Shown here in pieces: positions 1 through 64,000 of a stretch of DNA of 64,000 nt. The notes beneath the pieces are model-generated. The model ran no database searches and was not told where the DNA came from. It worked only from the letters and a program-made list of their open reading frames with translations. Positions within the stretch are counted from its first letter, which is position 1. The number at the start of each line of letters is the position of its first letter. Source of the DNA: Candidatus Omnitrophota bacterium (GTDB lineage: Bacteria; Omnitrophota; Gorgyraeia; Duberdicusellales; 4484-171); assembly GCA_041652815.1 (NCBI GenBank), contig JBAZGN010000002.1:302261-366260 (forward strand), in the 5' to 3' direction. Both the position numbers and the translations under genes were made by a program.

Positions 1-695
1 TCGAAATTGCTATCGCAAATAGAGACGTAATCGTTTCACAAAGGCAGCTGGCTAAAGAAATGGGAGAAATCGGGTCTACGTCACTTGCCGTTAATGGTGA
101 CTTTGAAGTGAAAGAATCTGTCGCCCAAAAGCCTGATTTTGAGATTTTAGCGAAGAATAATCCATCCTTTCAACAGTTGGCTGCGCAGGTCAATTCTGCC
201 GACTTTGGAGTAAAAGCTGCCTACGCAAATTTTGCTCCGACACTTTCAGGCTCTGCGAGCGCAAACAAAAATGATTCGCGTTGGGCACCACATGATGACC
301 AGTGGAACTTAGGGTTAAGCGTGTCTATGCCGGTATTTGAAGGCGGCCTTCGTATCGCCCAGGTTGAGCAGGCAAAAGCGGCATTAAACCAACTTAAAGC
401 TAATGAGAAAAGCACAAGAGATGGGCTTATTTTTACCTTGGAGCAAACCTGGGCATTATTGCAGGATGCGATAGAGAATGTTAAGGTGCAAAAGGAGATT
501 TTGTTTGCTACTGAAGAACGTTCAAAGATAGCCCAAGCACAATATTCTATCGGTTTTATGACGTTCGATAACTGGACCATTATCGAGGATAATTTAGTAA
601 GTGCGAAAAACACTTATTTAAGCGCCCAGGCAGCTGCCTTGCTCGCGGAGGCTAACTGGATTCAGGCGAAAGGAGAAACGTTGGAATATGATTAA
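1..695 (+). CDS. TolC-family outer membrane efflux protein, C-terminal part (gene starts upstream of window)
   Basis: ORF 60..695 open to the window edge; coiled-coil/beta-barrel OMP-like sequence; immediately precedes HlyD-type adaptor and MacB-type pump. Confidence 0.6.
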   Translation, partial: EIAIANRDVIVSQRQLAKEMGEIGSTSLAVNGDFEVKESVAQKPDFEILAKNNPSFQQLAAQVNSADFGVKAAYANFAPTLSGSASANKNDSRWAPHDDQWNLGLSVSMPVFEGGLRIAQVEQAKAALNQLKANEKSTRDGLIFTLEQTWALLQDAIENVKVQKEILFATEERSKIAQAQYSIGFMTFDNWTIIEDNLVSAKNTYLSAQAAALLAEANWIQAKGETLEYD

Positions 696-1665
696 AAAAA
701 AGTTTATTCTGATTATTTTGCTGGTTCTCGTTGGCGTGGCTATCGGTTTTTTTAAGTTTAGGGCCAAGTCCGTAGTTGAAGATACCAGCCAGGAGATAAC
801 ACCGTCGACAGGCACTATCCAAAATATAATTTCAACAACCGGAACGGTTTTACCTAAAAACAGATTAGAGATAAAGCCTCCTGTTGCCGGGCGCATCGAG
901 AGTATTTCGGTCAAAGAAGGTGAAGAGGTGAAAATCGGACAAATTTTAGCATCGATGAGTTCGACCGAAAGAGCCGCGTTGTTAGATGCGGCGCGCGGGC
1001 AAGGACAAGATGCTTTGAGGTATTGGGAAGAGGCTTACAAACCGATAACGCTGCTTGCTCCTATCGATGGAGAGGTGATTGTCGCTACAACCCAACCAGG
1101 CCAGACAGTTACTACGAGTGATGATGTGATTGTTCTTTCCGACCATTTAATAGTCCGCGCGCAGGTCGATGAAACAGATATAGGAAAAATTAAAGTCAGC
1201 CAGGATGCAAACATCATACTTGATGCCTACCCTGACATTAAAATAAAAGCAAAGGTTGAACATATTTATTATGAATCCGAGACAGTAAATAATGTGACCA
1301 TATATAAAGTCGACCTGATTCCGGAAAGTGCGCCGGAATTTTTCCGTTCCGGTATGAACGCAACCGTAGATTTTACGATTTTAAATATTGAAAACGCCTT
1401 GCTTATACCGGTTGCCGCAGTCCATAAAGATAAGAACGAGAATTATGTTTTGTTGAAACAGGCAGGTAGCGTGAATCCTGTTAAGCGCGTAGTTGAGTTG
1501 GGTGTTACAGATGATAAAAATTATGAAGTCATTTCCGGTGTAACTGCTAATGACACGATAATCATTACGACAAAAAAATATGTTTTTCCGAGTAACAATA
1601 ATACCGGAAGCAACCCTTTTTTACCTAAGATGCCAAGCCACAAAAAAGAGAAAAACAACCAGTAA
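688..1665 (+). CDS. macA: HlyD/MacA-type periplasmic adaptor (membrane fusion protein) of tripartite efflux pump
   Basis: N-terminal TM anchor, biotinyl-lipoyl-like and beta-barrel MFP regions; start overlaps the stop of the upstream OMP gene, directly upstream of macB. Confidence 0.7.
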   Translation: MIKKKFILIILLVLVGVAIGFFKFRAKSVVEDTSQEITPSTGTIQNIISTTGTVLPKNRLEIKPPVAGRIESISVKEGEEVKIGQILASMSSTERAALLDAARGQGQDALRYWEEAYKPITLLAPIDGEVIVATTQPGQTVTTSDDVIVLSDHLIVRAQVDETDIGKIKVSQDANIILDAYPDIKIKAKVEHIYYESETVNNVTIYKVDLIPESAPEFFRSGMNATVDFTILNIENALLIPVAAVHKDKNENYVLLKQAGSVNPVKRVVELGVTDDKNYEVISGVTANDTIIITTKKYVFPSNNNTGSNPFLPKMPSHKKEKNNQ

Positions 1666-1670
1666 TAAAA

Positions 1671-3650
1671 ATGATTGAAACGAGAAATTTGTATAAAACT
1701 TACCAGATGGGCGAGATAAAAGTGGAAGCTTTGTGTGGAGTTTCTTTGAGAATCTTGCAGGGAGAATTTGTCGCAATTATGGGCGCTTCCGGCTCGGGCA
1801 AGTCCACTTTGATGCATGTATTAGGGCTCCTAGACCGTCCTGATTCAGGCGAATATTATATTGGCGGCGAAGATGTAACAAAGCTTACCGACAGAGAGCT
1901 GGCGTTAGTCAGGAACCGGTTAGTTGGTTTTGTTTTTCAGCAGTTCCATTTGTTGCCGAGAATGTCAGCGTTAGAAAACGCCGAATTGCCATTAATTTAT
2001 GCCGGTAAAAGGCATTTAAAAGACAGGGCCATGAAAGAAATAGAAGAAGTCGGTTTAAAAGATAGAATGTTGCACAAGCCCAACGAGATGTCCGGCGGAC
2101 AGCAACAGAGAGTGGCTATAGCCAGAAGTCTGGTCAATGATCCGCCGATAATTTTTGCCGATGAACCTACCGGAAATCTTGATTCAAAAAGCAAAGAAGA
2201 AATAATCGCCATTTTAAAAAAGCTTAATGAAAAAGGTAAAACTATAATTGTTGTAACCCACGAAAATGAAATCGCTGCTTACGCTAAAAGAATCATTACG
2301 ATGCGCGATGGACGGGTTATTTCCGATAGGCCCGTTTCCGGTGAAACAATAAATTCGGGAGCGGTGCCTCTTAAATCAGAAAATTTGATTAAAGGTATTC
2401 TGGAGAAGTCAAATAGTGCGGTAAAAGAAGGTATAGAATTTTTTGATTATCTCAGGCAAGCGGTTTCCGCTATGCTAGGACATAAAATGCGCGCATTTTT
2501 ATCAATACTCGGCATACTTATCGGTGTCGCTGCGGTGATCGCGATGCTTGCAATCGGCCAGGGCGCGCAAGAATCAATCGAGCGGCAACTGGCTTCGTTA
2601 GGTTCAAATCTTCTTATTATTAGAGCAGGCGCACATAGGTCGGGAGGAGTGAGTTTGGAATCCGGGACAACCACGCGTTTTACTTTTCAGGACCTTGAGG
2701 CAATTGAAAAGCTCAAAGATTGCATAAAAGGCGTTAGCCCTTCGGTAAGAAACAGGGCGCAGCTGGTTTATGCAAATAATAACTGGAACACGCAGGTAGA
2801 AGGTGTAGGGGTGAGTTACTCGCAACTGCGTTCAGCTGAACCTACCGTCGGAAGATTTTTTACCGAAGAAGAAGTGAAAATGAGAAATAAAGTAGCTCTT
2901 CTTGGTACTACCGTGGTAAAAGAGCTTTTTGGGACGTCTGATCCTATCGGCGAAACCATAAAAATAAATTTGATTAATTTTAAAGTTATAGGCATTTTAC
3001 CTGAAAAAGGTTCTGCCGGCCCCCAAGATCAGGACGATACCGTTATTATTCCTATAACTACAGCAATGTATAGGATATTTGGCAAGCAATATATTGATTC
3101 TTTTTATGTGGAAGCATCCAGCCCGGATACAATTGATATTGCCGAAGAAAAGATTCGTAAGCTTATTATAAAACAGCACCGTTTGATTACCGAAGACCAG
3201 CAGGATTCTTTTCAGATTCGTAATATGTCCGACATTAAGAAAACTCTTGAATCTACCACGCAGACAATGTCTCTTTTGCTTGGTGCAATTGCCGCCATTT
3301 CTCTTTTGGTTGGCGGAATAGGTATTATGAATATTATGCTTGTATCGGTAACTGAACGAACGCGTGAGATAGGGCTGCGTAAGGCAATAGGGGCTAATAA
3401 TAAAGATATTATGACGCAATTCCTTATTGAAGCTATATTGATGTCATTTATCGGAGGCTTGGCTGGTGTTATGCTTGGCGGCGGCGTATCTGCATTGATA
3501 GGTTTGGTTTCAGGTTGGTCGGTAAAAGTTTCCGTATCTTCAGTAATTCTCGCCACAGTTTTTTCTTTGATAGTAGGGGTGGTGTTCGGTCTTTGGCCTG
3601 CCCGGCAAGCTTCCCGCCTTGACCCGATTGAGGCTTTGCGCTACGAATAA
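1671..3650 (+). CDS. macB: MacB-type ABC transporter, fused ATPase + FtsX-like permease
   Basis: Walker A GASGSGKST, ABC signature LSGGQQQRVAIAR, Walker B IIFADEPT, C-terminal 4-TM FtsX-like permease with large periplasmic domain; 659 aa. Confidence 0.85.
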   Translation: MIETRNLYKTYQMGEIKVEALCGVSLRILQGEFVAIMGASGSGKSTLMHVLGLLDRPDSGEYYIGGEDVTKLTDRELALVRNRLVGFVFQQFHLLPRMSALENAELPLIYAGKRHLKDRAMKEIEEVGLKDRMLHKPNEMSGGQQQRVAIARSLVNDPPIIFADEPTGNLDSKSKEEIIAILKKLNEKGKTIIVVTHENEIAAYAKRIITMRDGRVISDRPVSGETINSGAVPLKSENLIKGILEKSNSAVKEGIEFFDYLRQAVSAMLGHKMRAFLSILGILIGVAAVIAMLAIGQGAQESIERQLASLGSNLLIIRAGAHRSGGVSLESGTTTRFTFQDLEAIEKLKDCIKGVSPSVRNRAQLVYANNNWNTQVEGVGVSYSQLRSAEPTVGRFFTEEEVKMRNKVALLGTTVVKELFGTSDPIGETIKINLINFKVIGILPEKGSAGPQDQDDTVIIPITTAMYRIFGKQYIDSFYVEASSPDTIDIAEEKIRKLIIKQHRLITEDQQDSFQIRNMSDIKKTLESTTQTMSLLLGAIAAISLLVGGIGIMNIMLVSVTERTREIGLRKAIGANNKDIMTQFLIEAILMSFIGGLAGVMLGGGVSALIGLVSGWSVKVSVSSVILATVFSLIVGVVFGLWPARQASRLDPIEALRYE

Positions 3651-3734
3651 AAAACACAGAAAAATAGTGCGTATACCTTATAGCCATGGTAAAATTATCT
3701 TTAAGCAACCTTATTTAGGCGTTAGGATATAATA

Positions 3735-4775
3735 ATGATATCAAAAGAAAAAATTGATTTAGCTACTGTTTCTGAGGAAAGCCTTCTCGATCTTCGCATA
3801 AAAGATTTGCCCTTAAGCATAGAAGGTACCTGGCTTTCTGACTGCGTGAAAGAGCTTTATCAGGAACTTGAATCAAAAGGCATAAAATTTAAACCGGTTT
3901 GCTACTTGGCCGATGAATGGTTTTCCCCTGACCAGGACCCTCAAATCGGCATACCATTCTTTTTGGCCCACCCTGCCCTTATAAAACTTGAAAAAAAGAT
4001 GATGCGTGAAGCTGAAGGGGAGACAAAATCCTGGTGTATGCAGTTGTTACGCCATGAAGCCGGGCATGCCATAAACTATGCTTATAAGTTATACCAATCG
4101 CCTGACTGGAAAAAAATATTCGGACAGTTTTCCAAAACCTACGCAGATGCCTATAGGTTTAAGCCTTATAGTAAAAGTTTCGTAAGGCACCTGGAAAAAT
4201 ATTATGCTCAATGCCATCCTGATGAAGATTTTGCCGAGACTTTTGCTGTGTGGCTTACCCCGGGATTTGACTGGCGCGCTCAATATAAAGGCTGGAAGGC
4301 AGTTGCCAAGCTTCAGTTTATAGAGGAGGTCATATTAGTAATTAAAGATAAGCCGCCCCTGGTTAAAAATGGGAAGAAATACCGTAAAGCTTCTTCGTTG
4401 CCCCTTACTCTTAAGAATTATTACAAAAAGAAAAAAATCAATTTAGCCGAAGAATTTCCCGAATTCCATGATACAAATTTGGCAAAAATATTTGCCGATA
4501 AACATAAAGATGATACCAAATTACCATATGCCTACAGTATAATAAAAAGATATAAAGATACTATTTGCAATAATGTTTCAATCTGGACAGGAGAGAAAAA
4601 ATTCATTATAAATGATTTGCTTGAAACTTTAATTGAAAGGTGCAAACAGCTTAATTTATTAAACCCGATGTCAGAGCAGCAGGCGGTGCTCAAGATATCA
4701 ATCTACGTTACCGCACTTATAATGAATTATGTTAATACTGGAAGTTTTTCGAGGAAAAAATGGATAAAAAACTGA
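3735..4775 (+). CDS. putative zinc metallopeptidase-like protein (HExxH motif HEAGH plus downstream DEDFAE)
   Basis: HEAGHAINY and HPDEDFAETFAVWL motifs; overlaps the start of the ATP-grasp gene (translational coupling). Confidence 0.45.
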   Translation: MISKEKIDLATVSEESLLDLRIKDLPLSIEGTWLSDCVKELYQELESKGIKFKPVCYLADEWFSPDQDPQIGIPFFLAHPALIKLEKKMMREAEGETKSWCMQLLRHEAGHAINYAYKLYQSPDWKKIFGQFSKTYADAYRFKPYSKSFVRHLEKYYAQCHPDEDFAETFAVWLTPGFDWRAQYKGWKAVAKLQFIEEVILVIKDKPPLVKNGKKYRKASSLPLTLKNYYKKKKINLAEEFPEFHDTNLAKIFADKHKDDTKLPYAYSIIKRYKDTICNNVSIWTGEKKFIINDLLETLIERCKQLNLLNPMSEQQAVLKISIYVTALIMNYVNTGSFSRKKWIKN

Positions 4776-5785
4776 AAGTTTTATTAGTTTTTGATTGTCC
4801 CTATGCAACTGCGCGGGGTTATGATTTTGTCAAAGAATTCAAAGAACCGGATTGGGACACCCAGCTTAACGTTTATGAAGCGCTTCGCGAAAATGGCCAT
4901 GAGGTAAGCTTGCTTGGAGTGTATGACAATATAAATCTTCTTATCGAGGAGATAAATCAAAACAAACCGGATGTTGCGTTTAATATCATGGAGGGTTTTA
5001 GAAAAAAGACTAACCTCGAAAGGAATGCCGCGTGGCTGCTGGAAATGTTAAATGTACCTTTTACCGGAGCAAGCCCGGCAGCGCTTCTTGTTTGTAACGA
5101 CAAAGCTTTAAGTAAAAAGATTTTAAGTTTCCATAAAATACGCGTGCCCAATTTTCACACTTTTCACAGAAACAGAAAACTTAAGTCTATCAAACGGCCT
5201 AAGCTTCCTGCTATAGTAAAGCCTTTGTGCGAGGAGGCTTCTGTCGGTATATCTCAGGCGTCAGTAGTGGACAATGAAGCTGCCTGCCTTGAAAGAATAA
5301 AATTCATACATGAGAAAATGAATATGGATGCTATTGTCGAAGAATATATTCCCGGGAGAGAGTTCTATGTAAGTATTATCGGCCATAAAATACTTGAAGT
5401 TTTACCCATAAGAGAGATGAAGTTTGGGGAAATTTCCGATCCGGAAAGTAAAATCGCAACTTACAAAGCAAAATGGGACGATGAATACCGGAAGAAATGG
5501 GGGATACAGAATGTTTTTGCTAATAACATGCCTGAGGGGTTAGAGAAAAAACTTACACATATATGTAAAACAGCTTATCGCGCATTAAATTTAAATTCTT
5601 ATGCCCGCTTTGACCTAAGGGTTGAGGCTTCCGGCAGGATTTATGTTTTGGAAGTAAATGCCAATCCTTGTTTGGCAAAAGACGACGAAATGGCCCAGTC
5701 AGCGGAAAAAGCAGAAATCCCATATAGCAAGCTTATCCAAAGAATTCTTTCCCTTGCGTTAAATAATACCGATAACGGCAAATAG
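4760..5785 (+). CDS. ATP-grasp family ligase (D-alanine--D-alanine ligase / RimK-like fold)
   Basis: N-terminal pre-ATP-grasp, central EEYIPGREF and C-terminal LEVNANP motifs typical of Ddl-type ATP-grasp enzymes. Confidence 0.6.
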   Translation: MDKKLKVLLVFDCPYATARGYDFVKEFKEPDWDTQLNVYEALRENGHEVSLLGVYDNINLLIEEINQNKPDVAFNIMEGFRKKTNLERNAAWLLEMLNVPFTGASPAALLVCNDKALSKKILSFHKIRVPNFHTFHRNRKLKSIKRPKLPAIVKPLCEEASVGISQASVVDNEAACLERIKFIHEKMNMDAIVEEYIPGREFYVSIIGHKILEVLPIREMKFGEISDPESKIATYKAKWDDEYRKKWGIQNVFANNMPEGLEKKLTHICKTAYRALNLNSYARFDLRVEASGRIYVLEVNANPCLAKDDEMAQSAEKAEIPYSKLIQRILSLALNNTDNGK

Positions 5786-5840
5786 CCCTTTGTAGAAAGT
5801 CTTAACCGTTACGTAATAGTTTCATTAAGGCCGGTATAAA

Positions 5841-6413
5841 ATGATTAATGATTTTAAAAAGAAAGCAGAACAAAGAGTTCAGGATTTAAATGAAATCGGC
5901 GTTGTTATTGATGCCTGGGATGATATTTTTTCCGACTTTGATCCCAGGGCATTGAGTGAGCGCACGGTTTCAGGAGATTTTATAGATGAGCTAAAGAAAC
6001 GATATAAAGAAACACCGGCTGGAAATTTTATTATTACAATCCATGTTCCTTTTTCACTAAAGAATGAAGAGTCGGAACGAATGGTTGTTAACCGGCTCAG
6101 AAAACATTTTCGCTATAAATTTTTACAGAAGAAGAAAGTTATTGCAATTATACGTATCCGGGGGATTGTGTTTGTTATTGTGGGCATTTGTTCGCTAAGT
6201 TTTTTAACCCTCGCAACATATTTTAAATTCCTAAGCGAACTTACGCTTCAGATTTCAAGTATTATTCTAATGCCGCTTGGTTGGTTCGGAATTTGGGAAG
6301 GGCTTTCCAAACTTGTTGATACTTCGCCGGTAGTTATACGGGATGAAAAATTATTTGAAAAACTCTCAAAGGCAACCTACCATTTTAATTATATAGACAG
6401 CGTGAATAAATGA
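5841..6413 (+). CDS. hypothetical protein with C-terminal transmembrane segments
   Basis: ORF with hydrophobic helices (IVFVIVGICSLSFLTLATYF, ILMPLGWFGIW); no recognisable family. Confidence 0.35.
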   Translation: MINDFKKKAEQRVQDLNEIGVVIDAWDDIFSDFDPRALSERTVSGDFIDELKKRYKETPAGNFIITIHVPFSLKNEESERMVVNRLRKHFRYKFLQKKKVIAIIRIRGIVFVIVGICSLSFLTLATYFKFLSELTLQISSIILMPLGWFGIWEGLSKLVDTSPVVIRDEKLFEKLSKATYHFNYIDSVNK

Positions 6414-6658
6414 ACCAACCAAAAATTGACTATCCTTGCGAATGGGAATACAGAATTATCGGTCTAGATGAAGAAGAGTTACGTAAGATAGCCTCTGAAA
6501 TTTTTAGAACTAAACAATATACTTTATCTTTTTCGAATATAAGCAAGAAGGGAAAATATATTTCTCTTTCTTTAAAAACCATTGTTGCCACGGAAAAAGA
6601 GCGTAATGATATATATACCTTTCTACGTAAAGCCCCGGCAATTAAAAGCATAGTCTAA
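6410..6658 (+). CDS. DUF493 / YbeD-like (UPF0250) small protein
   Basis: 82 aa; YPCEWEYRIIG and SKKGKYISLSL resemble YbeD FPTPFTYKVMG / SSKGNYHSVS motifs. Confidence 0.5.
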   Translation: MNQPKIDYPCEWEYRIIGLDEEELRKIASEIFRTKQYTLSFSNISKKGKYISLSLKTIVATEKERNDIYTFLRKAPAIKSIV

Positions 6659-7231
6659 ATGGCCAAAAAAATATTAATACTTTCAGCTAGCCCTAAAAAA
6701 GATGGCAATACCGCTATGCTTGTGAATTGGTTTTGCAAAGGTGCACGTGCCAAAGATGTTGAGATTGAAATTGTTCTTGCTGCTTTTCTAAAATATAAAT
6801 CTAACGGCTGTACATCTTGCCGCGTGTGCCAAAAAATTAAAGAATATGAATGCGTAATCGATGATGAGGCAAAGCCGGTGTTGAAAAAAATGGCTGAAGC
6901 AGACGTTATCGTTATGGCAACACCGCTTTATTTCTTCGGGCCAAGTGCACAGCTTAAGCTTATTTTTGATAGGATGTTTTCTCTTTTTAAATGGGACAAT
7001 GAAGCTAAAACAATGCAAACCGTCCTAAAAGGAAAAACCTTAGTCCTTATTGCCAGCGCTTTTGAAGACGTCGGATTGGAAGTTCTCGAGAAACCGTTTG
7101 CCTTAACCGCAGAATATAGCGGAATGAAATTTAAATCACTCCTTATTCCTAATGCAGGGGTTTCGGGTACTATAAAAAATGACGCTGCTATCCGTGAAAA
7201 AACTATCTCTCTGGGCAGAGAGATAGGATAA
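6659..7231 (+). CDS. flavodoxin-like NAD(P)H-dependent FMN reductase / iron-sulfur flavoprotein family
   Basis: ILILSASPKKDGNT N-terminus, cysteine cluster CTSCRVC..C, flavodoxin-like fold length; paralog of 28760..29416. Confidence 0.6.
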   Translation: MAKKILILSASPKKDGNTAMLVNWFCKGARAKDVEIEIVLAAFLKYKSNGCTSCRVCQKIKEYECVIDDEAKPVLKKMAEADVIVMATPLYFFGPSAQLKLIFDRMFSLFKWDNEAKTMQTVLKGKTLVLIASAFEDVGLEVLEKPFALTAEYSGMKFKSLLIPNAGVSGTIKNDAAIREKTISLGREIG

Positions 7232-7388
7232 CAATAATTCTTTTTAATTGCAGCATGCTTAGGCGTATATCGTGGGCAGGAAATTCTTGGTAATGATAGA
7301 AATCTATCTCAAATTTTCCTGTCTTGTTTTATTTGATAAATAAAAGCCGGGCAGTAGACTTGGCTAAAATTTATAGTATAATTGCATA

Positions 7389-8159
7389 ATGAATCTGATA
7401 ACCGCAGTTATTTTCGGCGTAGTAGAAGGAATAACGGAATTTTTACCCATATCTTCAACCGGTCACCTAATTCTTACAGCCGATCTTTTAAAAACTCCTC
7501 AGACTGAATTTCTAAAAAGTTTTGAAATAGCAATACAGCTCGGGGCGATACTTTCGGTTGTGGTTCTGTACTGGAAATCTTTTTTAATAAAAATTCCTGT
7601 ATTAAAAAAAATTACAGTAGCTTTTATCCCCACTGCCTTAATCGGATTATCGCTTTATAAGGTTCTTAAATCATTTCTGCTGCAAAATAGTTCAATTGTG
7701 CTTTGGTCGCTGCTTGCGGGTGGAATATTTATCATTATTTTTGAAATTTTCTATCGGCAGGAAAAAGCCACGATAGAGGATATCAGTTTAATTTCATACC
7801 CAAAAGCTTTTTTAATCGGCATATTTCAATCAATTGCCATAATTCCAGGGGTTTCGCGGTCGGCGGCAACAATTATCGGCGGCTTGATTTTAGGTTTGAA
7901 ACGAAAGACAATTGTAGAATTTTCATTTTTATTGGCTGTTCCTACAATGCTTGCGGCAACTGTTTTTGATTTAACAAAAAGCGCAGGCACTTTTAATTCC
8001 GGGCAGTTTATTTATCTCGTTGTAGGTTTTATTGTTTCTTTTGTTACTGCGTGTTTTGCCATAAAATTTCTTCTTTATTTCATCAAGAACCATAATTTTA
8101 TTCTCTTTGCTATATACCGTATTGTATTGGCAATAGCAATGTTTATATTTTTGTCTTAA
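7389..8159 (+). CDS. uppP: undecaprenyl-diphosphate phosphatase
   Basis: EGITEFLPISSTGHLIL signature and PGVSRSAATI motif of UppP/BacA; 8 TM helices. Confidence 0.9.
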   Translation: MNLITAVIFGVVEGITEFLPISSTGHLILTADLLKTPQTEFLKSFEIAIQLGAILSVVVLYWKSFLIKIPVLKKITVAFIPTALIGLSLYKVLKSFLLQNSSIVLWSLLAGGIFIIIFEIFYRQEKATIEDISLISYPKAFLIGIFQSIAIIPGVSRSAATIIGGLILGLKRKTIVEFSFLLAVPTMLAATVFDLTKSAGTFNSGQFIYLVVGFIVSFVTACFAIKFLLYFIKNHNFILFAIYRIVLAIAMFIFLS

Positions 8160-8220
8160 TTTTTGTTTTAATTAATAAATTGATCATTTATTGCGAAAAA
8201 CAATTTAAAGGGAGGTATCA

Positions 8221-8517
8221 ATGGAAATAATCTGTCCGCAATGTAAAAGTGGGAGCGTGGTAGAGGGGAAAATCTTCAATCAGGCAGATTATATTGAGCC
8301 ACGCGCCTGTTTCAGGCCTAACGGATTACCTTTTTTTGCTTCGCTTGTAACGAACATCTGGATAAAAAATAAATTTTTTGCCTGTTCTGTCTGCGGTTTT
8401 ATTTGGGCTAAAGATAACGAAAAAGATGTTAGAGAAAGTTTGTCCAGGATAGCTACGCGTTACGTACAAAAGAAATCAGAATCAAAACCCGACGAAGTTT
8501 ACGAGCTTGGTAAATAG
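8221..8517 (+). CDS. small hypothetical protein with CxxC...CxxC zinc-ribbon-like cysteines
   Basis: CPQC ... CSVC pairs; strong RBS GGGAGG upstream. Confidence 0.35.
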   Translation: MEIICPQCKSGSVVEGKIFNQADYIEPRACFRPNGLPFFASLVTNIWIKNKFFACSVCGFIWAKDNEKDVRESLSRIATRYVQKKSESKPDEVYELGK

Positions 8518-8539
8518 AGGGCTCCGAAAAACTATGTTG

Positions 8540-8666
8540 ACACCGCAAAAACGCAAAATTCCGCAAAGACGCAAAAAGAAACACAGAATAAGATTCCGTG
8601 ATTTTTCGGTATAATTTTCGTATTTTTCTTTTGCGCTTTTGCGGCACTTTTGCGACTTTGCGGTGT
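8540..8666. repeat. palindromic hairpin element, copy 1 (arms of ~4 degenerate CGCAAAA octamers)
   Basis: Left arm acaccgcaaaaacgcaaaattccgcaaagacgcaaaaag is the reverse complement of right arm cttttgcgcttttgcggcacttttgcgactttgcggtgt; near-identical element at 11672..11777. Confidence 0.8.
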
Positions 8667-8700
8667 AAAAGGACTTTTTCAGAGACCATAAATAAAAGAA

Positions 8701-8728
8701 TTGACAAAAAGTGGTACTAAGCTATAAT
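8701..8728 (+). promoter_or_regulatory. sigma70-type promoter TTGACA-N16-TATAAT driving the riboswitch/btuFCD transcript
   Basis: Exact consensus hexamers with 16-nt spacer, ~20 nt upstream of the riboswitch aptamer. Confidence 0.6.
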
Positions 8729-8744
8729 TCATTCGTTCTTTAAA

Positions 8745-9027
8745 ATTTATAAATGAATTTTGTGGTGCTCGAAAGAGCATAAAAGGGAATTCCGTGTAAT
8801 TCGGAAGCACTCCCGGTGCTGTAACCTGACTCTTTTTACAACAAAAGAGAACCTTTAATATTAAAAGCCACTACCATAAAGTGGGAAGGCGTTAAGGGTA
8901 AGGGAAGCCAGAAGACCTGCCGCAAATATTTGAATCTTTAGGTTTTGCGTGGAACATAACCTAGATTTTTCATTTTCCGGGCTAAGAAAACGAGGATGCA
9001 CCCCGACTGACACAGTCGGGGTTTTTT
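8745..9027 (+). promoter_or_regulatory. cobalamin (B12) riboswitch with intrinsic terminator expression platform
   Basis: AAAAGGGAAttccGTGtAAtTCggaaGCaCTCCCGgtGCTGTAA core and GCCACTaccataaaGTGGGAAGGC element match the cobalamin riboswitch consensus; followed by hairpin ccccgactgacacagtcgggg + T-run at 9001..9027; precedes btuF. Confidence 0.8.
9001..9027 (+). terminator. rho-independent terminator (riboswitch expression platform)
   Basis: GC stem ccccgactg/cagtcgggg followed by tttttt. Confidence 0.7.
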
Positions 9028-9052
9028 ATTTTATAGCGATTGAGAAATAGTT

Positions 9053-9904
9053 ATGCAGATTAAATATAAGATAGCGGCAATTATTTTTGTATTTTGTTTT
9101 AGTTACACAAGCTATCTTTTTGCACAAAATAAACAATTGCGGATAATTTCCCTTGCTCCTGCTACAACGGAAATCTTATTTGCCTTAGGCTTAGATAAAG
9201 AAATCGTAGGGGTGAGTGAATTTTGTAACTATCCTAAAGAGGCAGAGGCCAAAGAAAAAATCGGCACTTTCAGCCGGCCGAATATCGAAAAGATATTATC
9301 AATTAAACCGGATTTAATCTTTTGTACAGGCCTTGAGCAGTCACCAGTTATTGCCAAGCTAAAACAGTTAAATTTAAATATTTTTGTAAGTGACCCGAAA
9401 AATATAAATGAGCTTTTTCAGTCAATTAGAGAGATAGGAAAATTGACCAACAAAGAAAAAGAGTCTACGGCGCTTATTGATAGCATGAGAATCCGGATAG
9501 AAAAAATCAATTCTCAGGTCTCACGAATTAGCAAAGAAAGAAAGCAAAAAGTTTTTATTGAAATTTGGTATAGCCCTTTAACTACAGTAGGCCGCGGTTC
9601 ATTTATAAATGAACTAATAGAGTTTTCCGGAGGCGTAAATATAACTTCTGATATCAAGAGTGCCTATAGTTCTGTAACCTCTGAGGTAGTTCTGAAACGT
9701 AACCCTGATTGTATCATTCTTGCCTATATGGGAAATTTAAGCCCAATAGAGCAGGTAATGGCTCGGCCCGGATGGAACAATATTGCTGCAGTTAAAAATA
9801 AACGCGTGTATAACGATATTGATCCCGATACATTACTTCGGCCCGGGCCGCGTATAGTAGAAGCGCTTTATGGGCTGCACAAAAAATTATATCCCGATGA
9901 ATAA
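9053..9904 (+). CDS. btuF: periplasmic cobalamin/siderophore-type ABC substrate-binding protein (BtuF-like)
   Basis: Signal peptide, class III periplasmic binding protein pattern (RIISLAPATTEILFALG); under B12 riboswitch; upstream of FecCD permease and ATPase. Confidence 0.75.
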   Translation: MQIKYKIAAIIFVFCFSYTSYLFAQNKQLRIISLAPATTEILFALGLDKEIVGVSEFCNYPKEAEAKEKIGTFSRPNIEKILSIKPDLIFCTGLEQSPVIAKLKQLNLNIFVSDPKNINELFQSIREIGKLTNKEKESTALIDSMRIRIEKINSQVSRISKERKQKVFIEIWYSPLTTVGRGSFINELIEFSGGVNITSDIKSAYSSVTSEVVLKRNPDCIILAYMGNLSPIEQVMARPGWNNIAAVKNKRVYNDIDPDTLLRPGPRIVEALYGLHKKLYPDE

Positions 9905-10853
9905 AACGGTAAAAAGAAAAATAATATTGCTGGCGGCTATTTTGATTTTGGCAGTTATTTTTGGCATCTTAAAGGGGTCGGTTGATTTAAATTTTTCCGA
10001 GCTTTTCAGCAAAGAAAACCGCCAGATACTTAATCTTCGGCTGGTACGTGTAATTCTTGCAATTATTGCTGGTTCCGGATTGTCGGTTTGTGGAATAGTG
10101 CTTCAGGCAATATTACGAAACCCTCTTGCCGAACCATATCTTTTAGGCACATCAAGCGGCGCAGGGCTCGGGGCAGTGATTGCGTTGACTGTGGGAATTG
10201 CAGTTACCTATATTCCTTTTGCTGCATTTATCGGAGCAATATTGAGCACTTTACTGGTTTATTATATCAGCAGGCACCGCGGAAAAATCGGAGTGCAATC
10301 TCTTATCCTTTCAGGAATAATTGTTTCAATAGCTTTTTCCGCAATTATTTTATTTCTGCTTTCAACTTCTGAAAGAGAAACATTGCATGGAATATCCTGG
10401 TGGTTATGGGGTAATCTTGAAGTTTTTGATTTTAAATTGCTTTTGATAGTAGGTGCCGTTGTTGCACTCGGTATATTTACCGTATACATGTTTTCACAGG
10501 ACTTAAACGCAATAAGCATAGGTGAAGAAGAAGCAATTCATTTAGGCATAAATGTAGAATTAATGAAAAAAATACTACTTTTTTTAGTTTCGTTGATTAC
10601 TGCGGCAATAATCTCGGTTTGCGGAGTTATTGGTTTTGTAGGTTTGATAATTCCTCATATGGCCAGGCTGATCATCGGCCCAAATCATAGATTATTAATT
10701 CCTGTTTCGTGCATACTTTCATCAGCCTTTATGATTTTGTGCGATTCGTTCGCGCGAACTCTTTTTTCGCCTTCGGAAATACCGATAGGAGTAATTACCG
10801 CGATAGTCGGCGCACCGATATTTATCATTCTTTTAAAAAAGAGCGAGGCTTAA
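9897..10853 (+). CDS. btuC: FecCD-family ABC permease (BtuC-like)
   Basis: Multi-TM FecCD permease; start ATG 9897 overlaps the btuF stop (track ORF 9870 has N-extension). Confidence 0.75.
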
Positions 10854-10857
10854 TAGT

Positions 10858-11689
10858 AATGGATATATTATTAAAAGCAGATAAAATTTGCGGCGGCTAT
10901 ACGAATAAGCCTGTGATAAATAATGTTTCTCTTGAAATAAAACAAGGGGATTTTTTAGGCATTATCGGGCCAAACGGAGGAGGAAAATCTACGCTACTTC
11001 GGCTAATGAGCCGGGCATTAACACCAACCGAAGGAAGAATTGTTCTTTCGGGCAAAGATTTAAGAAAGATAAGCCCTAAGGAGGTTGCTCAAAAAATAGC
11101 TTTCATACCGCAGCTGACATTGATTAATTTTTCTTTTACTGTATGGGAAATTGTGCTTATGGGTAGAATTCCTCATCTTTCACGGATGCAGCCGGAAGGA
11201 AAAAAGGATTTTTCAATTGCTGAACGGGCTTTAAGCTTAACTGACACGCTGCACTTAAGAAACAGGAAGATTGATGAGCTTAGCGCAGGGGAGCGCCAGC
11301 GTGTAATTATTGCCAAAGCGCTCGCCCAGGAACCCCTTCTTTTATTTCTGGATGAACCTACTTCACACCTTGATATTGCCCATCAGGTTCAAACCTTGGA
11401 TCTATTGACTGATTTAAACCAGAAGAATAACCTTTCGATAGTTATCGTGCTGCATGATTTAAATCTAGCCAGCGAATACTGCAAAAAAATAATTCTGCTG
11501 GATAATGGTAAGATATTTAAAGAAGGCACACCAGATTACGTTTTGACCTATCAGAACATCGAAAGTTTATATAGGACAGTTGTTGTGGTAAAAGATAATC
11601 CCGTAACATCAAAGCCGCATATCCTTTTAATTCCGGGGAATAAAAAGTTGGAGCATGGGGAAAACAGCGTTACACCGCAAAACCGCTAA
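10858..11689 (+). CDS. btuD: ABC transporter ATP-binding protein (BtuD/FecE-like)
   Basis: Walker A GPNGGGKST, signature LSAGERQRVIIAKAL, Walker B LLFLDEPTSHLD; real start ATG at 10858 after RBS (track ORF 10709 is an upstream extension); last codons lie inside palindromic element 2. Confidence 0.8.
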
Positions 11690-11777
11690 AATCCGCAAAG
11701 ACGCAAAAAGGAAAATATATAAATTTTTCCTTTCTTCCTTTTTGCGTTTTTGCGGTACTTTTGCGTTTTAGCGGTGT
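11672..11777. repeat. palindromic hairpin element, copy 2
   Basis: acaccgcaaaaccgctaaaatccgcaaagacgcaaaaag ... ctttttgcgtttttgcggtacttttgcgttttagcggtgt; same family as 8540..8666; overlaps btuD stop codon and the annotated N-extension of the next ORF. Confidence 0.8.
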
Positions 11778-11802
11778 AAAAAAGTTTTTCAATGATCTTA
11801 GG

Positions 11803-12399
11803 ATGCAAACAAGAATAATACTTATAAGGCACGGCGAAACCCGGGCTAACAGGCAAAGGAGATATGTTGGTGTAACCGAAAGCGAGCTTACTTCTTACGG
11901 TAAGTATCAGGCGAGATGCCTTAAAAAAAGAATAGCCAAAGACACAATTGACAGGATTTTTGTAAGCCCTTCAAGGAGAGCGCTTGATTTTTCTAAGATT
12001 GTTTTTGGCAACAGAAAAAAAGAAATATTTGAGAGCTTACAGGAAATGAATTTTGGAATTTTCGAAGGGTTAACCTATTCGCAAGCCTTAAAAAAATATC
12101 CGCAAGCTTACGGCAGGTGGCTTAAAAATCCGCAGCGTTTTAATATCCCAAAGGCGGAGGCTTTAATTGATTTTAAAGCGCGCGTTTTTAGTGCATTAAA
12201 AGAAGTTATTTCCAATAATAACGGCAAAACCATTGCCATGGTTACGCATGGCGGGCCGATAATGCTGATAGTGGGTAAGATTATGAAATCAAAGAATCTA
12301 TGGAAGGTAATACCCGGCCTTGCAAGTATAAGCATTATCGAATTTAATAAAAGTAAACCAAAGATTTTAACGTTAAACGACGTAAGCCATTACAAATAA
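11803..12399 (+). CDS. cobC: histidine phosphatase family, alpha-ribazole phosphatase-like
   Basis: IILIRHGET phosphoglycerate-mutase-family motif; cobalamin gene neighbourhood (cobU, cobT, cobS). Confidence 0.6.
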   Translation: MQTRIILIRHGETRANRQRRYVGVTESELTSYGKYQARCLKKRIAKDTIDRIFVSPSRRALDFSKIVFGNRKKEIFESLQEMNFGIFEGLTYSQALKKYPQAYGRWLKNPQRFNIPKAEALIDFKARVFSALKEVISNNNGKTIAMVTHGGPIMLIVGKIMKSKNLWKVIPGLASISIIEFNKSKPKILTLNDVSHYK

Positions 12400-12401
12400 A
12401 T

Positions 12402-12923
12402 ATGGGCAAAATTATTTTTATTTTGGGCGGAGCGAGGAGTGGAAAAAGCAGTTTTGCATTGAAGTTAGCCAAGAAATCAAAAAAAACAAAAGTTGCTTTT
12501 ATCGCAACCGGTGAGGCGCGCGACAACGAAATGAAGCAACGTATTTTGTTTCATAGACGTTCTCGGCCAAGCAATTTCAAAACCTTTGAGCAAGCCCATA
12601 ATCTTTCAGGGTTACTTAAAAAAATCGCATCCGGTTTTGATGTAATAATTATAGATTGTCTTACGCTTTTTGTATCAAATCTTTTGCTAAAAAAATATGA
12701 TGAAAAAAAGATAGCCAATGAGATAAGTAAAATGTTAACAGTACTCAAAAAAACACACACAAAAGCAATTATTGTCTCTAATGAGGTTGGTTTAGGTATT
12801 GTGCCGCAGACTAAACTTGGCAGAGACTTTCGCGATATTGCCGGCAAGGTTAATCAGGTAGTTGCACAAGGCGCAGACAATGTATTTTTTATGGTTTCAG
12901 GGCTCCCCTGGAGGGTTAAGTAG
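12402..12923 (+). CDS. cobU: adenosylcobinamide kinase / adenosylcobinamide-phosphate guanylyltransferase
   Basis: P-loop ILGGARSGKS, 173 aa, CobU/CobP family layout. Confidence 0.75.
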   Translation: MGKIIFILGGARSGKSSFALKLAKKSKKTKVAFIATGEARDNEMKQRILFHRRSRPSNFKTFEQAHNLSGLLKKIASGFDVIIIDCLTLFVSNLLLKKYDEKKIANEISKMLTVLKKTHTKAIIVSNEVGLGIVPQTKLGRDFRDIAGKVNQVVAQGADNVFFMVSGLPWRVK

Positions 12924-12984
12924 GATAACAGGCGTCTCTAGCTTAAGGACAGTTAGATGGCAGATAAGGTAATTAGGAGAAAGG

Positions 12985-14091
12985 ATGAAAAGAATAAACG
13001 AAACTATTAAAAAAATAAAAGATTTAGATTTCGGTCTTATGGCTAAGGCCAAAGAAAGGCTTGATAATCTTACTAAGCCTAAAGAGAGTTTAGGAAAATT
13101 AGAAGACCTTGCAAGGCTTATAGTAGGCATCACGGCTTCGGAAAATCCTTCAATGAAAAATAAGGTTATTTTTACTTTTGCAGCTGATCATGGTGTCACC
13201 GAAGAAAGCATAAGTGCTTTTCCTAAGGAAGTTACCGCTCAAATGGTATATAATTTTTTGTCCGGTGGAGCAGGCATAAATGTTTTAGCAAATCATATTG
13301 GGGCGCGGGTTGTTGTTGCTGACTTAGGGGTAAGTTGTGATTTAAAACCACATAAGAATTTACTGATTAAAAAAGTAAATTATGGAACCAAAAATTTTAC
13401 AAAAGGCCCGGCGATGAGTAGGAATGAGGCGATAAGATCTATTTGTGCTGGTATAGATATTTTTGAACAGGAATATTCCGCTACCTTAATGCAAAGTACA
13501 GGCGGATCCGCCTCGGGTGGAAAAAAAGGCATCGATATTATAGGAACAGGTGAAATGGGTATAGGCAATACTACGGCTTCAAGCGCGATTGCTGCTGTGT
13601 TTACGAAAAAACCCCTAAAGCTTCTTACCGGCCGAGGCACAGGTATAGATGAAAAAGGGCTTAAAAATAAAATAAAGGTTATAGAAAAAGGTTTAAGAAC
13701 TAATAAACCTGATTCTGGCGATGCAATTGATGTTTTGTCGAAAGTAGGAGGCTTTGAGATAGGAGGGCTTTCCGGAATAATACTTGGTGCAGCTGCAAGA
13801 AAGGTACCTGTTGTAATAGATGGATTTATCAGCGCAGCAGCAGCATTGATTGCATTCGGCTTACAGCCAAAAGTCAAAGATTATATTATTGCAAGCCATT
13901 TATCAGTAGAGAAGGGGCACAAGATTGTTTTAGGGTATATCGGGCTTAAACCATTATTTGATTTGGATTTAAGATTGGGCGAAGGAACCGGGGCTGCTTT
14001 AGGTATCAATTTAGCAGAAGCTTCTGTAAAAATATTAACTGAAATGGCAACATTTAAAAATGCAAAGGTATCTGAGAAAAATAATATTTAA
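12985..14091 (+). CDS. cobT: nicotinate-nucleotide--dimethylbenzimidazole phosphoribosyltransferase
   Basis: GEMGIGNTT signature and overall CobT length/pattern. Confidence 0.8.
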   Translation: MKRINETIKKIKDLDFGLMAKAKERLDNLTKPKESLGKLEDLARLIVGITASENPSMKNKVIFTFAADHGVTEESISAFPKEVTAQMVYNFLSGGAGINVLANHIGARVVVADLGVSCDLKPHKNLLIKKVNYGTKNFTKGPAMSRNEAIRSICAGIDIFEQEYSATLMQSTGGSASGGKKGIDIIGTGEMGIGNTTASSAIAAVFTKKPLKLLTGRGTGIDEKGLKNKIKVIEKGLRTNKPDSGDAIDVLSKVGGFEIGGLSGIILGAAARKVPVVIDGFISAAAALIAFGLQPKVKDYIIASHLSVEKGHKIVLGYIGLKPLFDLDLRLGEGTGAALGINLAEASVKILTEMATFKNAKVSEKNNI

Positions 14092-14099
14092 AATAACCA

Positions 14100-14290
14100 T
14101 GCTCCAAGATACAATAACCAAACAATGACCAATAATCAAATTCCAATAACCAAACAAAACTCAATCTTCCCGTTTGGTCATTGGTTATTGAATATTGAAA
14201 TTTGTTTGGAGCTTGCCCGTCAATTTGCTGTAGGCAAATTGACAAGGTCTCGTCAAATTCAAGGAATTTGACGGATATCTTGGTTATTGG
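14100..14290. repeat. cluster of nested inverted repeats / paired hairpins between cobT and cobS
   Basis: ccaataaccaaacaa vs ttggttattg arms; perfect palindrome gtcaatttgc-tgtag-gcaaattgac followed by cgtcaaattc-aagg-aatttgacg. Confidence 0.6.
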
Positions 14291-14306
14291 TTATTTAAGG
14301 TTGAAA

Positions 14307-15047
14307 ATGATTAGTTTATTATTAGCTTTACAGTTCTTAACGATTATTCCTGTCAAAGTTAAAAATTTTACGGAAAAAAAACTTATTATTTCAATGATAT
14401 TTTTTCCTGTAATCGGCCTTTTTATCGCGCTGCTATTGGCCGCGTTGAACAATTTTTTCTTATCTATTGGTTTTAGTGATTTTACCACCAATATCATTCT
14501 GGTCGTCGCTCTTGTTGTAATTACCGGCGGTATGCATCTCGACGGGCTTTCCGATACATTCGATGCGATATCAAGTACAAAACCAAAAGAAACTATGCTT
14601 GCAATCATGCGCGATTCGCGCTGTGGAGTTATGGGGGTTTTAAGTATCATCTGCGTATTATTGCTGAAAATTTCTTTTCTTTCTTCTGTAAATTCTATCG
14701 ACAAAATAAGCGCGCTTATTTTAATGTGTATTCTTGGCAGATGGTCACTCGTATTTTTGCTTTTTATGTTTCCGTATGCGCGCAAAGAAGGCAAGGGCAA
14801 AATTTTCAGCGAAGGAATCAATCTAAAAATATTTATTACCGCAACGATTTTTTCTTTAACCTGCGCATTCATATTTTTTGGAATAAATGGCCTGTCAATT
14901 ATGGTTTTAGCCGTATTGCTTGCTTTTATATTCGGTAAATTCATGGTCAAAAAAATCGAAGGTATTACGGGTGATAGCTTAGGCGCTGTTTGTGAGTTGA
15001 TTGAGGTTATAGTGTTATTTGCAGCAGCGATTTTAACAAATAGTTAA
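14307..15047 (+). CDS. cobS: adenosylcobinamide-GDP ribazoletransferase (cobalamin synthase)
   Basis: MISLLLALQFLTIIP N-terminus and polytopic membrane protein typical of CobS; RBS aagg upstream of ATG 14307 (track ORF 14202 is N-extended). Confidence 0.75.
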   Translation: MISLLLALQFLTIIPVKVKNFTEKKLIISMIFFPVIGLFIALLLAALNNFFLSIGFSDFTTNIILVVALVVITGGMHLDGLSDTFDAISSTKPKETMLAIMRDSRCGVMGVLSIICVLLLKISFLSSVNSIDKISALILMCILGRWSLVFLLFMFPYARKEGKGKIFSEGINLKIFITATIFSLTCAFIFFGINGLSIMVLAVLLAFIFGKFMVKKIEGITGDSLGAVCELIEVIVLFAAAILTNS

Positions 15048-15049
15048 CA

Positions 15050-15180
15050 ACAAATCACAAATTACAATGTACAAATTACAAACAAATCACAATTCCAAAA
15101 TCACAATAAACAAACATCTTTTTGTGATTTCGGAATTGTTTATTGTCTATTGTTTGTGATTTGTGGTTTGTGCATTGTGG
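15050..15180. repeat. long imperfect palindrome (~65-bp arms) downstream of cobS
   Basis: acaatgtacaaattacaaacaaatcacaattccaaaatcacaa mirrored by ttgtgatttcggaattgtttattgtctattgtttgtgatttgtggtttgtgcattgt. Confidence 0.6.
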
Positions 15181-15205
15181 TTTGGAAAACAGGGAGGATG
15201 AAATT

Positions 15206-15928
15206 ATGGAAAATGCAGCTATAGCTTCCTGGAGCGGAGGAAAAGACAGCTGTCTCGCAGTGTTTCGCGCAATAAGAAGCGGGATTAAAATCAAATATTT
15301 GCTTAATTTTATGTCCCGTGAGCATAAACGTTGCTGTTTCCATGGAATAGAATCAAGGCTTATAGATTTACAGGCGAAGTGCTTAGGCATCCCGCTCGTC
15401 CAAAAAGGGGTTACTCCTGATATGAAAAAATACGAAGAAGAGTTTAAAGAAGCAGTAACCGAACTTAAAGCTGAAGGTATAAACAAGATGGTTTTTGGTG
15501 ATATTTATCTGTTGGATCAGTTTAACTGGGTTGAGCGTGTATGTAAAGATTTGGCGATTGCCTCTATTGAGCCACTCTGGAACAACCCCGCTTCGGAAGT
15601 TGTCAGAGAATTCATCAAATCGGGATTTAAATCAATTATTGTAAGCGCTAAAGATGATGTGGGCGGCAGAGATTTTATAGGACGTACTATCGATGAGGAA
15701 CTGGTGTGCGAATTTGAAAGAAGGAAAATCTGCCCTTGTGGAGAAAATGGCGAATTCCACAGCTTTGTGGTAGACGGGCCGATATTTAAGAACAGAATAG
15801 AAATACTTGAAAGCGAACCGGTGTTTAAAGAAGGTTTCTGGAAACATTGGTTCCTTGATATTAAAAAATATCAAATGAGGCCAAAATTTTTCCAAACTGC
15901 CCAACAGGCTGAAAGCCTGCTGGACTGA
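15206..15928 (+). CDS. PP-loop ATP pyrophosphatase, MJ0570/DUF71 (diphthine-ammonia ligase-like) family
   Basis: SWSGGKDSCLA PP-loop; ~240 aa; ATG 15206 after RBS agggagg. Confidence 0.55.
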   Translation: MENAAIASWSGGKDSCLAVFRAIRSGIKIKYLLNFMSREHKRCCFHGIESRLIDLQAKCLGIPLVQKGVTPDMKKYEEEFKEAVTELKAEGINKMVFGDIYLLDQFNWVERVCKDLAIASIEPLWNNPASEVVREFIKSGFKSIIVSAKDDVGGRDFIGRTIDEELVCEFERRKICPCGENGEFHSFVVDGPIFKNRIEILESEPVFKEGFWKHWFLDIKKYQMRPKFFQTAQQAESLLD

Positions 15929-15974
15929 CTGCCGCAAGGCAGGCGTGCAGGAAAAATGTTAGGCCGAATTTGAC

Positions 15975-16097
15975 CCCCCACCACTTTTAGAAAGCATCTT
16001 TTTGCAAAATGCGGTGGGCTTGAGAGAAAAGGAATGTCTTATAGAAAACCATTCATCACTAAAAGTGGTGGGGGGTTCAATTCGCACTATCATTTTT
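15975..16097. repeat. 20-bp inverted repeat with ~88-bp spacer
   Basis: tgaccccccaccacttttag ... ctaaaagtggtggggggttca. Confidence 0.7.
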
Positions 16098-16099
16098 CT

Positions 16100-16345
16100 G
16101 CGCCAGGGAGGCTTGAAAAATGATGTGCTCATTGAAGTTGAGAAGTACCAGGCAGGTGGAGGAAGTTTTGGTGAGATTCCAAGCACTGTCTCGCAACGGT
16201 AATGATTAAGTCTATAGTCTACAGTCCATGGTCCACAGAAAATATTTTAATACTATGGACTATCGACTATTGTCCCCTTCGGGGAGGCTCCGCTCACTAT
16301 GGACTAATCGAGTCCGGTCGATCGCCTGTTTCGGAAAGTACTCTC
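16100..16345 (+). promoter_or_regulatory. putative second cobalamin riboswitch-like leader upstream of TonB-dependent receptor
   Basis: GAGGAAGttttGGTGAGATTCCaaGCACTGTCTCGCAACGGTAA resembles the B12 core (GGTGnnAnTCC ... CTGT..CGCAAC.GTAA); downstream GTCCACAG...CTATGGAC pairing; btuB-type receptors are classic B12-riboswitch targets. Confidence 0.45.
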
Positions 16346-16360
16346 GAAAGAGGAGGAAAA

Positions 16361-18199
16361 ATGAAAAAAGTACTGAGCCTTTCGTGGATTGTGTTTTTGT
16401 TGTCTTTAAATTTCTGCTATGCGAAAGAGTCGGTTGATTTGGGCCAGCTTGTCATAACGCCTTCACGAATCGAAGAAAGTCTTGGAGAAACCTACAGAAA
16501 AGTTGAAGTTATAACCCAAAAAGACATTGAAGAATCCGGAGCAAAAGATGTATCAGAAGTTCTGTCTGCGTTTCCCTCTGTAAATATGACTAATTATGGT
16601 GGATTGGGTGCATTAAAAAATATAAGAATGCGCGGAGCAACCCCTTCTCAAGTGTTGATACTTATGGATGGAAGGCCATTAAATAGCCCGCGTGACGGAG
16701 AAGTAGATTTAAGTACCATACCTTTAGACAATATAGAACGAATTGAGGTAATGCCCGGGGCAGCTTCAAGCCTTTATGGTTCACAGGCAATGGGCGGCAC
16801 TATTAATATAATTACAAAAAACCCGCCAAAGTCAGGGCAAAAAGCAGAATTTACCACACGATTTGGCAGCTTCCTGACCTATCTCGAAAGCCTTTCGCAA
16901 GGCGCAAGAATAGGCAAGTTTGGTTATATCATAAGCGGAGGTTATGAATCGAGCGAAGGATTTCGCGCAAATTCAGCCTTTAATTCAAAAGATTTCAACA
17001 GTAAATTCGATTATAAGCTTAATGATTATAATACCATAATTGCCAGCTGCGGTTTTTATAAAAACAGAGCCGGTACTCCTGGGCCAATAACCGCTCCCGA
17101 TAATGACGACATACAAGTCCAGCTAAAAAATTATATAGATTTAAGCTGGGATTCAAGGCTTGATGAAAAAACAGGCCTTTATGCGAGGGTTTATAATGAT
17201 TATGACAGGCTTGAGTTTTCTGAAAATTCAGCAGGTTCTATGTTTGATACACCTTTAAACAAGGCGATACACACGACAAAAGTAAAGGGCCTTGATTTAC
17301 GTTTTAATAGAGAGTTGTTCGAATTTTATCAATTGATAGGCGGTTATAATTATGTGCAAAACTTGAATGATTCAACCAGCAGCGCAAAACATAACTATAA
17401 TGTAAATGCTGCTTATCTTGAAAACCAATTTAACATAAGCGATAAAGCGAAATTATCTTTATCGGGCAGGATAGATGATTATTCTAATTTCGGTACGGAA
17501 TTTAATCCAAGCGTAAGTTTTCTCTATAACCTCTGGCAAGATGCAAAAATTCATACTTCAGTTGCCAAATCATTTCGCGCGCCGACTTTTAACGATCTAT
17601 ATTGGCCTGACGAAGGCTGGGCTAAAGGAAATCCCGATGTAAAGCCCGAAAAGGGAATTAATTATGAATTAGGCTTTGATACTAAAATAAACAAATATTT
17701 TTTAACGGGATTGACTTACTACAGGAATGATTTTTCAGACCTTATAAACTGGGCGCCGGATATAAACGATGTCTGGCAGCCGCAGAATGTAAGCCGTGCA
17801 ATCATAAATGGAGTAGAGCTTGTAAATAAAATCTATCCTTTTGATAATTTTGAGGTGGGGCTTAATTATACTTTCCTTTCTGCACGCGACAAAAAAACCA
17901 ATAAATATTTAATTTATCAGCCGGAAAACAAAATGGATTTTAACCTAAAGTATAAAGAATTTCATGGTTTTGATTTTGAACTCATCGGTAATTGGACAGG
18001 CCAGAGATTCCACGATAGCGCAAATACTATTAAAGTAAAACCATATTTTCTTTTGAATCTCAACGTTACCAAGAAAATTAACGAAAACTGTACTACATTC
18101 TTTTCGATAGATAACCTTCTGAATAAAGAATACCAGGTAGTTAAAGATTATCCTACACCAGGCTTTTCTGTTAACGGAGGGGTTAAAGTCGAGTTTTAA
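16361..18199 (+). CDS. btuB: TonB-dependent outer membrane receptor (BtuB-like)
   Basis: Signal peptide, TonB box-like DLGQLVITPSR, plug and beta-barrel motifs, C-terminal aromatic residue; real start ATG 16361 after RBS aggagg (track ORF 16202 extended through the leader). Confidence 0.75.
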   Translation: MKKVLSLSWIVFLLSLNFCYAKESVDLGQLVITPSRIEESLGETYRKVEVITQKDIEESGAKDVSEVLSAFPSVNMTNYGGLGALKNIRMRGATPSQVLILMDGRPLNSPRDGEVDLSTIPLDNIERIEVMPGAASSLYGSQAMGGTINIITKNPPKSGQKAEFTTRFGSFLTYLESLSQGARIGKFGYIISGGYESSEGFRANSAFNSKDFNSKFDYKLNDYNTIIASCGFYKNRAGTPGPITAPDNDDIQVQLKNYIDLSWDSRLDEKTGLYARVYNDYDRLEFSENSAGSMFDTPLNKAIHTTKVKGLDLRFNRELFEFYQLIGGYNYVQNLNDSTSSAKHNYNVNAAYLENQFNISDKAKLSLSGRIDDYSNFGTEFNPSVSFLYNLWQDAKIHTSVAKSFRAPTFNDLYWPDEGWAKGNPDVKPEKGINYELGFDTKINKYFLTGLTYYRNDFSDLINWAPDINDVWQPQNVSRAIINGVELVNKIYPFDNFEVGLNYTFLSARDKKTNKYLIYQPENKMDFNLKYKEFHGFDFELIGNWTGQRFHDSANTIKVKPYFLLNLNVTKKINENCTTFFSIDNLLNKEYQVVKDYPTPGFSVNGGVKVEF

Positions 18200-18302
18200 T
18201 CCTTGAATTTAATTTTTCCAAGAGTAAAATAAACTAGATTTACGGGAAAAAGATAATAAAAAACAATACGCAACTGCGAGCTAAATGGGCTTTACATAAA
18301 TT

Positions 18303-18338
18303 AACCTTTACCAAATCCGGTAAAGGTTTTTGTGTTTT
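18303..18338 (+). terminator. rho-independent terminator after btuB
   Basis: aacctttacc aaatccg gtaaaggtt followed by tttgtgttttt. Confidence 0.55.
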
Positions 18339-18366
18339 TATAACTATATTTAAAAAGGGGGAACAA

Positions 18367-19116
18367 ATGAAAGGCATAGGGGAATTAAAAAACATCCAGA
18401 TTATCATTCTTGGTTTATGTATTGCCGCAGCTACGATAATTTCCACGGTAATTTTATCAAAAGGGCTCCTTCAGATACGTAAATTTTCAAATGAAGTTAT
18501 AAGCGTTACTGGTTCGGCAGAGAAAAAAATAGTTTCCGATTATATTGTATGGAAATCAAGTTTCGCAAGGAGAGACCCCAAGATGACAGAGGCCTTTAAC
18601 GCATTAAAAAATGACCTGCAAGAGGTGAAAGATTATCTAACTTCTAAAGGCGTAAATGAAAATGAAATTATAGTTTCGCAAATAGGCACAACTGTCCTTT
18701 ATAAAAAGAATGAAAAAGGAACTGATACAAATCAGATTGAAGAATATGTTTTAAACCAGGAAATCGAAGTGCGCTCCAATGATGTTAAAAAAATTGATGA
18801 TATTGCCAGGCAGTCAACCGAACTTATTAATAAGGATATAGCATTTATTTCTGGTGCACCGGAATATTTTTACACGAAACTAACCGAGCTAAAACATAAG
18901 ATGCTCGCGCAGGCAACGGAAGATGCAAAAGAACGTGCCAAGCGTATGGCACAGGCAACCGGAAATAAAATAGGCCTAATGCGTTCAGCAAAAATGGGAA
19001 TTTTCCAGATAACTCCGGTAAATTCTTATGACGTTTCCTGGTATGGCAATAATGATACTAGTTCTTTTGAAAAGAAGGTTACTGCTGTGGTGAATGTTGA
19101 TTTTGCAATTGAATAG
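18367..19116 (+). CDS. SIMPL-domain (DUF541) protein
   Basis: N-terminal TM anchor, VTGSAEKK start of SIMPL core and overall pattern similar to YggE-type proteins. Confidence 0.5.
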   Translation: MKGIGELKNIQIIILGLCIAAATIISTVILSKGLLQIRKFSNEVISVTGSAEKKIVSDYIVWKSSFARRDPKMTEAFNALKNDLQEVKDYLTSKGVNENEIIVSQIGTTVLYKKNEKGTDTNQIEEYVLNQEIEVRSNDVKKIDDIARQSTELINKDIAFISGAPEYFYTKLTELKHKMLAQATEDAKERAKRMAQATGNKIGLMRSAKMGIFQITPVNSYDVSWYGNNDTSSFEKKVTAVVNVDFAIE

Positions 19117-19157
19117 CAGAGTTACACAAGTATAGCTGCAAGAAGGAGCGTCGTAAT

Positions 19158-19649
19158 TTGGAAGTAAAGATTATACGTAGCCATAGAAGAAGGCGCACGG
19201 TAAGCGCGCGAATGATAAATAATTGTTTGGTGGTTAGTGTTCCCTCCGTCATATCTGAAGATAATCTTACGAAAATAGTTTCTGATTTTAAATTAAAGTT
19301 CGAGAAGAAAAAGCTTAAGGAAGAATTAGACAGAAACCAGCCGCTTTCAGAGATTGCCTCCGGATTAAATAAAAAATACTTTAATAACCAGCTAAAAATC
19401 AATTCCATAGAATATGTGACTACACAAAATAGTAAATATGGCTGCTGTAACTACAGGGATGGACATATCCGCGTATCGCATAAGGTGGGTTTAATGCCGA
19501 AGTGGGTAAGAGACTATGTTCTGGTTCATGAGATGGCGCATTTGTTAGTTCCTAATCATAGCAAAGCTTTCTGGGATATAGTTTATCGCTATGAGCTTAC
19601 TGAACGGGCGCGCGGTTATCTTTGCGCAGCAGGGCTTTCGTTGGAATAA
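19158..19649 (+). CDS. YgjP/DUF45 family metal-dependent hydrolase (M48-like HEMAH)
   Basis: VLVHEMAHLLVPNHSKAFWDIV motif characteristic of DUF45. Confidence 0.6.
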   Translation: MEVKIIRSHRRRRTVSARMINNCLVVSVPSVISEDNLTKIVSDFKLKFEKKKLKEELDRNQPLSEIASGLNKKYFNNQLKINSIEYVTTQNSKYGCCNYRDGHIRVSHKVGLMPKWVRDYVLVHEMAHLLVPNHSKAFWDIVYRYELTERARGYLCAAGLSLE

Positions 19650-19767
19650 GCCTTGATTTAAAAATTAACCGGCGTTACAATAATCAAAATACACAAAAAC
19701 GTTGATATTGATTAGTTATCCTGCCGTTTGTAAAAAATAGATTAATTCAAAACTCGAGGTGTTGTAA

Positions 19768-20895
19768 ATGCCATCAGAAAAAATTAATTTTGATTATTCC
19801 ATTCCAAAAACACTTCAAATCAAATTAACCGGGGCGTGGTTAATGAGCTCCGGCATTCCGGTTGTATCAGAAATTACTTCGCAGTTTTTAAACCGCGCTG
19901 ATGTTGTACAGATTGCTTTCGATACTTCGAAGATTTCCAAATGGGACAGTGGATTAGTTTCATTTTTACTTGGTTTAATTAACGAATGCCAGCGAAGAAA
20001 TATTAAGGTAGATAGAAAAGGCTTACCTGGAGGGGTGCTTAAGCTGCTTGATCTTACCGAAAAGTTTACTGAGAAAATTAAGCCACAGGAAAGTAAACAA
20101 GAGCCGTTTCTTCAAATAGTTGGAGGCAAAGCTTTGCAGCTTAAGGAAAGTATGTTATCGTTACTTAGTTTTTTGGGTGAGATTGCTGTTTCTCTTAACC
20201 GCACAATCGCTGGCAAAGCTTATTTTCGTTTCAATGATTTTATGCTTATTGTACAAAGATGCGGAGCAGATGCTCTTGGCCTTGTTTCTTTGATAAGCGT
20301 ATTGGTGGGTGTAATTCTTGCTTTTATAGGAGCAATACAGCTTCGAATATTCGGAGCCCAGATTTATATCGCAGACATTGTCGGCATAGCCATGGTACGG
20401 GTTATGGGTGCGGTAATGACAGGTATAATTATGTCAGGCAGGACTGGTGCTTCTTTTGCCGCGGAGCTTGGCATAATGCAGACAAATGAAGAAATTGATG
20501 CGCTTAAAACTTTAGGCGTTAATCCGGTTGAGTTTTTAGTTGTGCCGCGTATCTTAGCATTGGTTGTGATGTTGCCATTATTAACTCTCTATGCTGATTT
20601 TATGGGTATATTAGGCGGCTATGCCATAAGTACCGGCGTACTCGGTATAAATCCGGTGGAATATTTAAATCATACCCGGTCAGCAGTAAAACTTAGCAAC
20701 CTCTGGATAGGGTTAATACACAGCTTTGTTTTTGGTATAATTATTGCAATTTCGGGTTGCCTTCGCGGTATGAATTGCGAAAGAAGTGCAAATGGCGTAG
20801 GAGAAGCTACTACTTCAGCAGTTGTCACCTCAATTACAAGTATCGTAATTGCAACTGCAATTATTACTTTTATTTGCCAGGTGCTTGGGGTATAG
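19768..20895 (+). CDS. mlaE: MlaE-family ABC permease with N-terminal STAS-like extension
   Basis: C-terminal ~260 aa matches MlaE/Ttg2B permease; followed by mlaF and MCE protein. Confidence 0.7.
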   Translation: MPSEKINFDYSIPKTLQIKLTGAWLMSSGIPVVSEITSQFLNRADVVQIAFDTSKISKWDSGLVSFLLGLINECQRRNIKVDRKGLPGGVLKLLDLTEKFTEKIKPQESKQEPFLQIVGGKALQLKESMLSLLSFLGEIAVSLNRTIAGKAYFRFNDFMLIVQRCGADALGLVSLISVLVGVILAFIGAIQLRIFGAQIYIADIVGIAMVRVMGAVMTGIIMSGRTGASFAAELGIMQTNEEIDALKTLGVNPVEFLVVPRILALVVMLPLLTLYADFMGILGGYAISTGVLGINPVEYLNHTRSAVKLSNLWIGLIHSFVFGIIIAISGCLRGMNCERSANGVGEATTSAVVTSITSIVIATAIITFICQVLGV

Positions 20896-21654
20896 ATGAA
20901 ACAGACATCAGAAGTTGTCCTTGAAGTGCGCAATCTTGATTTAAGTTACGATGACTATGCTGTAATGCGTAATTTAAATTTTAAAATCCTTAAAGGTGAA
21001 GTTTTTATTATTATGGGCGGGAGCGGCTGCGGGAAATCAACCTTATTAAAAAGCCTCATCGGCTTGAGGGCGCCTGCCAGAGGAGATGTTTTATATGGAG
21101 AAAAAAACTTTTGGCGTGAAGATGAATCAGTGCAGAAAGATTTAATACGGAGTTTCGGGGTTCTTTATCAAGGCGGTGCCCTTTGGAGTTCTCTGACTTT
21201 GGGAGAAAATGTTGCACTTGCCTTAGAGCTTTATTCGAATTTATCCGCTTCTCAGATACAGGAAGTAGTAGAGTTAAAACTTGCGTTAGTAGGGTTGTCA
21301 GGGTATTCGCAATTTTACCCTTCTGAAATAAGCGGAGGAATGCGTAAGCGTGCAGGCCTTGCCCGGGCAATCGCGCTGGATCCTAGTATCATTTTTTTTG
21401 ATGAACCTAGCGCCGGGCTTGACCCGATAAATTCCCGTATGCTCGATGATTTAATATTGCAGCTAAGAGATGCTTTAGGGGCTACTTTTGTGGTGGTTAC
21501 ACACGAGCTTGCCAGTATTTTTGCCATAGGAAATAATTCTGTATTTCTTGACGCAAACAGTAAAACTATTATTGCTGAGGGTAACCCTAAGGATTTATTA
21601 GCTAATTCCAGGGATCCCAAGGTTATTGGGTTTTTGACTAGGGGGAAGAAATAG
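20896..21654 (+). CDS. mlaF: MlaF-type ABC ATPase
   Basis: Walker A GGSGCGKST, signature ISGGMRKRAGLARA, Walker B IIFFDEPSAGLD. Confidence 0.8.
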   Translation: MKQTSEVVLEVRNLDLSYDDYAVMRNLNFKILKGEVFIIMGGSGCGKSTLLKSLIGLRAPARGDVLYGEKNFWREDESVQKDLIRSFGVLYQGGALWSSLTLGENVALALELYSNLSASQIQEVVELKLALVGLSGYSQFYPSEISGGMRKRAGLARAIALDPSIIFFDEPSAGLDPINSRMLDDLILQLRDALGATFVVVTHELASIFAIGNNSVFLDANSKTIIAEGNPKDLLANSRDPKVIGFLTRGKK

Positions 21655-21849
21655 ATGTTTAGTTCTTTGAGGTAAAAGCTGGGTTTTCTAAATATTTATA
21701 TGGTTCTCATTTATGCGGCAGTATATAAGGGGATCAAAACCTATATTATACCCCTTGTGTCTATTATCGTTTAAATTTCTATGAAATTTAAACGAAGCAC
21801 TTCGGGGTTAAATTTTCCGACGATGTCGGAAAATTTAAGGAGTGAGACA

Positions 21850-22572
21850 ATGATTAAAAAAGCGGACAAAACGATAATCGGCGCATTTGTAGTAGGAGCG
21901 GTAGCTCTATTGATTACAGCCATACTTATTTTTGGCTCAGGAGCGATTTTTAAACAAGCGGATAAATATGTTTTATTCTTTGACGGGTCAGTAAAAGGCC
22001 TTTCGTCAGGTGCTCCGGTTATTTTTCGCGGAGTAAAAATTGGAAACGTAGCGGAGATAAGCCCGATTTATGACCCTAAAACCAAAAAAGTGTTAATCGA
22101 GGTGGTTATTGAAGTTGAGCTGTCCCGGGTTGAAGGTTTTCCTGAAAAAATAGGTTATCCTAACTATAAAAAGCTTATCAACCGCGGTTTACGAGCGGGG
22201 TTAGAGGTGCAAAACTTTATAACCGGACAACTTATGATTGGTTTTGACTTTTATCCAGATGAGCCGATAAGGATGTATGATGTTGGTGAAAAATACCCTG
22301 AACTACCGACTTTGCCGGTGTCCCCGGTTATTTTTGACGTTATGAACCAACTTCCCATTAAAGATATAGCGGATAACTTAAAACAAACTGTTGCTGGGAT
22401 AAATAACCTGATAAATTCGGGAGGTTCTTACGGATTGAATAATATGCTTCAGGAAGTATCTGAGGCGGCGCGTTCTTTACGTTTCCTTGTTGAATATATT
22501 GAAAAGCATCCCGAAGCGCTTTTAAAGGGAAAACAGGTTCCTAAGAAAGGAGAGAAAAATGAAAAAAAATAA
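21850..22572 (+). CDS. mlaD: MCE-domain protein (MlaD-like)
   Basis: N-terminal TM helix then MCE domain; ATG 21850 after RBS ggag (track ORF 21781 is N-extended). Confidence 0.65.
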   Translation: MIKKADKTIIGAFVVGAVALLITAILIFGSGAIFKQADKYVLFFDGSVKGLSSGAPVIFRGVKIGNVAEISPIYDPKTKKVLIEVVIEVELSRVEGFPEKIGYPNYKKLINRGLRAGLEVQNFITGQLMIGFDFYPDEPIRMYDVGEKYPELPTLPVSPVIFDVMNQLPIKDIADNLKQTVAGINNLINSGGSYGLNNMLQEVSEAARSLRFLVEYIEKHPEALLKGKQVPKKGEKNEKK

Positions 22573-23194
22573 CTTTAACTGGTTTCGCTTTATTATTTGC
22601 GTGGTTTTTGTTTTATTCCTAAACGGATGCGTGTCTGTGTCAAACAGCCCTAACCCACGGTTTTATACGCTTTATACTCCGGACAAGGAAAAACCTAACC
22701 AAGAATTTAATATTCCAGATAATACAATTATTGGTATAGGCCCTTTAAGAATTCCTGAATATCTTAACCGGCCCCAGATTGTGACTAACAACAAAGATAA
22801 GACGGTTATTTTTGATGAATTTAATCGCTGGGCAGAATCTCTTGATTTTGCCCTGGCGCGCTTGATCAATAATAATCTTACGCTCATGCTTAAGGACGCA
22901 TCATTTCAAATGTTCCCGTGGGATTTTGCTATTGCGGTAAAGTATCAGGTAATTGCCGATGTTATCCAATTGGAAAATAATCTTAACCAGGATTTGCTTT
23001 TTGCAATACAATGGTCAATTATAGATTTAGAAAAAAAGCGAGCGGTATTTACAAAAAGATCAGAATTCCGTCAAGATATCTACCCGCATAATTATTATGG
23101 TTTCACACAAGCTCTAAGCGAGGCAACACTATCTTTAAGCAAAGAAATCGCTCAAGAATTGGTTTCTGTAACGAAGCCGCCACAAACGAATTGA
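22559..23194 (+). CDS. ABC-type transport auxiliary lipoprotein (YmbA/PqiC-like, DUF330)
   Basis: Lipoprotein signal LFLNGC; position after MCE gene. Confidence 0.5.
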   Translation: MKKNNFNWFRFIICVVFVLFLNGCVSVSNSPNPRFYTLYTPDKEKPNQEFNIPDNTIIGIGPLRIPEYLNRPQIVTNNKDKTVIFDEFNRWAESLDFALARLINNNLTLMLKDASFQMFPWDFAIAVKYQVIADVIQLENNLNQDLLFAIQWSIIDLEKKRAVFTKRSEFRQDIYPHNYYGFTQALSEATLSLSKEIAQELVSVTKPPQTN

Positions 23195-23207
23195 AAGCAG
23201 GATTATC

Positions 23208-23636
23208 ATGCCTATTAAAAACTACAAAATTATTTCGATTTTAGGTTTATTTTTTCTATTCTCAAGCTTAATCTTTGTTCTGCCGGCTTCATACGCCGGC
23301 CGCAACGCTTTGTTTGATAATATTGAAGCCCCTACATTGTTGTATCCGACAACAGAAGGCGTAGATTTAACCGGCAAAAACGAGCTTGAATTTAGATGGA
23401 TAAAGACCCCGGGTATGTTTGTATATTGTACAGAATTTAAGCTATACAAGAGCGCTAACAATTTTGCGTCGGATTTGATTTATAAAGAAAAAATACAACC
23501 TGATAATTATCCTGCTAAAGTTCCGGCAACTTATTTTGAAAAAGGCCAGGTATATTCCTGGACATTAAGAATGGTGCTTACAAATGGCAACAGGACCGAT
23601 AAAGCCTACAGCACCTTTAAGGTTATTAAAAAATAA
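23208..23636 (+). CDS. secreted hypothetical protein
   Basis: Signal peptide; no family recognised. Confidence 0.35.
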   Translation: MPIKNYKIISILGLFFLFSSLIFVLPASYAGRNALFDNIEAPTLLYPTTEGVDLTGKNELEFRWIKTPGMFVYCTEFKLYKSANNFASDLIYKEKIQPDNYPAKVPATYFEKGQVYSWTLRMVLTNGNRTDKAYSTFKVIKK

Positions 23637-23853
23637 GCATACTTTGCCCGCCATTTCTTAGCCCGGATTTTTTGTTTTGCAGTCAAAAATTTTCTTACCA
23701 AATATATTCTTTTTGTTATAATATTTTTATGAGTATTTTTATAAACTATCGCTATGGACGAAATCTAACTCGCAGTAGTATTTCTCCTGCGCCATTATGC
23801 CTGCCGGCAGACAAAACCCGGGGAAAGGATGCGCTCATTAAAAGGATGAAAAA

Positions 23854-25008
23854 GTGAAAAAACTAACTGCAATTGTTGCGCTATCGAGTGTATTTACTCT
23901 GGCGATTTGCTTCGTTATTATAGGAGCTGTTTCCATTGAGTTAAAAACTGCGCTTGGAATCGGAAATAGCGAAATCGGCACATTGGTTTTAACTCTTTTT
24001 TTAACTGCTTGCGTAACACAGCTTATAATCGGCCCTTTAGTAGATAAGTTTGGGCATAAACCTATTGCAATAACAGGCTTTATTATATGTAGTTTAAGTA
24101 TATTTCTTTTAGGCTTAGCAACTAATTTTAAACTCGCTTTGGTTGCTGCATTTTTGTTAGGTGCAGGTGCCATGTGTGTCAATACAGTAGGAAATACATT
24201 AATACCCGTAGTTTTATTTGGCGGGAATGATCCTGCAAGAGCCAGCAATTTTGGAAATGGTTTTTTTGGCTTGGGGCTTATTCTTACCCCGCTTATTATT
24301 TCGGCTTTTGTAAAATACAACAATGCTCTTTTTTGTATTGGAGCAAGTTTATTGATATTTCTTTTATTTTCTTTCCTAGCTTCTTATCCCAAAGTTTCAA
24401 CCGGATTTAAGTTTTCTATGGCAATAAAATTATTGGGCAAAACGCCGGTCGTAATAGCTGCTCTTGCGCTTACGTGTTATATTTCTTTAGAAAGTACAAT
24501 GAATACCTGGATAAAATCTTTAATGGCGGAATTATTTAAAAGTAGCGGCAACAGTAATTTTCTGACGCATGCGGGGTTTGTGCTTAGTTTATTCGGAGTT
24601 TGTATGATGCTGGGCCGTTTTTTAAGTTCCGCAGTTAAAAATTTGACCAAAATAGGCGTGAATGTTATTGCAATAGCTTCATTGGCTTCTATGCTTGCTA
24701 TTATCTTGATGATTGTTACTAAAAGCTATGTGCTTGCTATCATGGCAGTTATTCTTATAGGATTTTCTTTCGCTCCAATTTTTCCTATTATTGTCGGCGT
24801 AACATTTGCACGGTTTGAAGCAAGTTTATACGGAAGCATCTTTGGTATTATTTTTTCAATCGGCCTTCTCGGCGGAACATTTGTTCCGCAATATGTCGGT
24901 TATTTAGCGAAAGAAAAAACCATTCAGCAGAGTTTATGGATTGCTGTTGTTATGGCAGGGTTATTATTTGTTGTATCTTTGGCTATGGGCAAGCTGAAAC
25001 CTAAATAA
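23854..25008 (+). CDS. MFS transporter
   Basis: 12 predicted TM helices, MFS-like motif LIIGPLVDKFGHKP. Confidence 0.65.
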   Translation: MKKLTAIVALSSVFTLAICFVIIGAVSIELKTALGIGNSEIGTLVLTLFLTACVTQLIIGPLVDKFGHKPIAITGFIICSLSIFLLGLATNFKLALVAAFLLGAGAMCVNTVGNTLIPVVLFGGNDPARASNFGNGFFGLGLILTPLIISAFVKYNNALFCIGASLLIFLLFSFLASYPKVSTGFKFSMAIKLLGKTPVVIAALALTCYISLESTMNTWIKSLMAELFKSSGNSNFLTHAGFVLSLFGVCMMLGRFLSSAVKNLTKIGVNVIAIASLASMLAIILMIVTKSYVLAIMAVILIGFSFAPIFPIIVGVTFARFEASLYGSIFGIIFSIGLLGGTFVPQYVGYLAKEKTIQQSLWIAVVMAGLLFVVSLAMGKLKPK

Positions 25009-25013
25009 TGTAA

Positions 25014-25877
25014 ATGGACAAAACTGTTGAAAGGAATATTATTGCCTCATACCAAACTTCCGGAGGATTTATTGTTCATGACTGCGAAATGCTAAGAAGA
25101 ATCTATAAGGCGCTTAATATCAATCCGCAAGAGTCATTGGACAACAGGATTTACGAATTAGAAGGTATTACTCATTTTTTTCAGCGCGGCGTAATAGCCT
25201 TGGCAAATAAACTCGGTGTTACCGCGAATGATTATATATTAAATCCCGGTGAAGGCAGCGGTGCTCCTTCTAGGTTATTGGCGAAGCTATTTAAGTGCAG
25301 AGTTGTGGGTATTGATGTCAACCCTGATCAGGTCAATAAGGCAAGGGAATTGGCGTTTTTGCATGGCGTCCAGAATAAAGTTGAGTATTACAAAGAGAAC
25401 ATAAATGAAATTTCTTTAAATAAAACAGATTTTAGTAAAGCCTTTGTCAGCGAAACATGCGTGCATTGGCACAAAAAAGAGATTGCCTTCAAAAAGATAT
25501 TCCAGCATCTTAGAAGAGGGGCGAAGATCGGTTTTAATTTATGGTTAAAGGGGTGCGAAGGTACATTAAATGACGCATATAATTTTATCCCGGAATTTAG
25601 AAGCCTTTATAAAACGGGCATCTGGTTTCAGGATGATTTGGATACCTACAGACATTTGCTTGAGTCAAGCGGTTTTGCTTTGTTGGAAGCGTTCGATTGT
25701 ACTGATAAAATTGACATAAAGATAAGAGCGCGGTTAGCAGCGGCAAAACAATGGGAAATCTACGAAAAACTAATGAGTTTTGATGCTAAAGAAAACGGAA
25801 TGAATTATTATAAAGGGATGCTTAAAACGCACTATCGTTTCTTAAAATATGGCGTAATTGTGGCAGAAAAAATTTAA
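25014..25877 (+). CDS. class I SAM-dependent methyltransferase
   Basis: Motif I LNPGEGSGAPS and motif II VVGIDVN. Confidence 0.55.
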   Translation: MDKTVERNIIASYQTSGGFIVHDCEMLRRIYKALNINPQESLDNRIYELEGITHFFQRGVIALANKLGVTANDYILNPGEGSGAPSRLLAKLFKCRVVGIDVNPDQVNKARELAFLHGVQNKVEYYKENINEISLNKTDFSKAFVSETCVHWHKKEIAFKKIFQHLRRGAKIGFNLWLKGCEGTLNDAYNFIPEFRSLYKTGIWFQDDLDTYRHLLESSGFALLEAFDCTDKIDIKIRARLAAAKQWEIYEKLMSFDAKENGMNYYKGMLKTHYRFLKYGVIVAEKI

Positions 25878-25945
25878 AATAAATTTCATACTGTCTTCTT
25901 AGGCAGTTTATTGCGTAGAGTACAAACTTTTGCTTCGGTGATTTT

Positions 25946-27190
25946 ATGCTACTTATGAAATGTTATGATGCAATTGTAGTCGGTGCGGGCCCAGCCGGTA
26001 TGATGGCCGCAATTCGTGCTGCCGAAAACAAGAAAAAAATCCTTCTTATTGAACGAAACAATAATCTTGGAATAAAACTCCTTATAACCGGAGGAGGCAG
26101 GTGTAATATCACCAATATCTGCGACGTCCAAGATTTCCTCAAGAATTTTTCTAAGTCACGGGATTTTTTAAGAAATTCTTTTGCGCAATTTTTTAATGCC
26201 GACCTTTTGTCGTTTTTTGAAAAAAGCGGTATTGTTTTTAAAATAGAAGAGAATGGATGCGTGTTCCCTGTGAGCGATAAGGCAGTGGATATCTTAAATA
26301 TTTTAAGACAGAAGTTACAAAAAAATAATGTTGAAATTCTATTTAATGAGCGCGTGAAAGACATTATTGTTAAAGATGGTAAGGTTAGCGGTGTTACGAC
26401 AATTTCTGATAAGCATCTTTCAGTAAACAGCGTAGTTATCGCAACCGGCGGCCTTTCTTATCCGGAAACCGGCTCAACCGGAGATGGATATAATTTGGCT
26501 AAGAAACTTGGCCACACAATAGTAACCTTAAAGCCAGCGCTCGTTCCAATAATCATCAAAGAGAAATTTATAAAAGACTGGCAGGGTATATCGCTTAAAA
26601 AAGTGCGTGTAAGTGTTTTTAGTAATGATAAGAAAATAGCAGAACGTTTAGGCGATATGATTTTTACTCATTTTGGCGTATCCGGACCGATAATTCTTGA
26701 TATGAGTGCTGCTATTTATGAAGCATTAGAGCTTAAAGCTAAAGTTGAGCTGGCTATTAATTTTATACCCGGGTTAAATCAACAAGAATCAGATGCCTTT
26801 ATTTTACATGAACTTAAAATGCATCCCACTAAAACCATAAAAAATATGTTTAGAGATATTTTACCGAGAAAAATGATGGAGCAATTTCTTAAATATTGCA
26901 GCCTAAGCCCAAACGTAAGTGCGCATCAAATGGCTATTGAGGAAAGAAAAAGGCTTCTCAGGGGTTTATCTAACTTATGTTTAACAATAGAAGGGGTATT
27001 ACCTATCAAAGACGGTATCATAACCAGGGGCGGAGTAAGCACAAAAGAAATAAATCCAAAGACTCTTGAGTCAAAGCTTGTTAGAGGATTGTTTTTTGTC
27101 GGTGAGGTGATAGATGTTGATGCAGCCACAGGCGGATACAATTTGCAGGCGGCATTTTCAACCGGGTGGGTTTGCGGTGGCAGTATTTAA
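25946..27190 (+). CDS. NAD(P)/FAD-dependent oxidoreductase, HI0933/BaiN-like flavoprotein family
   Basis: YDAIVVGAGPAGMMAAIRAAE dinucleotide-binding motif, ITGGGRCN, C-terminal GGYNLQAAFSTGWVCG typical of the family. Confidence 0.7.
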   Translation: MLLMKCYDAIVVGAGPAGMMAAIRAAENKKKILLIERNNNLGIKLLITGGGRCNITNICDVQDFLKNFSKSRDFLRNSFAQFFNADLLSFFEKSGIVFKIEENGCVFPVSDKAVDILNILRQKLQKNNVEILFNERVKDIIVKDGKVSGVTTISDKHLSVNSVVIATGGLSYPETGSTGDGYNLAKKLGHTIVTLKPALVPIIIKEKFIKDWQGISLKKVRVSVFSNDKKIAERLGDMIFTHFGVSGPIILDMSAAIYEALELKAKVELAINFIPGLNQQESDAFILHELKMHPTKTIKNMFRDILPRKMMEQFLKYCSLSPNVSAHQMAIEERKRLLRGLSNLCLTIEGVLPIKDGIITRGGVSTKEINPKTLESKLVRGLFFVGEVIDVDAATGGYNLQAAFSTGWVCGGSI

Positions 27191-27209
27191 CGGGCAATCA
27201 GGAAAATAA

Positions 27210-28211
27210 ATGATGTATCAAGCGCGAAACAATAATCAATATGGACAATCAATTCTCAGGGGCCTTGTAACTCCGGAGAAAGCCAAGGTTCATGCGCAAA
27301 CTCTTGCTAACAGCCTGCGTAAAAAATTCCGGCATTTATCCCGCAGGTTTAAACGTGAAGGCATAGATTGCTTCAGGCTCTATGATTGGGATAGCCCGGA
27401 TATCCGCATAGTTGTTGATTGGTATGCAGGACGCCTTGTTGTTGCCGAATACGAGCGTAAACAGACAGGCCCTTGGTATTTGCCTCAAATGGCAGCGGCA
27501 GTAGCGCAAGTATTAGGCGTTACAAAAGACAAAGTTTATATCCGGCGCAGGCATACAAATATTAAAGATAAGCCACGCTATAAAAAGCTAAATATCCGTG
27601 GTGAGCGTTTTAAAGTTCGTGAACGAAACTTGTGGTTTTGGGTAAATTTAAGCGATTTTCTTGATACCGGATTATTTTCCGACCATCGCGAGACGCGTAT
27701 CATTATCGGCAAGCTTGCGAAAGATAAGGATTTTTTAAATCTATTTGCCTATACTGGTACATTTACCTGTGCGGCAGCTGCAGGCGCACGAACGACAACA
27801 ACGGTTGACCGATCACAAAGCTATATCAAATGGGCTAAAGATAATCTTTTGTTAAACGGGCTTTTAAGCGCGAAACATACATTCATTCAGTCAGATGTGA
27901 AAAAGTATTTATCGCGCGCTGCATCCCAAGGAAAGCGTTTCTCGTTGGCATTTGTTGACCCGCCGTCTTTTTATAAAAACGAGAGGGAAGGGGTATCGTT
28001 TGATGTAAACCAAGACCACCCTGGATTAATCCGCGATGTTTTAAAAGTTATGCGCCCGGGTTCTGATATATTTTTTTCTACAAACCATCAACGGTTCAAA
28101 CCGCATTTTGAAGGCCTTGCAATAAAAGAAATCATTAAATTAACCCCTAAAACAATCCCTGAAGACTATCGTAACCGCAACGTTCATAATTGCTGGCAGA
28201 TTAAAACATAG
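27210..28211 (+). CDS. class I SAM-dependent rRNA methyltransferase (RlmI/RlmK-like)
   Basis: FVDPPSF motif (DPPxF) and upstream SAM-binding region. Confidence 0.55.
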   Translation: MMYQARNNNQYGQSILRGLVTPEKAKVHAQTLANSLRKKFRHLSRRFKREGIDCFRLYDWDSPDIRIVVDWYAGRLVVAEYERKQTGPWYLPQMAAAVAQVLGVTKDKVYIRRRHTNIKDKPRYKKLNIRGERFKVRERNLWFWVNLSDFLDTGLFSDHRETRIIIGKLAKDKDFLNLFAYTGTFTCAAAAGARTTTTVDRSQSYIKWAKDNLLLNGLLSAKHTFIQSDVKKYLSRAASQGKRFSLAFVDPPSFYKNEREGVSFDVNQDHPGLIRDVLKVMRPGSDIFFSTNHQRFKPHFEGLAIKEIIKLTPKTIPEDYRNRNVHNCWQIKT

Positions 28212-28314
28212 TGAATGGTAGTATGTACTAAGCAACAAGCAACAGGTTTTGATTGGAGTATTGCGGGCATAAAACCTATTACTAAATTAATCCTTTCTGC
28301 TATAATATCTTTCA

Positions 28315-28650
28315 GTGAAAAAAAGAAAGAAAAAGAAATTTATAAGAACGGGTGCGTTTTGTGTTTATATTTTACTATGTCAGGACGGGACCTACTACAC
28401 CGGGCACACCAACGATTTAAAAAGGCGGCTTAAACAGCATAGTAGCGGTAAAGGCGCCTGGTATACAAGGGTAAAAGGGGCTGGTAGTGTGGTATGGCGT
28501 AAAGAATATCGGCGCTTTAAGCCTGCGTTTTTGATGGAAAACAGGATAAAGAAATTAACAAGATTACAAAAGGAATCGTTGGTTGGAGGTAAAAGATTAG
28601 ATAAAGTGTTGGCAAAGGCTGGGAATAAAAGATGCGAAACGAGGAGATGA
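28315..28650 (+). CDS. GIY-YIG domain protein (UPF0213/YhbQ-like)
   Basis: VYILLCQDGTYYTGHTNDLKRRLKQH matches GIY-YIG signature; GTG start, exact start uncertain. Confidence 0.55.
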   Translation: MKKRKKKKFIRTGAFCVYILLCQDGTYYTGHTNDLKRRLKQHSSGKGAWYTRVKGAGSVVWRKEYRRFKPAFLMENRIKKLTRLQKESLVGGKRLDKVLAKAGNKRCETRR

Positions 28651-28759
28651 AAGGTTTACAGCCGTATGCTATTAATTTCAATCCCTTTGCCAGAATTCCA
28701 CGGGCACGCCTGCCTTTGGCAGTCATGCCCGTGCGAGCTCCAGTTAGGAGGAGGAAAAA

Positions 28760-29416
28760 ATGAAAATATTGCTTTTGTCTTCGAGCCCACGTAAGGAAAA
28801 CAGCCAAACTCTTCTCTTGGCAAAGGAAGTTTTAAAAGGCTGCGATACGGCAAGCGTAAAATCTGAAATAATAAATTTGCACGACTTAAAAATTGAATTC
28901 TGCCGGCATTGTGAAGCCTGTCATAAGAAAATCCTTTGTTGCCCCATAGAGGATGATGTCGGTGCTGTTCTAAAAAATATGCTTGAGGCAGATGCGATAA
29001 TCTTAGCTTCACCTAATTATATAAATCAAATAACTGCCTCAATGAAGGCATTTTTTGACCGCTCCAGCCATTTCATCCATTGCAAGCGGCTTACGGGAAA
29101 ATATATTATCGGTGTAGTTTGTTCCGGAAGCGGCGAGGATGACGAAATTTTACGTTATATGAAACATTATGCCAACGCCTGTGGAGCGCAATATGCAGGG
29201 GGTGTATCTTCCGGCGTACCGGTGAGTGATGAGAAAAAGAAAGAAGGATTAAATTTAGGTAAGATGCTAACTGCAGCTATAAAAGAGAAAAAATTATTTC
29301 CGGAACAGCTCAGCATTATCGAAACAAATAAAGAGCGTTTCAAGAAAGTAATGGAAAAGCGAAAGGATGACTGGGCGGAGGAATACCAATATTGGAAAGA
29401 TAATGGCTGGTTGTAA
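28760..29416 (+). CDS. flavodoxin-like NAD(P)H-dependent FMN reductase / iron-sulfur flavoprotein family (paralog 2)
   Basis: MKILLLSSSPRKENSQT N-terminus, CRHCEACHKKILCC cysteine cluster. Confidence 0.6.
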   Translation: MKILLLSSSPRKENSQTLLLAKEVLKGCDTASVKSEIINLHDLKIEFCRHCEACHKKILCCPIEDDVGAVLKNMLEADAIILASPNYINQITASMKAFFDRSSHFIHCKRLTGKYIIGVVCSGSGEDDEILRYMKHYANACGAQYAGGVSSGVPVSDEKKKEGLNLGKMLTAAIKEKKLFPEQLSIIETNKERFKKVMEKRKDDWAEEYQYWKDNGWL

Positions 29417-29487
29417 TATGCATAAAAGGGATGAAAAATTATTTATCCGGACTTTCGGATGGTTGATGGCTACGCTGTAGGGATGGC

Positions 29488-30939
29488 ATGGGAAAGATAG
29501 TCCGTATACTTGTAGAAAAAAGCAAAATAGATAAGCCTATGCCAACAGGTTTAAATACTAAAATACCACCGATTTATACATTTGCTTTAGGGGTTATTTT
29601 TGTTATGGCGTTAATCGTCAGGTTGTATCCTGTAATAGGAACCACGGAAACAGCATATAGATACGGTTTTGGTATTTTTGGAGATACTGAACTTTATCAT
29701 GTAATTGCATATAATCTATACAAAGGAAATGGTTTCTCAGGCACCGATGACGGAAGAGCTTTTGGTCTAAAAGGCGGGGGAACGAATATCGAATACGAAC
29801 CGGCAATTACCCGTGGCCCTGTCTATCCATTTTTTATTTCGATGGTGTATAAAATTTTCGGCAGCGAAAAAAATATGGAATCAATACATACTTGGCGTAT
29901 CAACCTGGATAAGGTGCGGATAGTACAATGTTTTATGGATGCTTTCGTCTGTATACTTGTGTTTTTAATCACGTTTCTTATCTGCCAAAAGTCATTTTTC
30001 CCAGCGATAATATCCGCATTGTTATACTGCTTTAGTTTTTACAATATATTTTATTCAAGAGCGTTGCTTTCGGAATGTGTAACGACATTTTTACTTACCT
30101 TAATGCTGTTATTTTGTATTTTATCTTTAAAGTATAATAAAATATACTATTGGATTCTGGCTGGAATATGTCTTGGGCTAACAACTTTGTCGAGGCCGGA
30201 ATATTTATTTTTTACTTTGGTTTTTGCGTTTTATACACTTATCGTCGGCCATCGCCATATTCTAAACGTTCTCAAAAAATCCTTAATATTTGTTGTTGCG
30301 ACGGCAATAATTATTGCGCCGTGGACAGTTAGAAATTATCTAACCTTTAAAAAACCGATATTAGTTTCTGTGGGTGCGCTCGGAACTAGTTTATATATCG
30401 GCACATTAGAAACCAATGATAACTGGAAAAGTTGGAATGAGATGCCAGTAGACAAGGCATCTTTTAGGCAAGAGCAAGTAACCGCTAAATATTTGTATGA
30501 TTCTGCTATCCATTTTACATTACTTGGAAGCATAAAAGTGAAAGAGTTTGAAGACATTTTGATAAAATTATCATTAAAGCGCATCCGGAATAAGCCTTTG
30601 GAATCCTTTAAGATTTGGATAATGAGGATCCCAAGATTATGGTATCAATTTTATATCCCTATGTACGGATGCAGAGAAGCATCTGGAAATTTCTTTATTT
30701 TCTATTTTGTTTTCGCCGTATACTCTTTCTGGAAAAGCAGGAGAGAAGAAATTATATTAGCATTTCCGATAGTTCTTCTATTTATTTATCTTACTCTGAT
30801 TTTTTTACCTTTACATATAGAACCCCGCTATGGCGTAGCTTTAATGCCTTGCATTATAAGTTTAGCGGGTATTGGCATTTGGAAATTTGTTTCTTTAGCA
30901 AAGATTTTAACAAGAAAAAAACAGACAGATAGTAAGTAG
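29488..30939 (+). CDS. glycosyltransferase family 39-like (ArnT/PMT-type) membrane protein
   Basis: Multi-TM N-terminus with periplasmic-loop pattern typical of GT-C 39 enzymes. Confidence 0.5.
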   Translation: MGKIVRILVEKSKIDKPMPTGLNTKIPPIYTFALGVIFVMALIVRLYPVIGTTETAYRYGFGIFGDTELYHVIAYNLYKGNGFSGTDDGRAFGLKGGGTNIEYEPAITRGPVYPFFISMVYKIFGSEKNMESIHTWRINLDKVRIVQCFMDAFVCILVFLITFLICQKSFFPAIISALLYCFSFYNIFYSRALLSECVTTFLLTLMLLFCILSLKYNKIYYWILAGICLGLTTLSRPEYLFFTLVFAFYTLIVGHRHILNVLKKSLIFVVATAIIIAPWTVRNYLTFKKPILVSVGALGTSLYIGTLETNDNWKSWNEMPVDKASFRQEQVTAKYLYDSAIHFTLLGSIKVKEFEDILIKLSLKRIRNKPLESFKIWIMRIPRLWYQFYIPMYGCREASGNFFIFYFVFAVYSFWKSRREEIILAFPIVLLFIYLTLIFLPLHIEPRYGVALMPCIISLAGIGIWKFVSLAKILTRKKQTDSK

Positions 30940-31002
30940 AAAATGTTTAAACGTTATCTTTATTGCAGCAAATTTTATGAATAGAACCATCTTAACAAAA
31001 AC

Positions 31003-31157
31003 CTTCGATTGTCAGATGGGCAAATTGTTACACTCGGATTTTACGCTCCTTGGGGGAGTGGTATGATAAAGGTTAATTGTTTGAAGAATAAGAAGTTATG
31101 TAAATAAATTAAGAGTTAACCGAACGTAAGTGGAAAAGGAGTGACGGAAAGTTTAAT
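31003..31157 (+). promoter_or_regulatory. conserved leader/promoter element, copy 1
   Basis: Blocks gatgggcaaattgttacactcggattttacgct, ggagtggtatgataaaggttaatt and aaccgaacgtaagtggaaaag shared with 32300..32460. Confidence 0.6.
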
Positions 31158-32255
31158 ATGAAAAAGATACTCTTTGGGTCATTTGCAGTACTTTTTATTA
31201 ACTTTTTTTGTTTTGTTCAACTACCATTAGCAAGAGCCGACGAAGCCGCGACATTCGTTGGCATAATCGAATCTTTCCCGTGCGGGTTCGGTCAGTTCAA
31301 ATCTGGACCTCCTTTGTGGCCGGTTGGTATGATTGTGGTTACCGGTAATAATGGGGAAAAGAATAATTTTCTCATAGTCCGAGATGGGCCGAATGCCACT
31401 GTCTTTTATGATGCCGATGGTAAGGCCACGTCAGTCCTGAATGATATTAAGGGTATGAATGATATTAGGGCTATAATAGGTAAAAGAGTAGAGGTCAAGT
31501 ATGCGGTTACGGCAGAATCAATGCGTTACGCGAATAAGCAGCTTGCGATCTCGGTCCGCTTTGTGTCTCAAGATTATGTCTCACAGCCGGGGGTATTCGC
31601 AGAAGCAGGAAAACCGAACAACCCGGCGCCACAGTCATCAGGTCAGGGCGGAGTAAATTTATTTGTAGGCAAAATCGAATCTTCACCGCCGACTTTTCGT
31701 ATACCGCCGATGCGTAAGATCATACTTATTTCTAATAACGGTGAAAGGCTTACCGTTTTTGTATCCAGAGAGATTGCCATCAGGGATATGAAAGCTTACC
31801 CGACTCGTATAGGTGAAAGAGCGGAAGTTAAATATTTGCCTGCAGCAAACGGCGATAACGAGGCTGTTTCGTTCCGATATGTTCCTTCGGATTATGTCCA
31901 ACAACCAGCTGCACCAACAGTATCAACACAGACCCTTGCGGCAACAGCGGCAGGACAAGGGAACGTTTTTATAGGCAGGATCGAAAAGATTACGCCGACC
32001 GTTAGCCACGGCAACCTAACAGCGCCCCGCTGCAGGATTCTGGTTACCGCTGATAACGGAGAACAATCGGAATTCTTTGTATCCTGGGTTTGCCCTCTTA
32101 TGGACATGGCCGGAAAAGATTTGCATCAAGGGGTGAATGCCCCCTTTATCCTTAAAAAAGGCCAGCGTATCGAAATCAAATATTCGACTATAACAAACGG
32201 CAATAGTATAACTAATGGCCAGAAAGGGGCGGATTCGATCCGTTGCCTCGATTAA
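31158..32255 (+). CDS. secreted protein with three internal ~100-aa tandem repeats
   Basis: Signal peptide; repeats starting FVGIIESFPCG / FVGKIESSPPT / FIGRIEKITPT and ending V(R/S)F(V/R)Y..DYV.QP. Confidence 0.55.
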   Translation: MKKILFGSFAVLFINFFCFVQLPLARADEAATFVGIIESFPCGFGQFKSGPPLWPVGMIVVTGNNGEKNNFLIVRDGPNATVFYDADGKATSVLNDIKGMNDIRAIIGKRVEVKYAVTAESMRYANKQLAISVRFVSQDYVSQPGVFAEAGKPNNPAPQSSGQGGVNLFVGKIESSPPTFRIPPMRKIILISNNGERLTVFVSREIAIRDMKAYPTRIGERAEVKYLPAANGDNEAVSFRYVPSDYVQQPAAPTVSTQTLAATAAGQGNVFIGRIEKITPTVSHGNLTAPRCRILVTADNGEQSEFFVSWVCPLMDMAGKDLHQGVNAPFILKKGQRIEIKYSTITNGNSITNGQKGADSIRCLD

Positions 32256-32299
32256 GTCACATAAGAAATCATGAATACATCGAAACAAGTTTACATAAA

Positions 32300-32460
32300 A
32301 AATTTTGGTTGGCCGATGGACAAATCGTTACGCTCGGATTTTACACTCGCTGAAGGAGTGGTACGATAAGGGTTAATTATTTGCAGTATAATAAGTTAGG
32401 TAAAAATCAAAAAAGGGAACCGAACGTAAGTGAAAAAGTACAGTAAGGGGGTAAAGGGGA
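32300..32460 (+). promoter_or_regulatory. conserved leader/promoter element, copy 2
   Basis: cgatggacaaatcgttacgctcggattttacact ... ggagtggtacgataagggttaatt ... aaccgaacgtaagtgaaaaag. Confidence 0.6.
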
Positions 32461-33222
32461 ATGAAACAATGGTATGAATCGCTATTTGAGAATTACGCAG
32501 ATAAATACGATAAAGAAGTTTATGTTCACGGTACCTTGGGTGAGTGCGATTTTATTGAGCAAGAGATAAATCGGGATAAATCGTTAAAAATCATTGATGT
32601 CGGCTGCGGCACCGGCCGTCATTCTATTGAATTGGCAAAAAGAGGTTATCGGGTTACCGGTATCGATTTGTCAGAGTCACAGCTTAAAAGGGCGAGGGAA
32701 AAAGCAAAAGAGCAAGGAGTGAAGATCGACTTCGAGAGGCATGACGCCAGAAACCTTCCTTTTGAAGGCGAGTTCGATCTGGCGATCATGCTCTGTGAGG
32801 GTGGTTTTTCTTTAATGGAAACGGATGAGATGAATTTTGAAATATTAAAGAACGCGACAAAGGCGTTAAAAGATAAGGGCAAGTTTATATTCACGACATT
32901 GAACGGGTTATTTCCGCTTTTTCATTCCGTCAAAGAATTTTATGAGTCGGCGGCCAAAGAGGGTAATTCCGCCTGTAAAAATTGCTCCTTCGATCTGATG
33001 ACGTTCCGTGACCACAACACCGTCGCCTTCGAGGATGATGCAGGGAATAAAAAAGAATTAACATGTAATGAGCGTTACTATGTGCCGAGTGAAATAACCT
33101 GGCTTTTAAAATCGCTCGGATATAAAAAAATTGATATTTGCGGAGCAAAACTTGGAGCTTTTTCGAGGGAAGATAAACTTACGACAGAGAATTTTGAGAT
33201 GTTAGTTATCGCTGAAAAATAG
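32461..33222 (+). CDS. class I SAM-dependent methyltransferase
   Basis: IDVGCGTGRHS motif I, ITGIDLSE motif II. Confidence 0.65.
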   Translation: MKQWYESLFENYADKYDKEVYVHGTLGECDFIEQEINRDKSLKIIDVGCGTGRHSIELAKRGYRVTGIDLSESQLKRAREKAKEQGVKIDFERHDARNLPFEGEFDLAIMLCEGGFSLMETDEMNFEILKNATKALKDKGKFIFTTLNGLFPLFHSVKEFYESAAKEGNSACKNCSFDLMTFRDHNTVAFEDDAGNKKELTCNERYYVPSEITWLLKSLGYKKIDICGAKLGAFSREDKLTTENFEMLVIAEK

Positions 33223-33337
33223 AAATGATGTATAACGCACGAATGAGCACGAAATGAGGGACGTTCCCCAAGGGGACACCCTGGTGTTGTATAGCATATT
33301 GGGATACGATGAGTAAGTATAGCATATATATAAAGAC

Positions 33338-33702
33338 GTTCGGCTGACCCTTGGTTCGTTTTATACAAGTCTCTCAAAAACATCCTTCCGTTGCTTTTGG
33401 TATGAAATATGCACCGCCCGCTTGGGCGGGCTTGGTGGTTGGCGCATTCACCGCTCGCCCCGCCTTGGGCGGGGACTTCGCTGCCTCGCTCGCTGGGCCG
33501 CTCGCTCTCTCAAGCAGTCTTGCCTCGCGCTCCCTGCGCCGCTAGGGCGGCTCCGGGGCTTGGCAAGCCTGCGGAACCACGTTTGTCCCGCGGTCGTAGC
33601 GTTTTGATACCCTTCCTCAGGCACCCGCTTTCGTCGGGCTTTCGCGCTTCGCGCAAATTTTTTCCTTTTCAATAAATCCTTTTCGGCTGGCGGCGGGGGA
33701 AA
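33338..33702 (+). repeat. GC-rich long repeat A, copy A1 (inverted copy at 50698..51053)
   Basis: ~360 bp with near-identity to the reverse complement of 50698..51053 apart from a divergent ~50-bp middle; contains hairpins gcccgcttgggcgggc and ccccgccttgggcgggg; starts at core cgttcggctg. Confidence 0.85.
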
Positions 33703-34180
33703 GGGGGGTAAAGCCCTCCTCAAGCAGGCGCCATCGTCGGGGTATTGTTTTGCCTTAGTAAAGGCAAAACACCCCGCCAAACCATCCCCCGACCACCCAG
33801 CTGTCGCAGCCGGGCGGCTTCAATCGCCTTTGGCGATTTTCGCTCCACCCTTTATGCGCCAGCTTTCCCCTCAGCGGAAAAAGAAACCTGTATATTTGGT
33901 TTTTTTCAAATCCCCACCCACCCAACAGTCACAGTCGGGCGGCTCCAATCTGTCGATTTCCGCATCGCCCTTTATGTGCCTGTTTTCCCCCTAAGAAATA
34001 ATACGCTATAACCTGGATTCTCCTTTCATTTCTTTTCATTCTACATCCCACCCAGCGCTTCGCGCTTCCTCATTTGTCAAGGATACTACGGCTTCCTTCC
34101 CCGAAGGGGCAGGACTTCCGTTCCTCCTTGACAAACGAGCCTCTCTGGATGTTTTAAATAAAAAAATGAAAGGAGGTGTT
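33703..34180 (+). repeat. GC-rich structured non-coding block with two tandem ~85-bp units (U1 33786..33878, U2 33911..33993) and long hairpin ttgtcaagga...tccttgacaa
   Basis: Units cccacccaRcaGtcRcagYcgggcggctYcaatc...ccctttatgYgcc; hairpin gttttgccttagtaaaggcaaaac; no credible ORF; GC far above window average. Confidence 0.7.
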
Positions 34181-34182
34181 CA

Positions 34183-34434
34183 ATGGAAAAGAAAATTTAT
34201 AAGTTAGAAAAGAGGCCTAGTAAATACAAAGTTCCTACTGCCCATTCCTCAAAGTCCTTATATGACCTTCAGATGTATCTCAATAAAAGCCGTGTGCGAA
34301 AGGGTTTGAATGCCCGCAAGAAACTGGTTAAAAAGTACAAAAGGCCAAATGGTTTTCTTCCAATGCTCAAATTGCTCGCCTTCTATTATGCCCTTGTCGG
34401 GCTAGTTATCCTATTGGCAAAACTAGGTATTTAG
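34183..34434 (+). CDS. small basic protein with C-terminal TM helix
   Basis: RBS aaaggagg; 83 aa; C-terminal LKLLAFYYALVGLVILLAKL. Confidence 0.45.
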   Translation: MEKKIYKLEKRPSKYKVPTAHSSKSLYDLQMYLNKSRVRKGLNARKKLVKKYKRPNGFLPMLKLLAFYYALVGLVILLAKLGI

Positions 34435-34472
34435 ATATTGCACCCTGTATTCAAAATGTGGTATAATACAAT

Positions 34473-35519
34473 ATGGCTGAGTTTGTTGTATCGGATAACT
34501 CCTATTCCAACCTGCTAAAGCAGATAAAACACGAAATAACCGACGGCCTAGTCCGCGCCCAAAAGGCTTATGAACGGGAAAAAGTTATTTCTTACTGGAA
34601 AATTGGTCAAGCCATAGATAAACACCTGTTGGAGAATAAGGACAGAGCCGATTACGGCAAGCAGTTGTATAGCCGGCTTTCGCGCGATTTAAATATCGGC
34701 GAACGCTTGCTTTACCAGATGTCGCAATTCTATTATGCCTACCCGGATTTAAAGCCTTCGCAAAACCTTAAATGGTCTCATTACCGGTTGCTGACTTCGG
34801 TTAAAGACGAAGAGCAGAGGGCTATACTCGAAACCAAAGCCGCCGACGACAACTGGTCGAAGCGCGCCTTGGAAACTTTCATTAAGGACGACAAGGAAAA
34901 AAGCGTTAAAGCCGCCAAGCCAAAATCTACAAAACTATCTTTTTTTAAGGGCCAGCTTTATACTTACGGTATATTTAAAGACGCTTGTGCTGAAAATGTT
35001 CTTATAGACTGCGGGTTTAATGTTTACTATGAATCAGATATGACAAAGTTCCCCGCTACCTCATTAAAGTCATCGGGCGGATCCGCCTTTGGCAGAAGCG
35101 GCAATCTGGTAGAAACTGTTAAAACCGGCGACACTTACAAGCTGGTCAAGTCCAACGCCACCCTTAAGCATTTATACACCTATAAAGCCTACGTTAAAAA
35201 AATCGTGGACGGCGATACCCTTTGGGTAACCATAGATTGCGGGTTTAAAATCTGGGTCAGTCAGAAGCTCCGCTTGCGCGGCATAGACACGCCTGGCATT
35301 ACAACCAAAGAGGGCATGAAATCTTACAAGTTCGTTTGCAATGAACTTAAAGGCTTACCGTTTGTTATAATAAAAAGCCACGGCCGGGATAAATACGACC
35401 GTTACCTTACGGATATATTCTACTTAAAGGACGGAAAAGACCCCCTAGCGGTCTTAGAGAAAGGTGAATTCTTAAACCAAAGGCTTTTAGACGCAAGCTT
35501 AGCAGATAGAGAGTTTTAG
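34473..35519 (+). CDS. DUF1016_N (YhcG-like N-terminal domain) fused to staphylococcal-nuclease-like (SNase/thermonuclease) domain
   Basis: N-terminal YWKIGQAI...RADYGKQLYSRLSRDL...WSHYRLL matches YhcG DUF1016_N; C-terminal IVDGDTLWV...LRLRGIDTPG...DKYDRYL matches SNase (DGDT, RLxGIDTPE, DKYGR) with the catalytic Glu position replaced by Gly. Confidence 0.65.
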   Translation: MAEFVVSDNSYSNLLKQIKHEITDGLVRAQKAYEREKVISYWKIGQAIDKHLLENKDRADYGKQLYSRLSRDLNIGERLLYQMSQFYYAYPDLKPSQNLKWSHYRLLTSVKDEEQRAILETKAADDNWSKRALETFIKDDKEKSVKAAKPKSTKLSFFKGQLYTYGIFKDACAENVLIDCGFNVYYESDMTKFPATSLKSSGGSAFGRSGNLVETVKTGDTYKLVKSNATLKHLYTYKAYVKKIVDGDTLWVTIDCGFKIWVSQKLRLRGIDTPGITTKEGMKSYKFVCNELKGLPFVIIKSHGRDKYDRYLTDIFYLKDGKDPLAVLEKGEFLNQRLLDASLADREF

Positions 35520-35585
35520 ATTATGTTAAGCTGGAATCCTTCGAAGCTTTAGAGCAGTAGGACGAAAGCCTTGCCGAGAGTTAAA

Positions 35586-35605
35586 CTACGTAGTATACTA
35601 CGTAG
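35586..35605. promoter_or_regulatory. perfect 20-bp palindrome CTACGTAGTATACTACGTAG (candidate operator overlapping -10-like TATACT)
   Basis: Exact self-complementary 20-mer 18 bp upstream of the AbrB-like small ORF. Confidence 0.6.
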
Positions 35606-35622
35606 TAATGGGGGTGTAGATA

Positions 35623-35799
35623 ATGGCACAACATAAGAAAAAAGGCGGCGTTACCCGAAAAATCACCAAGACTGGCGATTATACTTATTACGTAACCATT
35701 CCCGCGGAATATATCGAGGAGTTGGGCTGGCGCTGTAAACAAAAGGTATTGGTTAAACTTTTAGGGAAAAAAGTGGTTATTGAGGATTGGAGGGGATAG
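35623..35799 (+). CDS. small AbrB/MazE-like (swapped-hairpin) DNA-binding protein, 58 aa (below track threshold)
   Basis: MAQHKKKGGVTRKITKTGDYTYYVTIPAEYIEELGWRCKQKVLVKLLGKKVVIEDWRG; TIP..I..LG...G..V pattern of SpoVT/AbrB domain. Confidence 0.5.
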   Translation: MAQHKKKGGVTRKITKTGDYTYYVTIPAEYIEELGWRCKQKVLVKLLGKKVVIEDWRG

Positions 35800-35886
35800 A
35801 ATTGCCCTTCTCACTCAGGGTTGTTTGGATCATTTAAATGGTGTATAATCAACTAATATTTCCTAATTTTAAGGAGAAGATAGCTA

Positions 35887-37341
35887 ATGTTTGAGCAAAC
35901 CTTTAAGAATATTGACGATATCCTGCATAAAGATGCCGGGTGCAGTAGCGAGCTGGATTATGTGGAGCAGACCTCATGGATTCTCTTCTTGAAATATCTT
36001 GATGATCTCGAGAAAGATAAAAAAACAGCGGCAAAGCTATCAGGCAAGGCTCACGCGGGTATTATTAGCCCGGAATATCGCTGGGAAGTCTGGGCAGTCC
36101 CTAAAGATAATGACGGCAAGATTGATCATCACAAGGCGCTTACCGGAGATGATTTAAAAGATTTTGTCGACCACAAGTTATTTCCCTACCTAAAAAAGTT
36201 TAAAACCAATGCCGAGAGCGCCGATACTATCGAGTATAAAATTGGCGAGATTTTTAGCGAGCTTAAAAATAGAATCCAGAGTGGTTATAATCTGCGAGAG
36301 GTTATTAATTTAATAGATGAACTGCGTTTCCGTTCCCATGCCGAAAAACATGAGATGTCTCATCTATATGAGGACAAGATCAAGAATATGGGGAATGCGG
36401 GTAGAAACGGCGGGGAATATTACACGCCCCGTCCGCTTATCAAAACCATCGTGAAAGTTGTCGCTCCGGAAATCGGAAGCAAGATTTATGATGGCGCAGT
36501 AGGTTCGGCAGGGTTTTTGTGCGAAGCATTTGAATATCTTAAGACCAAAAAAAATCTAACCACAAAAGACGCCCAGACCCTACAGAAAAACACCTTTTAC
36601 GGCAAAGAAAAGAAATCGCTCGCCTACATCATCGGTACGATGAACATGATTTTGCATGGCATCGAGGCGCCGAATATCGTGCATACCAATACGCTTGCGG
36701 AAAACCTCGCCGATATTCAAGAAAAAGATCGTTATGATATTGTTCTCGCCAATCCGCCATTTGGTGGCAAGGAACGTGCCGAGGTGCAACAGAATTTCCC
36801 TATCAAGACCGGTGAAACGGCGTTTTTATTCTTACAGCATTTCATCAAGATTCTGAAAGCTGGCGGTCAGGCTGGCGTAGTGATTAAAAACACTTTCCTC
36901 TCCAACGCGGACAATGCTTCAGTCAGTCTTCGCAAACTTCTGCTGGAAAGCTGTAATCTGCATGCAGTCCTTGATCTGCCCGGCGGTACATTTACTGGCG
37001 CAGGTGTTAAGACTGTCGTACTTTTCTTTGAGAAAGGCGTTCCGACGCGTAAGGTTTGGTTTTATCAGCTAAATCTTGACCGCAACCTTGGCAAGACTAA
37101 CCCGCTGAATGAAAATGATCTCGCTGATTTCTTAATGCTTCAAAAGACCAAAGCGGACTCAGAGAATTCTTGGTCTGTTGATATTGTCGATGTAGATAAG
37201 GAAACAAGCGATCTATCGGTCAAGAATCCGCATAGAAGAAATGAAATAACTATTCGCGCCCCTCAAATAATTCTAGATGAAATGCAGACGCTGGACATGG
37301 AAAGCGCGAAGATATTGAAGGGCATAAAAGAGCTGTTATGA
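35887..37341 (+). CDS. hsdM: type I restriction-modification system methyltransferase subunit
   Basis: N6-adenine MTase motifs: NPPFG (ANPPFGGKERAEV), motif I GSAGFL; HsdM_N-like N-terminus. Confidence 0.85.
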   Translation: MFEQTFKNIDDILHKDAGCSSELDYVEQTSWILFLKYLDDLEKDKKTAAKLSGKAHAGIISPEYRWEVWAVPKDNDGKIDHHKALTGDDLKDFVDHKLFPYLKKFKTNAESADTIEYKIGEIFSELKNRIQSGYNLREVINLIDELRFRSHAEKHEMSHLYEDKIKNMGNAGRNGGEYYTPRPLIKTIVKVVAPEIGSKIYDGAVGSAGFLCEAFEYLKTKKNLTTKDAQTLQKNTFYGKEKKSLAYIIGTMNMILHGIEAPNIVHTNTLAENLADIQEKDRYDIVLANPPFGGKERAEVQQNFPIKTGETAFLFLQHFIKILKAGGQAGVVIKNTFLSNADNASVSLRKLLLESCNLHAVLDLPGGTFTGAGVKTVVLFFEKGVPTRKVWFYQLNLDRNLGKTNPLNENDLADFLMLQKTKADSENSWSVDIVDVDKETSDLSVKNPHRRNEITIRAPQIILDEMQTLDMESAKILKGIKELL

Positions 37342-38489
37342 GTAATCGATGGGAAAATAAAACTCTTGGCGAAGTCTGTGAGATTTTGGATAACAGACGC
37401 AAGCCAATCACAAAACGAGATCGGACTGCCGGTGAGTATCCTTACTACGGAGCTACTGGTATTTTGGATTATGTGCATGATTATATTTTTGATGAAAAGT
37501 TGATTTTGATTGGTGAGGATGGGGCAAAATGGGGAGCTGGTGAGAATACGGCATTTATTGCAGAAGGAAAATATTGGGTGAATAATCACGCCCATGTTAT
37601 CAGGCCTGATAGAAAAATTGTTTTAGATAATTGGTTAGTTTATTTCTTAAACTTTAGCGATTTATCCAAGTACGTTACAGGTTTAACAGTCCCCAAGCTC
37701 AATCAAGCGAAGATGCGAGAAATTTCACTGCCTCTTCCACCGATTTCCGAGCAAAAGAAAATGCTTCATGTAATTGATGAGATTTTCGAAAAGACAACTA
37801 AGGCAAAAGAAAACGCTGAAAAGAATCTGCAAAATGCTCGAGAGCTTTTTGAGTCGTACTTGCAAAGCATTTTTGCCAATCCGGGCGATGATTGGGAAGA
37901 AAAAAGTGTTGGTGAGATTGCTGATATTGAATATGGATTCACTGATAAAGCAAAATACGCGGGTGATTATCGATACATCAGGATCACGGATATTGATAAG
38001 AACGGAAATTTAGTAAAAGATGGCAAGGTTTTTGTTGATGCTTCCGAAGAGGCTAAAAAATATTTATTAAAGGATGGTGATCTGTTAATGGTAAGGACCG
38101 GCGCAACCTATGCGAAAGTATTGCTATACAAAGACATTGAAAAATCAATTTTTGCTTCTTATTTGATCCGGATCAAGTTTAGACAGGATATTGTAAACAA
38201 GCTTTACTGGTATTTCTCCAAATCCAGAATTTATTGGGAACAAGCAAACAAGCTTTCTTCTGGCTCTGCTCAGCCACAGTTTAACGGCGGAGTATTAAAA
38301 GAGCTTGTGTTTTATTTTCCGAGATCCTTTGAGAAACAAGGACAGATTGTCACCAAGCTTGATGCTCTTTCCACGGAGATTAAAAAACTCGAGATTGTAT
38401 ATCAGCAGAAGCTAATTGATCTTGAAGAACTTAAGAAACCGATATTACATAAGGCCTTTAACGGTGAACTCGCAGGAGTATGCTCATGA
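37338..38489 (+). CDS. hsdS: type I restriction-modification system specificity subunit
   Basis: Two target-recognition domains separated by conserved coiled-coil repeats; overlaps hsdM stop and hsdR start. Confidence 0.8.
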   Translation: MSNRWENKTLGEVCEILDNRRKPITKRDRTAGEYPYYGATGILDYVHDYIFDEKLILIGEDGAKWGAGENTAFIAEGKYWVNNHAHVIRPDRKIVLDNWLVYFLNFSDLSKYVTGLTVPKLNQAKMREISLPLPPISEQKKMLHVIDEIFEKTTKAKENAEKNLQNARELFESYLQSIFANPGDDWEEKSVGEIADIEYGFTDKAKYAGDYRYIRITDIDKNGNLVKDGKVFVDASEEAKKYLLKDGDLLMVRTGATYAKVLLYKDIEKSIFASYLIRIKFRQDIVNKLYWYFSKSRIYWEQANKLSSGSAQPQFNGGVLKELVFYFPRSFEKQGQIVTKLDALSTEIKKLEIVYQQKLIDLEELKKPILHKAFNGELAGVCS

Positions 38490-40792
38490 ATGAAGCCGAA
38501 ACCAGAGCAGAATATATTGATCCTAAGCTAAAAGCCAGCGGCTGGGGTATCGTGGAAGGCACCAAGGTTCTGCGTGAATACAAAATCACTGCCGGTAAAA
38601 TCCAGACTGGTGGAGGTCGCGCCAAGCCGTTGATTGCTGACTATGTTCTGGTGTATCGCGGTCGTAAGCTTGCCATCATTGAAGCCAAGAGTGATGAGCT
38701 TGAAGTTGGCGAAGGCGTTGCTCAAGCCAAGAACTATGCCGAAATGATGCATCTTGATACGACTTATGCCAGTAACGGCAAAGAGATTTACCAAATCTGT
38801 ATGAAAACCGGGAAGGAAGGCTTGGTTGCTTCTTTCCCGTCACCGGAAGAATTATGGAATAGAACTTTTGAGACGCAAAACCAATGGCGGGATAAGTTTA
38901 ATCAAGTCCCGTTTGAAGATGTCGGCGGTACAAAAGAAGTGCGCTATTATCAGGAAATCGCGGTTAATAACGCTATGGCCGCCATTGCCGAAGATAAACC
39001 GCGCATATTGCTTACCTTGGCCACAGGCACCGGTAAAACCTTCATCGCTTTTCAGATAGCGTGGAAACTTTATCATACCCGCTGGAACTTGAAGCGCGAT
39101 GGAAGCCGTAGACCTCGTATTTTATTTCTTGCCGATAGAAATATTCTTGCTGATCAGGCATTCAACGCCTTTTCAACATTCCCCGAGGACGCGCTCGTTC
39201 GAATTAACCCCAAAGAAATCAGCAAAAAAGGCAGTGTTCCGACTAACGGCAGTATTTTCTTTACCATCTTTCAGACCTTTATGAGCGGTAAGGATAAAGA
39301 CGGTAAGCCTGCTCCATACTTTGGCGAATATCCTGTAGATTATTTTGATTTTATCATTATTGATGAATGTCATCGCGGCGGGGCGAATGACGAAAGCAAT
39401 TGGCGAGGTATTCTGGAATATTTCTCTCCTGCTGTACAGCTCGGCCTTACCGCAACGCCTAAACGTAAAGATAACGTTGATACTTATCGCTATTTTGGTG
39501 ATCCGGTTTATGTATATTCGCTTAAAGAAGGTATCAACGATGGATTTTTAACACCGTTTAAAATTAAGCGAATCAAGACGACTATTGATGATTATGTTTA
39601 TACTTCGGACGATAAGATTATAGAAGGTGAAATTGAAGAGGGGAGAATATACACAGAGCCGGATTTCAATAGAATTATAGAGATTAAAGAGCGTGAATCT
39701 AAGCGAGCGCAGATATTCCTTTCTGAAATTAATCAAAAAGAGAAAACTATCGTTTTTTGTGCTACCCAAGATCATGCGCTCGCAGTACGCGATCTGGTTA
39801 ATCAATATAAAGATAGCAAGGAACCCAATTATTGTGTGCGCGTTACCGCTAACGATGGTTTTCTTGGTGAACAGTATTTGAGAGAATTTCAGGATAACGA
39901 GAAAACCATCCCAACGATACTAACTACCTCACAAAAATTATCTACGGGCGTAGATGCGCGTAATATTAGAAATATTATACTTATGCGGCCGATTAATTCT
40001 ATAATTGAGTTTAAACAAATTATTGGACGTGGGACACGGTTATTTGAAGGGAAAGATTATTTTACTATTTATGATTTCGTTGATGCGTATCACCATTTTT
40101 TAGATCCTACTTGGGATGGTGAACCAATAGACGAAACAAAGGAGAAGGAGCCAAAGAAGCCGAAAGAGCCACCTGTTCCTCCAGAACCACCTGAGCCGCC
40201 CAAGAAGAAGATTAAGATTAAGCTGCGCGATGGTAAGGAGAGAGAAATACAGCATATGATTGCGACAACTTTCTTAAGTGCTGATGGTAGGCCAATGTCT
40301 GCAGAAGAATTCTTAAAGAGCATCTTTGGGGCATTGCCTGAATTCTTCAAAAATGAAGACGAGTTGCGTAAAATTTGGTCTAACCCGATTACCCGGAGGG
40401 CGTTGCTTGAAAAACTATTTAATGCTGGCTACGGTAAAGATGAACTAGCTGCTTTGCAGAAATTAATTAATGCTGAGAAGAGCGATCTATTTGATGTCCT
40501 CGAATACATTTCTTTCGCTATAAAACCAATCACGCGAGAAGAACGTGTTGCACAGGCACAGACAAAGATTTTTCAAGGGTTGGATAATAAACAAAAGGAG
40601 TTTCTGGAGTTTGTGCTTTCTAAATATATTGAAACTGGTGTGGAGGAGCTTGATCAGGAAAAACTGCCAGACCTTCTGACTCTGAAATATCAGGCAATTC
40701 GTGACGCAGAGGAAATATTGGGCGGGGTTGATAGTATCCGTGCCACTTTTATTGATTTCCAGAAGTATTTGTATGAGAAAGTGGTAGTTTGA
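38486..40792 (+). CDS. hsdR: type I restriction endonuclease subunit R (short, ~769 aa)
   Basis: N-terminal MNEAETRAEYIDPKL nuclease domain, helicase motifs ATGTGKT and DECH (IIIDECHRG), SAT/QxxGR motifs; proline-rich insert EPPVPPEPPEPP. Confidence 0.8.
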   Translation: MNEAETRAEYIDPKLKASGWGIVEGTKVLREYKITAGKIQTGGGRAKPLIADYVLVYRGRKLAIIEAKSDELEVGEGVAQAKNYAEMMHLDTTYASNGKEIYQICMKTGKEGLVASFPSPEELWNRTFETQNQWRDKFNQVPFEDVGGTKEVRYYQEIAVNNAMAAIAEDKPRILLTLATGTGKTFIAFQIAWKLYHTRWNLKRDGSRRPRILFLADRNILADQAFNAFSTFPEDALVRINPKEISKKGSVPTNGSIFFTIFQTFMSGKDKDGKPAPYFGEYPVDYFDFIIIDECHRGGANDESNWRGILEYFSPAVQLGLTATPKRKDNVDTYRYFGDPVYVYSLKEGINDGFLTPFKIKRIKTTIDDYVYTSDDKIIEGEIEEGRIYTEPDFNRIIEIKERESKRAQIFLSEINQKEKTIVFCATQDHALAVRDLVNQYKDSKEPNYCVRVTANDGFLGEQYLREFQDNEKTIPTILTTSQKLSTGVDARNIRNIILMRPINSIIEFKQIIGRGTRLFEGKDYFTIYDFVDAYHHFLDPTWDGEPIDETKEKEPKKPKEPPVPPEPPEPPKKKIKIKLRDGKEREIQHMIATTFLSADGRPMSAEEFLKSIFGALPEFFKNEDELRKIWSNPITRRALLEKLFNAGYGKDELAALQKLINAEKSDLFDVLEYISFAIKPITREERVAQAQTKIFQGLDNKQKEFLEFVLSKYIETGVEELDQEKLPDLLTLKYQAIRDAEEILGGVDSIRATFIDFQKYLYEKVVV

Positions 40793-40953
40793 TAATTCTA
40801 ATTCGGTGGGCACGCACGTAATTATTTACAATTAGGTCTCCAGAATTTCAGAATTTTTCAGATGTTTTGGCGATAGAGATTATCGAAAACATCGAGGTTG
40901 GGTTGGAGAGCTTTAAGAGGATTATTGAGAAATTAAATAAGTAGGCACCTTAA

Positions 40954-42450
40954 ATGAATGTTTATTTTTCTGATATTTTTGATGTTAAACCAAAGACGAT
41001 AGAAAAATATGGTGCATTTAATGTTTCATTAATAAATGACCTGCCTTTGTTTATCGATCCCTTCCTATTGTTCAATAGCGACAAAAAAGAGTATCAAAAA
41101 TTACACGAAGATATTTTAAAATATGTAGCCTTTCTTCGTGACCGTTCTATTTCTATTGAGGTTAGCGATGGTTTATTGCGTAGTTGGTATTGTTTTCCCG
41201 AGGTTAAGCAAACATGGCTTGGTTATAGCGAGATTGGGAATGCGGGGCGAGGTCCTGGTATTGAGTTCGCAAAATCCCTGGACAATAATTTAAGTAATAT
41301 ATTCGCTGATTTTGATAAAAATAAGATATCCCGTAGCGCTCATCTTGAAAAATTATGTTTAATAAGGGAAAACACAGGGCGTGATAATATCAGCGATTTT
41401 GTGACTAATTTAATTAAGGGCTATCTTTTATCATATACCCAAGATTTCGCGCGAAAATATATTGATGTTTCCAGGTTGAAAGAGTTTAATGTGTCCCGGG
41501 TTGTTTTTAACTATAAAACATCGTCTTGGGTATCTTCTAAGCATATGTTGCCTTGCTTTGATAATGATTTTGTGTTGCTCACACCGCGCGATCTTCTAAC
41601 TAAAGACGATACTTGGATTAATAAGCCAGATTTAATCAATCAATTTGATAATATCGTTTTATCTGTATCGAATGACCAATTGCGTTCACAATTGAATTTT
41701 TATTTTTCACAGAATTTGCCTAAGCCAGAATACACAAAAAAAGGTAAAGAAAAAAAGCCAGCCAAGAAGGATATAGCCAAGGCGATTAATGCCGTTATGC
41801 AAAAATATCCTGTTTTGCTTGATTACTACATAAAATACAAAGAAGATCAAGGGGATAATGCAGTATCTATTAGCGCTGAACGAGTAGAAGAGGTTTATAG
41901 CCTTTTTGTTGAGAAATTATCATTATTTATTAGTTACTTATTTAGCAAAACTGATTTTTATAAAAGTTCTGGCAATACGTTACGAGAAAGTTATCAGAGG
42001 GTTATGTTCTTAAAACATGTCATAGAGGATCAGGATGGTTATAAAATATTTTACCCGACGCCTGACGGTAAGCCAATCAATCGTGAATCATACTTGCATA
42101 TTATGTTTAAGTTGACTTGGTGTGCAAGCGAGTCAGCTATTACACCGGAAACGAATGCCGGTCGGGGGCCGGTAGATTTCGCGATATCGAAAGGCGCGCG
42201 CGATAAGACATTGGTTGAATTTAAATTAGCTTCGAGTTCTAAGCTTCGGCAGAATCTTTTAAACCAAGTTGAAATTTATAAAAAGGCGCATGATACGAAT
42301 AAAGCGATAAAGGTTATTTTGTTTTTTTCCGCAGAAGAGGAATCACGGGCAAAAGGAATAATTGGTGATTTAGGTCTTTTAAATGAGAAGTATATTGTTC
42401 TTATTGATGCTAGGAGAGATAATAAGGTGTCAGCCTCAAAGGCTAAGTAA
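40954..42450 (+). CDS. hypothetical protein with duplicated NAGRGP motif and C-terminal PD-(D/E)xK-like signature
   Basis: SEIGNAGRGPGIEF and TPETNAGRGPVDFAISKGARDKTLVEFKLA; immediately downstream of hsdR. Confidence 0.4.
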   Translation: MNVYFSDIFDVKPKTIEKYGAFNVSLINDLPLFIDPFLLFNSDKKEYQKLHEDILKYVAFLRDRSISIEVSDGLLRSWYCFPEVKQTWLGYSEIGNAGRGPGIEFAKSLDNNLSNIFADFDKNKISRSAHLEKLCLIRENTGRDNISDFVTNLIKGYLLSYTQDFARKYIDVSRLKEFNVSRVVFNYKTSSWVSSKHMLPCFDNDFVLLTPRDLLTKDDTWINKPDLINQFDNIVLSVSNDQLRSQLNFYFSQNLPKPEYTKKGKEKKPAKKDIAKAINAVMQKYPVLLDYYIKYKEDQGDNAVSISAERVEEVYSLFVEKLSLFISYLFSKTDFYKSSGNTLRESYQRVMFLKHVIEDQDGYKIFYPTPDGKPINRESYLHIMFKLTWCASESAITPETNAGRGPVDFAISKGARDKTLVEFKLASSSKLRQNLLNQVEIYKKAHDTNKAIKVILFFSAEEESRAKGIIGDLGLLNEKYIVLIDARRDNKVSASKAK

Positions 42451-42656
42451 AGTGCCGTAAATTATGGAGGTTTTTATGCCCGACGGAGGATTTTTAGTTA
42501 AGTTTGACGGTAAAGAAGCGTTCAGGTGCTATGAGATAAGTTTTTCTTATGATTCGTTTACATACCGCATTAACAACGAAGAGCCTAAAGAATTTCCCAA
42601 GGAAGGTATTGGGAAAATAGAAATAATCCTCGAATAACCTGCAACAGTAAAAAAGC

Positions 42657-43577
42657 ATGCCAAAAAAGAAAATATGGTCAGGAGATTTTGAAGTAAAAAA
42701 TAATCTGCTTTATTACCTGCCTGCCGAAGACGATAAGCTTAACGTTGGTCATGCCTTAAAAGTAGTAGGCAAATGGGATATTACTAAAAATGGTCGCCTG
42801 CGATTTATTGTTGATAACTCGCAAAACCAGATTTTCGGTAAAACCATCTCTGTAGGCTCCGAACTTAGCCGCGTCAATACAGGAAGCTTAGAGTTTAGGG
42901 CGGCTCACCGCATAACCCCTACCGGTAAAAATGTAAAAACAATTGCGCTATCTGGTGAATTGACCGCGCTCGCCGGTAAAAAGCTTGCTTTTGAAATAGA
43001 GCGCGAAGGCGCGATTGATACTTTAAAATTAAACGGCACCTGGGATGTATTTGATGGCAACCAGATTGGATGTCTTATTAAGCGCACCTGCAGTGGCAAG
43101 CAAATAACCAATTCGGTTGCGTTAAAGGGTACTTGGGAAATTGCGGGTAATATCCTGTCGTATCAGGTGGAGAAATCCAACAAGCCGTTTTTGGCCCAGG
43201 AATTTGAAATCAAACGGGCAATCTACACCGACAAAGAAAGCGGCATTGATTTTACTTTAGGCGCGGACCTGCGGTGCGAAACCGCTCGCCGGGGCGCGAG
43301 CGATACAGTTTCTCTTAAGGGCACGTGGAAACAAGATGGGGCAAAAGCCGAATTTATTTTTACTTCCGCAAGGCGTCAGTCGTTTACCTTTATTTTAAGC
43401 CGTAAACTTTCCAACGATAAAGAGCTTGTTTTCGAACTAGATACAGGCGAGGATAGAAAACCTTCTTTTACATTGACTTTTGCCAAAAAGATTAAGGGTG
43501 ACAGCAGTTTCTTTATTCGTGGTAAGATTTCTGAAAAAGAAAAACGTGCCGAGGCAGGATTCTATTTCCCATTTTGA
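42657..43577 (+). CDS. hypothetical protein with repeated L(K/N)GTW beta-strand modules
   Basis: Repeats VVGKWDITKNG / LNGTWDVFDGN / LKGTWEIAGN / LKGTWKQDGA. Confidence 0.4.
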   Translation: MPKKKIWSGDFEVKNNLLYYLPAEDDKLNVGHALKVVGKWDITKNGRLRFIVDNSQNQIFGKTISVGSELSRVNTGSLEFRAAHRITPTGKNVKTIALSGELTALAGKKLAFEIEREGAIDTLKLNGTWDVFDGNQIGCLIKRTCSGKQITNSVALKGTWEIAGNILSYQVEKSNKPFLAQEFEIKRAIYTDKESGIDFTLGADLRCETARRGASDTVSLKGTWKQDGAKAEFIFTSARRQSFTFILSRKLSNDKELVFELDTGEDRKPSFTLTFAKKIKGDSSFFIRGKISEKEKRAEAGFYFPF

Positions 43578-43652
43578 TAAATTGTGAGTTTTCTTGCCAC
43601 CCTAAGCGTGAGAAGGTATAATAATACTGGTTGTAGGGGGGGGGTGAAATTT

Positions 43653-43910
43653 ATGAGTGACAATATCAATTTTGAAGAAATCAAAAAAGAAATCAGAAAA
43701 CTTATCTCTGAAATTGCTGAAATTCCAGAAGAAGAAATCAAAGATGATGCCAGATTTGCCGAAGACTTAGGTATTGACAGTATGATGGCCTTGGAAGTTG
43801 TTGCAGGTATTGAGAAAAAATACAAAGTAGTCATCCCTGAGGCAGAAATTCCCATCATAAGGTCGCTCCAAAACGTTTACGATTTACTAGGAAAACTGTT
43901 AAATAAATAA
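43653..43910 (+). CDS. acyl carrier protein
   Basis: DLGIDSMMALE phosphopantetheine-attachment motif; ATG 43653 (track ORF 43584 N-extended). Confidence 0.7.
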   Translation: MSDNINFEEIKKEIRKLISEIAEIPEEEIKDDARFAEDLGIDSMMALEVVAGIEKKYKVVIPEAEIPIIRSLQNVYDLLGKLLNK

Positions 43911-43911
43911 T

Positions 43912-45012
43912 ATGTCAGAGAAAAAAACCATATTTATCACTGGCACAACAGGTTTGCTCGGCTCTTATTTATTAAAAATCCTTCTGGAAAATGGACATAA
44001 AGTTTATGCGTTGGCGAGAAATAAGAATGAGAAAGCTGCTAAAGACAGAGTCAAAGAAGCTTTAAGCTTTTGGGATGATAAAGTCATTGCTAAATATTCA
44101 GATAATTTGATAGTCTTAGATGGTGACATAACTGAACAGAATTTAGGTTTAAAAAAAGAAAATATTGAATTGTTACGAAAAGAAATAGAAGAAATCTTCC
44201 ATTGTGCCGCGCTTACTAAATTAAATTCACCCCTGGAGAGCTCGCGAAAAGTGAATGTAGAAGGTACAAAAAATATTTTAGAATTATGCTGTGATTGGAA
44301 TAACCGCGGCAAATTAAAAAAAGTAAATCATATAAGCACTATTTTTATCTACGGAGATTATCAGAATATTTTTCAAGAAAATAACTTAGATGTAGGGCAG
44401 AAGTTTAATACTTTCTACGAGCAAACAAAATTTGAAGCAGAAAAGCTAATAGGGGAATATAGAAATAAAGGGTTATGGATAGATATTTTTCGCCCCTGCG
44501 CAATCATAGGAGAATCTTTTACTGGGAAAATCCCTTCCCTCAGCTACGCATTACATCAGTTAATTCATATTTGGAGCAAAGGCCTTTTGGATTATTTCCC
44601 TCAAGGTTATTTCCTCAAAGCTGTTTGTGTTGACGAGCTTTCTCGCAGTATTTTTTACATTTCTTCTAAAAGTTTGGAAAAGAATAAAACCTATCATCCT
44701 TTTGGTTATGATTCACTTTCACTTGTGGAGCTTTTGAATTTATCGGTAGAGCATTTTAAATTTAAGAAATTATATATTGTTAGTAAAGAAGAATTTGTAA
44801 GCAAATCCACGCCTTTGCAGGTTATGCTTTTAAAGCATAACATCTTTTTTATTAATACCAACGTTAAAGCTGCTTCCGAGGCCACTAATAAATTTTTAAA
44901 ATATTATAATTTTGAATTTTCGCAATTTACAAAACCTTTACTCTTTAATATTCTTGCTTATGCAATTAAGACAGGTTTTATTATGAAATCGAAAGAGCGT
45001 CATAAAGACTAA
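43912..45012 (+). CDS. thioester reductase / fatty acyl reductase-type SDR (NAD_binding_4 family)
   Basis: IFITGTTGLLGSYLLKILL Rossmann motif, YxxxK region (FYEQTK), length and pattern of terminal reductase domains; adjacent to ACP. Confidence 0.65.
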   Translation: MSEKKTIFITGTTGLLGSYLLKILLENGHKVYALARNKNEKAAKDRVKEALSFWDDKVIAKYSDNLIVLDGDITEQNLGLKKENIELLRKEIEEIFHCAALTKLNSPLESSRKVNVEGTKNILELCCDWNNRGKLKKVNHISTIFIYGDYQNIFQENNLDVGQKFNTFYEQTKFEAEKLIGEYRNKGLWIDIFRPCAIIGESFTGKIPSLSYALHQLIHIWSKGLLDYFPQGYFLKAVCVDELSRSIFYISSKSLEKNKTYHPFGYDSLSLVELLNLSVEHFKFKKLYIVSKEEFVSKSTPLQVMLLKHNIFFINTNVKAASEATNKFLKYYNFEFSQFTKPLLFNILAYAIKTGFIMKSKERHKD

Positions 45013-45024
45013 AGGAGGATATAA

Positions 45025-47157
45025 ATGAATACATATTCATTACCACCATTAATCATTTCCTTATTGCTTTTTTCTTTAGGAATTTTTGTTTTTTTAAAAA
45101 ATAAAAGTAGTTCTTTAAATCGAGTATTCTTCTATTTGTGTTCTGTAAGCTCAATATGGTTATTTTTCTATTCGCTGGCATATAATACATCCGTTGAAGG
45201 AAAAGCGTTAACATTACTGAAAATAGGTTATTGCGGCGTAGTATTCATATCGATAACTTATTTTCATTATGCTGTATCCTTTTTAAGGATGAAAAAAATG
45301 CGTCCTGTTGTTTTCGCGTCATATTTTATTGGTATAGGTTGGATTTTGACTATATTCTTTACGCCATATTTTATGAGCGGAGTTTATAAATATTTTTGGG
45401 GATATTATCCTAAGGCTGGAATACTTCATCCTATTTTCTTAACTTTTTTTATAGGTTTGTTATCTTTCTCAATGGTTTTATATTCCTATTTCCTCTTTTT
45501 TAAAAAAGCTCTTTCTGCTATAGAAAAAATTCAGGTTAAATATATATTTTTGGCGTTTGCAATTTACAATTTAGCATGCATAGATTTTGTTCCTAATTAC
45601 GGGATAAGTATTTATCCATTTGGCTGTATTCCGACATTCTTTTTTCTCCTAATTTTTAGCTTCACAATAATTAAATATCGTCTAATGGATATCCGAATCT
45701 TTATCACTCGCGCGACTATCTTTATTTTTGTCTATACCTTTGTTTTGGGGTTGCCTTTATGGTTGGGATTTGCAACGAACCAATGGTTATGGGCAGTATT
45801 ATTAGTAGGTATTTTGTCGGCTATTGGCCCTTTTGGTTATAGCCACTTACGCCAACAGATTGAGAATGTTATCTTCAAGGAACGGCAGCGTTTGCAGGAA
45901 TATTTAAGGCATGCGGCTAAACGTATAGCCCAAATAAGCGATTTGCCTACTTTATGGCAAGCGCTCATTCAAGAGGCACGCAAAGCAGTTGATCCGGAAT
46001 TTGTTGAGCTCTATATTTTATCAAAAGAGGATAAGGCTTTTGTCTTAAATCAAAATAGTATCTTAGGCGATGCCCCTCATAACATTAAACAAATCTCTTT
46101 AGACTCTTTATTAATTAAAAACCTTATCCGGCATAAAAGAACAATACTTGTAGAAAGCTCTTTTGGATTGAATTTACCTCTGGAAACCATTGCCGTTGCC
46201 TTTTTCGCGGAAGGCGAGCTTTTTGGATTTCTGTTGTTAGGGCCAAAGCCCAAAAAAGCGCTTTATAACGAAGTTGACTTTGTTACCTTTGATATTTTCT
46301 CTTCCCAAGCTTCGCTCGCTATTGAAAATGCTAAACATTTTCAGGAGCTAAAACACTCTCAATTAGAACTGCTTCGCCAGGAAAACTTAAAATTCGTCCA
46401 GGTATTAGTTAAAGGCTTGGCGCACGAAATCCTTAATCCTTTGACTCCCCTGATGCATAGGATTGAGGATTTGGAGGGCGAGTCTTTGTTGAAATTATAT
46501 GAAGTGTATGAAAATAATATCCAACAGCTTGGAGAAAAAGAAAGTCTGAAATTTAAAGAATCCCTCTTAGGGTTACGCGACTCAACCAAATCATTAAAAA
46601 ATAACGCTCAGCATATCCACTTAATTGTTGATATGCTCAATAAAATGCAAAAAGGCGATGAGACAACCATAGGTCCGTTAGACTTGAAATCATTTCTTAA
46701 AGATGTTGTGCCGATGTTAGCCTTAGAAGTTGAGCCGCATATACAAGAAGGAATAACTGTTAATTGTGATATTGCGAATAATATCCATCCCATAAGAGGA
46801 AACCCCACGTTGTTTAAACAAATTTTTATCAACTTATATAAGAATTCTTGCGAAGCAATGAGAAATTTTCCTACTAAAATAATCAATATTTCCTGTAAAC
46901 TAGATGCGCAAAACTCAAAAGAAGCCTTGATTGAGTTTTCAGATACCGGTCCGGGCATATCTCCCGCGATTCTTTCAAAAATATTTACCCATGGTTTTAC
47001 TACTAAAGGCACAAAAGGTTCGGGTATTGGTTTAAGCCAGTGTAAAGCAATAATTGAAAAATTCGGCGGCACGATAAATATAGAATCTAAACAAAACCAG
47101 GGAACAAAATTCATTATCAAATTACCTATTTTGGGGGTGGGAAAAAATGTTAGTTAA
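45025..47157 (+). CDS. sensor histidine kinase with N-terminal polytopic membrane domain and GAF-like region
   Basis: ~7 TM helices, HisKA H-box LAHEILNPLTP, HATPase_c motifs (N-box INLYKNSCEAM, G-boxes DTGPGI, GSGIGLS). Confidence 0.8.
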   Translation: MNTYSLPPLIISLLLFSLGIFVFLKNKSSSLNRVFFYLCSVSSIWLFFYSLAYNTSVEGKALTLLKIGYCGVVFISITYFHYAVSFLRMKKMRPVVFASYFIGIGWILTIFFTPYFMSGVYKYFWGYYPKAGILHPIFLTFFIGLLSFSMVLYSYFLFFKKALSAIEKIQVKYIFLAFAIYNLACIDFVPNYGISIYPFGCIPTFFFLLIFSFTIIKYRLMDIRIFITRATIFIFVYTFVLGLPLWLGFATNQWLWAVLLVGILSAIGPFGYSHLRQQIENVIFKERQRLQEYLRHAAKRIAQISDLPTLWQALIQEARKAVDPEFVELYILSKEDKAFVLNQNSILGDAPHNIKQISLDSLLIKNLIRHKRTILVESSFGLNLPLETIAVAFFAEGELFGFLLLGPKPKKALYNEVDFVTFDIFSSQASLAIENAKHFQELKHSQLELLRQENLKFVQVLVKGLAHEILNPLTPLMHRIEDLEGESLLKLYEVYENNIQQLGEKESLKFKESLLGLRDSTKSLKNNAQHIHLIVDMLNKMQKGDETTIGPLDLKSFLKDVVPMLALEVEPHIQEGITVNCDIANNIHPIRGNPTLFKQIFINLYKNSCEAMRNFPTKIINISCKLDAQNSKEALIEFSDTGPGISPAILSKIFTHGFTTKGTKGSGIGLSQCKAIIEKFGGTINIESKQNQGTKFIIKLPILGVGKNVS

Positions 47158-47644
47158 AATCCTAATTGTTGACGATGATTTAGAAGTATTAAATTCATTA
47201 GGCAAAATATTTACCACTTTAATGAAGGGGTATCTGGTGCTTAACGCAACTTCTGCTAACGCTGGTTTAAGTATGTTAAAAGAACAAAGGCCTGATATCG
47301 TGATTGTAGATGTCCGGCTTGGGCCTGCTTCAGGAATGGATTTGATTGCAGATTATTGCCAGTGGATAAGCAGCCAAGGGGGCTATAAGCCAATTTTTAT
47401 CGTGATTACTGCTTATGATGACGCAGTAGCAAAGAAAAGAGCCGAAGAATTTAAGGTTGACGCTTTTTTAATGAAACCATTTAGCAAGGAAACTATACTA
47501 CATGCAGTTATTGACGGGGTATGCAAGATTTTACATCGAGAGCTAAATATTCTTGATGAAATGCGCAATCACTATAAAATGATATTAGATAAGATTAGCA
47601 CATTGGATAAGAAATTAAATGGCGAAGAGGGTAACCATGAGTAA
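47147..47644 (+). CDS. single-domain response regulator receiver protein
   Basis: ILIVDDD, IVDVRL (phospho-Asp), conserved K region. Confidence 0.65.
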   Translation: MLVKILIVDDDLEVLNSLGKIFTTLMKGYLVLNATSANAGLSMLKEQRPDIVIVDVRLGPASGMDLIADYCQWISSQGGYKPIFIVITAYDDAVAKKRAEEFKVDAFLMKPFSKETILHAVIDGVCKILHRELNILDEMRNHYKMILDKISTLDKKLNGEEGNHE

Positions 47645-48014
47645 AATATTGATAGCAGACGATGAAAAAGAAATTTCTGAAATGATTGGAACGTCACTGC
47701 GCCGCTCGGGATATGAAGTTTTTTCTGCTTTAGATGGGAAAACAGCGATAGAAACTGCGAAATGCGAAAACCCCGACGTAATTTTACTTGATCTGCGTTT
47801 TCCTAAACCCGGCCTGGATGGTATAGAAATATTAACAGCAATCAGGGAATTTAATAAAGAGGTAAAAGTTATTCTTACTTCTGGATTAGGCGCCGAGGCT
47901 AAAGAAATAGAGCAGGCGCAAGGATTAGGTATCAGTAAATTTCTGCCTAAGCCGTTAGATATCGCACAATTAAAAGAAACCCTCAGGGAAATGGTCGGTA
48001 ATAACACAGCTTAA
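47619..48014 (+). CDS. single-domain CheY-like response regulator receiver protein
   Basis: ILIADDE, ILLDLRFP, LTSGLG, K in FLPKP. Confidence 0.7.
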   Translation: MAKRVTMSKILIADDEKEISEMIGTSLRRSGYEVFSALDGKTAIETAKCENPDVILLDLRFPKPGLDGIEILTAIREFNKEVKVILTSGLGAEAKEIEQAQGLGISKFLPKPLDIAQLKETLREMVGNNTA

Positions 48015-48027
48015 TAGCGGTTTTAAA

Positions 48028-48312
48028 ATGTTATTTTTCCGCAAGAAAAAAGATGAAAAGTTAGAACAAGTAAAGCAAGAAATTTTCTCAAAAATTAAGC
48101 CCATATTATCTAAGATGCTTGAGGTAGATGAGGAAAAAATTACCCCAAAAGCCAGAATAGCCGAAGATTTAGGTGCAGACTCATTAGATTCAGTAGATAT
48201 TACAATAAAATTAGAAGAAGTATTTAATATTGAAATACTTGATGAAGACGTAGAAAAAATGAAAACCGTTGACGATATTCTTACTTATTTAGCACACAAT
48301 AAAGAAGGTTAA
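48028..48312 (+). CDS. acyl carrier protein-like (second copy)
   Basis: EDLGADSLDSVDI motif. Confidence 0.6.
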   Translation: MLFFRKKKDEKLEQVKQEIFSKIKPILSKMLEVDEEKITPKARIAEDLGADSLDSVDITIKLEEVFNIEILDEDVEKMKTVDDILTYLAHNKEG

Positions 48313-48314
48313 CT

Positions 48315-48739
48315 ATGTCCACCTGGCGAGATTTATTCCACACTTTAGCAAATAAGCAGAATTTGATAAGTATAGGCACAAAGGCAACCAAAGAAGCCCT
48401 TGAGGATTGCTTAAAAAAAGATGTGTCAAAAGAATTAAAAGAGAAAATACTTGATAATGCTGCAAATGGAAAATATTTTAGCCTATCTTTATCAGCGCAA
48501 TATTTCCGAAAACGAAAAACGTGCTTCTGTGGTTTTCAAGCAATTCGCCTCAAACAAGGGATAACTTTAACAAGAGCTGGCAATTTCTAATTCCTTCAGT
48601 TATGGAAAGAGGCGTGATCCTGGGCGTTTTATTGCAATACGGCATGATCGAAAGTGATGATATAAATTTAAAAATAACGGCGCAGGGGTATAACTTCTTG
48701 CAATACATAGGGTTAATTCCTTACCCTTCCCAGGTATAG
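48315..48739 (+). pseudogene. possible frameshifted gene (two overlapping ORFs 48315..48590 and 48521..48739)
   Basis: Consecutive same-strand ORFs overlapping by 70 nt in different frames; could be an authentic frameshift, a programmed shift or an assembly error. Confidence 0.3.
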
Positions 48740-48754
48740 ACGTATTAGTTTTAG

Positions 48755-49615
48755 ATGATGGAAGATAATTTTATGGAGATAATTCTTAATATAATATCGG
48801 GCGGTCTTTCTGGTGCGTTGTTAGTATGGCTTTTGCGTAATTGGATTTCTGAGCGCATAAAGGAAAGTATAAAGCACGAGTATGCTCAAAGGCTTGAAGC
48901 ATATAAGGCCGAGCTTAACTCCAATATGCAGTCAGCATTACACGAACATCAGTTGTATCAACTTCGAACATCCCTCTTTTTTGAACATCAACGCTTGGCG
49001 TTTGCTTCTATTCTTAGCCAGATTGCTGAAACTAAACAAAAGTGGTTTGATGTTGGGTATGATTCAGAGTTAGGATGGCAAGAACAAGCACCGGTACCTA
49101 CTGGCGAATACGACAAACTTAAAAAGTCCTATTATGATCATCAACTTTTTTTAGATCAGGATTGCATTTTCGCTCTTGACCTAGTGCTTGAGGCCATGCG
49201 CGATTCATTCCCAGTTCAAGATGGCGATGGCACTTTGCATCATAGAGATTGTGAAGAGCCTTACGAGCGGTTGGTATTTTTGCAAGAACGAGTTGCTCTA
49301 CTTTTTCAAGAAAAAATAGGGTTCAGGGTGTCGCAAGAAATGAAGATTGAACTCGCGCTTTTAGGGGCAATTAGATTGCTAAATCGTTATCATTTTAAAG
49401 ATATTGATTTGCCGGTTAAAGGATCTCTGAAATTAACTGCTGATGACAAAGCTTTTGATGCTGTAATCAAGGCGGGCAACAATAAGGTGGAATTGATTTC
49501 AAAGCTAACTGAATTTAGGAATCATCTGGAGAAGGAGGGTTTCTTTCATGATGCATGGGAAAAGGCAACCCGATGTCTTAACCTCCTTTCTGCCGAAAAG
49601 AAAACGCCCGCGTGA
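48755..49615 (+). CDS. hypothetical protein with N-terminal TM helix
   Basis: IILNIISGGLSGALLVWLL anchor; no family recognised. Confidence 0.4.
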   Translation: MMEDNFMEIILNIISGGLSGALLVWLLRNWISERIKESIKHEYAQRLEAYKAELNSNMQSALHEHQLYQLRTSLFFEHQRLAFASILSQIAETKQKWFDVGYDSELGWQEQAPVPTGEYDKLKKSYYDHQLFLDQDCIFALDLVLEAMRDSFPVQDGDGTLHHRDCEEPYERLVFLQERVALLFQEKIGFRVSQEMKIELALLGAIRLLNRYHFKDIDLPVKGSLKLTADDKAFDAVIKAGNNKVELISKLTEFRNHLEKEGFFHDAWEKATRCLNLLSAEKKTPA

Positions 49616-49710
49616 AATTTGAAGCGGTTGGCAAAGAGGTACGAGACTCGTTTGCCCCATTTTATTTAATATAAAACATAGATGATGGTGGTTGGGTAGA
49701 AGGAGATTAG

Positions 49711-50559
49711 ATGTCAGAAAAATCCGATTTAACTGTCCAAGAAGTCTTGGGTAATACAGCTTTGACCGATAAAATCCAAGTTTTATATCACTATACTAGC
49801 ATGGATTCATTAGAGAAAATAATGAAAAATGAGTGCATGCATTTTTCTCATATCTCATGGATGAATGACTATAGCGAATATGATTGGGGTTTAAATATGT
49901 TTCAAGAAAAATTGTTAAAAATGGTCAGCGACAAAACAAAGGAAATGGAAGAGAGTTTTAAGAAATTTATTAATATTATAAAAAAGGATAAGGATAAAGA
50001 TAATCCTTGTGTGGGATCGTTCACGGCTTTAAAAGAATCATTATCTCAATGGCGAGGCTATGGAGATAAGGGTGGTGGTATATGCATAGGTTTTGACGCA
50101 GGCCTTATGAAACGAATTTGCAAAGAAAATAATTTTATTATTGGAGATGTATTGTATGGTGATTCCTTTGATGGGTCTTGTTCTAATTTTCTTGCGAAAA
50201 TTTCTGGTTTTATTTCAGCATATACCAATGATCCAGCAGATGCTTTAGCCAGAGTCGGTATGCTTATTTCTCTTTTAGCTTGTTTTGTTAAACATGAAGG
50301 TTTTCAAGAAGAAAAAGAAATTAGAATAGCGATACCCTTCCCAGAAAAGTTACCCAACAAGCTTAAAGGTAAATTATATGTGCCTTATTTTTTGTTTGAT
50401 TTCAAAGAAAATTTTTCATCAATTTTTAAAGAAATTTGGGTTGGTCCTGCAGCTAACCAAGAACTCTTAGCTAAGTCTGTTTCGCTGCTTATAAATGAGT
50501 GTGGTTTGGATGATTCTTGTAAAATCTATAAATCCAATATACCATACAGAATAATATAA
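49711..50559 (+). CDS. DUF2971-family protein
   Basis: N-terminal LYHYTSMDSLEKIMKNE...SHISWMNDYSE pattern typical of DUF2971. Confidence 0.55.
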   Translation: MSEKSDLTVQEVLGNTALTDKIQVLYHYTSMDSLEKIMKNECMHFSHISWMNDYSEYDWGLNMFQEKLLKMVSDKTKEMEESFKKFINIIKKDKDKDNPCVGSFTALKESLSQWRGYGDKGGGICIGFDAGLMKRICKENNFIIGDVLYGDSFDGSCSNFLAKISGFISAYTNDPADALARVGMLISLLACFVKHEGFQEEKEIRIAIPFPEKLPNKLKGKLYVPYFLFDFKENFSSIFKEIWVGPAANQELLAKSVSLLINECGLDDSCKIYKSNIPYRII

Positions 50560-50697
50560 TTACAAAATAATATTTAGGAATCAATAGTTCACTTTTCTCG
50601 GCAATCGCAGTCGTCCTGTTTCAATCCTTCGGATTTCCACAACGGACTTTGTGCGCTTGCCTTCACCCACATAAAGAAAGAGGAATAACACCTTAAT

Positions 50698-51053
50698 ATT
50701 TCCCCCGCCGCCAGCCGAAAAGGATTTATTGAAAAGGGAAAAAATTGCGCGAAGCGCAAAAGCCTGACGAAAGCGGGTGCCTTGAGGAAGGGTATCAAAA
50801 CGCTACGACCGCGGGATAAACGTGGTTCCGCAGGCTTGCCGAGCCCCGGAGCCGCCCTAGCGGCGCAGGGAGCGCGAGGCAAGACTGCTTGAGAGAGCGA
50901 GCGGCCCAGCGAGCGAGGCAGTGAGCCGAGCGGCAGCGAAGGCGAACGGAGACTCCACCACCCACCAAGCCCGCCCCAGCGGGCGGTGCATATTTCATAC
51001 CAAAAGCAACGGAAGGATGTTTTTGAGAGACTTGTATAAAACGAACCAAGGGT
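50698..51053 (-). repeat. GC-rich long repeat A, copy A2 (inverted relative to A1)
   Basis: Reverse complement matches 33338..33702; spurious ORFs in both copies translate to the same peptides (MVRFIQVSQKHPSVAFGMKYAPP...). Confidence 0.85.
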
Positions 51054-51230
51054 CAACCGAATGTGCGTATGCAGACTTTTTTTCCGGAATTTGAATTTTG
51101 CATAGATTTTTCCTGTCTAAAATATTTGCGCGCGCTTCAGAAAATATAAAATTAAATGGTTCAAAAAAGGCAAAAGAAATTCTTTTTTCCAGATGGGCCG
51201 AACCCACCGGCGGGGCGATTTTGATGTTTT
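51054..51230 (-). repeat. 177-bp repeat B, copy B1 (inverted copy of 55587..55764; contains miaB promoter + first 16 codons in reverse orientation)
   Basis: Reverse complement identical or nearly so to 55587..55764; abuts A2 at shared core cattcggttg. Confidence 0.85.
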
Positions 51231-51299
51231 CCGTCTTGCTCGCCTGCGCGGCTCGCAATCCGCACGCCAATTCCCGAATTGTCGTTAAAAATCAGAGGA

Positions 51300-51385
51300 G
51301 GAGAATTACCCCCACCCACCCAAAATTGTCTCACTGCTCGGGCTCCTGCGCCAGAGGCGCATCCGCTCCCTGCGCGACGAGCCAA
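51300..51385 (+). repeat. third copy (U3) of the ~85-bp GC-rich unit seen at 33786..33993
   Basis: cccccacccacccaaaattgtctcactgctcgggctcc ... ttccctcccctta parallels ccccacccacccaacagtcacagtcgggcggctcc ... ttttccccctaag. Confidence 0.55.
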
Positions 51386-51444
51386 TTCCCTCCCCTTAAT
51401 AATTTACCTTGACACATAGTGTAAAGTGCTGTAAAGTAACGACA

Positions 51445-51627
51445 ATGGAGAAAAGATATAATCTTAGCGAAGCGGCTAAAGAATTGGGTTTAACTCGTCA
51501 GGGCCTTTATTATTGGATAAAGAAGGGTTGGGCTACGCCTAAGCGAGATTATAAGGGGTATCCGGTTTTCACTGAAATTGATTTAAAAAAGATTAAAGAG
51601 TGGCGTGATAAGTTAGAGAATTTCTAA
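51445..51627 (+). CDS. small HTH DNA-binding protein, excisionase/AlpA/MerR-like (candidate recombination directionality factor)
   Basis: MEKRYNLSEAAKELGLTRQGLYYWIKKG helix-turn-helix; promoter-like cttgac...taaagt upstream; lies in the recombinase cassette. Confidence 0.5.
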   Translation: MEKRYNLSEAAKELGLTRQGLYYWIKKGWATPKRDYKGYPVFTEIDLKKIKEWRDKLENF

Positions 51628-53456
51628 TGGAAAATAAAGAAGCAGTTAGATATATTAACGATTTAATTCAAAATATCCTTCCTGGGGTGGCAATCGATAT
51701 CCATCAGCAAAACCATTTTAACTATTCTTTTAACGTCAAAAATAACGGAGAATCATGTAATATCATTTTCGGGCGCGATGATATGGATGATTTTGATAAA
51801 GCTCTGCAAAGTGATCATAACTCTGATTATTATCGTGGATTAGAGGGGAGTATTAAATTTAAAATTTATATCTCATTAGGAAAAGCTGGTCTTATCCCTA
51901 AATTTCCGATTGCTAAACAAATTTTGGATGAAAAGCGAGATTGGCATAATGATGTTATGGTCCATTTTGTTCGAGAAGATTGGTTTTATAAGGTTTTAGA
52001 GGTCGGACTTAAAGACCTAAAAATGTTTCTGGAAGATATTATAGAAAAACATGGTCCTCAATCAGAGATTGAAAATGAACTGGAACATATCGAAGGATTA
52101 TTGTCCTATTACAATAAACATAAAAGTTTTGAGGAAAGAGGAGCCTCTGACGTTAGTCTGGGTTATCTGAAAGCGGCAGCTATTGCCGTGGTTCTTAAAA
52201 AAGAAAAAGAGTGTCAAGAAATAAAAATTCCACGCGTTTTGCAAACTAAAAATAAAGAAATCTATGATATTGTTGATGAACTAAGAAAAGATTTTTTTCT
52301 ACAGACAAAAATGCCAGATTGCGTGTATGATTATGCTGAAAATATTAATTTAGGTCATGGGAGGAAAGAAGATGAATTTCAGATGGTCAATATCCCTTGC
52401 GGGCCTTTAGCAAAACAGACATGCGATTTGAAAACAAAAATTGATCAGGATTTTTCTAAGAAAAATATTTTTATTGATATCCCATATACTAACTATGAAG
52501 ATTGTGAATTAGCTTTAAGAGAATTATTGAAAGAATTTGGGTTTAACCCGGTCGTCGCTAAAGACAGGTTAACTTGCAATGCAGTCCTTTGTAAGGTTTG
52601 CAAATTAGTAAAAATATGTAGATTTGGAATTGTAGACATATCTTCTGCAAGTAATAGTGTTGCTTATGAATATGGATTAATGCATGGATTAGGCATGAAA
52701 GTTTGTCTTTTGTTACGTACAGAGAGTGAAAAGTTTACTGATATAGAAGGATTGGAACATATCTCTTACTCGGGGTTAACTAGCCTTAAGATTGCAGTTT
52801 CAAGGTGGATTCTAGATAATATTGATGACATTAATCGTTCTTTAGTGGAAGAATTTATTTCAAAAAATGAGAGCTTACTCAAAGAAAATGGGGATACACC
52901 TTTGCAACTCCTATTACCTAAATCCATTATTGAATCGTCAAGAGAAGTAGGGTTGCAACCTGTTGACTCAAAAATTCTTGAAATATTGGGGGACATTATT
53001 ATTGCAAAGGAAGATGTGGGAATGATTGTAGAAACCATAGCAGAAGTTATAAAAAATGCAGAAAAATATAAAATTTCTCAAGAGGATGTTTTTGAATCAT
53101 TAGATGTGTTGGAATCAAGATATTTTTTGAAAATTTTAAAACATCTTGGTGATCCAAAAACCTATCATCTTAGTATTTCGATATCCGGATTTCTTAAGTA
53201 TTGTGAATTATATTTAAGAAACTTTGGAGAAATAGTAAAAAGTATAGCCTATGAGATATTAAAAAATAATATTATGTCCAGCAAGGAGATATCTCAAAAA
53301 GTTAATTGTAAGCCAATAGTAGCATATGCTTTATTCAAGTTTTTAGAGGAAAATGACTATATAATGGCTTCAGAACATGCGATAACGCAAGATATTGTAA
53401 TTTACGACCTTAAAGGCGATGGTAAAAGATGGTTCAATGATGTTCTCAATTCTTAA
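51627..53456 (+). CDS. hypothetical 609-aa protein with central nucleoside 2-deoxyribosyltransferase-like (NDT/TIR-like Rossmann) domain
   Basis: FIDIPY...FGIVDISSASNSVAYEYGLMHGLGMKVCLL resembles the NDT motif D..S.G...E.GyA.A.GKPV with conserved Glu; N- and C-terminal domains unrecognised. Confidence 0.45.
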   Translation: MENKEAVRYINDLIQNILPGVAIDIHQQNHFNYSFNVKNNGESCNIIFGRDDMDDFDKALQSDHNSDYYRGLEGSIKFKIYISLGKAGLIPKFPIAKQILDEKRDWHNDVMVHFVREDWFYKVLEVGLKDLKMFLEDIIEKHGPQSEIENELEHIEGLLSYYNKHKSFEERGASDVSLGYLKAAAIAVVLKKEKECQEIKIPRVLQTKNKEIYDIVDELRKDFFLQTKMPDCVYDYAENINLGHGRKEDEFQMVNIPCGPLAKQTCDLKTKIDQDFSKKNIFIDIPYTNYEDCELALRELLKEFGFNPVVAKDRLTCNAVLCKVCKLVKICRFGIVDISSASNSVAYEYGLMHGLGMKVCLLLRTESEKFTDIEGLEHISYSGLTSLKIAVSRWILDNIDDINRSLVEEFISKNESLLKENGDTPLQLLLPKSIIESSREVGLQPVDSKILEILGDIIIAKEDVGMIVETIAEVIKNAEKYKISQEDVFESLDVLESRYFLKILKHLGDPKTYHLSISISGFLKYCELYLRNFGEIVKSIAYEILKNNIMSSKEISQKVNCKPIVAYALFKFLEENDYIMASEHAITQDIVIYDLKGDGKRWFNDVLNS

Positions 53457-53471
53457 TATCAGGCAATGAAT

Positions 53472-53546
53472 ATGTTTATAGGGATTTATATTAGAGTCTC
53501 AACCGAAGACCAAGCGTAGGAGAATTATTCTCTTGAAGTGCAATGA
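53472..53546 (+). pseudogene. fossil fragment of a serine recombinase N-terminus
   Basis: MFIGIYIRVSTEDQA*..ENYSLEVQ* parallels the intact recombinase MKVVFYTRVSTEDQAKEGYSLEVQ at nucleotide level. Confidence 0.6.
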
Positions 53547-53610
53547 CAATATTTAATCTATTATGAAAAATTAAAGCAGAGTCGTAGGAATTGATTGAGG
53601 AGTGAAATAG

Positions 53611-54126
53611 ATGAAAAAGAAACTGTGGGATGAAAAAAAATATACTGATATTTTAAAAGAAGTTGGTGAGGGGCGTTATAAAATCTTCAATCCAGATGAC
53701 CCTTTTATATCGTATTTGTCGCCTGGATTATTTGATAAGTATGAATATAAATTTAACTGTGTTTGTCTTGCTACATCCACAACTATTGCTACTGCGACAG
53801 TGGATTACAAGTGCGAAGGGTTTCTTATACCGAAACATTCTCAGGTAGTGTTATGGCGCAATTTTCGCTATTGTACTCATGACGGATCACCTCACCTTAA
53901 TGCAGATGATAATATTATATTTCCTGACCAATCTGGCGATGTATGGAAAGTTTCTAAAACAGATGCCTACGATCATTATGTCGCAATTGCTTCATGGGCA
54001 GGACTTCAGACTATCACATCGGTCTATCATTTACCCGATCAACCTTGTGGTTTGTATCCGCAGTATATTGAGAAGGGCGCAAACGTGCCAGTGAAATTTG
54101 TTAAAGTTGAAAGCGATAAACCATGA
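53611..54126 (+). CDS. hypothetical 171-aa protein
   Basis: RBS gaggagtg; no family recognised; immediately upstream of and overlapping the recombinase start. Confidence 0.4.
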   Translation: MKKKLWDEKKYTDILKEVGEGRYKIFNPDDPFISYLSPGLFDKYEYKFNCVCLATSTTIATATVDYKCEGFLIPKHSQVVLWRNFRYCTHDGSPHLNADDNIIFPDQSGDVWKVSKTDAYDHYVAIASWAGLQTITSVYHLPDQPCGLYPQYIEKGANVPVKFVKVESDKP

Positions 54127-55772
54127 AAGTAGTTTTTTACACTCGCGTATCAACCGAAGATCAAGCTAAAGAAGGCTATTCGCTTGAGGTCCAAAGGGAA
54201 TATCTTGAATCTTTTGCTGAACGTGAAGGTTTTGAAATCTTCAAAGTTTACTGTGATGATGGTATAAGCGCTTATTCAACACGCAGACCTGCGTTACAGG
54301 GGTTACTTGCTGACGCGAAGGCAAAGCGGTTTGAGTTAGTGCTGGTTTATAAAATAGACAGGTTTAGCCGGAATCTTAAAGACTTACTGATTTTGGTTGA
54401 TGAGCTTTTGGGCTATGGCGTGGGGTTTAAGTCTGCCACAGAGCCGTTTGATTCTACAACGTCAGCCGGAAAGTTGATGTTTCAGCAATTGGGTAGCTTT
54501 GCGGAGTTCGAGCGCAATAGGTTAGCGGAGCGTGTATTCCCCGGCATGATTAAAGGTGTTCAGGCTGGGAATTGGCAGGGCGCTCGGTATGCGCCATTTG
54601 GGTATCACTATAACAAGCCGGAAAAGCTTCTTGAGGTGGTTGATGATGAGGCAAAGGTTGTCCGGTTGATTTATCAGATGTATCTTGAAGGCAGAAGCAC
54701 GCGGGATATTGTTAATTATTTGAATCGCAATGGTTTTAAATCCCGCGCCGGTTTAAAGTTTTACGATAAGTTTATCGGTGATGTTTTGAAGAACCGCATT
54801 TATACCGGCCAACTTATTTGGAATAAAAAGCATTACGACAAGAACCAGAAAACCAAAAAGCATTTCAAATATGTCAAAAATGACCCTGCCAAAATTATTA
54901 TTTCCCAAGGCCGTCACCAGCCGATTATTTCCTTGGAAGATTTTGAGAAAGCTCAAAATCTTCTTGCCAATAAAAAACGCACTTGGCGGCCAAGAGTAAG
55001 AAATCAGGAATATCTTTTATCTGGCTTGTTAAGTTGTGCCAAGTGTAATTCAAATTATTGCGGCAACCTTTCCATATCTAATCATCATACCGGTATCAAG
55101 AAGCGCTGGTATCGTTGTTCCGGTCCGCTGTCCCACGGCATTAGGTGCAAGAACCGCGCCGTCAAAGCCGCCGAAGTTGAAGCCTTGACTGACAGTGTTG
55201 TTGCTCGTTTAGTGGAAAGTGAGGGGTTTAAAGACAGCCGATGGACGACCGTGACTGGCACAAATGGGAGTTTTTCCGCGTTTTTTGACCAAAACCCTGC
55301 CAGTCTTCGCCAAGAGCTTGTTGAAAACAAGCAAAAACAAGGAAAGCTTACTGACGCTTACCTGGATAATTTGCTTGGCGAAGACGTTTTTCATGCTAAG
55401 ATGGATGAGCTTCGTTTGCGCGAAGATGAGCTGAAGAAAAACCTTGCCGGCATTGAACTTTTGGCGCTTGAGCGTGAGCGCTCCGAGGGGTATCTGAACA
55501 GGGTTAAGGACTTTCTTGACGGTTACGACGAAGGGCTTACCAAGGTAGGTTTTGAACACAAAAGGCAGATGGCCGGACTGCTTTTTAAAAACATCAAAAT
55601 CGCCCCGCCGGTGGGTTCGGCCCATCTGGAAAAAAGAATTTCTTTTGCCTTTTTTGAACCATTTAATTTTATATTTTCTGAAGCGCGCGCAAATATTTTA
55701 GACAGGAAAAATCTATGCAAAATTCAAATTCCGGAAAAAAAGTCTGCATACGCACATTCGGTTGTCAAATGA
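54123..55772 (+). CDS. large serine recombinase (resolvase/invertase catalytic domain + recombinase domain + zinc ribbon)
   Basis: YTRVSTEDQ with catalytic Ser, LVVYKIDRFSRN motif, C-rich zinc-ribbon region (CAKCNSNYCG...CSGP...C); final ~60 codons lie inside repeat B2. Confidence 0.85.
   Translation: MKVVFYTRVSTEDQAKEGYSLEVQREYLESFAEREGFEIFKVYCDDGISAYSTRRPALQGLLADAKAKRFELVLVYKIDRFSRNLKDLLILVDELLGYGVGFKSATEPFDSTTSAGKLMFQQLGSFAEFERNRLAERVFPGMIKGVQAGNWQGARYAPFGYHYNKPEKLLEVVDDEAKVVRLIYQMYLEGRSTRDIVNYLNRNGFKSRAGLKFYDKFIGDVLKNRIYTGQLIWNKKHYDKNQKTKKHFKYVKNDPAKIIISQGRHQPIISLEDFEKAQNLLANKKRTWRPRVRNQEYLLSGLLSCAKCNSNYCGNLSISNHHTGIKKRWYRCSGPLSHGIRCKNRAVKAAEVEALTDSVVARLVESEGFKDSRWTTVTGTNGSFSAFFDQNPASLRQELVENKQKQGKLTDAYLDNLLGEDVFHAKMDELRLREDELKKNLAGIELLALERERSEGYLNRVKDFLDGYDEGLTKVGFEHKRQMAGLLFKNIKIAPPVGSAHLEKRISFAFFEPFNFIFSEARANILDRKNLCKIQIPEKKSAYAHSVVK
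55587..55764 (+). repeat. 177-bp repeat B, copy B2 (recombinase 3' end + miaB promoter and first 16 codons)
   Basis: Inverted copy of 51054..51230; ends at core cattcggttg inside the miaB start. Confidence 0.85.
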
Positions 55773-56896
55773 ACGTCAGGGACAGCGAAGCTCTGCTTGG
55801 ATTATTTTTGGAGAAGGGATACAAGAGCGCAGATAATCCAAAAGACGCGGATGTGATTTTGCTTAATACCTGCGCCGTTCGTGCGCATGCCGAGCATCGT
55901 GTTAGGTCAATATTAGGCTCATATAAAAAGCTGTCAGCTTTCAGTCGTCAGTCATCAGCCAGCAAGAAAAATAAAGCTGAAAGCCGGAAGCTGAGGGCTG
56001 ACAGCTGTAAGATAATCGGTCTAATCGGCTGTATGGCAGCTAACAGCGGCAAAGAGATATTTGAACGAATGCCGCACGTGAATTTGATTGTATCGCCGGC
56101 AAAATTACATAAAATTCCCGCGTATATAGAAAAAATAAAGAAAGAAAATATAAGAATAATCGATTTGGAGGATAAAGAAAGGGAAGAGGATTTTTATAAT
56201 GCTTCTTACCGCGTAAAACCAGGCTATGCGCAAGTCGTAATTTCTACAGGATGTTCCAACTATTGCTCTTATTGCGTTGTGCCGAGCGTTCGTGGGGAGT
56301 TACGTTTGCGAAAGCCAAAGGATATTATTGCGGAAGTTAAAAGAAATGTTTCCCTGGGGATTAAAAAGATTACTTTGCTTGGGCAAAATGTTAATGATTA
56401 TCGCGATAAGCAGGGTGTAAATTTCGTTGATTTGTTGAAAATGGTTGAAGAGCTTGACGGGGTTGAGGAAATTGATTTTCTTACACCACACCCTAAAAAC
56501 ACCACAAAAGAATTATTTAAACTAATGGCTAAATCAAAAAAGATTAGAAAGTATTTACATTTGCCATATCAGTCCGGTTCTGATAAAATCTTACGCCTTA
56601 TGCATAGAGGTTATACCAAGAAGGAATATCTCGCGCTAGTAGACGACTATAAAACAATAGTCGGTGGCACCATTGGAACAGATATTATAGTTGGTTTCCC
56701 AACGGAAACAGAAGAAGATTTCCTGCATACTAAAGACATTCTGGAAAAAGTAAGGTTTATGGGCGCTTATATATTCAAATATTCTCCACGTCCCGGAACG
56801 CATGCGCAGAAATTAAAAGATGATGTGCCGCAGAGAGTTAAAGAGAAAAGGCACGCGGAGCTTTTGGAATTACAAAAGAAAATATCCAATGCATAA
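55715..56896 (+). CDS. miaB: tRNA methylthiotransferase (radical SAM MTTase, MiaB-like)
   Basis: N-terminal TFGCQMN, radical SAM CxxxCxxC (CSNYCSYC), TRAM C-terminus; low-complexity insert SRQSSASKKNKAESRKLRADS. Confidence 0.85.
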   Translation: MQNSNSGKKVCIRTFGCQMNVRDSEALLGLFLEKGYKSADNPKDADVILLNTCAVRAHAEHRVRSILGSYKKLSAFSRQSSASKKNKAESRKLRADSCKIIGLIGCMAANSGKEIFERMPHVNLIVSPAKLHKIPAYIEKIKKENIRIIDLEDKEREEDFYNASYRVKPGYAQVVISTGCSNYCSYCVVPSVRGELRLRKPKDIIAEVKRNVSLGIKKITLLGQNVNDYRDKQGVNFVDLLKMVEELDGVEEIDFLTPHPKNTTKELFKLMAKSKKIRKYLHLPYQSGSDKILRLMHRGYTKKEYLALVDDYKTIVGGTIGTDIIVGFPTETEEDFLHTKDILEKVRFMGAYIFKYSPRPGTHAQKLKDDVPQRVKEKRHAELLELQKKISNA

Positions 56897-57632
56897 AAAT
56901 ATTTTTAAAATGTCTTTCGTCTTTGGTCTTTGGTCTATTGTCCTTTGTCTATCTCTTTATGCTGCCTCTCTGGATGAAGCCTATAAGGATTATCTTAATA
57001 ATGATTACGAAGAGGCACTGCAGAAAGCAAAGTCTTTAACGCAGAATGACGAAGTTTTGTATTTTTTGGGCCTGGTTTATACAAAAATTGGAAACTACCC
57101 TCAGGCGCGCGAATACCTGATTCTGCTTACCAGCAATTACCCTAGGTCAAAATTCTATGAGCAAGGCGTGTTAAAAATGGCGGATACATATTTTCTTGAA
57201 GGAGATTCATCGAAGGCGCGTCCGTTTTATGAGAGTATAGAAAAAAAATTAACTGCTTCGAATTATCTGCCGTTAGCTTATTTAAGGCTTAGCCAGATAG
57301 CCGCAAAAGAGGGAAGATGGGAAGACAAAAAAAGATATATTAATCTTCTAAAAGAGAAATACCCGCTAAGTAACGAACTGCTTCTTGCAGATACTCTCAA
57401 AAAACAGGAAGATTTTTTTACCATACAGGTTGGAGCCTTCAGCAACAGCAAAAATGCCATTAACCTCAAGAATGATTTGGATGAAAAATATGACGTCTAT
57501 ATTCTTGAGGATAAGAATGAAAACTATGTATTATACAAGGTAAGAGTGGGTAAATTCAAAGACAGAAAAGAAGCAGAAAGAACGTGGGGAAGGCTGGTTA
57601 AGCAAGGGTATCCGGCACGGATATTTCCGTAA
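56889..57632 (+). CDS. TPR-repeat protein with C-terminal SPOR (peptidoglycan-binding) domain
   Basis: Signal peptide, TPR-like helices, C-terminal FTIQVGAFSNSKNAINLKNDL...YKVRVGKF SPOR pattern. Confidence 0.6.
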   Translation: MHKNIFKMSFVFGLWSIVLCLSLYAASLDEAYKDYLNNDYEEALQKAKSLTQNDEVLYFLGLVYTKIGNYPQAREYLILLTSNYPRSKFYEQGVLKMADTYFLEGDSSKARPFYESIEKKLTASNYLPLAYLRLSQIAAKEGRWEDKKRYINLLKEKYPLSNELLLADTLKKQEDFFTIQVGAFSNSKNAINLKNDLDEKYDVYILEDKNENYVLYKVRVGKFKDRKEAERTWGRLVKQGYPARIFP

Positions 57633-57711
57633 ATTTTTGTAACAGGTAACACGTATCAAGTATCACGTTTAAAACGTGTTACGTGGTATCTGTTACTTGA
57701 TACAAAATCAT

Positions 57712-58611
57712 ATGAATGAAATCATTTTTATAATCGGTCCAACCGCAACAGGAAAAACCGAAATAGCACACCAGTTTGCCAAAAGAATTAATGCGGAAAT
57801 AGTCTCCGCTGATTCAATGCTTTTTTACAAGGAAGTATCAATTATTACTTCAAAGCCCCCGGAATATATGCTCAAAGAAGTCCCGCATCATTTTGTAAAC
57901 ATTATTTCTGCCACGCAAAGTTACAGCGTATTTGATTATTTTAATGCTGCCGTAAAAATTATACAAGACATATTCGCACGAACATGTCCTATAGTTGTTT
58001 GCGGAGGTAGCGGCCTGTATATTAAGGCTTTACTGGATGGAATTTTTGGCGGCGTAGGCGAAGATAAAGAGCTACGCAAAAAACTTGAAACCCAAGCGCA
58101 TAAATTCGGCAAAGAATATTTACATGAAGAATTAAGAAAGGTTGACCCGCAAACTGCGGAAAGAGTTAATGATTTAAGAAGGATTATCAGAGCGCTTGAG
58201 GTTTACCGTTTAACCGGTGTGCCTTTATCGCAAAAAAAGCAGGAAGCAAAAGGTCTTTGGGGTAATTTACCGATAAAAATGTTTGGTTTGAATTTCCAAA
58301 GAGAAAAGCTTTATGAAAGGATAAACAAGCGCGTTGATGTGATGTTTGAAGGCGGTGCTGTTCGTGAAGTGGAAAGTTTGCTTAAGCTTAAGTTAAGCTC
58401 AACTTCCGAAAAAATAATCGGCATAAAAGAGATTTCTGGATACCTGAAAGGGGAATATAATATAGAACAGGCTAAAGAGCTGATGAAAAAAAATACCCGT
58501 AATTTCGCCAAGCGCCAGCTTACTTGGTTTAGGGCGGATAAGAGGATTGATTGGATAGATAGGGATGATTTGACGCCGAAACAGGTGGTTGATAGGTTAT
58601 TAGGTTGTTAA
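57712..58611 (+). CDS. miaA: tRNA dimethylallyltransferase
   Basis: IIGPTATGKT P-loop, ADSMLFY, overall MiaA pattern; ATG 57712 (track ORF N-extended). Confidence 0.85.
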   Translation: MNEIIFIIGPTATGKTEIAHQFAKRINAEIVSADSMLFYKEVSIITSKPPEYMLKEVPHHFVNIISATQSYSVFDYFNAAVKIIQDIFARTCPIVVCGGSGLYIKALLDGIFGGVGEDKELRKKLETQAHKFGKEYLHEELRKVDPQTAERVNDLRRIIRALEVYRLTGVPLSQKKQEAKGLWGNLPIKMFGLNFQREKLYERINKRVDVMFEGGAVREVESLLKLKLSSTSEKIIGIKEISGYLKGEYNIEQAKELMKKNTRNFAKRQLTWFRADKRIDWIDRDDLTPKQVVDRLLGC

Positions 58612-58863
58612 GTTGATAAGTTAGTGGGTTTAACCATTTTTCACCGCGTAGGTGGAATGAGGTTTGCAACCAAGTCTCATCTCGTAGGCGGACGTTGGTT
58701 TTTATTTTACTAGCCTATAAATATAGCAACTTATTAACTTTATAGCTAAAAACTTCTTACCAAACTAACCCTTTCTGTTATAATATCAATGTGTTAAATT
58801 ATTGTAACCTTCGTAACATCCGTAACCCGCGTAACTTTCGTAACTTAAACAAGAATAACTAAA

Positions 58864-60132
58864 ATGTACGAAACCACAAAAATCGAAAAAGCGTTATTGA
58901 TAATGACAGCGGCTCACCAGGAAAGATGGCCGCAGGATGTCTTGGCTGAGGAATTTAGAAACCTTGTTACCTCTACCGGAATTGAGGTTTCCCGGCTTAT
59001 AGCTGTCAAGCTAAGGCAAATAACTCCTGCTTTATATATAGGTAAAGGAAAAGCAGAGGAACTGGCGGCAGCTGCCGAGGAAGAAAAAGTTGATGTGGTA
59101 ATTTTTAATAATAATTTAAGTTTCACTCAACAAAGAAATTTAGAGGAAGCTTTGGGTGTAAAAACTATTGACCGCACACAACTTATATTGGATATTTTTG
59201 CAAAACATGCGCATACGCAGGAAGGATTCTTACAGGTTGAACTCGCTCAGCTCGAATATCTGCTTCCGCGGCTTAAAGGTAAAGGTATTATGCTATCCCG
59301 GCTTGGGGGCGGCATTGGCACCCGTGGGCCAGGTGAAAAGAAACTTGAAATCGACCGGCGCAGAATTACCGACCGGATTACCCGCCTTAAACACGATCTT
59401 AAAGAGGTAAGCTCTCATCGCGATGTAACCCGCAAAAAAAGAGAAAAAGAAAAAGCAGTGGTTTGTTCTCTGGTCGGCTATACCTCTGCCGGCAAAACCA
59501 CTCTTTTTAATGCGCTTAGCCAAAGCAACGAGAAAATTTCCCAAACTCTTTTTACTACATTGGATACTGTGAGCCGTTCAATTTACGTTCATGAAAACTC
59601 AAAGGTAATTCTTACTGATACCGTAGGGTTTATCTATAAGCTGCCCCTTAAGCTTATTGAAGCATTTAAAGCAACGCTTGAAGAGCTTAAGTTTGCGAAT
59701 GTGCTTTTGCACGTTATCGATGCATCAAGCCCTGACTTAATGAGGCTTATAGAATCGGTAAATTCTGTTTTAAAAGAATTAAACATTGACACAAAAACTA
59801 TACTTCTGGTGTTTAATAAGATTGATAAGCTATCGCCGGAAGACTTAGAAATGCTACAGAGTAAATATGCTGATGCGATATTTATCTCTGCCCTTCGCAG
59901 CTTAAACCTTGATAACCTGAAAAAGGCTATTTATGACCTGGTTTTTTCTGATTTGGTTGAGGCAGTTGTAAAATTGCCGTTTAGCATGATGGAATTTAAA
60001 GATTATATACACACTAATTGTGAGGTATTAAAAGTCAACTATGAGGAAGATAAAGCAGTATACCTGCTGCGCATGAATAAAAATAACCTTGTTTACCTTG
60101 AGGGTAGAGGAATTGAGGTAAAAATAGTTTGA
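58864..60132 (+). CDS. hflX: GTPase HflX
   Basis: HflX N-domain then G domain [21 protein letters not shown]. Confidence 0.85.
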
Positions 60133-60270
60133 AAATCGTTAAGAAATAGTTTGAAAATTATTAATAAAAAGTTTGACATTTTTCAAATAATATGTTATAT
60201 ATTAATTGGTTATTGGGCTTTTTGTATTTATAGGGTTAAGCAAAAAGCAATTCAATTAACTAAGTAAACC

Positions 60271-60552
60271 ATGAATTGGGAAGAATTAAACAAACAATTT
60301 GATATCGATATATCGCCGGAGGAGCCGGTATTTCCTTTTAATATAGCGTGCGAGCTATTGCACCTACATTATTGGACGCTGCATGAAATACTAAAGGAAG
60401 GCATAGTAAAACCTCGCGGCAAAGCCAAGAAGAAAAAACTGCTTTCTTACGAGGATATGAAACGGCTGAAAATCGTAAAACACCTTATCGATGACGAGGG
60501 CGTAAATATAAAAGGCGTTAAGATTATTTTAGAGATGAGAAGGGAAGTCTGA
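60271..60552 (+). CDS. hspR: MerR-family heat-shock regulator (HspR-like)
   Basis: HTH FNIACELLHLHYWTLHEILKEG and coiled C-terminus; directly upstream of clpB. Confidence 0.55.
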   Translation: MNWEELNKQFDIDISPEEPVFPFNIACELLHLHYWTLHEILKEGIVKPRGKAKKKKLLSYEDMKRLKIVKHLIDDEGVNIKGVKIILEMRREV

Positions 60553-60689
60553 TTTTTTTTGATTTTTATTTAGCAGAGTTGTGTGTTGAGTGCTAAAAAA
60601 TTTCTTAAAATAAATCAATACTTTACGAAATCTGCCTCTTGCATATCTGTAATCTAAGGTATTAAACTATATGTTGGTGGTGTAAAAAT

Positions 60690-63278
60690 ATGAATTTGGA
60701 TAAATTTACCTTGAAAGCGCAGGAAGCAATTACAAATGCCATAAACCTGGCAAAGGGTTATGGCCACCAGTCTATACTGCCCGAGCACGTTCTTTATTCA
60801 TTACTCGGCGAACCGGAAGGAATCTGTGCGCAGATATTTTTAAGATTAGCCATAGATGTAAATGATTTAAATTCAAAAGTAAAAGAGTTCCTCATCTCTC
60901 AACCGAAAGTATACACAAAAACCGCAAAAGATGTTTATGCTTCGCAAAGAATTGCCGGAATCCTGAATTATGCTGAAAGCTATTCAAGAGATTTTGGCGA
61001 TGAATATGTCAGTTCCGAAACCTTGCTTTTAGGAATATCCAGGGAAAAAAACACGCTTTTATCCAATTACCTTAATAAACAAGGTATTTCTCTGGATGAT
61101 ATCCTGCATATCATAAAAGAATTACGTGCCGGTATGACTGCGCAATCGCCTTCTGCCGAAGAAACTTACAGGGCATTAGAAAAATTTGGAAGAGATTTAA
61201 CCGAGTTGGTTAAAAAAGGCAAACTTGACCCGGTAATCGGGCGCGACGAAGAAATAAGAAGGGTTATGCAGGTTCTTTCCCGCCGTACGAAAAATAATCC
61301 TGTTTTAATCGGCGATCCCGGGGTCGGTAAAACCGCAATAGTCGAAGGCCTTGCGCAGAGGATAAGTTCCGGTGATGTTCCGGAAGGGCTTAAGGATAAA
61401 AGAATAATTGCTCTTGATTTAGGAAGCCTGGTTGCGGGCACTAAGTTTCGCGGTGAATTTGAAGAGCGCCTTAAAGCTGTTTTAAAGGAAATAGAACAGA
61501 AAGACGGAGAAATAATACTTTTTATCGATGAGCTGCATACGCTGACAGGCGCGGGCCAGGCTGAAGGAGCATTGAGTGCCGCGAATATGTTAAAACCTGC
61601 CCTTGCGAAAGGGGCGTTACGTTGTATCGGCGCAACCACTCTTGATGAGTATAGAAAGTATATAGAAAAAGACGCAGCGCTTGAGAGAAGGTTTCAACAG
61701 GTCTACGTTGGGGAACCCACTGTTGAACAGACTATTTCGATTTTGCGCGGCCTAAAAGAAAAATATGAAGTTCATCACGGAATACGCCTGAAAGATTCTG
61801 CTCTTGTTGCAGCCAGTGTTTTGTCAAGCCGCTACATAACCGAAAGATTTTTACCGGATAAAGCAATAGATTTAATCGACGAAGCTGCTTCTAAGTTACG
61901 TATTGAAATAGATAGCAAGCCTGAAGAAATAGATAAGCTTGAAAGGCGAATAATGGAGTTGGAAATTGAAAAACAGGCGCTAATGAAAGAAAAGGAAGAA
62001 GCAGTCATAGATAAGCTTAAGAAAGTTGAAAAGGAAATAGAAAGCCTGAATAAAGAACTTAATGCTCTTCGTGAGCATTGGCGCAAAGAAAAAGAATTGA
62101 TTACGAAAATAAGAAACATCAAGGAAGAAATAGAAGATTTAAAGCTTAAATCGTCAGAATTCCAGAAACAGGCCTTGCTGGATAAGGTTGCGGAAATAAG
62201 GTATGGTAAAATTCCAAAGCTAACACAGGAATTGGAAGGCTTAAACGCGCAGCTTGCGGCATTTCAGAAAAAAGAAAAAATGCTTAAAGAAGAAGTTGAT
62301 GAGGAAGATATCGCGGAAGTTGTCAGCCGGTGGACAGGCATACCTGTAACCAGCCTTATGGAAGAGGAAGTTACAAAACTCATCAAGATGGAGGAAGAGC
62401 TTAAAAAGAAAGTTGTCGGACAGGATAACGCAATTGAGCTTATTTCTAATTGTATAAGAAGGGCGCGTTCCGGGCTTTCCGACCCAAACCGGCCGCTTGG
62501 TTCATTTTTATTCTTAGGCCCTACGGGTGTAGGCAAGACCGAGCTTGCCAAAACCCTTGCCTGGTTTTTATTTAACAGTGAGCATAATCTTATACGCATA
62601 GATATGAGTGAATATATGGAGAAGTTTTCAGTCTCACGCCTAATCGGTGCGCCTCCGGGTTATGTCGGATACGAAGAGGGCGGGCAACTTAGTGAGCAGG
62701 TAAGACGCAGGCCTTATTCTGTAATTCTTTTTGATGAAATTGAAAAAGCGCATCCGGATGTTTTTAATATTTTACTGCAAATTCTTGATGAAGGCCGGCT
62801 TACTGACTCGCAGGGGCGTGTTGTAAATTTCAAAAATACCGTGATTATTCTTACTTCCAACATCGGAAGCGAATATTTTAATGATTTATCCGTAAGCGTA
62901 AAAGGATTGGAAGAAAAACTGAAACTTGAAGTTAAAAAATATTTCCGGCCGGAATTTATAAACCGGCTGGATGAAATAATAATTTTTAACAGGCTCAATT
63001 TAGACGGAATAAAGAAAATAGTTGATATACAAATGAATGTTTTAAAAGAAAGGTTGAAAGATAAAAAAATAGAGATAGAATTAACGCAATCAGCCCGCGA
63101 ATTCTTGGCAGATCGCGGGTTTAGCCCTGAATATGGAGCTCGTCCGTTAAAAAGGGTTATGCAAAAACTTATGATTGACCAGTTGAGCTCAAAAATTATA
63201 CAGGGTAGCTTTAAGGAGAACGATAAGATTATGATAGACGTGAAAAATAGGCAAATTGTTTTTAATAAAGAGAAATAA
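60690..63278 (+). CDS. clpB: chaperone ClpB (AAA+ disaggregase)
   Basis: Two AAA+ modules ([16 protein letters not shown]), middle coiled-coil, 862 aa. Confidence 0.95.
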
Positions 63279-63418
63279 ACGTATCGCGCCGCACGTAACC
63301 TCGCCACCATACAAAAATATTTAGGCGAGTCCACTTGAAGTGGAAGTAATACGTTTATTGTACATACGTGTTACGTGATACCTGATACGTGTTACGAATT
63401 CAGCAAAGGAGGATAATC

Positions 63419-63754
63419 ATGCGTGTTGACGTTTCTTTCAAGAATTTGGAAAAGAGTGAGTTTCTTGATAATGTATTAGATAAAGATCTTGAAAAGATAG
63501 AAAGACGAGTGCAGATGTTTCGTAAGGATGACCCAATACACGTGGCGGTGCATATTGAAAAAAGCCAGCACAGAGAAGAATATACCTGCAGCGCCCATAT
63601 ATATTTGCCTCAGCATGTTTTACGTGCCGGCGAAAAAGATAAAAGAGCTTCCAGCGCGATAAACAGTACATTTTCTGCACTAAGCAAACAGCTTGATAAG
63701 CTAAAATACAAGGTAGAAAAGCACTTACGGAGGAAAAATCCGCCTGAATTATAA
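63419..63754 (+). CDS. hpf: ribosome hibernation promoting factor (RaiA/HPF family)
   Basis: MRVDVSFKNLEKSEFL ... HIYLPQHVLRA pattern; RBS aaaggagg. Confidence 0.8.
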   Translation: MRVDVSFKNLEKSEFLDNVLDKDLEKIERRVQMFRKDDPIHVAVHIEKSQHREEYTCSAHIYLPQHVLRAGEKDKRASSAINSTFSALSKQLDKLKYKVEKHLRRKNPPEL

Positions 63755-63768
63755 CTTATCCATTATTC

Positions 63769-63797
63769 TTGACGCTTATATGTTTGTATGTTAATAT
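63769..63797 (+). promoter_or_regulatory. sigma70-type promoter TTGACG-N17-TAATAT for hrcA
   Basis: Hexamers positioned immediately upstream of the CIRCE element. Confidence 0.5.
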
Positions 63798-63798
63798 C

Positions 63799-63826
63799 TT
63801 TGGCACTCTTAACTCAAGAGTGCCAA
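63799..63826 (+). promoter_or_regulatory. CIRCE operator (HrcA binding site)
   Basis: TTGGCACTC-N9-GAGTGCCAA, perfect 9-bp inverted repeat matching CIRCE consensus TTAGCACTC-N9-GAGTGCTAA. Confidence 0.8.
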
Positions 63827-63875
63827 AGTCAAAGTTACCTGATAGTTTAACGTAAACAGCATAAAAAAAGACATT

Positions 63876-64000
63876 ATGGCTAAAGTTGTAGATACGCGGG
63901 GAAGAGAATCCGAAATTCTAAATTTAGTGGTTGAGGCCTATATAAAGGAAACTAAGCCGATAAGCTCTACCCATCTTTGCGAAAAATATAAGCTTCCTTA
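63876..64000 (+). CDS. hrcA: heat-inducible transcription repressor HrcA, N-terminal part (continues beyond window)
   Basis: MAKVVDTRGRESEILNLVVEAYIKETKPISSTHL winged-helix N-terminus; preceded by CIRCE. Confidence 0.65.
   Translation, partial: MAKVVDTRGRESEILNLVVEAYIKETKPISSTHLCEKYKLP

What the first reader, a model, noticed from the sequence alone, without database searches (positions are those of the whole stretch)
51445..55772. Recombinase cassette: excisionase-like HTH, 609-aa protein with NDT/TIR-like Rossmann core, 171-aa protein, large serine recombinase
The cassette is bounded by repeat B. Its promoter-proximal gene is a small HTH protein of excisionase/AlpA type. The 609-aa protein has a central motif FGIVDISSASNSVAYEYGLMHGLGMKV. 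This resembles the nucleoside 2-deoxyribosyltransferase / SLOG-TIR-like signature, whose conserved Glu acts as nucleophile. It is flanked by unrecognised N- and C-terminal domains. Such nucleotide-processing Rossmann domains recur in anti-phage effectors. The 171-aa partner is uncharacterised. This could be a compact mobile defense or abortive-infection module.
Basis: partly seen in the sequence, partly recalled or inferred. Interest (0 to 1): 0.7.

Follow-up and report, generated by a model that had tools for sequence, protein, structure and literature searches.

The report
Integrase module carrying TIR-like defence cargo
The four genes are the integrase end of a 22-kb mobile island inserted into the start of the tRNA-modification gene miaB; the 609-aa protein is swappable, defence-type cargo with a TIR/NDT-like enzyme core, and the flanking inverted repeat is a conserved, so far unexplained spare copy of the element's attachment site.

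Summary
All four ORFs are present at the stated coordinates. A perfect 177-nt inverted repeat (51054-51230 / 55588-55764) bounds them.

The "609 + 171 gene pair" idea fails. The two genes never co-occur in any other locus examined.

The cassette is the recombination module of a ~22.4-kb island (33339-55764) integrated in the first codons of miaB. It consists of an HTH gene, a variable cargo slot and a large serine recombinase (LSR). 75 related loci from several candidate phyla were recovered:
- miaB follows the LSR in 50 of 54 loci.
- The HTH gene precedes the LSR in 53 of 67.
- In relatives the slot holds Gabija, PsyrTA, Ppl and PifA-like genes.

Two further points are new:
- The crossover lies inside the LSR ORF, so integration clips a conserved 17-26-aa tail.
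- 27 of 35 testable loci keep an inverted, intact attP-like copy beside the HTH gene. Its role is unknown.

Overall this is a new variant of known kinds, of moderate to high interest.

The parts
33309..33346 (+). attL. Displaced original 5' end of miaB (ATG...; encodes MSKYSIYIKTFG) ending in the core TTCGGCTG, joined to the element arm P'.
   Evidence: Sequence read. Site search. Junction logic B1-TG-P'. attL-type junctions of the same kind occur in L094 and L136.
33347..33702 (+). P'1: GC-rich element arm. It begins with the conserved ACCCTTGG...TACAAG and contains hairpins.
   Evidence: Inverted repeats I2-I4 with 50699-51064, 93-98%. P' arms in other elements are 70-80% identical at the nucleotide level.
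33703..50698 (+). Island cargo region: DUF1016 nuclease-like gene, type I restriction-modification hsdM/S/R (35887-40792), unknowns, ACP plus reductase, histidine kinase/response regulator, a 286-aa unknown, and a DUF2971 protein.
   Evidence: Pfam. PADLOC PDC-S31 weak hit for DUF2971. PHROGs.
50699..51053 (-). P'2: second, inverted copy of the P' arm. On the - strand it continues the LSR-tail reading frame (DPWFVLYKSLKNILPLLLV*) and contains a terminator-like hairpin (50759-50745).
51054..51230 (-). Left arm of the inverted repeat (reverse complement of R). Together with P'2 it forms an intact, inverted attP-like site R-TG-P'.
   Evidence: 100% complementary to 55588-55764. The arms end exactly at the core in about 20 related loci.
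51409..51437 (+). Best promoter-like site (TTGACA-17-TAAAGT), directly upstream of the HTH gene.
   Evidence: This is a consensus match only.
51445..51627 (+). 60-aa MerR/excisionase-like HTH protein, the conserved partner of the LSR. It is a candidate directionality factor or regulator.
   Evidence: PF13411 scores 28.2 bits against a cut-off of 21.6; PF12728 is below its cut-off. phrog_66 'excisionase and transcriptional regulator', E = 1.3e-4. A homologue lies upstream of the LSR in 53 of 67 loci.
51627..53456 (+). 609-aa cargo protein with three parts: an N-terminal domain (aa 1-250, no known family), a TIR/NDT-like domain, and a variable C-terminal region with weak winged-helix hints.
52383..52874 (+). 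TIR/NDT-like domain (aa 253-416) with a conserved Glu (E348, in YEYG) and four conserved Cys (CxxxxxxxC ... CxxC).
53611..54126 (+). 171-aa orphan protein, a second and independent cargo gene. Its conserved motif is WRxFRYCxHDGxPHLNADDNIIFP.
   Evidence: 8 homologues. Contexts. Alignment. No match in Pfam, PADLOC, PHROGs, NCBIfam or PDB.
54123..55772 (+). Large serine recombinase in its integrated (clipped) form of 549 aa. It reads across the crossover and stops at a TGA inside the miaB codons CAA ATG AAC.
   Evidence: PF00239, PF07508 and PF13408. phrog_95 integrase, E = 2e-126. The 566-aa full-length form P0170 is in a second public assembly.
55588..55764 (+). Right arm R of the inverted repeat. 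It encodes the last ~60 aa of the LSR and comprises the 127 nt upstream of miaB plus its first 16 codons. It ends in the core TTCGGTTG (55757-55764), forming attR (R-TG-B').
55578..55605 (+). 28-nt block CTGCTTTTTAAAAACATCAAAATCGCCC that spans the inner boundary of the repeat.
   Evidence: Two or fewer mismatches in 26 loci whose LSRs are only 56-69% identical. Its function is unknown.
55715..56896 (+). miaB (tRNA methylthiotransferase), the integration target. Its present 5' end is supplied by the element.
   Evidence: TIGR01574 scores 360.5 bits against a cut-off of 355.3. PF00919 plus PF04055. The downstream synteny (TPR/SPOR gene, miaA, hflX) is shared with related loci.

Best explanation
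The cassette is the integrase end of a ~22.4-kb integrative island (33339-55764) that a large serine recombinase (LSR) inserted into the conserved T-F-G-C-Q-M-N codons at the 5' end of miaB.

Shown by sequence:
- The three junctions are attL B1-TG-P' at 33339, an inverted attP-like R-TG-P' at 51061, and attR R-TG-B' at 55757.
- The crossover lies in or just before the final TG of the 8-nt core TTCGG(C/T)TG.
- The element supplies miaB with a new upstream region and its first 16 codons (arm R).
- The old miaB 5' end is stranded at attL.

The module HTH - [cargo slot] - LSR is a conserved backbone in Omnitrophota, Elusimicrobiota, Margulisiibacteriota/Saganbacteria and Auribacterota. The slot is hypervariable. 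In this window it holds two unrelated cargo genes, the 609-aa and the 171-aa protein.

Inferred for the 609-aa protein:
- It is a single-chain sensor-effector of the defence type.
- Its N- and C-terminal domains, which vary across the family, sense a trigger.
- They activate a Cap12/PycTIR-like TIR/NDT-fold N-glycosidase domain with catalytic Glu348.
- That domain most likely hydrolyses NAD+, or alternatively a nucleotide, causing growth arrest of the infected cell.

Shown for the LSR:
- Its ORF crosses the crossover, so the full-length enzyme (566 aa) exists only in the attP configuration.
- Integration replaces a conserved 17-26-aa tail by two residues.

Inferred for the LSR:
- The HTH protein is its directionality factor or regulator.
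- The clipped tail is part of how the integration state is sensed.
For: Element and att logic:
- Repeats.
- Junction sequences.
- The island's left flank, MT253, is 92% identical in protein to the L006 methyltransferase, which lies 3 kb upstream of miaB there.
- attL-type junctions occur in other metagenomes (L094, L136).

Family-wide architecture:
- 75 loci were recovered.
- miaB lies downstream in 50 of 54; the HTH gene lies upstream in 53 of 67; the inverted repeat is present in 27 of 35.

Cargo slot:
- 35 ORFs fall in 28 clusters across 24 loci.
- PADLOC hits: GajA 1e-239 with GajB 1e-122, PsyrT 3e-250 with PsyrA 4e-81, Ppl, and PifA-like.

TIR/NDT domain:
-.
- Model pLDDT 90, pTM 0.86.
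- Foldseek: SPARTA TIR-APAZ, SfSTING, NDT and BcmB at E = 3e-4 to 1e-3.
- Glu348 is conserved in at least 90% of sequences in two alignments.
- Homologues of the 609-aa protein sit in mobile or defence-type neighbourhoods (L007, L014, L017).

LSR tail:
- Protein-level conservation of the P'-encoded extension, with all four Pro codons used.
- The 566-aa isoform P0170.
- Among 121 close relatives, 66 have short tails and at least 14 have long tails. All listed contigs above 25 kb carry the short form.
Against: - No biochemical or phenotypic data exist.
- The window protein itself is below the Pfam gathering scores: PF10137 19-20 bits against 24.7, PF05014 12-13 bits against 28.8.
- No cyclase, SIR2/SLOG or other known partner of TIR systems is present.
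- PADLOC does not recognise the 609-aa protein.
- The N-terminal domain has no recognisable fold match. The C-terminal region is modelled poorly.
- The role of the HTH protein as a directionality factor rests only on linkage.
- The purpose of the inverted attP copy is not explained by this account.
Confidence: 0.7

Rival explanations
1. HTH-609-171-LSR is a compact, self-contained mobile defence module bounded by its terminal repeats, and the 609-aa and 171-aa proteins work together as a two-gene system.
For: The four genes are tightly packed, with overlapping start and stop codons, behind one promoter-like site. The unit recurs as one identical block in five other assemblies.
Against: - Those five contigs are the same element at 100% identity, not independent co-occurrence.
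- None of the 75 related LSR loci has either gene.
- Homologues of the 171-aa protein sit in the same slot without a 609-aa homologue (L008-L010). They also sit next to XRE-type HTH genes in other islands (L011, L013).
- 609-aa homologues occur without a 171-aa homologue.
- The repeat arms are R copies whose outer ends are attP-like and attR junctions. The true island ends are 22 kb apart.
Confidence: 0.08
2. The 4.36-kb segment between the repeat arms is an invertible switch. Recombination between the two R arms, catalysed by the LSR or by homologous recombination, flips the segment. That would join the LSR body to the spare R-TG-P'2 copy and rebuild the full-length 566-aa integrase, or break it again. 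The flip would toggle the element between a locked and a mobilisable state.
For: - The inverted intact attP-like copy is conserved in 27 of 35 loci across phyla, with arms kept 91-100% identical while P' arms diverge 8-20%.
- The left copy always retains an open, conserved tail-coding frame.
- A second public assembly of the same strain annotates the 566-aa LSR joined to P'.
- Many relatives have long tails on short contigs.
Against: - In every assembly where the orientation can be read, the LSR faces miaB. This includes loci with diverged arms and paired-end-resolved SPAdes contigs. A flipped state, if it exists, is therefore a minority.
- attP x attR is not a canonical LSR substrate pair.
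- Mismatches between arms show no third-codon-position bias (7, 11, 10), so there is no sign of coding constraint on the left R copy.
- The 566-aa gene call could equally come from the excised circle or from an arbitrary assembler path through the repeat.
- Related clades integrate in miaB without any repeat (L008, L057, L063).
Confidence: 0.2
3. The inverted repeat is an assembly artefact, for example a mis-join between the integrated and excised forms or between strains.
For: - The repeat is longer than common k-mers.
- L032 shows two different miaB genes in inverted orientation around the unit, which looks chimeric.
- Two public assemblies of this strain disagree on what follows the LSR.
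Against: - The inner junction (51230|51231) joins the reverse complement of R to unique sequence. This cannot arise from mixing integrated and circular forms.
- That junction is present in five independent assemblies.
- The architecture is found in 27 loci plus 11 partial ones from different assemblers and phyla. These include a curated complete genome (L043) and loci whose arms differ by 5-10% and so pose no graph ambiguity.
Confidence: 0.03
4. The 609-aa protein does not defend against phage. It serves the element itself, for example as an addiction or toxin module stabilising the island, or as a nucleotide-modifying or salvage enzyme of the NDT/DNPH1/MilB type.
For: - The slot in relatives also carries toxin-antitoxin-type cargo (PsyrTA; RES in L213).
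- No known defence-system model matches the protein.
Against: - The domain family is most similar in sequence to Cap12/PycTIR TIR domains.
- Shuffling of N- and C-terminal domains around a constant effector core is typical of defence sensor-effector fusions.
- Relatives are fused to REC, HEAT, sigma-54 AAA and bacterial Death-like domains.
- The neighbours are restriction and defence genes.
Confidence: 0.2

Closest known systems
Large serine recombinase (serine integrase) islands and prophages, e.g. SCCmec CcrAB/CcrC, XisF, SPbeta/A118-type integrases
   Same: - Resolvase, recombinase and zinc-ribbon domain architecture.
- Best NCBIfam similarities are CcrB, CcrC and XisF.
- Site-specific insertion into a conserved coding sequence.
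- Short common core.
- A small accessory protein encoded next to the recombinase.
   Different: - All NCBIfam scores are far below the equivalog cut-offs.
- The target is the 5' end of miaB.
- The crossover lies 17-26 codons before the stop of the integrase's own ORF.
- Most members carry a second, inverted attP-like copy of about 180 nt or more beside the accessory gene.
- I found no description of these features (literature searches).
dusA-specific genomic islands (Farrugia et al. 2015, PMC4482086)
   Same: Islands that insert in the 5' end of a tRNA-modification gene and replace that 5' end with sequence supplied by the island, leaving the remnant at the other end.
   Different: Those islands use a tyrosine integrase family and proteobacterial hosts. 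Here the recombinase is a serine recombinase, the target is miaB and the hosts are candidate phyla.
Cap12 (TIR-STING) and PycTIR effector TIR domains (Pfam PF10137), and the wider TIR/NDT N-glycosidase fold (ThsB, SPARTA TIR-APAZ, NDT, DNPH1, MilB/BcmB)
   Same: - Five-stranded flavodoxin-like fold.
- A conserved N-x-x-(F/Y)-E-x-G motif aligned with Cap12.
- Structural matches to these domains.
   Different: - Below the Pfam thresholds.
- Extra Cys4 signature (C-x7-C ... C-x2-C).
- No cyclic-nucleotide sensor domain.
- No cyclase or ThsA partner.
- Novel N-terminal domain and variable C-termini.
Defence-gene hotspots in mobile elements (P2/P4 hotspots, SXT ICE hotspot 5, integron cassettes); from my own knowledge of the literature
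   Same: A fixed position between conserved backbone genes of a mobile element that carries different defence systems in different relatives.
   Different: The backbone is a minimal HTH plus LSR pair. The hosts are uncultivated phyla. The slot sits inside the recombination operon itself.
Integration-dependent genetic switches of mycobacteriophages (attP inside the repressor gene; commentary PMC3694055)
   Same: attP lies inside a coding sequence, so that integration changes the C-terminus of a regulatory or recombination protein.
   Different: There the clipped gene is the repressor and the recombinase is a tyrosine integrase. Here the integrase clips itself, and a spare inverted copy of the 3' end is kept.
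Invertible segments with their own serine invertase (Hin, Gin, Cin) and the yeast 2-micron FLP inverted repeats
   Same: A recombinase gene lies inside a segment flanked by inverted repeats that contain its recombination core.
   Different: The enzyme is a large serine integrase, not a small Fis-dependent invertase. The two sites are attP-like and attR. No flipped orientation has been demonstrated.

Membership tests
Large serine recombinase | N-terminal resolvase catalytic domain with the Ser nucleophile | tested here: met
   PF00239, E = 5.7e-38, aa 3-150. The motif YTRVSTEDQ is present.
Large serine recombinase | Recombinase domain plus zinc-ribbon domain C-terminal to the catalytic domain | tested here: met
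   PF07508 (1.3e-23) and PF13408 (3.3e-9). phrog_95 integrase, 2.4e-126.
Large serine recombinase | attP x attB recombination leaving hybrid attL and attR that share a short core | tested here: met
   B1-TG-P' at 33339 and R-TG-B' at 55757. A C/T difference in the core segregates with the left arm. The same junction pattern is seen in about 20 loci, and attL-type sites occur in L094 and L136.
Large serine recombinase | Catalytic activity, unidirectionality and dependence on a directionality factor | not testable with these tools
   Needs in vivo or in vitro recombination assays.
Pfam PF10137 (Cap12/PycTIR TIR domain) | Score at or above the Pfam gathering threshold | tested here: not met
   19.1-19.9 bits against a cut-off of 24.7 for the window protein. 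However, 14 of 17 close relatives and 42 of 92 remote relatives hit it, best E = 3.5e-10.
TIR/NDT N-glycosidase fold | Flavodoxin-like five-stranded parallel sheet superposable on TIR and NDT structures | tested here: met
TIR/NDT N-glycosidase fold | Conserved catalytic Glu in the (F/Y)-E-x-G motif | tested here: met
   E348 is at least 90% conserved in A1 and A4. It aligns with the NVVFEFG motif of Cap12 7un8. That this Glu is catalytic is taken from knowledge of the families, not tested here.
Pfam PF05014 (nucleoside 2-deoxyribosyltransferase) | Score at or above the Pfam gathering threshold | tested here: not met
   12.4-12.8 bits against a cut-off of 28.8.
CBASS / Pycsar / Thoeris systems | Signal-producing partner (CD-NTase, PycC cyclase, or ThsA/ThsB pairing) and a cyclic-nucleotide sensor domain on the effector | tested here: not met
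   No such domain or gene in the protein, the cassette or the island by Pfam and PADLOC.
Excisionase/MerR-type HTH accessory protein | MerR-like or excisionase-type HTH domain | tested here: met
   PF13411 scores 28.2 bits against a cut-off of 21.6. PF12728 (excisionase type) scores 20.8 against 27, so it is not met. phrog_66, E = 1.3e-4.
Excisionase/MerR-type HTH accessory protein | Conserved linkage with the recombinase | tested here: met
   A homologue lies upstream of the LSR in 53 of 67 loci, abutting it where no cargo is present.
Excisionase/MerR-type HTH accessory protein | Stimulates attL x attR recombination | not testable with these tools
   Needs an assay.
Serine-invertase invertible segments (Hin/Gin type) | Small invertase with C-terminal HTH acting on inverted sites | tested here: not met
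   The enzyme has the full LSR architecture of 549/566 aa.
Serine-invertase invertible segments (Hin/Gin type) | Both orientations present in a population | tested here: inconclusive
   Only the LSR-to-miaB orientation is seen in assemblies. A 566-aa LSR joined to P' exists in a second assembly, but that is also explained by the excised circle or by assembler choice.
Islands targeting the 5' end of a tRNA-modification gene (dusA-type) | Element replaces the 5' end of the target gene and leaves the remnant at the far junction | tested here: met
   R supplies MQNSNSGKKVCIRTFG. The remnant MSKYSIYIKTFG lies at 33309-33346.
Islands targeting the 5' end of a tRNA-modification gene (dusA-type) | DusA-associated tyrosine integrase | tested here: not met
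   The recombinase is a serine recombinase.

The most novel reading that the evidence does not exclude
The LSR family has built its attachment site into its own coding sequence. It also keeps an inverted spare copy of that 3' end plus attP. Together these may form a self-contained state switch:
- Integration clips a conserved C-terminal peptide from the integrase.
- Inversion of the HTH-cargo-LSR segment between the two perfectly homogenised arms would rebuild the full-length enzyme, and with it the competence to move.

If so, this would be a previously undescribed way for a serine-integrase element to control directionality. It would operate on a backbone that doubles as a defence-gene shuttle across several uncultivated phyla.
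Probability: 0.2. Interest if true: 0.8.

Novelty: new variant of a known kind. Interest (0 to 1): 0.58.

Why it matters
1. It defines a widespread, compact integrative backbone (HTH plus LSR, attB in a universally conserved MiaB motif). This backbone moves defence systems among Omnitrophota, Elusimicrobiota, Margulisiibacteriota and relatives, phyla for which almost nothing is known about mobile elements or immunity.
2. Its cargo slot is a ready-made place to look for new defence genes. The 609-aa TIR-like protein, the 171-aa orphan and about 20 unannotated slot proteins are candidates.
3. Serine integrases with a conserved natural target and predictable attP/attB pairs are useful genome-engineering parts.
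4. An integrase that clips its own C-terminus on integration, plus a conserved inverted spare site, points to an unstudied layer of directionality control.

Tried and rejected
- Pfam, PADLOC, PHROGs and NCBIfam on the whole 609-aa and 171-aa proteins: no hits.
- PDB profile search with the shallow alignment A2: only noise.
- Full-length AF2 model: pLDDT 61.8, with the signature motif disordered. Its Foldseek search gave nothing significant. The model was replaced by a domain model built on a deeper alignment.
- PDB profile search for the 171-aa family: nothing.
- tRNA genes as integration targets: none in the window.
- P' arm as a structured RNA: no Rfam match (best E = 0.33). Its folding energy is no better than shuffles (z = 0.29).
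- Coding constraint on the left R copy: arm mismatches are not enriched at third codon positions (7, 11, 10). This argues for gene conversion rather than selection on coding.
- Fetching the 22,795-nt contig that carries the 566-aa LSR: not retrievable.
- The 16-nt att pattern scan of metagenomes gave mostly chance matches. Only about 10 of 119 stretches were genuine sites.
- The idea that the repeat is host-derived miaB upstream DNA was rejected. R encodes the conserved LSR tail and is 70-75% conserved between elements.
- I looked by eye for a -1 frameshift heptamer in the ultraconserved 28-mer. It does not fit the X XXY YYZ pattern in frame.

Full report
**1. What is in the sequence**

- A 60-aa HTH protein (51445-51627).
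- A 609-aa protein (51627-53456). Its ATG overlaps the HTH stop.
- A 171-aa protein (53611-54126).
- A 549-aa large serine recombinase, LSR (54123-55772). It carries the resolvase, recombinase and zinc-ribbon domains.

The strongest promoter-like match in the region lies directly upstream of the HTH gene.

The cassette is bounded by a perfect 177-nt inverted repeat, 51054-51230 / 55588-55764. The organism is a Candidatus Omnitrophota MAG (source names).

**2. The repeat and the real element**

The right arm (R) is not a terminus.
- It encodes the last ~60 residues of the LSR.
- It comprises the 127 nt upstream of miaB plus its first 16 codons.
- It ends exactly at an 8-nt core, TTCGGTTG, inside the conserved MiaB codons T-F-G-C-Q-M-N.

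The left arm is the reverse complement of R. Its outer end is joined to a GC-rich sequence (P') that begins ACCCTTGG...TACAAG.

A second copy of P', in the opposite orientation and 93-98% identical, lies 17.7 kb to the left at 33347-33702. It is preceded by ATGAGTAAGTATAGCATATATATAAAGACGTTCGGCTG. This encodes MSKYSIYIKTFG, a stranded 5' end of miaB.

The window therefore holds three related sites:
- attL: B1-TG-P'1, at 33339.
- An inverted, intact attP-like site: R-TG-P'2, at 51061.
- attR: R-TG-B', at 55757.

A C/T difference in the core stays with the left arm, and the arms diverge immediately after TG. This places the exchange at or just before the final TG.

The insert between the methyltransferase gene (32461-33222) and miaB is 22.4 kb. 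It carries:
- a DUF1016 nuclease-like gene,
- a type I restriction-modification system,
- an ACP/reductase pair,
- a two-component system,
- a DUF2971 protein,
- and then the cassette.

In the related contig L006, the 92% identical methyltransferase lies only 3 kb from miaB.

**3. The cassette belongs to a widespread element family**

A scan of one genome per species with the LSR found 75 loci. They come from Omnitrophota, Elusimicrobiota, Margulisiibacteriota/Saganbacteria, WOR-1 and Auribacterota.
- miaB follows the LSR at ~95-180 nt in most cases, in 50 of the 54 loci with enough sequence.
- An HTH homologue precedes the LSR in 53 of 67 loci.
- In Elusimicrobiota and WOR-1 the HTH gene abuts the LSR.
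- In Omnitrophota 0.7-6.4 kb of cargo lies between the two genes.

That slot is hypervariable: 35 ORFs from 24 loci fall into 28 sequence clusters. It holds recognised defence or toxin systems:
- Gabija: GajA 1e-239, GajB 1e-122.
- PsyrTA: 3e-250 and 4e-81.
- Ppl.
- A PifA-like KAP NTPase.
- HerA-like and UvrD-like helicases.
- RhuM.

Neither the 609-aa nor the 171-aa protein occurs in any of these 75 loci.
- The 171-aa family (8 members) fills the slot alone in L008-L010, as HTH-171-LSR-miaB.
- Elsewhere it follows an XRE-type HTH in islands without any recombinase.
- The 609-aa family occurs without it.

The window's slot simply holds two independent cargo genes.

**4. The 609-aa protein**

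The family has 22 close members, nearly all from Omnitrophota. It is modular:
- an N-terminal domain shared by some members,
- a highly conserved central domain (aa ~253-416),
- and unrelated C-termini.

*Sequence evidence for the central domain*
- It scores below the Pfam thresholds in the window protein: PF10137 E = 0.0014, PF05014 E = 0.17.
- 14 of 17 close relatives hit PF10137, and 13 of 17 hit PF05014.
- An exhaustive profile search found 1,506 cluster representatives.
- Of 92 remote representatives, 42 match PF10137 (best 3.5e-10) and 16 match PF05014. These are fused to REC, HEAT, sigma-54 AAA, bacterial Death-like and other domains.
- A profile search of PDB sequences puts Cap12 (TIR-STING, 7un8) first, at E = 0.0018. 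It aligns on the N-V-x-Y-E-L-G motif. MilB-type CMP glycosidase, NDT and DNPH1 follow.

*Structure evidence for the central domain*
- With a 45-sequence alignment the domain folds confidently: pLDDT 90, pTM 0.86, with a five-stranded flavodoxin-like order.
- Foldseek gives SPARTA TIR-APAZ, SfSTING, NDT and BcmB at E = 3e-4 to 1e-3.

*Conserved residues*
- Glu348 is conserved in at least 90% of sequences.
- Four Cys residues are conserved: C15, C71 and C74 are invariant or nearly invariant, and C7 is the consensus residue (domain numbering). This suggests a zinc site, which is an inference.

The data do not settle whether the substrate is NAD+ (TIR-like) or a nucleotide (NDT/MilB-like).

*What is absent or unresolved*
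- No cyclase, SIR2/SLOG or sensor domain of the known TIR systems is present.
- The N-terminal domain is confidently modelled, but no fold match was found for it.

*Context of homologues*
- L007: next to DAC, HNH and PLD genes and a resolvase fragment.
- L014: next to HindIII restriction-modification, an OLD-type nuclease and another LSR.
- L017: next to a large helicase, a Rep gene and a tyrosine integrase.

My reading, which is inferred, is a single-chain sensor-effector of the abortive-infection type.

**5. Features of the recombination module that I did not find described**

*(a) The LSR ORF always reads across the crossover*

In the integrated state it ends two codons later, at a TGA inside miaB. 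The tail is ...(V/A)(K/R)*. Read into P', the frame continues for 17-26 codons that are conserved at the protein level:
- Omnitrophota: DPWF.LYK..KPFLF..F..EL.
- Elusimicrobiota: (D/E)LW.R(L/F).RT...L..LY.
- All four proline codons are used at one position.

So the full-length integrase exists only in the attP configuration, and integration clips it.
- A second public assembly of this very strain annotates exactly the predicted 566-aa protein on a 22,795-nt contig. That is about the size of the island.
- Among the 121 closest LSRs, 66 have the clipped end. At least 14, and probably about 35, have a long tail.
- All listed contigs longer than 25 kb carry the clipped form.

*(b) The inverted attP-like copy next to the HTH gene is conserved*
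- It is present in 27 of 35 loci with enough flanking sequence, plus 11 partial cases.
- Arms are 90-250 nt long and 91-100% identical.
- These loci include a curated complete genome.
- In three loci that do not abut miaB (L058, L060, L213), both sides are attP-type. The repeat then extends into P', reaching 337-600 nt.
- Some clades that also integrate in miaB lack the repeat (L008, L057, L063).

*(c) A 28-nt block at the inner boundary of the repeat is nearly invariant*

The block CTGCTTTTTAAAAACATCAAAATCGCCC shows two or fewer mismatches in 26 loci whose LSRs are only 56-69% identical.

**6. What the repeat may be for**

The simplest topology consistent with all junctions is a circular element. 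In it, two inverted copies of R-TG-P' separate a small segment (HTH-cargo-LSR) from a large cargo segment. Integration goes through the copy next to the LSR.

A switch model is attractive but unproven. In that model, inversion between the arms would rebuild the full-length LSR.
- For: the conservation of the repeat, the homogenised arms, the open tail frame in the spare copy, and the 566-aa isoform.
- Against: the LSR faces miaB in every assembly where orientation can be read. Differences between the arms show no coding bias (7, 11, 10 by codon position). The 566-aa call could come from the excised circle or from assembler choice.

An assembly artefact is excluded. The inner junction is present in five independent assemblies, and some loci have diverged arms that pose no graph ambiguity.

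The P' arm shows no sign of being a structured RNA. It does carry a terminator-like hairpin, oriented to stop transcription entering from the miaB-type 5' region.

**7. Comparison with known systems**

The element works like other serine-integrase islands.
- Its closest NCBIfam similarities are CcrB, CcrC and XisF, all far below their cut-offs.
- It resembles the dusA-specific islands, which replace the 5' end of a tRNA-modification gene (PMC4482086). Those use a tyrosine integrase and a different target gene.
- The self-clipping of a protein by an attP inside its gene recalls the integration-dependent switches of mycobacteriophages (PMC3694055). There the clipped gene is the repressor.
- The cargo slot behaves like the defence hotspots of other mobile elements.
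- Literature searches for serine recombinases with miaB, or for such inverted attP copies, found nothing relevant.

**8. Verdict**

- The fold interpretation is supported.
- The two-gene system and the "bounded module" interpretations are not supported.
- The cassette is the integrase plus cargo slot of a miaB-targeting island family. The 609-aa TIR/NDT-like protein is one of many interchangeable, mostly defence-type cargo genes.
- The novelty lies in the element architecture (self-clipping integrase, conserved inverted spare site, ultraconserved 28-mer) and in a new TIR-like architecture.
- Both are variants of known kinds rather than new categories.

Noticed in passing
window 55578-55605: The 28-nt block CTGCTTTTTAAAAACATCAAAATCGCCC, with a TTTTTAAAAA palindrome, lies at the inner edge of the repeat. 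It is conserved with two or fewer mismatches in 26 loci, although the surrounding LSR genes are only ~70% identical in DNA. This implies a constraint at the DNA or RNA level. Its function is unknown.
   Followed up: partly
window 33347-34170 and 50590-51053: GC-rich (~55-60%) non-coding tracts in a 38% GC genome. They contain repeated GCCCGC-TTGG-GCGGGC-type hairpins and a CCACCCACCCAA motif, and the motif also occurs at 51306-51321. There is no Rfam match and no excess folding energy. A terminator-like hairpin lies at 50759-50745 on the - strand.
   Followed up: partly
window 35887-40792: A complete type I restriction-modification system (hsdM, hsdS, hsdR) lies inside the same island. It is preceded by a DUF1016/YhcG-like nuclease gene (34473-35519).
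   Followed up: partly
window 43584-45012 and 45025-47644: The island also carries an acyl-carrier protein plus a thioester-reductase-like NAD-binding protein. It further carries a 7TM-GAF histidine kinase with a response regulator. This is unusual cargo for a defence island.
   Followed up: no
window 49711-50559: A DUF2971 protein with weak PADLOC PDC-S31 hits and a strong match to phrog_1762. Together with the neighbouring 286-aa orphan (48755-49615) it may be another defence candidate.
   Followed up: no
window 8746-8938: A cobalamin riboswitch (RF00174, 92.5 bits). It is the only Rfam family above threshold in the window.
   Followed up: no
window 30997-31138 / 32297-32438, and 8540-8581 / 11672-11713: Two further direct repeat families: one of 142 nt at 79% identity, and one 42-nt CGCAAA-rich unit at 90% identity. 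Both lie outside the island.
   Followed up: no
L136 (metagenome contig Ga0114923_10019330) 188-2223: A decayed relative. An attL (B-TG-P') and a ~60-nt R remnant joined to miaB flank a single radical-SAM-like gene. There is no HTH or LSR gene.
   Followed up: partly
L032 6501-6954 / 11471-11948: Two different miaB genes (77% nt identity) in inverted orientation flank one HTH-cargo-LSR unit. This is probably a chimeric assembly path through the repeat. It warns that contigs of this family can be mis-joined.
   Followed up: partly
L213 981-4034: A diversity-generating retroelement (reverse transcriptase, bAvd, Lcl_C target protein), HepT/MNT and an IS110 transposase sit in the large cargo segment of a related element. 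RES and DUF4238 genes lie around its HTH gene.
   Followed up: no
L006 1951-4026: A 691-aa homologue of the 609-aa protein sits directly upstream of miaB, in the same chromosomal position. No recombinase, HTH gene or recognisable att remnants are present. The methyltransferase next to it is 92% identical to the window's, whereas miaB is only 49% identical. This suggests a recombination breakpoint or an old, eroded island.
   Followed up: partly
window 51437-51445: The -10-like hexamer ends 7 nt before the HTH start codon. The HTH-609 transcript may therefore be leaderless or nearly so.
   Followed up: no

What the first reader, a model, noticed from the sequence alone, without database searches (positions are those of the whole stretch)
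55587..55764. Promoter and first 16 codons of miaB lie inside a mobile-element repeat and are duplicated 4.5 kb away in inverted orientation
The miaB start MQNSNSGKKVCIRTFG and ~130 bp of upstream sequence form repeat B2. The inverted copy B1 (51054–51230) reads MQNSNSGKKVCIRTFG* into repeat A. The intact miaB ORF is therefore reconstituted by element-borne sequence, as seen when integrative elements target gene ends. The recombinase also borrows this repeat for its C-terminus.
Basis: seen in the sequence. Interest (0 to 1): 0.55.

Follow-up and report, generated by a model that had tools for sequence, protein, structure and literature searches.

The report
Flippable serine-recombinase cassette rebuilding miaB's start
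The 177-base repeat is real: it is the conserved tail end of a large serine recombinase gene that also supplies the start of the tRNA-modification gene miaB, and its inverted second copy makes a 4.4 kb defence-type gene cassette that is found in both orientations, an arrangement shared by dozens of related elements and not described in the papers I could search.

Summary
In detail: 51054-51230 and 55588-55764 are a perfect 177-nt inverted repeat. Five independent assemblies break at its edges.

The repeat (B) is not a captured host promoter. It is the conserved 3' end of the large serine recombinase (LSR) gene. It covers the last zinc-ribbon strands, homologous to SPbeta integrase, plus a linker. 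In another frame it carries miaB's ATG and 16 codons. It ends at a TG in TTCGGNTG (the T-F-G-C codons).

In 80 related loci:
- The LSR abuts a miaB/mtaB body in 34.
- The inverted tail copy is present in about 43.
- The distal copy is always joined to the same conserved arm. In the window this is repeat A: the last ~20-25 LSR codons, hairpins and a terminator.

The displaced native miaB start (MSKYSIYIKTFG, 33309-33346) is joined to a second A copy. This marks 22.4 kb of inserted DNA.

A second MAG of the same strain has the cassette flipped, giving a 566-aa LSR instead of 549 aa. Several related elements also occur in both states. miaB stays intact either way.

A 27-nt intragenic core at the repeat's inner edge is invariant even at synonymous sites, and it is a recombination breakpoint across the family.

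Verdict: a new variant combining an LSR integrative element with an inversion switch. The mechanism is inferred.

The parts
33309..33346 (+). Displaced native 5' end of miaB (ATG...MSKYSIYIKTFG), ending at TTCGGCTG and joined to repeat A2. This is the attL-type junction.
   Evidence: The same structure is seen in L128, L170 and L172. The N-terminus resembles that of relative P0149, MLKIYIKTFGCQMN.
33347..33702 (+). Repeat A2. This is the P' arm: the last ~20 codons of the full-length LSR, then GC-rich hairpins and a terminator-like hairpin.
33703..34180 (.). GC-rich non-coding extension with two tandem structured modules. It contains the G-rich motif at 33912-33923 on the minus strand.
   Evidence: Not in Rfam.
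50590..51053 (-). Repeat A1 plus its extension. This is the P' arm in inverted orientation: 19 codons (DPWFVLYKSLKNILPLLLV*), conserved hairpins, and the terminator TTGCGCTTCGCGCAA+T6 at 50759-50745.
51054..51230 (-). Repeat B1. This is the inverted copy of the LSR tail / miaB-start module. Together with A1 it forms an intact attP-type junction (TTCGGTTG|ACCC).
51231..51345 (-). S module. The 27-nt core is split here: its left half CTGATTTTTA (51286-51295) is separated from its right half (51214-51230) by two covarying hairpins. The G-rich motif lies at 51310-51321.
51409..51437 (+). Best sigma-70-like promoter (TTGACA-17-TAAAGT), in front of the cassette genes.
   Evidence: A consensus match only.
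51445..51627 (+). 60-aa MerR/excisionase-like HTH protein.
51627..53456 (+). 609-aa cargo protein with no Pfam or PADLOC match.
53470..53560 (+). Remnant of a second LSR N-terminus (pseudogene fragment with stop codons).
   Evidence: Family D1 (72% to 54136-54203). Sequence.
53611..54126 (+). 171-aa cargo protein. A homologue sits directly upstream of the LSR in L090.
54123..55772 (+). Large serine recombinase, 549-aa form. Its last 2 codons and its stop codon lie beyond B2, inside the miaB body.
55578..55604 (+). 27-nt core CTGCTTTTTAAAAACATCAAAATCGCC (codons LLFKNIKIA). It is invariant at synonymous sites. It marks the inner edge of the repeat and is a family-wide breakpoint.
55588..55764 (+). 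Repeat B2. It holds LSR codons 489-547 and, in another frame, the miaB ATG (55715) plus 16 codons. It ends at the TG of TTCGGTTG (55757-55764), which is the attR-type junction.
55715..56896 (+). miaB (UPF0004 + radical SAM). The body from codon 17 onward is host DNA.

Best explanation
What it is. Repeat B is the 3' module of a large serine recombinase (LSR) gene. The gene belongs to a small integrative cassette family that inserts at the conserved T-F-G-C(Q/K)(M/V)N codons at the start of MiaB/MtaB-type methylthiotransferase genes.

Shown:
- The module encodes the last beta-hairpin of the LSR zinc-ribbon domain plus a linker.
- In another frame it carries an ATG and 16 codons that replace the host's miaB start.
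- It ends at a TG, which I take to be the crossover dinucleotide.
- The full-length LSR reading frame natively continues across that TG for about 20-25 more codons into the element's other arm. In the window this arm is repeat A. It is followed by conserved hairpins and a terminator.
- Joining to miaB therefore truncates the enzyme to 549 aa.
- The native miaB start was displaced to 33309-33346 and fused to a second A copy. About 22.4 kb (33347-55764) is therefore inserted DNA, consisting of a restriction-modification / defence-type island plus the LSR cassette.
- B1|A1 is a second, intact attP-type junction in inverted orientation. B1 and B2 thus bracket a 4357-nt cassette.
- The cassette is found in both orientations in two assemblies of the same strain and in related elements.

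Inferred:
- Recombination between the two junctions flips the cassette. The LSR could do this at the TG or at the 27-nt core at the inner edge. RecA could do it anywhere within the 177 nt.
- Because both ends carry the same module, miaB keeps a complete 5' end in either state.
- Flipping reconnects the recombinase body to B|A. This restores the full-length 566-aa enzyme and its own terminator.
- Across the family the same recombinase body is found joined to different B modules and different right-hand arms, with breakpoints at the 27-nt core and at the TG. The system therefore behaves like a multi-site inversion and exchange system built around the recombinase's own 3' end.
For: Repeat and independent assemblies.

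LSR identity: Resolvase + Recombinase + Zn_ribbon domains. The profile aligns to SPbeta integrase 9dxh (E = 6.5e-33) through KNIKIA...FNFLF, reaching residue 536 of 545. The AF2 model places strands at FKNIKI and KRISF.

The tail is conserved in homologues at 60-71% identity. Pairwise diversity by codon position is 0.15/0.11/0.28 in B and 0.20/0.14/0.36 in the extension beyond the TG.

Family census:
- The inverted tail copy is present in about 43 of 80 loci.
- The repeat always ends at TTCGGNTG.
- The LSR-proximal flank is C[QK][MV]N in 34 loci.
- The distal flank is ACCCTTGG... (the P' arm) in 23 loci.

Canonical attL and attR without the inverted copy are seen in L128. The window's attL is at 33309-33346.

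Both orientations:
- The predicted 566-aa product exists exactly as MCK9615281.1, and the 549-aa form as MFA5304963.1.
- Accession order puts the LSR next to DUF2971 in the first MAG and next to miaB in the second.
- L114, the closest relative, has miaB on the S side of the cassette.
- The L111-type cassette occurs as P0310 and as P0313/P0314. Clusters 1, 4 and 9 also hold both short and long forms with 99.8-100% identical bodies.

Inner-edge core:
- It is at least 97% conserved at third codon positions in 60 genes, against 35-75% in flanking codons.
- Identical bodies carry different tails, and the reverse also occurs.
- L175 and L111 differ by 1 mismatch in 10,070 nt up to the core, then by 38 in the next 160 nt.

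Precedent for an LSR integrating at the 5' end of a methylthiotransferase gene with in-frame rebuilding: phage JC1 and rimO (PMC9144972).
Against: - No read-level evidence for inversion. A 177-nt perfect repeat is longer than common k-mers, so an assembler could pick an orientation arbitrarily. Only one contig per orientation crosses the repeat for this strain.
- All ten loci with diverged repeat copies and both junctions resolved have the LSR next to miaB. Many copies may therefore be fixed.
- Differences between diverged copies are not biased to third codon positions, and one distal copy carries a stop. The distal tail copy may therefore not be under coding selection.
- Canonical serine integrases do not recombine an attP-type site with an attR-type site without a directionality factor.
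- Use of two different cores by one enzyme would be unusual.
- RecA-mediated exchange at the 27-nt core cannot be excluded.
- No empty site in a close relative was found. Relatives at 71-79% miaB identity have other islands there.
- How the inverted pair first arose is not explained.
Confidence: 0.6

Rival explanations
1. Plain integrative element with a fossil. One or more LSR elements integrated at miaB and rebuilt its start. The inverted B1|A1 module is a dead remnant of an earlier element or of a replication template-switch. The two orientations in databases are assembler choices or rare RecA events with no function.
For: Arrays and remnants are common at this locus:
- An LSR N-terminal pseudogene lies at 53470-53560.
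- Extra B and A copies occur in L116 and L167.
- LSR-less islands with attL-type junctions occur in L170 and L172.

Diverged repeat pairs are all in the LSR-to-miaB orientation. Differences between copies show no codon-position bias.
Against: - The inverted copy has the same outer and inner boundaries in subfamilies only 55-75% identical.
- It is kept at 84-100% identity within elements, while tails differ by about 25% between elements.
- It is always joined to the same conserved arm and flanked by a conserved structured S module.
- Both states recur in at least five lineages.
Confidence: 0.2
2. Assembly artefact. The inverted duplication, or at least the second orientation, is created by metagenome assembly through a repeat or by chimeric joining.
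For: The repeat (177 nt) exceeds k = 141 and k = 31. Most assemblies break at it. Only single contigs cross it.
Against: - Five independent datasets give identical unitigs. Their ends fall exactly at the repeat edges plus k-1. Both outer junctions, A|B and B|miaB, are each present.
- The same architecture with diverged, and therefore unambiguously assembled, copies is seen in at least 10 other loci.
- The duplication is therefore real. Only the orientation calls for perfect repeats remain open to this objection.
Confidence: 0.05
3. Phase-variable defence cassette. The point of inversion is to switch expression of the cargo (defence or toxin-antitoxin type genes), or read-through into miaB, on and off. 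The change in the recombinase C-terminus is a by-product.
For: Cargo between the repeats is variable and of defence type:
- RES
- MNT + HEPN
- PDC-S39
- GajB-like helicase
- RhuM / PDC-S05
- MBL nuclease

 All cassette genes point toward the LSR and miaB. The only strong promoter-like site lies inside the cassette.
Against: - The cassette carries its own promoter-like site, so flipping need not change cargo expression.
- The conserved, codon-constrained extension of the LSR beyond the crossover points to the recombinase itself as what is being switched.
- So does the invariant intragenic core.
- No expression data are available.
Confidence: 0.15
4. The long (566-583 aa) recombinase forms reflect excised circles or tandem arrays, where B is joined to the P' arm of the same or the next element, rather than flipped cassettes.
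For: B|P' is what an attP or a tandem junction would look like. Direct B|P' junctions exist in L116 and L167. Many long forms lie on short contigs.
Against: - In the MCK MAG, gene order after the LSR is DUF2971...HsdS, HsdM, DUF1016, 83-aa. This is the reverse of what a circle junction through A2 would give.
- L114 links the S side of the cassette to miaB directly.
- This rival may still explain some other long forms.
Confidence: 0.1

Closest known systems
Serine-integrase elements that integrate into the 5' end of a methylthiotransferase gene and rebuild it (Burkholderia phage JC1 in rimO; PMC9144972)
   Same: A large serine recombinase. The target is the conserved N-terminal coding region of a MiaB-family gene. 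An element-borne ATG keeps the gene in frame. The integrase gene lies next to, or overlaps, the target gene.
   Different: - JC1 is a 61-kb phage whose attP lies 41 bp upstream of its integrase. Here the elements are 2-8 kb cassettes with no phage genes.
- The recombinase is at most 31% identical to any phage integrase.
- The att crossover lies inside the recombinase reading frame.
- An inverted second copy of the junction is present.
SPbeta prophage integrase SprA/YokA (PDB 9dxh) and other large serine integrases (phiC31, Bxb1, A118)
   Same: The domain order is the same: resolvase catalytic domain, recombinase domain, zinc ribbon with a coiled-coil insert. The alignment runs to the very C-terminal hairpin.
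   Different: - Known integrases act on one attP x attB pair, give inert attL and attR sites, and need a directionality factor to reverse.
- Here the element arm mimics the host arm. In L128, 23 of 26 nt match by my own count on the sequences printed. The product sites therefore resemble the substrate sites.
- A roughly 55-aa family-specific tail straddles the crossover.
DNA inversion switches and shufflons (Hin/Gin/Cin/Pin; the Rci shufflon of R64; hsdS shufflons)
   Same: - Inverted repeats bracket a segment found in both orientations.
- A constant 5' gene part is joined to alternative 3' parts at a short core that is conserved inside the coding sequence.
- The recombinase is encoded at the locus.
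   Different: - Those systems use small serine invertases with a Fis enhancer, or tyrosine recombinases.
- Their repeats are 14-30 bp.
- They vary a tail-fibre, pilin or specificity gene.
- Here the enzyme is a large serine recombinase, the repeat is about 160-180 nt, and the gene being varied is the recombinase itself. Catalysis of inversion has not been shown.
Integration-dependent gene truncation (mycobacteriophage BPs/Brujita immunity; SSV1-type integrases split by integration). Recalled from memory, not tested here.
   Same: The att crossover lies inside a gene's 3' end. The free and integrated forms therefore encode proteins with different C-termini.
   Different: - Those are tyrosine-integrase systems. 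The truncated gene is a repressor or the whole integrase is split.
- None has an inverted spare copy that can restore the full-length gene in situ.
- A degradation tag at the long-form C-terminus (...ELAAL, ...LLLV) is only a guess.
dusA-specific integrase islands (PMC4482086)
   Same: Islands inserted in the 5' end of a tRNA-modification gene. They restore the 5' end and carry variable cargo.
   Different: Tyrosine integrases, direct repeats only, and no inversion.

Membership tests
Large serine recombinase (serine integrase) family | N-terminal resolvase catalytic domain with the serine nucleophile | tested here: met
   PF00239, E = 5.7e-38, residues 3-150. The motif YTRVSTEDQ has invariant S10.
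Large serine recombinase (serine integrase) family | Recombinase domain plus zinc-ribbon domain with a coiled-coil insert | tested here: met
   PF07508 (1.3e-23) and PF13408 (3.3e-09). Long helices at 396-471 in the AF2 model. Profile match to SPbeta integrase over residues 68-536.
Large serine recombinase (serine integrase) family | Unidirectional attP x attB reaction with a 2-bp crossover | not testable with these tools
   A TG crossover is inferred from junction comparison. The position before TG is C in attL and T in attP and attR. No biochemistry is available.
Integrative element that targets and rebuilds a gene's 5' end | Recombinase gene at the junction, with element-borne in-frame replacement of the first codons | tested here: met
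   B2 supplies the ATG and 16 codons. The same junction is seen in 34 related loci.
Integrative element that targets and rebuilds a gene's 5' end | Displaced native 5' end at the other junction, with a shared core at both ends | tested here: met
   33309-33346, MSKYSIYIKTFG|A2. TTCGGYTG is present at 33339-33346 and 55757-55764. L128 shows the host promoter plus MKKIYIRTFG|P'.
Integrative element that targets and rebuilds a gene's 5' end | Empty target site in close relatives | tested here: inconclusive
   The nearest genomes (miaB 71-79% identical) carry other islands at the same site. The best match in GTDB representatives is 48%. The metagenome pattern scan found nothing.
Site-specific DNA inversion switch / shufflon | Inverted repeats flanking a segment | tested here: met
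   for the window. About 43 of 80 related loci.
Site-specific DNA inversion switch / shufflon | Both orientations present in natural populations | tested here: inconclusive
   Two MAGs of the same strain differ in orientation. Both states also appear in L114, in the pair P0310 and P0313/P0314, and in clusters 1, 4 and 9. There are no read-level counts, and perfect repeats can mislead assemblers.
Site-specific DNA inversion switch / shufflon | Short conserved crossover core at the constant/variable junction inside a gene | tested here: met
   The 27-nt core is invariant at synonymous sites. Breakpoints fall exactly there. That it is a crossover site is an inference.
Site-specific DNA inversion switch / shufflon | Small serine invertase (Hin/Gin type) or Rci-type tyrosine recombinase | tested here: not met
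   The only recombinase present is a 549/566-aa large serine recombinase.
Transposon or IS with terminal inverted repeats | DDE or other transposase, and a target-site duplication flanking the repeats | tested here: not met
   No transposase domain is found in the cassette. The outer flanks differ (…AAGGGT / TCAAATG…) with no direct duplication.

The most novel reading that the evidence does not exclude
The locus is a recombinase-driven shufflon in which the thing being shuffled is the recombinase's own 3' end.

Each B module encodes the last DNA-binding hairpin and tail of the enzyme. It is also physically the left arm of an att site. Recombination at the invariant 27-nt intragenic core, and at the TG core, reconnects one catalytic body to alternative tails with their attached sites.

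The element would thereby switch between truncated and full-length enzyme, and possibly between target specificities. It would also build cassette arrays (a serine-recombinase analogue of an integron) at the start of miaB. The conserved structured GC-rich modules (S and A) would be regulatory RNAs or accessory sites of this system.
Probability: 0.2. Interest if true: 0.85.

Novelty: new variant of a known kind. Interest (0 to 1): 0.68.

Why it matters
- It would add a natural example of a large serine recombinase working as a reversible invertase and cassette exchanger rather than a one-way integrase. In this example the product sites are regenerated because the element arm mimics the host arm.
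- It would show a recombinase gene that spans its own crossover site. Integration truncates the enzyme, and a built-in inverted spare copy can restore it.
- It marks the first codons of MiaB/MtaB genes as a hot spot where defence-type cassettes accumulate in Omnitrophota and other uncultured phyla.
- For genome engineering, a family of more than 1000 LSRs with a conserved, highly predictable target (TTCGGNTG in a universal gene motif), modular tails and possibly factor-independent reversibility is directly testable.

Tried and rejected
- **Rfam.** A scan of the whole window at gathering thresholds, and of the A/B1/S and A2 regions at E <= 10, found no family for repeat A or the S module. The only hit was a cobalamin riboswitch elsewhere. 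There are no tRNA or tmRNA genes in the window, so this is not a tRNA-targeting island.
- **Exact metagenome scan** with a 36-nt B pattern gave 0 hits.
- **Exact look-ups.** The look-ups of the 549-aa and 566-aa LSR products in the gene-position index both failed. The flipped contig could therefore not be read as DNA. Its structure was deduced from accession order instead.
- **IMG/VR scan** with the LSR alignment found no relative. Phage GenBank records are at most 31% identical. A phage origin was rejected.
- **S region versus repeat A.** I tested whether S is a diverged copy of A. Only weak matches appeared, so this was rejected.
- **Small protein from the distal copy.** I considered that it encodes an independent small protein, the C-terminal 85-90 aa of the LSR. 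No conserved start codon exists and one copy has a stop, so this is not favoured.
- **Guide RNA.** I considered that the structured modules guide target choice. The CCGAAGG hairpin resembles the reverse complement of the CCTTCGG core, but it does not covary with the core in the window, so this was dropped.
- **Frameshift site.** I considered a programmed frameshift at TTTTTAAAAA. The heptamer is not in a canonical slippery register.
- **Conserved upstream synteny.** I looked for it, to prove that the 22.4 kb is an insertion. None was found in relatives.
- **PADLOC and Pfam** gave nothing for the window's own 609-aa and 171-aa cargo proteins.
Full report
**1. The observation**

The window holds a perfect 177-nt inverted repeat: B1 at 51054-51230 and B2 at 55588-55764, 4357 nt apart.
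- B2 contains 127 nt upstream of the miaB ATG (55715) plus 16 codons and 2 nt.
- B1 read on the minus strand gives MQNSNSGKKVCIRTFG. It then meets a TGA created at its junction with repeat A.
- Repeat A (50699-51064) has an inverted partner at 33336-33702 with 93-98% identity.

The duplication is not an artefact of one assembly. Contigs from five other datasets are 100% identical to the window. They stop at the repeat edges plus k-1 bases. The inner segment appears as a 4639-nt unitig, which equals 4357 + 2x141. The upstream contig ends 141 nt into B1, and the miaB contig starts 141 nt before the end of B2.

The organism is an uncultured Candidatus Omnitrophota.

**2. What the repeat is**

Between the repeats lie, all on the plus strand:
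- a MerR/excisionase-like HTH gene
- a 609-aa gene and a 171-aa gene without family matches
- a fragment of a second recombinase N-terminus
- a large serine recombinase (LSR) with Resolvase, Recombinase and zinc-ribbon domains

The LSR reading frame runs through all of B2. The opposite is true:
- More than 1000 homologues exist. The best ~120, at 60-71% identity, cover the query to its end, with a consensus ...GLLFKNIKIAPAIGGAxPxKRISFSLFxPFNFLFSETE...KKSTSxPSAxR.
- Pairwise diversity in the first 32 codons of B is 0.15/0.11/0.28 at codon positions 1/2/3. This is a coding signature.
- A profile of the family aligns to the solved SPbeta integrase (9dxh, E = 6.5e-33) right through KNIKIA...FNFLF, up to residue 536 of 545.
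- An AlphaFold model places two strands there, at moderate confidence.

So B starts with the last hairpin of the zinc-ribbon domain. The final residues PSAVR*/HSVVK* of the homologues are simply the other-frame reading of the miaB motif F-G-C-Q-M-N.

**3. The family architecture**

I fetched 80 related loci from metagenomes.
- In 34 loci the LSR is directly followed by, and overlaps, a MiaB-type body. In two of these (L124, L125) the motif is C-K-V-N.
- In about 43 loci the LSR tail is repeated in inverted orientation 1.7-8.3 kb upstream, at 84-100% identity.
- In every case the repeat ends at TTCGGNTG.
- The proximal flank is the gene body (TCAAATGAA or CCAGATGAA). The distal flank is a conserved sequence, ACCCTTGGTT.GTT.T.TACAAG... 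In the window this is the start of the reverse complement of repeat A.
- In the LSR frame that flank reads DPW[FIL]xLYKxxKPFxFTxF..EL... for about 20-27 codons and then stops. Diversity by codon position is 0.20/0.14/0.36.
- Many database homologues are exactly such long forms, 566-583 aa.
- After the stop come GC-rich hairpins with compensatory changes and a terminator-like hairpin. In the window the terminator is at 50759-50745 on the minus strand.

Repeat A is therefore the native 3' end of the full-length recombinase gene, and the reading frame spans the crossover.

L128 shows the plain integrated form with no inverted copy. It has the host promoter plus MKKIYIRTFG joined to this arm, then cargo, then the LSR, then the element-borne MPKKVYIRTFG joined to CQMN. 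The last 26 nt of the element arm match the host arm at 23 positions, by my own count on the sequences printed. Product sites therefore resemble substrate sites.

In the window the corresponding left junction is at 33309-33346 (MSKYSIYIKTFG|A2). Everything from 33347 to 55764 is therefore inserted DNA. It includes a type I restriction-modification system, DUF1016, DUF2971 and other genes.

The base before TG is C in that left junction and T in B1|A1 and B2|miaB. This places the crossover at the TG. This step is an inference.

**4. Both orientations**

I built the product expected if the 4357-nt segment were flipped. It has 566 aa and ends ...HSVDPWFVLYKSLKNILPLLLV.
- That exact sequence exists as MCK9615281.1, on a 22,795-nt contig of another Omnitrophota MAG.
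- The window's 549-aa form is MFA5304963.1, on a 448,591-nt contig.
- Accession order in the first MAG is HTH(278)-609aa-171aa-LSR(281)-DUF2971(282)...HsdS-HsdM-DUF1016-83aa(299).
- In the second MAG it is 83aa(942)...DUF2971(959)-HTH-609aa-171aa-LSR(963)-miaB(964).
- The first order is a flipped cassette, not an excised circle.

Related elements show the same thing:
- The closest relative, L114 (LSR 76% identical), has miaB joined through a B copy to the S side of the cassette, with the LSR pointing away.
- Clusters at 90% identity hold the same recombinase (99.8-100% identical bodies and the same tail) ending either in a gene body or in a P' arm.
- The pair P0310 and P0313/P0314 corresponds to the two junctions of the L111 cassette.

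Caveats:
- Perfect repeats longer than k can be traversed arbitrarily by assemblers.
- All ten loci with diverged copies and both junctions visible are in the LSR-to-miaB state.

**5. The inner edge**

The inner boundary of the repeat is at the codons K-N-I-K-I-A in every subfamily. The 27 nt CTGCTTTTTAAAAACATCAAAATCGCC (window 55578-55604) are at least 97% conserved at every position in 60 distinct genes. This includes third codon positions. Neighbouring third positions are 35-75% conserved.

Several results mark this core as a breakpoint:
- Bodies that are 100% identical over 480 aa carry tails that differ by about 25% from that point on.
- Conversely, tails 95-99% identical sit on bodies 73-80% identical.
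- L175 and L111 share 10,070 nt with one mismatch up to the end of the core. They then differ at 38 of the next 160 positions and have different right-hand arms.

Both edges of B are therefore recombination breakpoints across the family. Whether the inner one is a second site-specific crossover site or a hot spot for homologous exchange at the only shared sequence cannot be decided here.

On the cassette side of the distal copy the core is split. Its left half (CTG[C/A]TTTTTA) is separated from its right half by about 47 nt. These form two hairpins with many compensatory changes between subfamilies. They are preceded by a G-rich motif, GGGTGGGYGGGG. This S module and repeat A are absent from Rfam, and their role is unknown.

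**6. Cargo and context**

Cargo between the repeats is variable and of defence or toxin-antitoxin type:
- RES
- MNT + HEPN
- DUF7380 + DUF4209 (PDC-S39)
- GajB-like helicase
- RhuM (PDC-S05)
- MBL-fold nuclease

Relatives with miaB 71-79% identical have other defence islands upstream of miaB. Some have displaced starts (MTKKIFIRSFG|, MNKKVYLKNFG|) joined to a different arm type about 9 kb away. One has an inverted A-like remnant.

The family has no close homologue in phage records or IMG/VR.

**7. Comparison with known systems**

- Integration of a serine-recombinase element into the 5' end of a MiaB-family gene, with in-frame rebuilding, is known for phage JC1 and rimO (PMC9144972).
- The dusA islands are the tyrosine-integrase analogue (PMC4482086).
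- The enzyme meets all tested criteria for a large serine recombinase.
- The locus resembles inversion switches and shufflons. It has inverted repeats, an intragenic conserved core, and a constant 5' part joined to alternative 3' parts. It fails their defining recombinase type.
- Literature searches for such an arrangement found nothing.

I therefore class it as a new variant of known kinds.

**8. Verdict**

The element-borne rebuilding of miaB is well supported.

The inverted copy is a conserved design feature that makes the cassette invertible without harming miaB. It also toggles the recombinase between a truncated and a full-length form. Catalysis, frequency and purpose of the inversion, and the role of the 27-nt core and of the structured modules, remain inferred or unknown.

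Noticed in passing
window 50590-51053 (- strand) and 33347-33702 (+ strand); L091-L128 P' arms: Repeat A is a conserved GC-rich (51-67% G+C) region of about 250-300 nt. It is a series of hairpins with clear compensatory changes between elements. It lies downstream of the long-form recombinase stop codon and ends in a terminator-like hairpin. It has no Rfam family. It could be a structured RNA or an accessory DNA region.
   Followed up: partly
window 51231-51345 (- strand); S sides of about 35 loci: A conserved structured module lies next to the distal repeat copy. It consists of a G-rich motif (GGGTGGGYGGGG), the left half of the 27-nt core, and two covarying hairpins of about 47 nt that split the core. 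Similar modules occur twice in 33703-34180. The function is unknown.
   Followed up: partly
window 53470-53560: A fragment of a second recombinase N-terminus (…IYIRVSTEDQA*ENYSLEVQ*…, 72% to 54136-54203) sits between the 609-aa and 171-aa genes. This suggests the cassette is a fusion of two older cassettes.
   Followed up: partly
window 33347-50589: A 17-kb segment lies between the inverted A copies. It carries an 83-aa ORF, a DUF1016 nuclease-like gene, a type I restriction-modification system (HsdM/S/R), DUF8370/8371, carrier-protein, epimerase, a histidine kinase with response regulators, and DUF2971. It looks like a defence / accessory island and could itself invert between the A copies.
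   Followed up: partly
L094, L096, L111, L122, L140, L150, L152, L161, L162; L170, L172: At least two further right-hand arm types follow TTCGGNTG (GCCGATGG... and ACCGTTGG...). In the recombinase frame they read GRWxxYxxxM... These arms also head LSR-less islands with displaced miaB starts. One recombinase family may therefore mobilise several island types in arrays.
   Followed up: partly
window 8746-8938 (+): A cobalamin riboswitch (RF00174, 92.5 bits), unrelated to the finding.
   Followed up: no
window 30997-31138 and 32297-32438; 15951-16098; 8540-8581 and 11672-11721: Other repeats in the window: a 142-nt direct repeat at 79%, a 40-nt inverted repeat pair 68 nt apart, and a 42-nt A/C-rich direct repeat family. 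None was examined.
   Followed up: no
window 55715-56896: This miaB ORF is only 393 aa and matches just the UPF0004 and radical-SAM domains. No TRAM-domain match was reported. The next ORF overlaps its end. Close relatives are of similar length.
   Followed up: no
L176 981-4034 (- strand): A reverse transcriptase (RVT_1) with a bAvd-like gene and an Lcl_C-domain gene lies a few kb from a related LSR cassette. This looks like a diversity-generating retroelement. An IS110-family transposase is also nearby.
   Followed up: no
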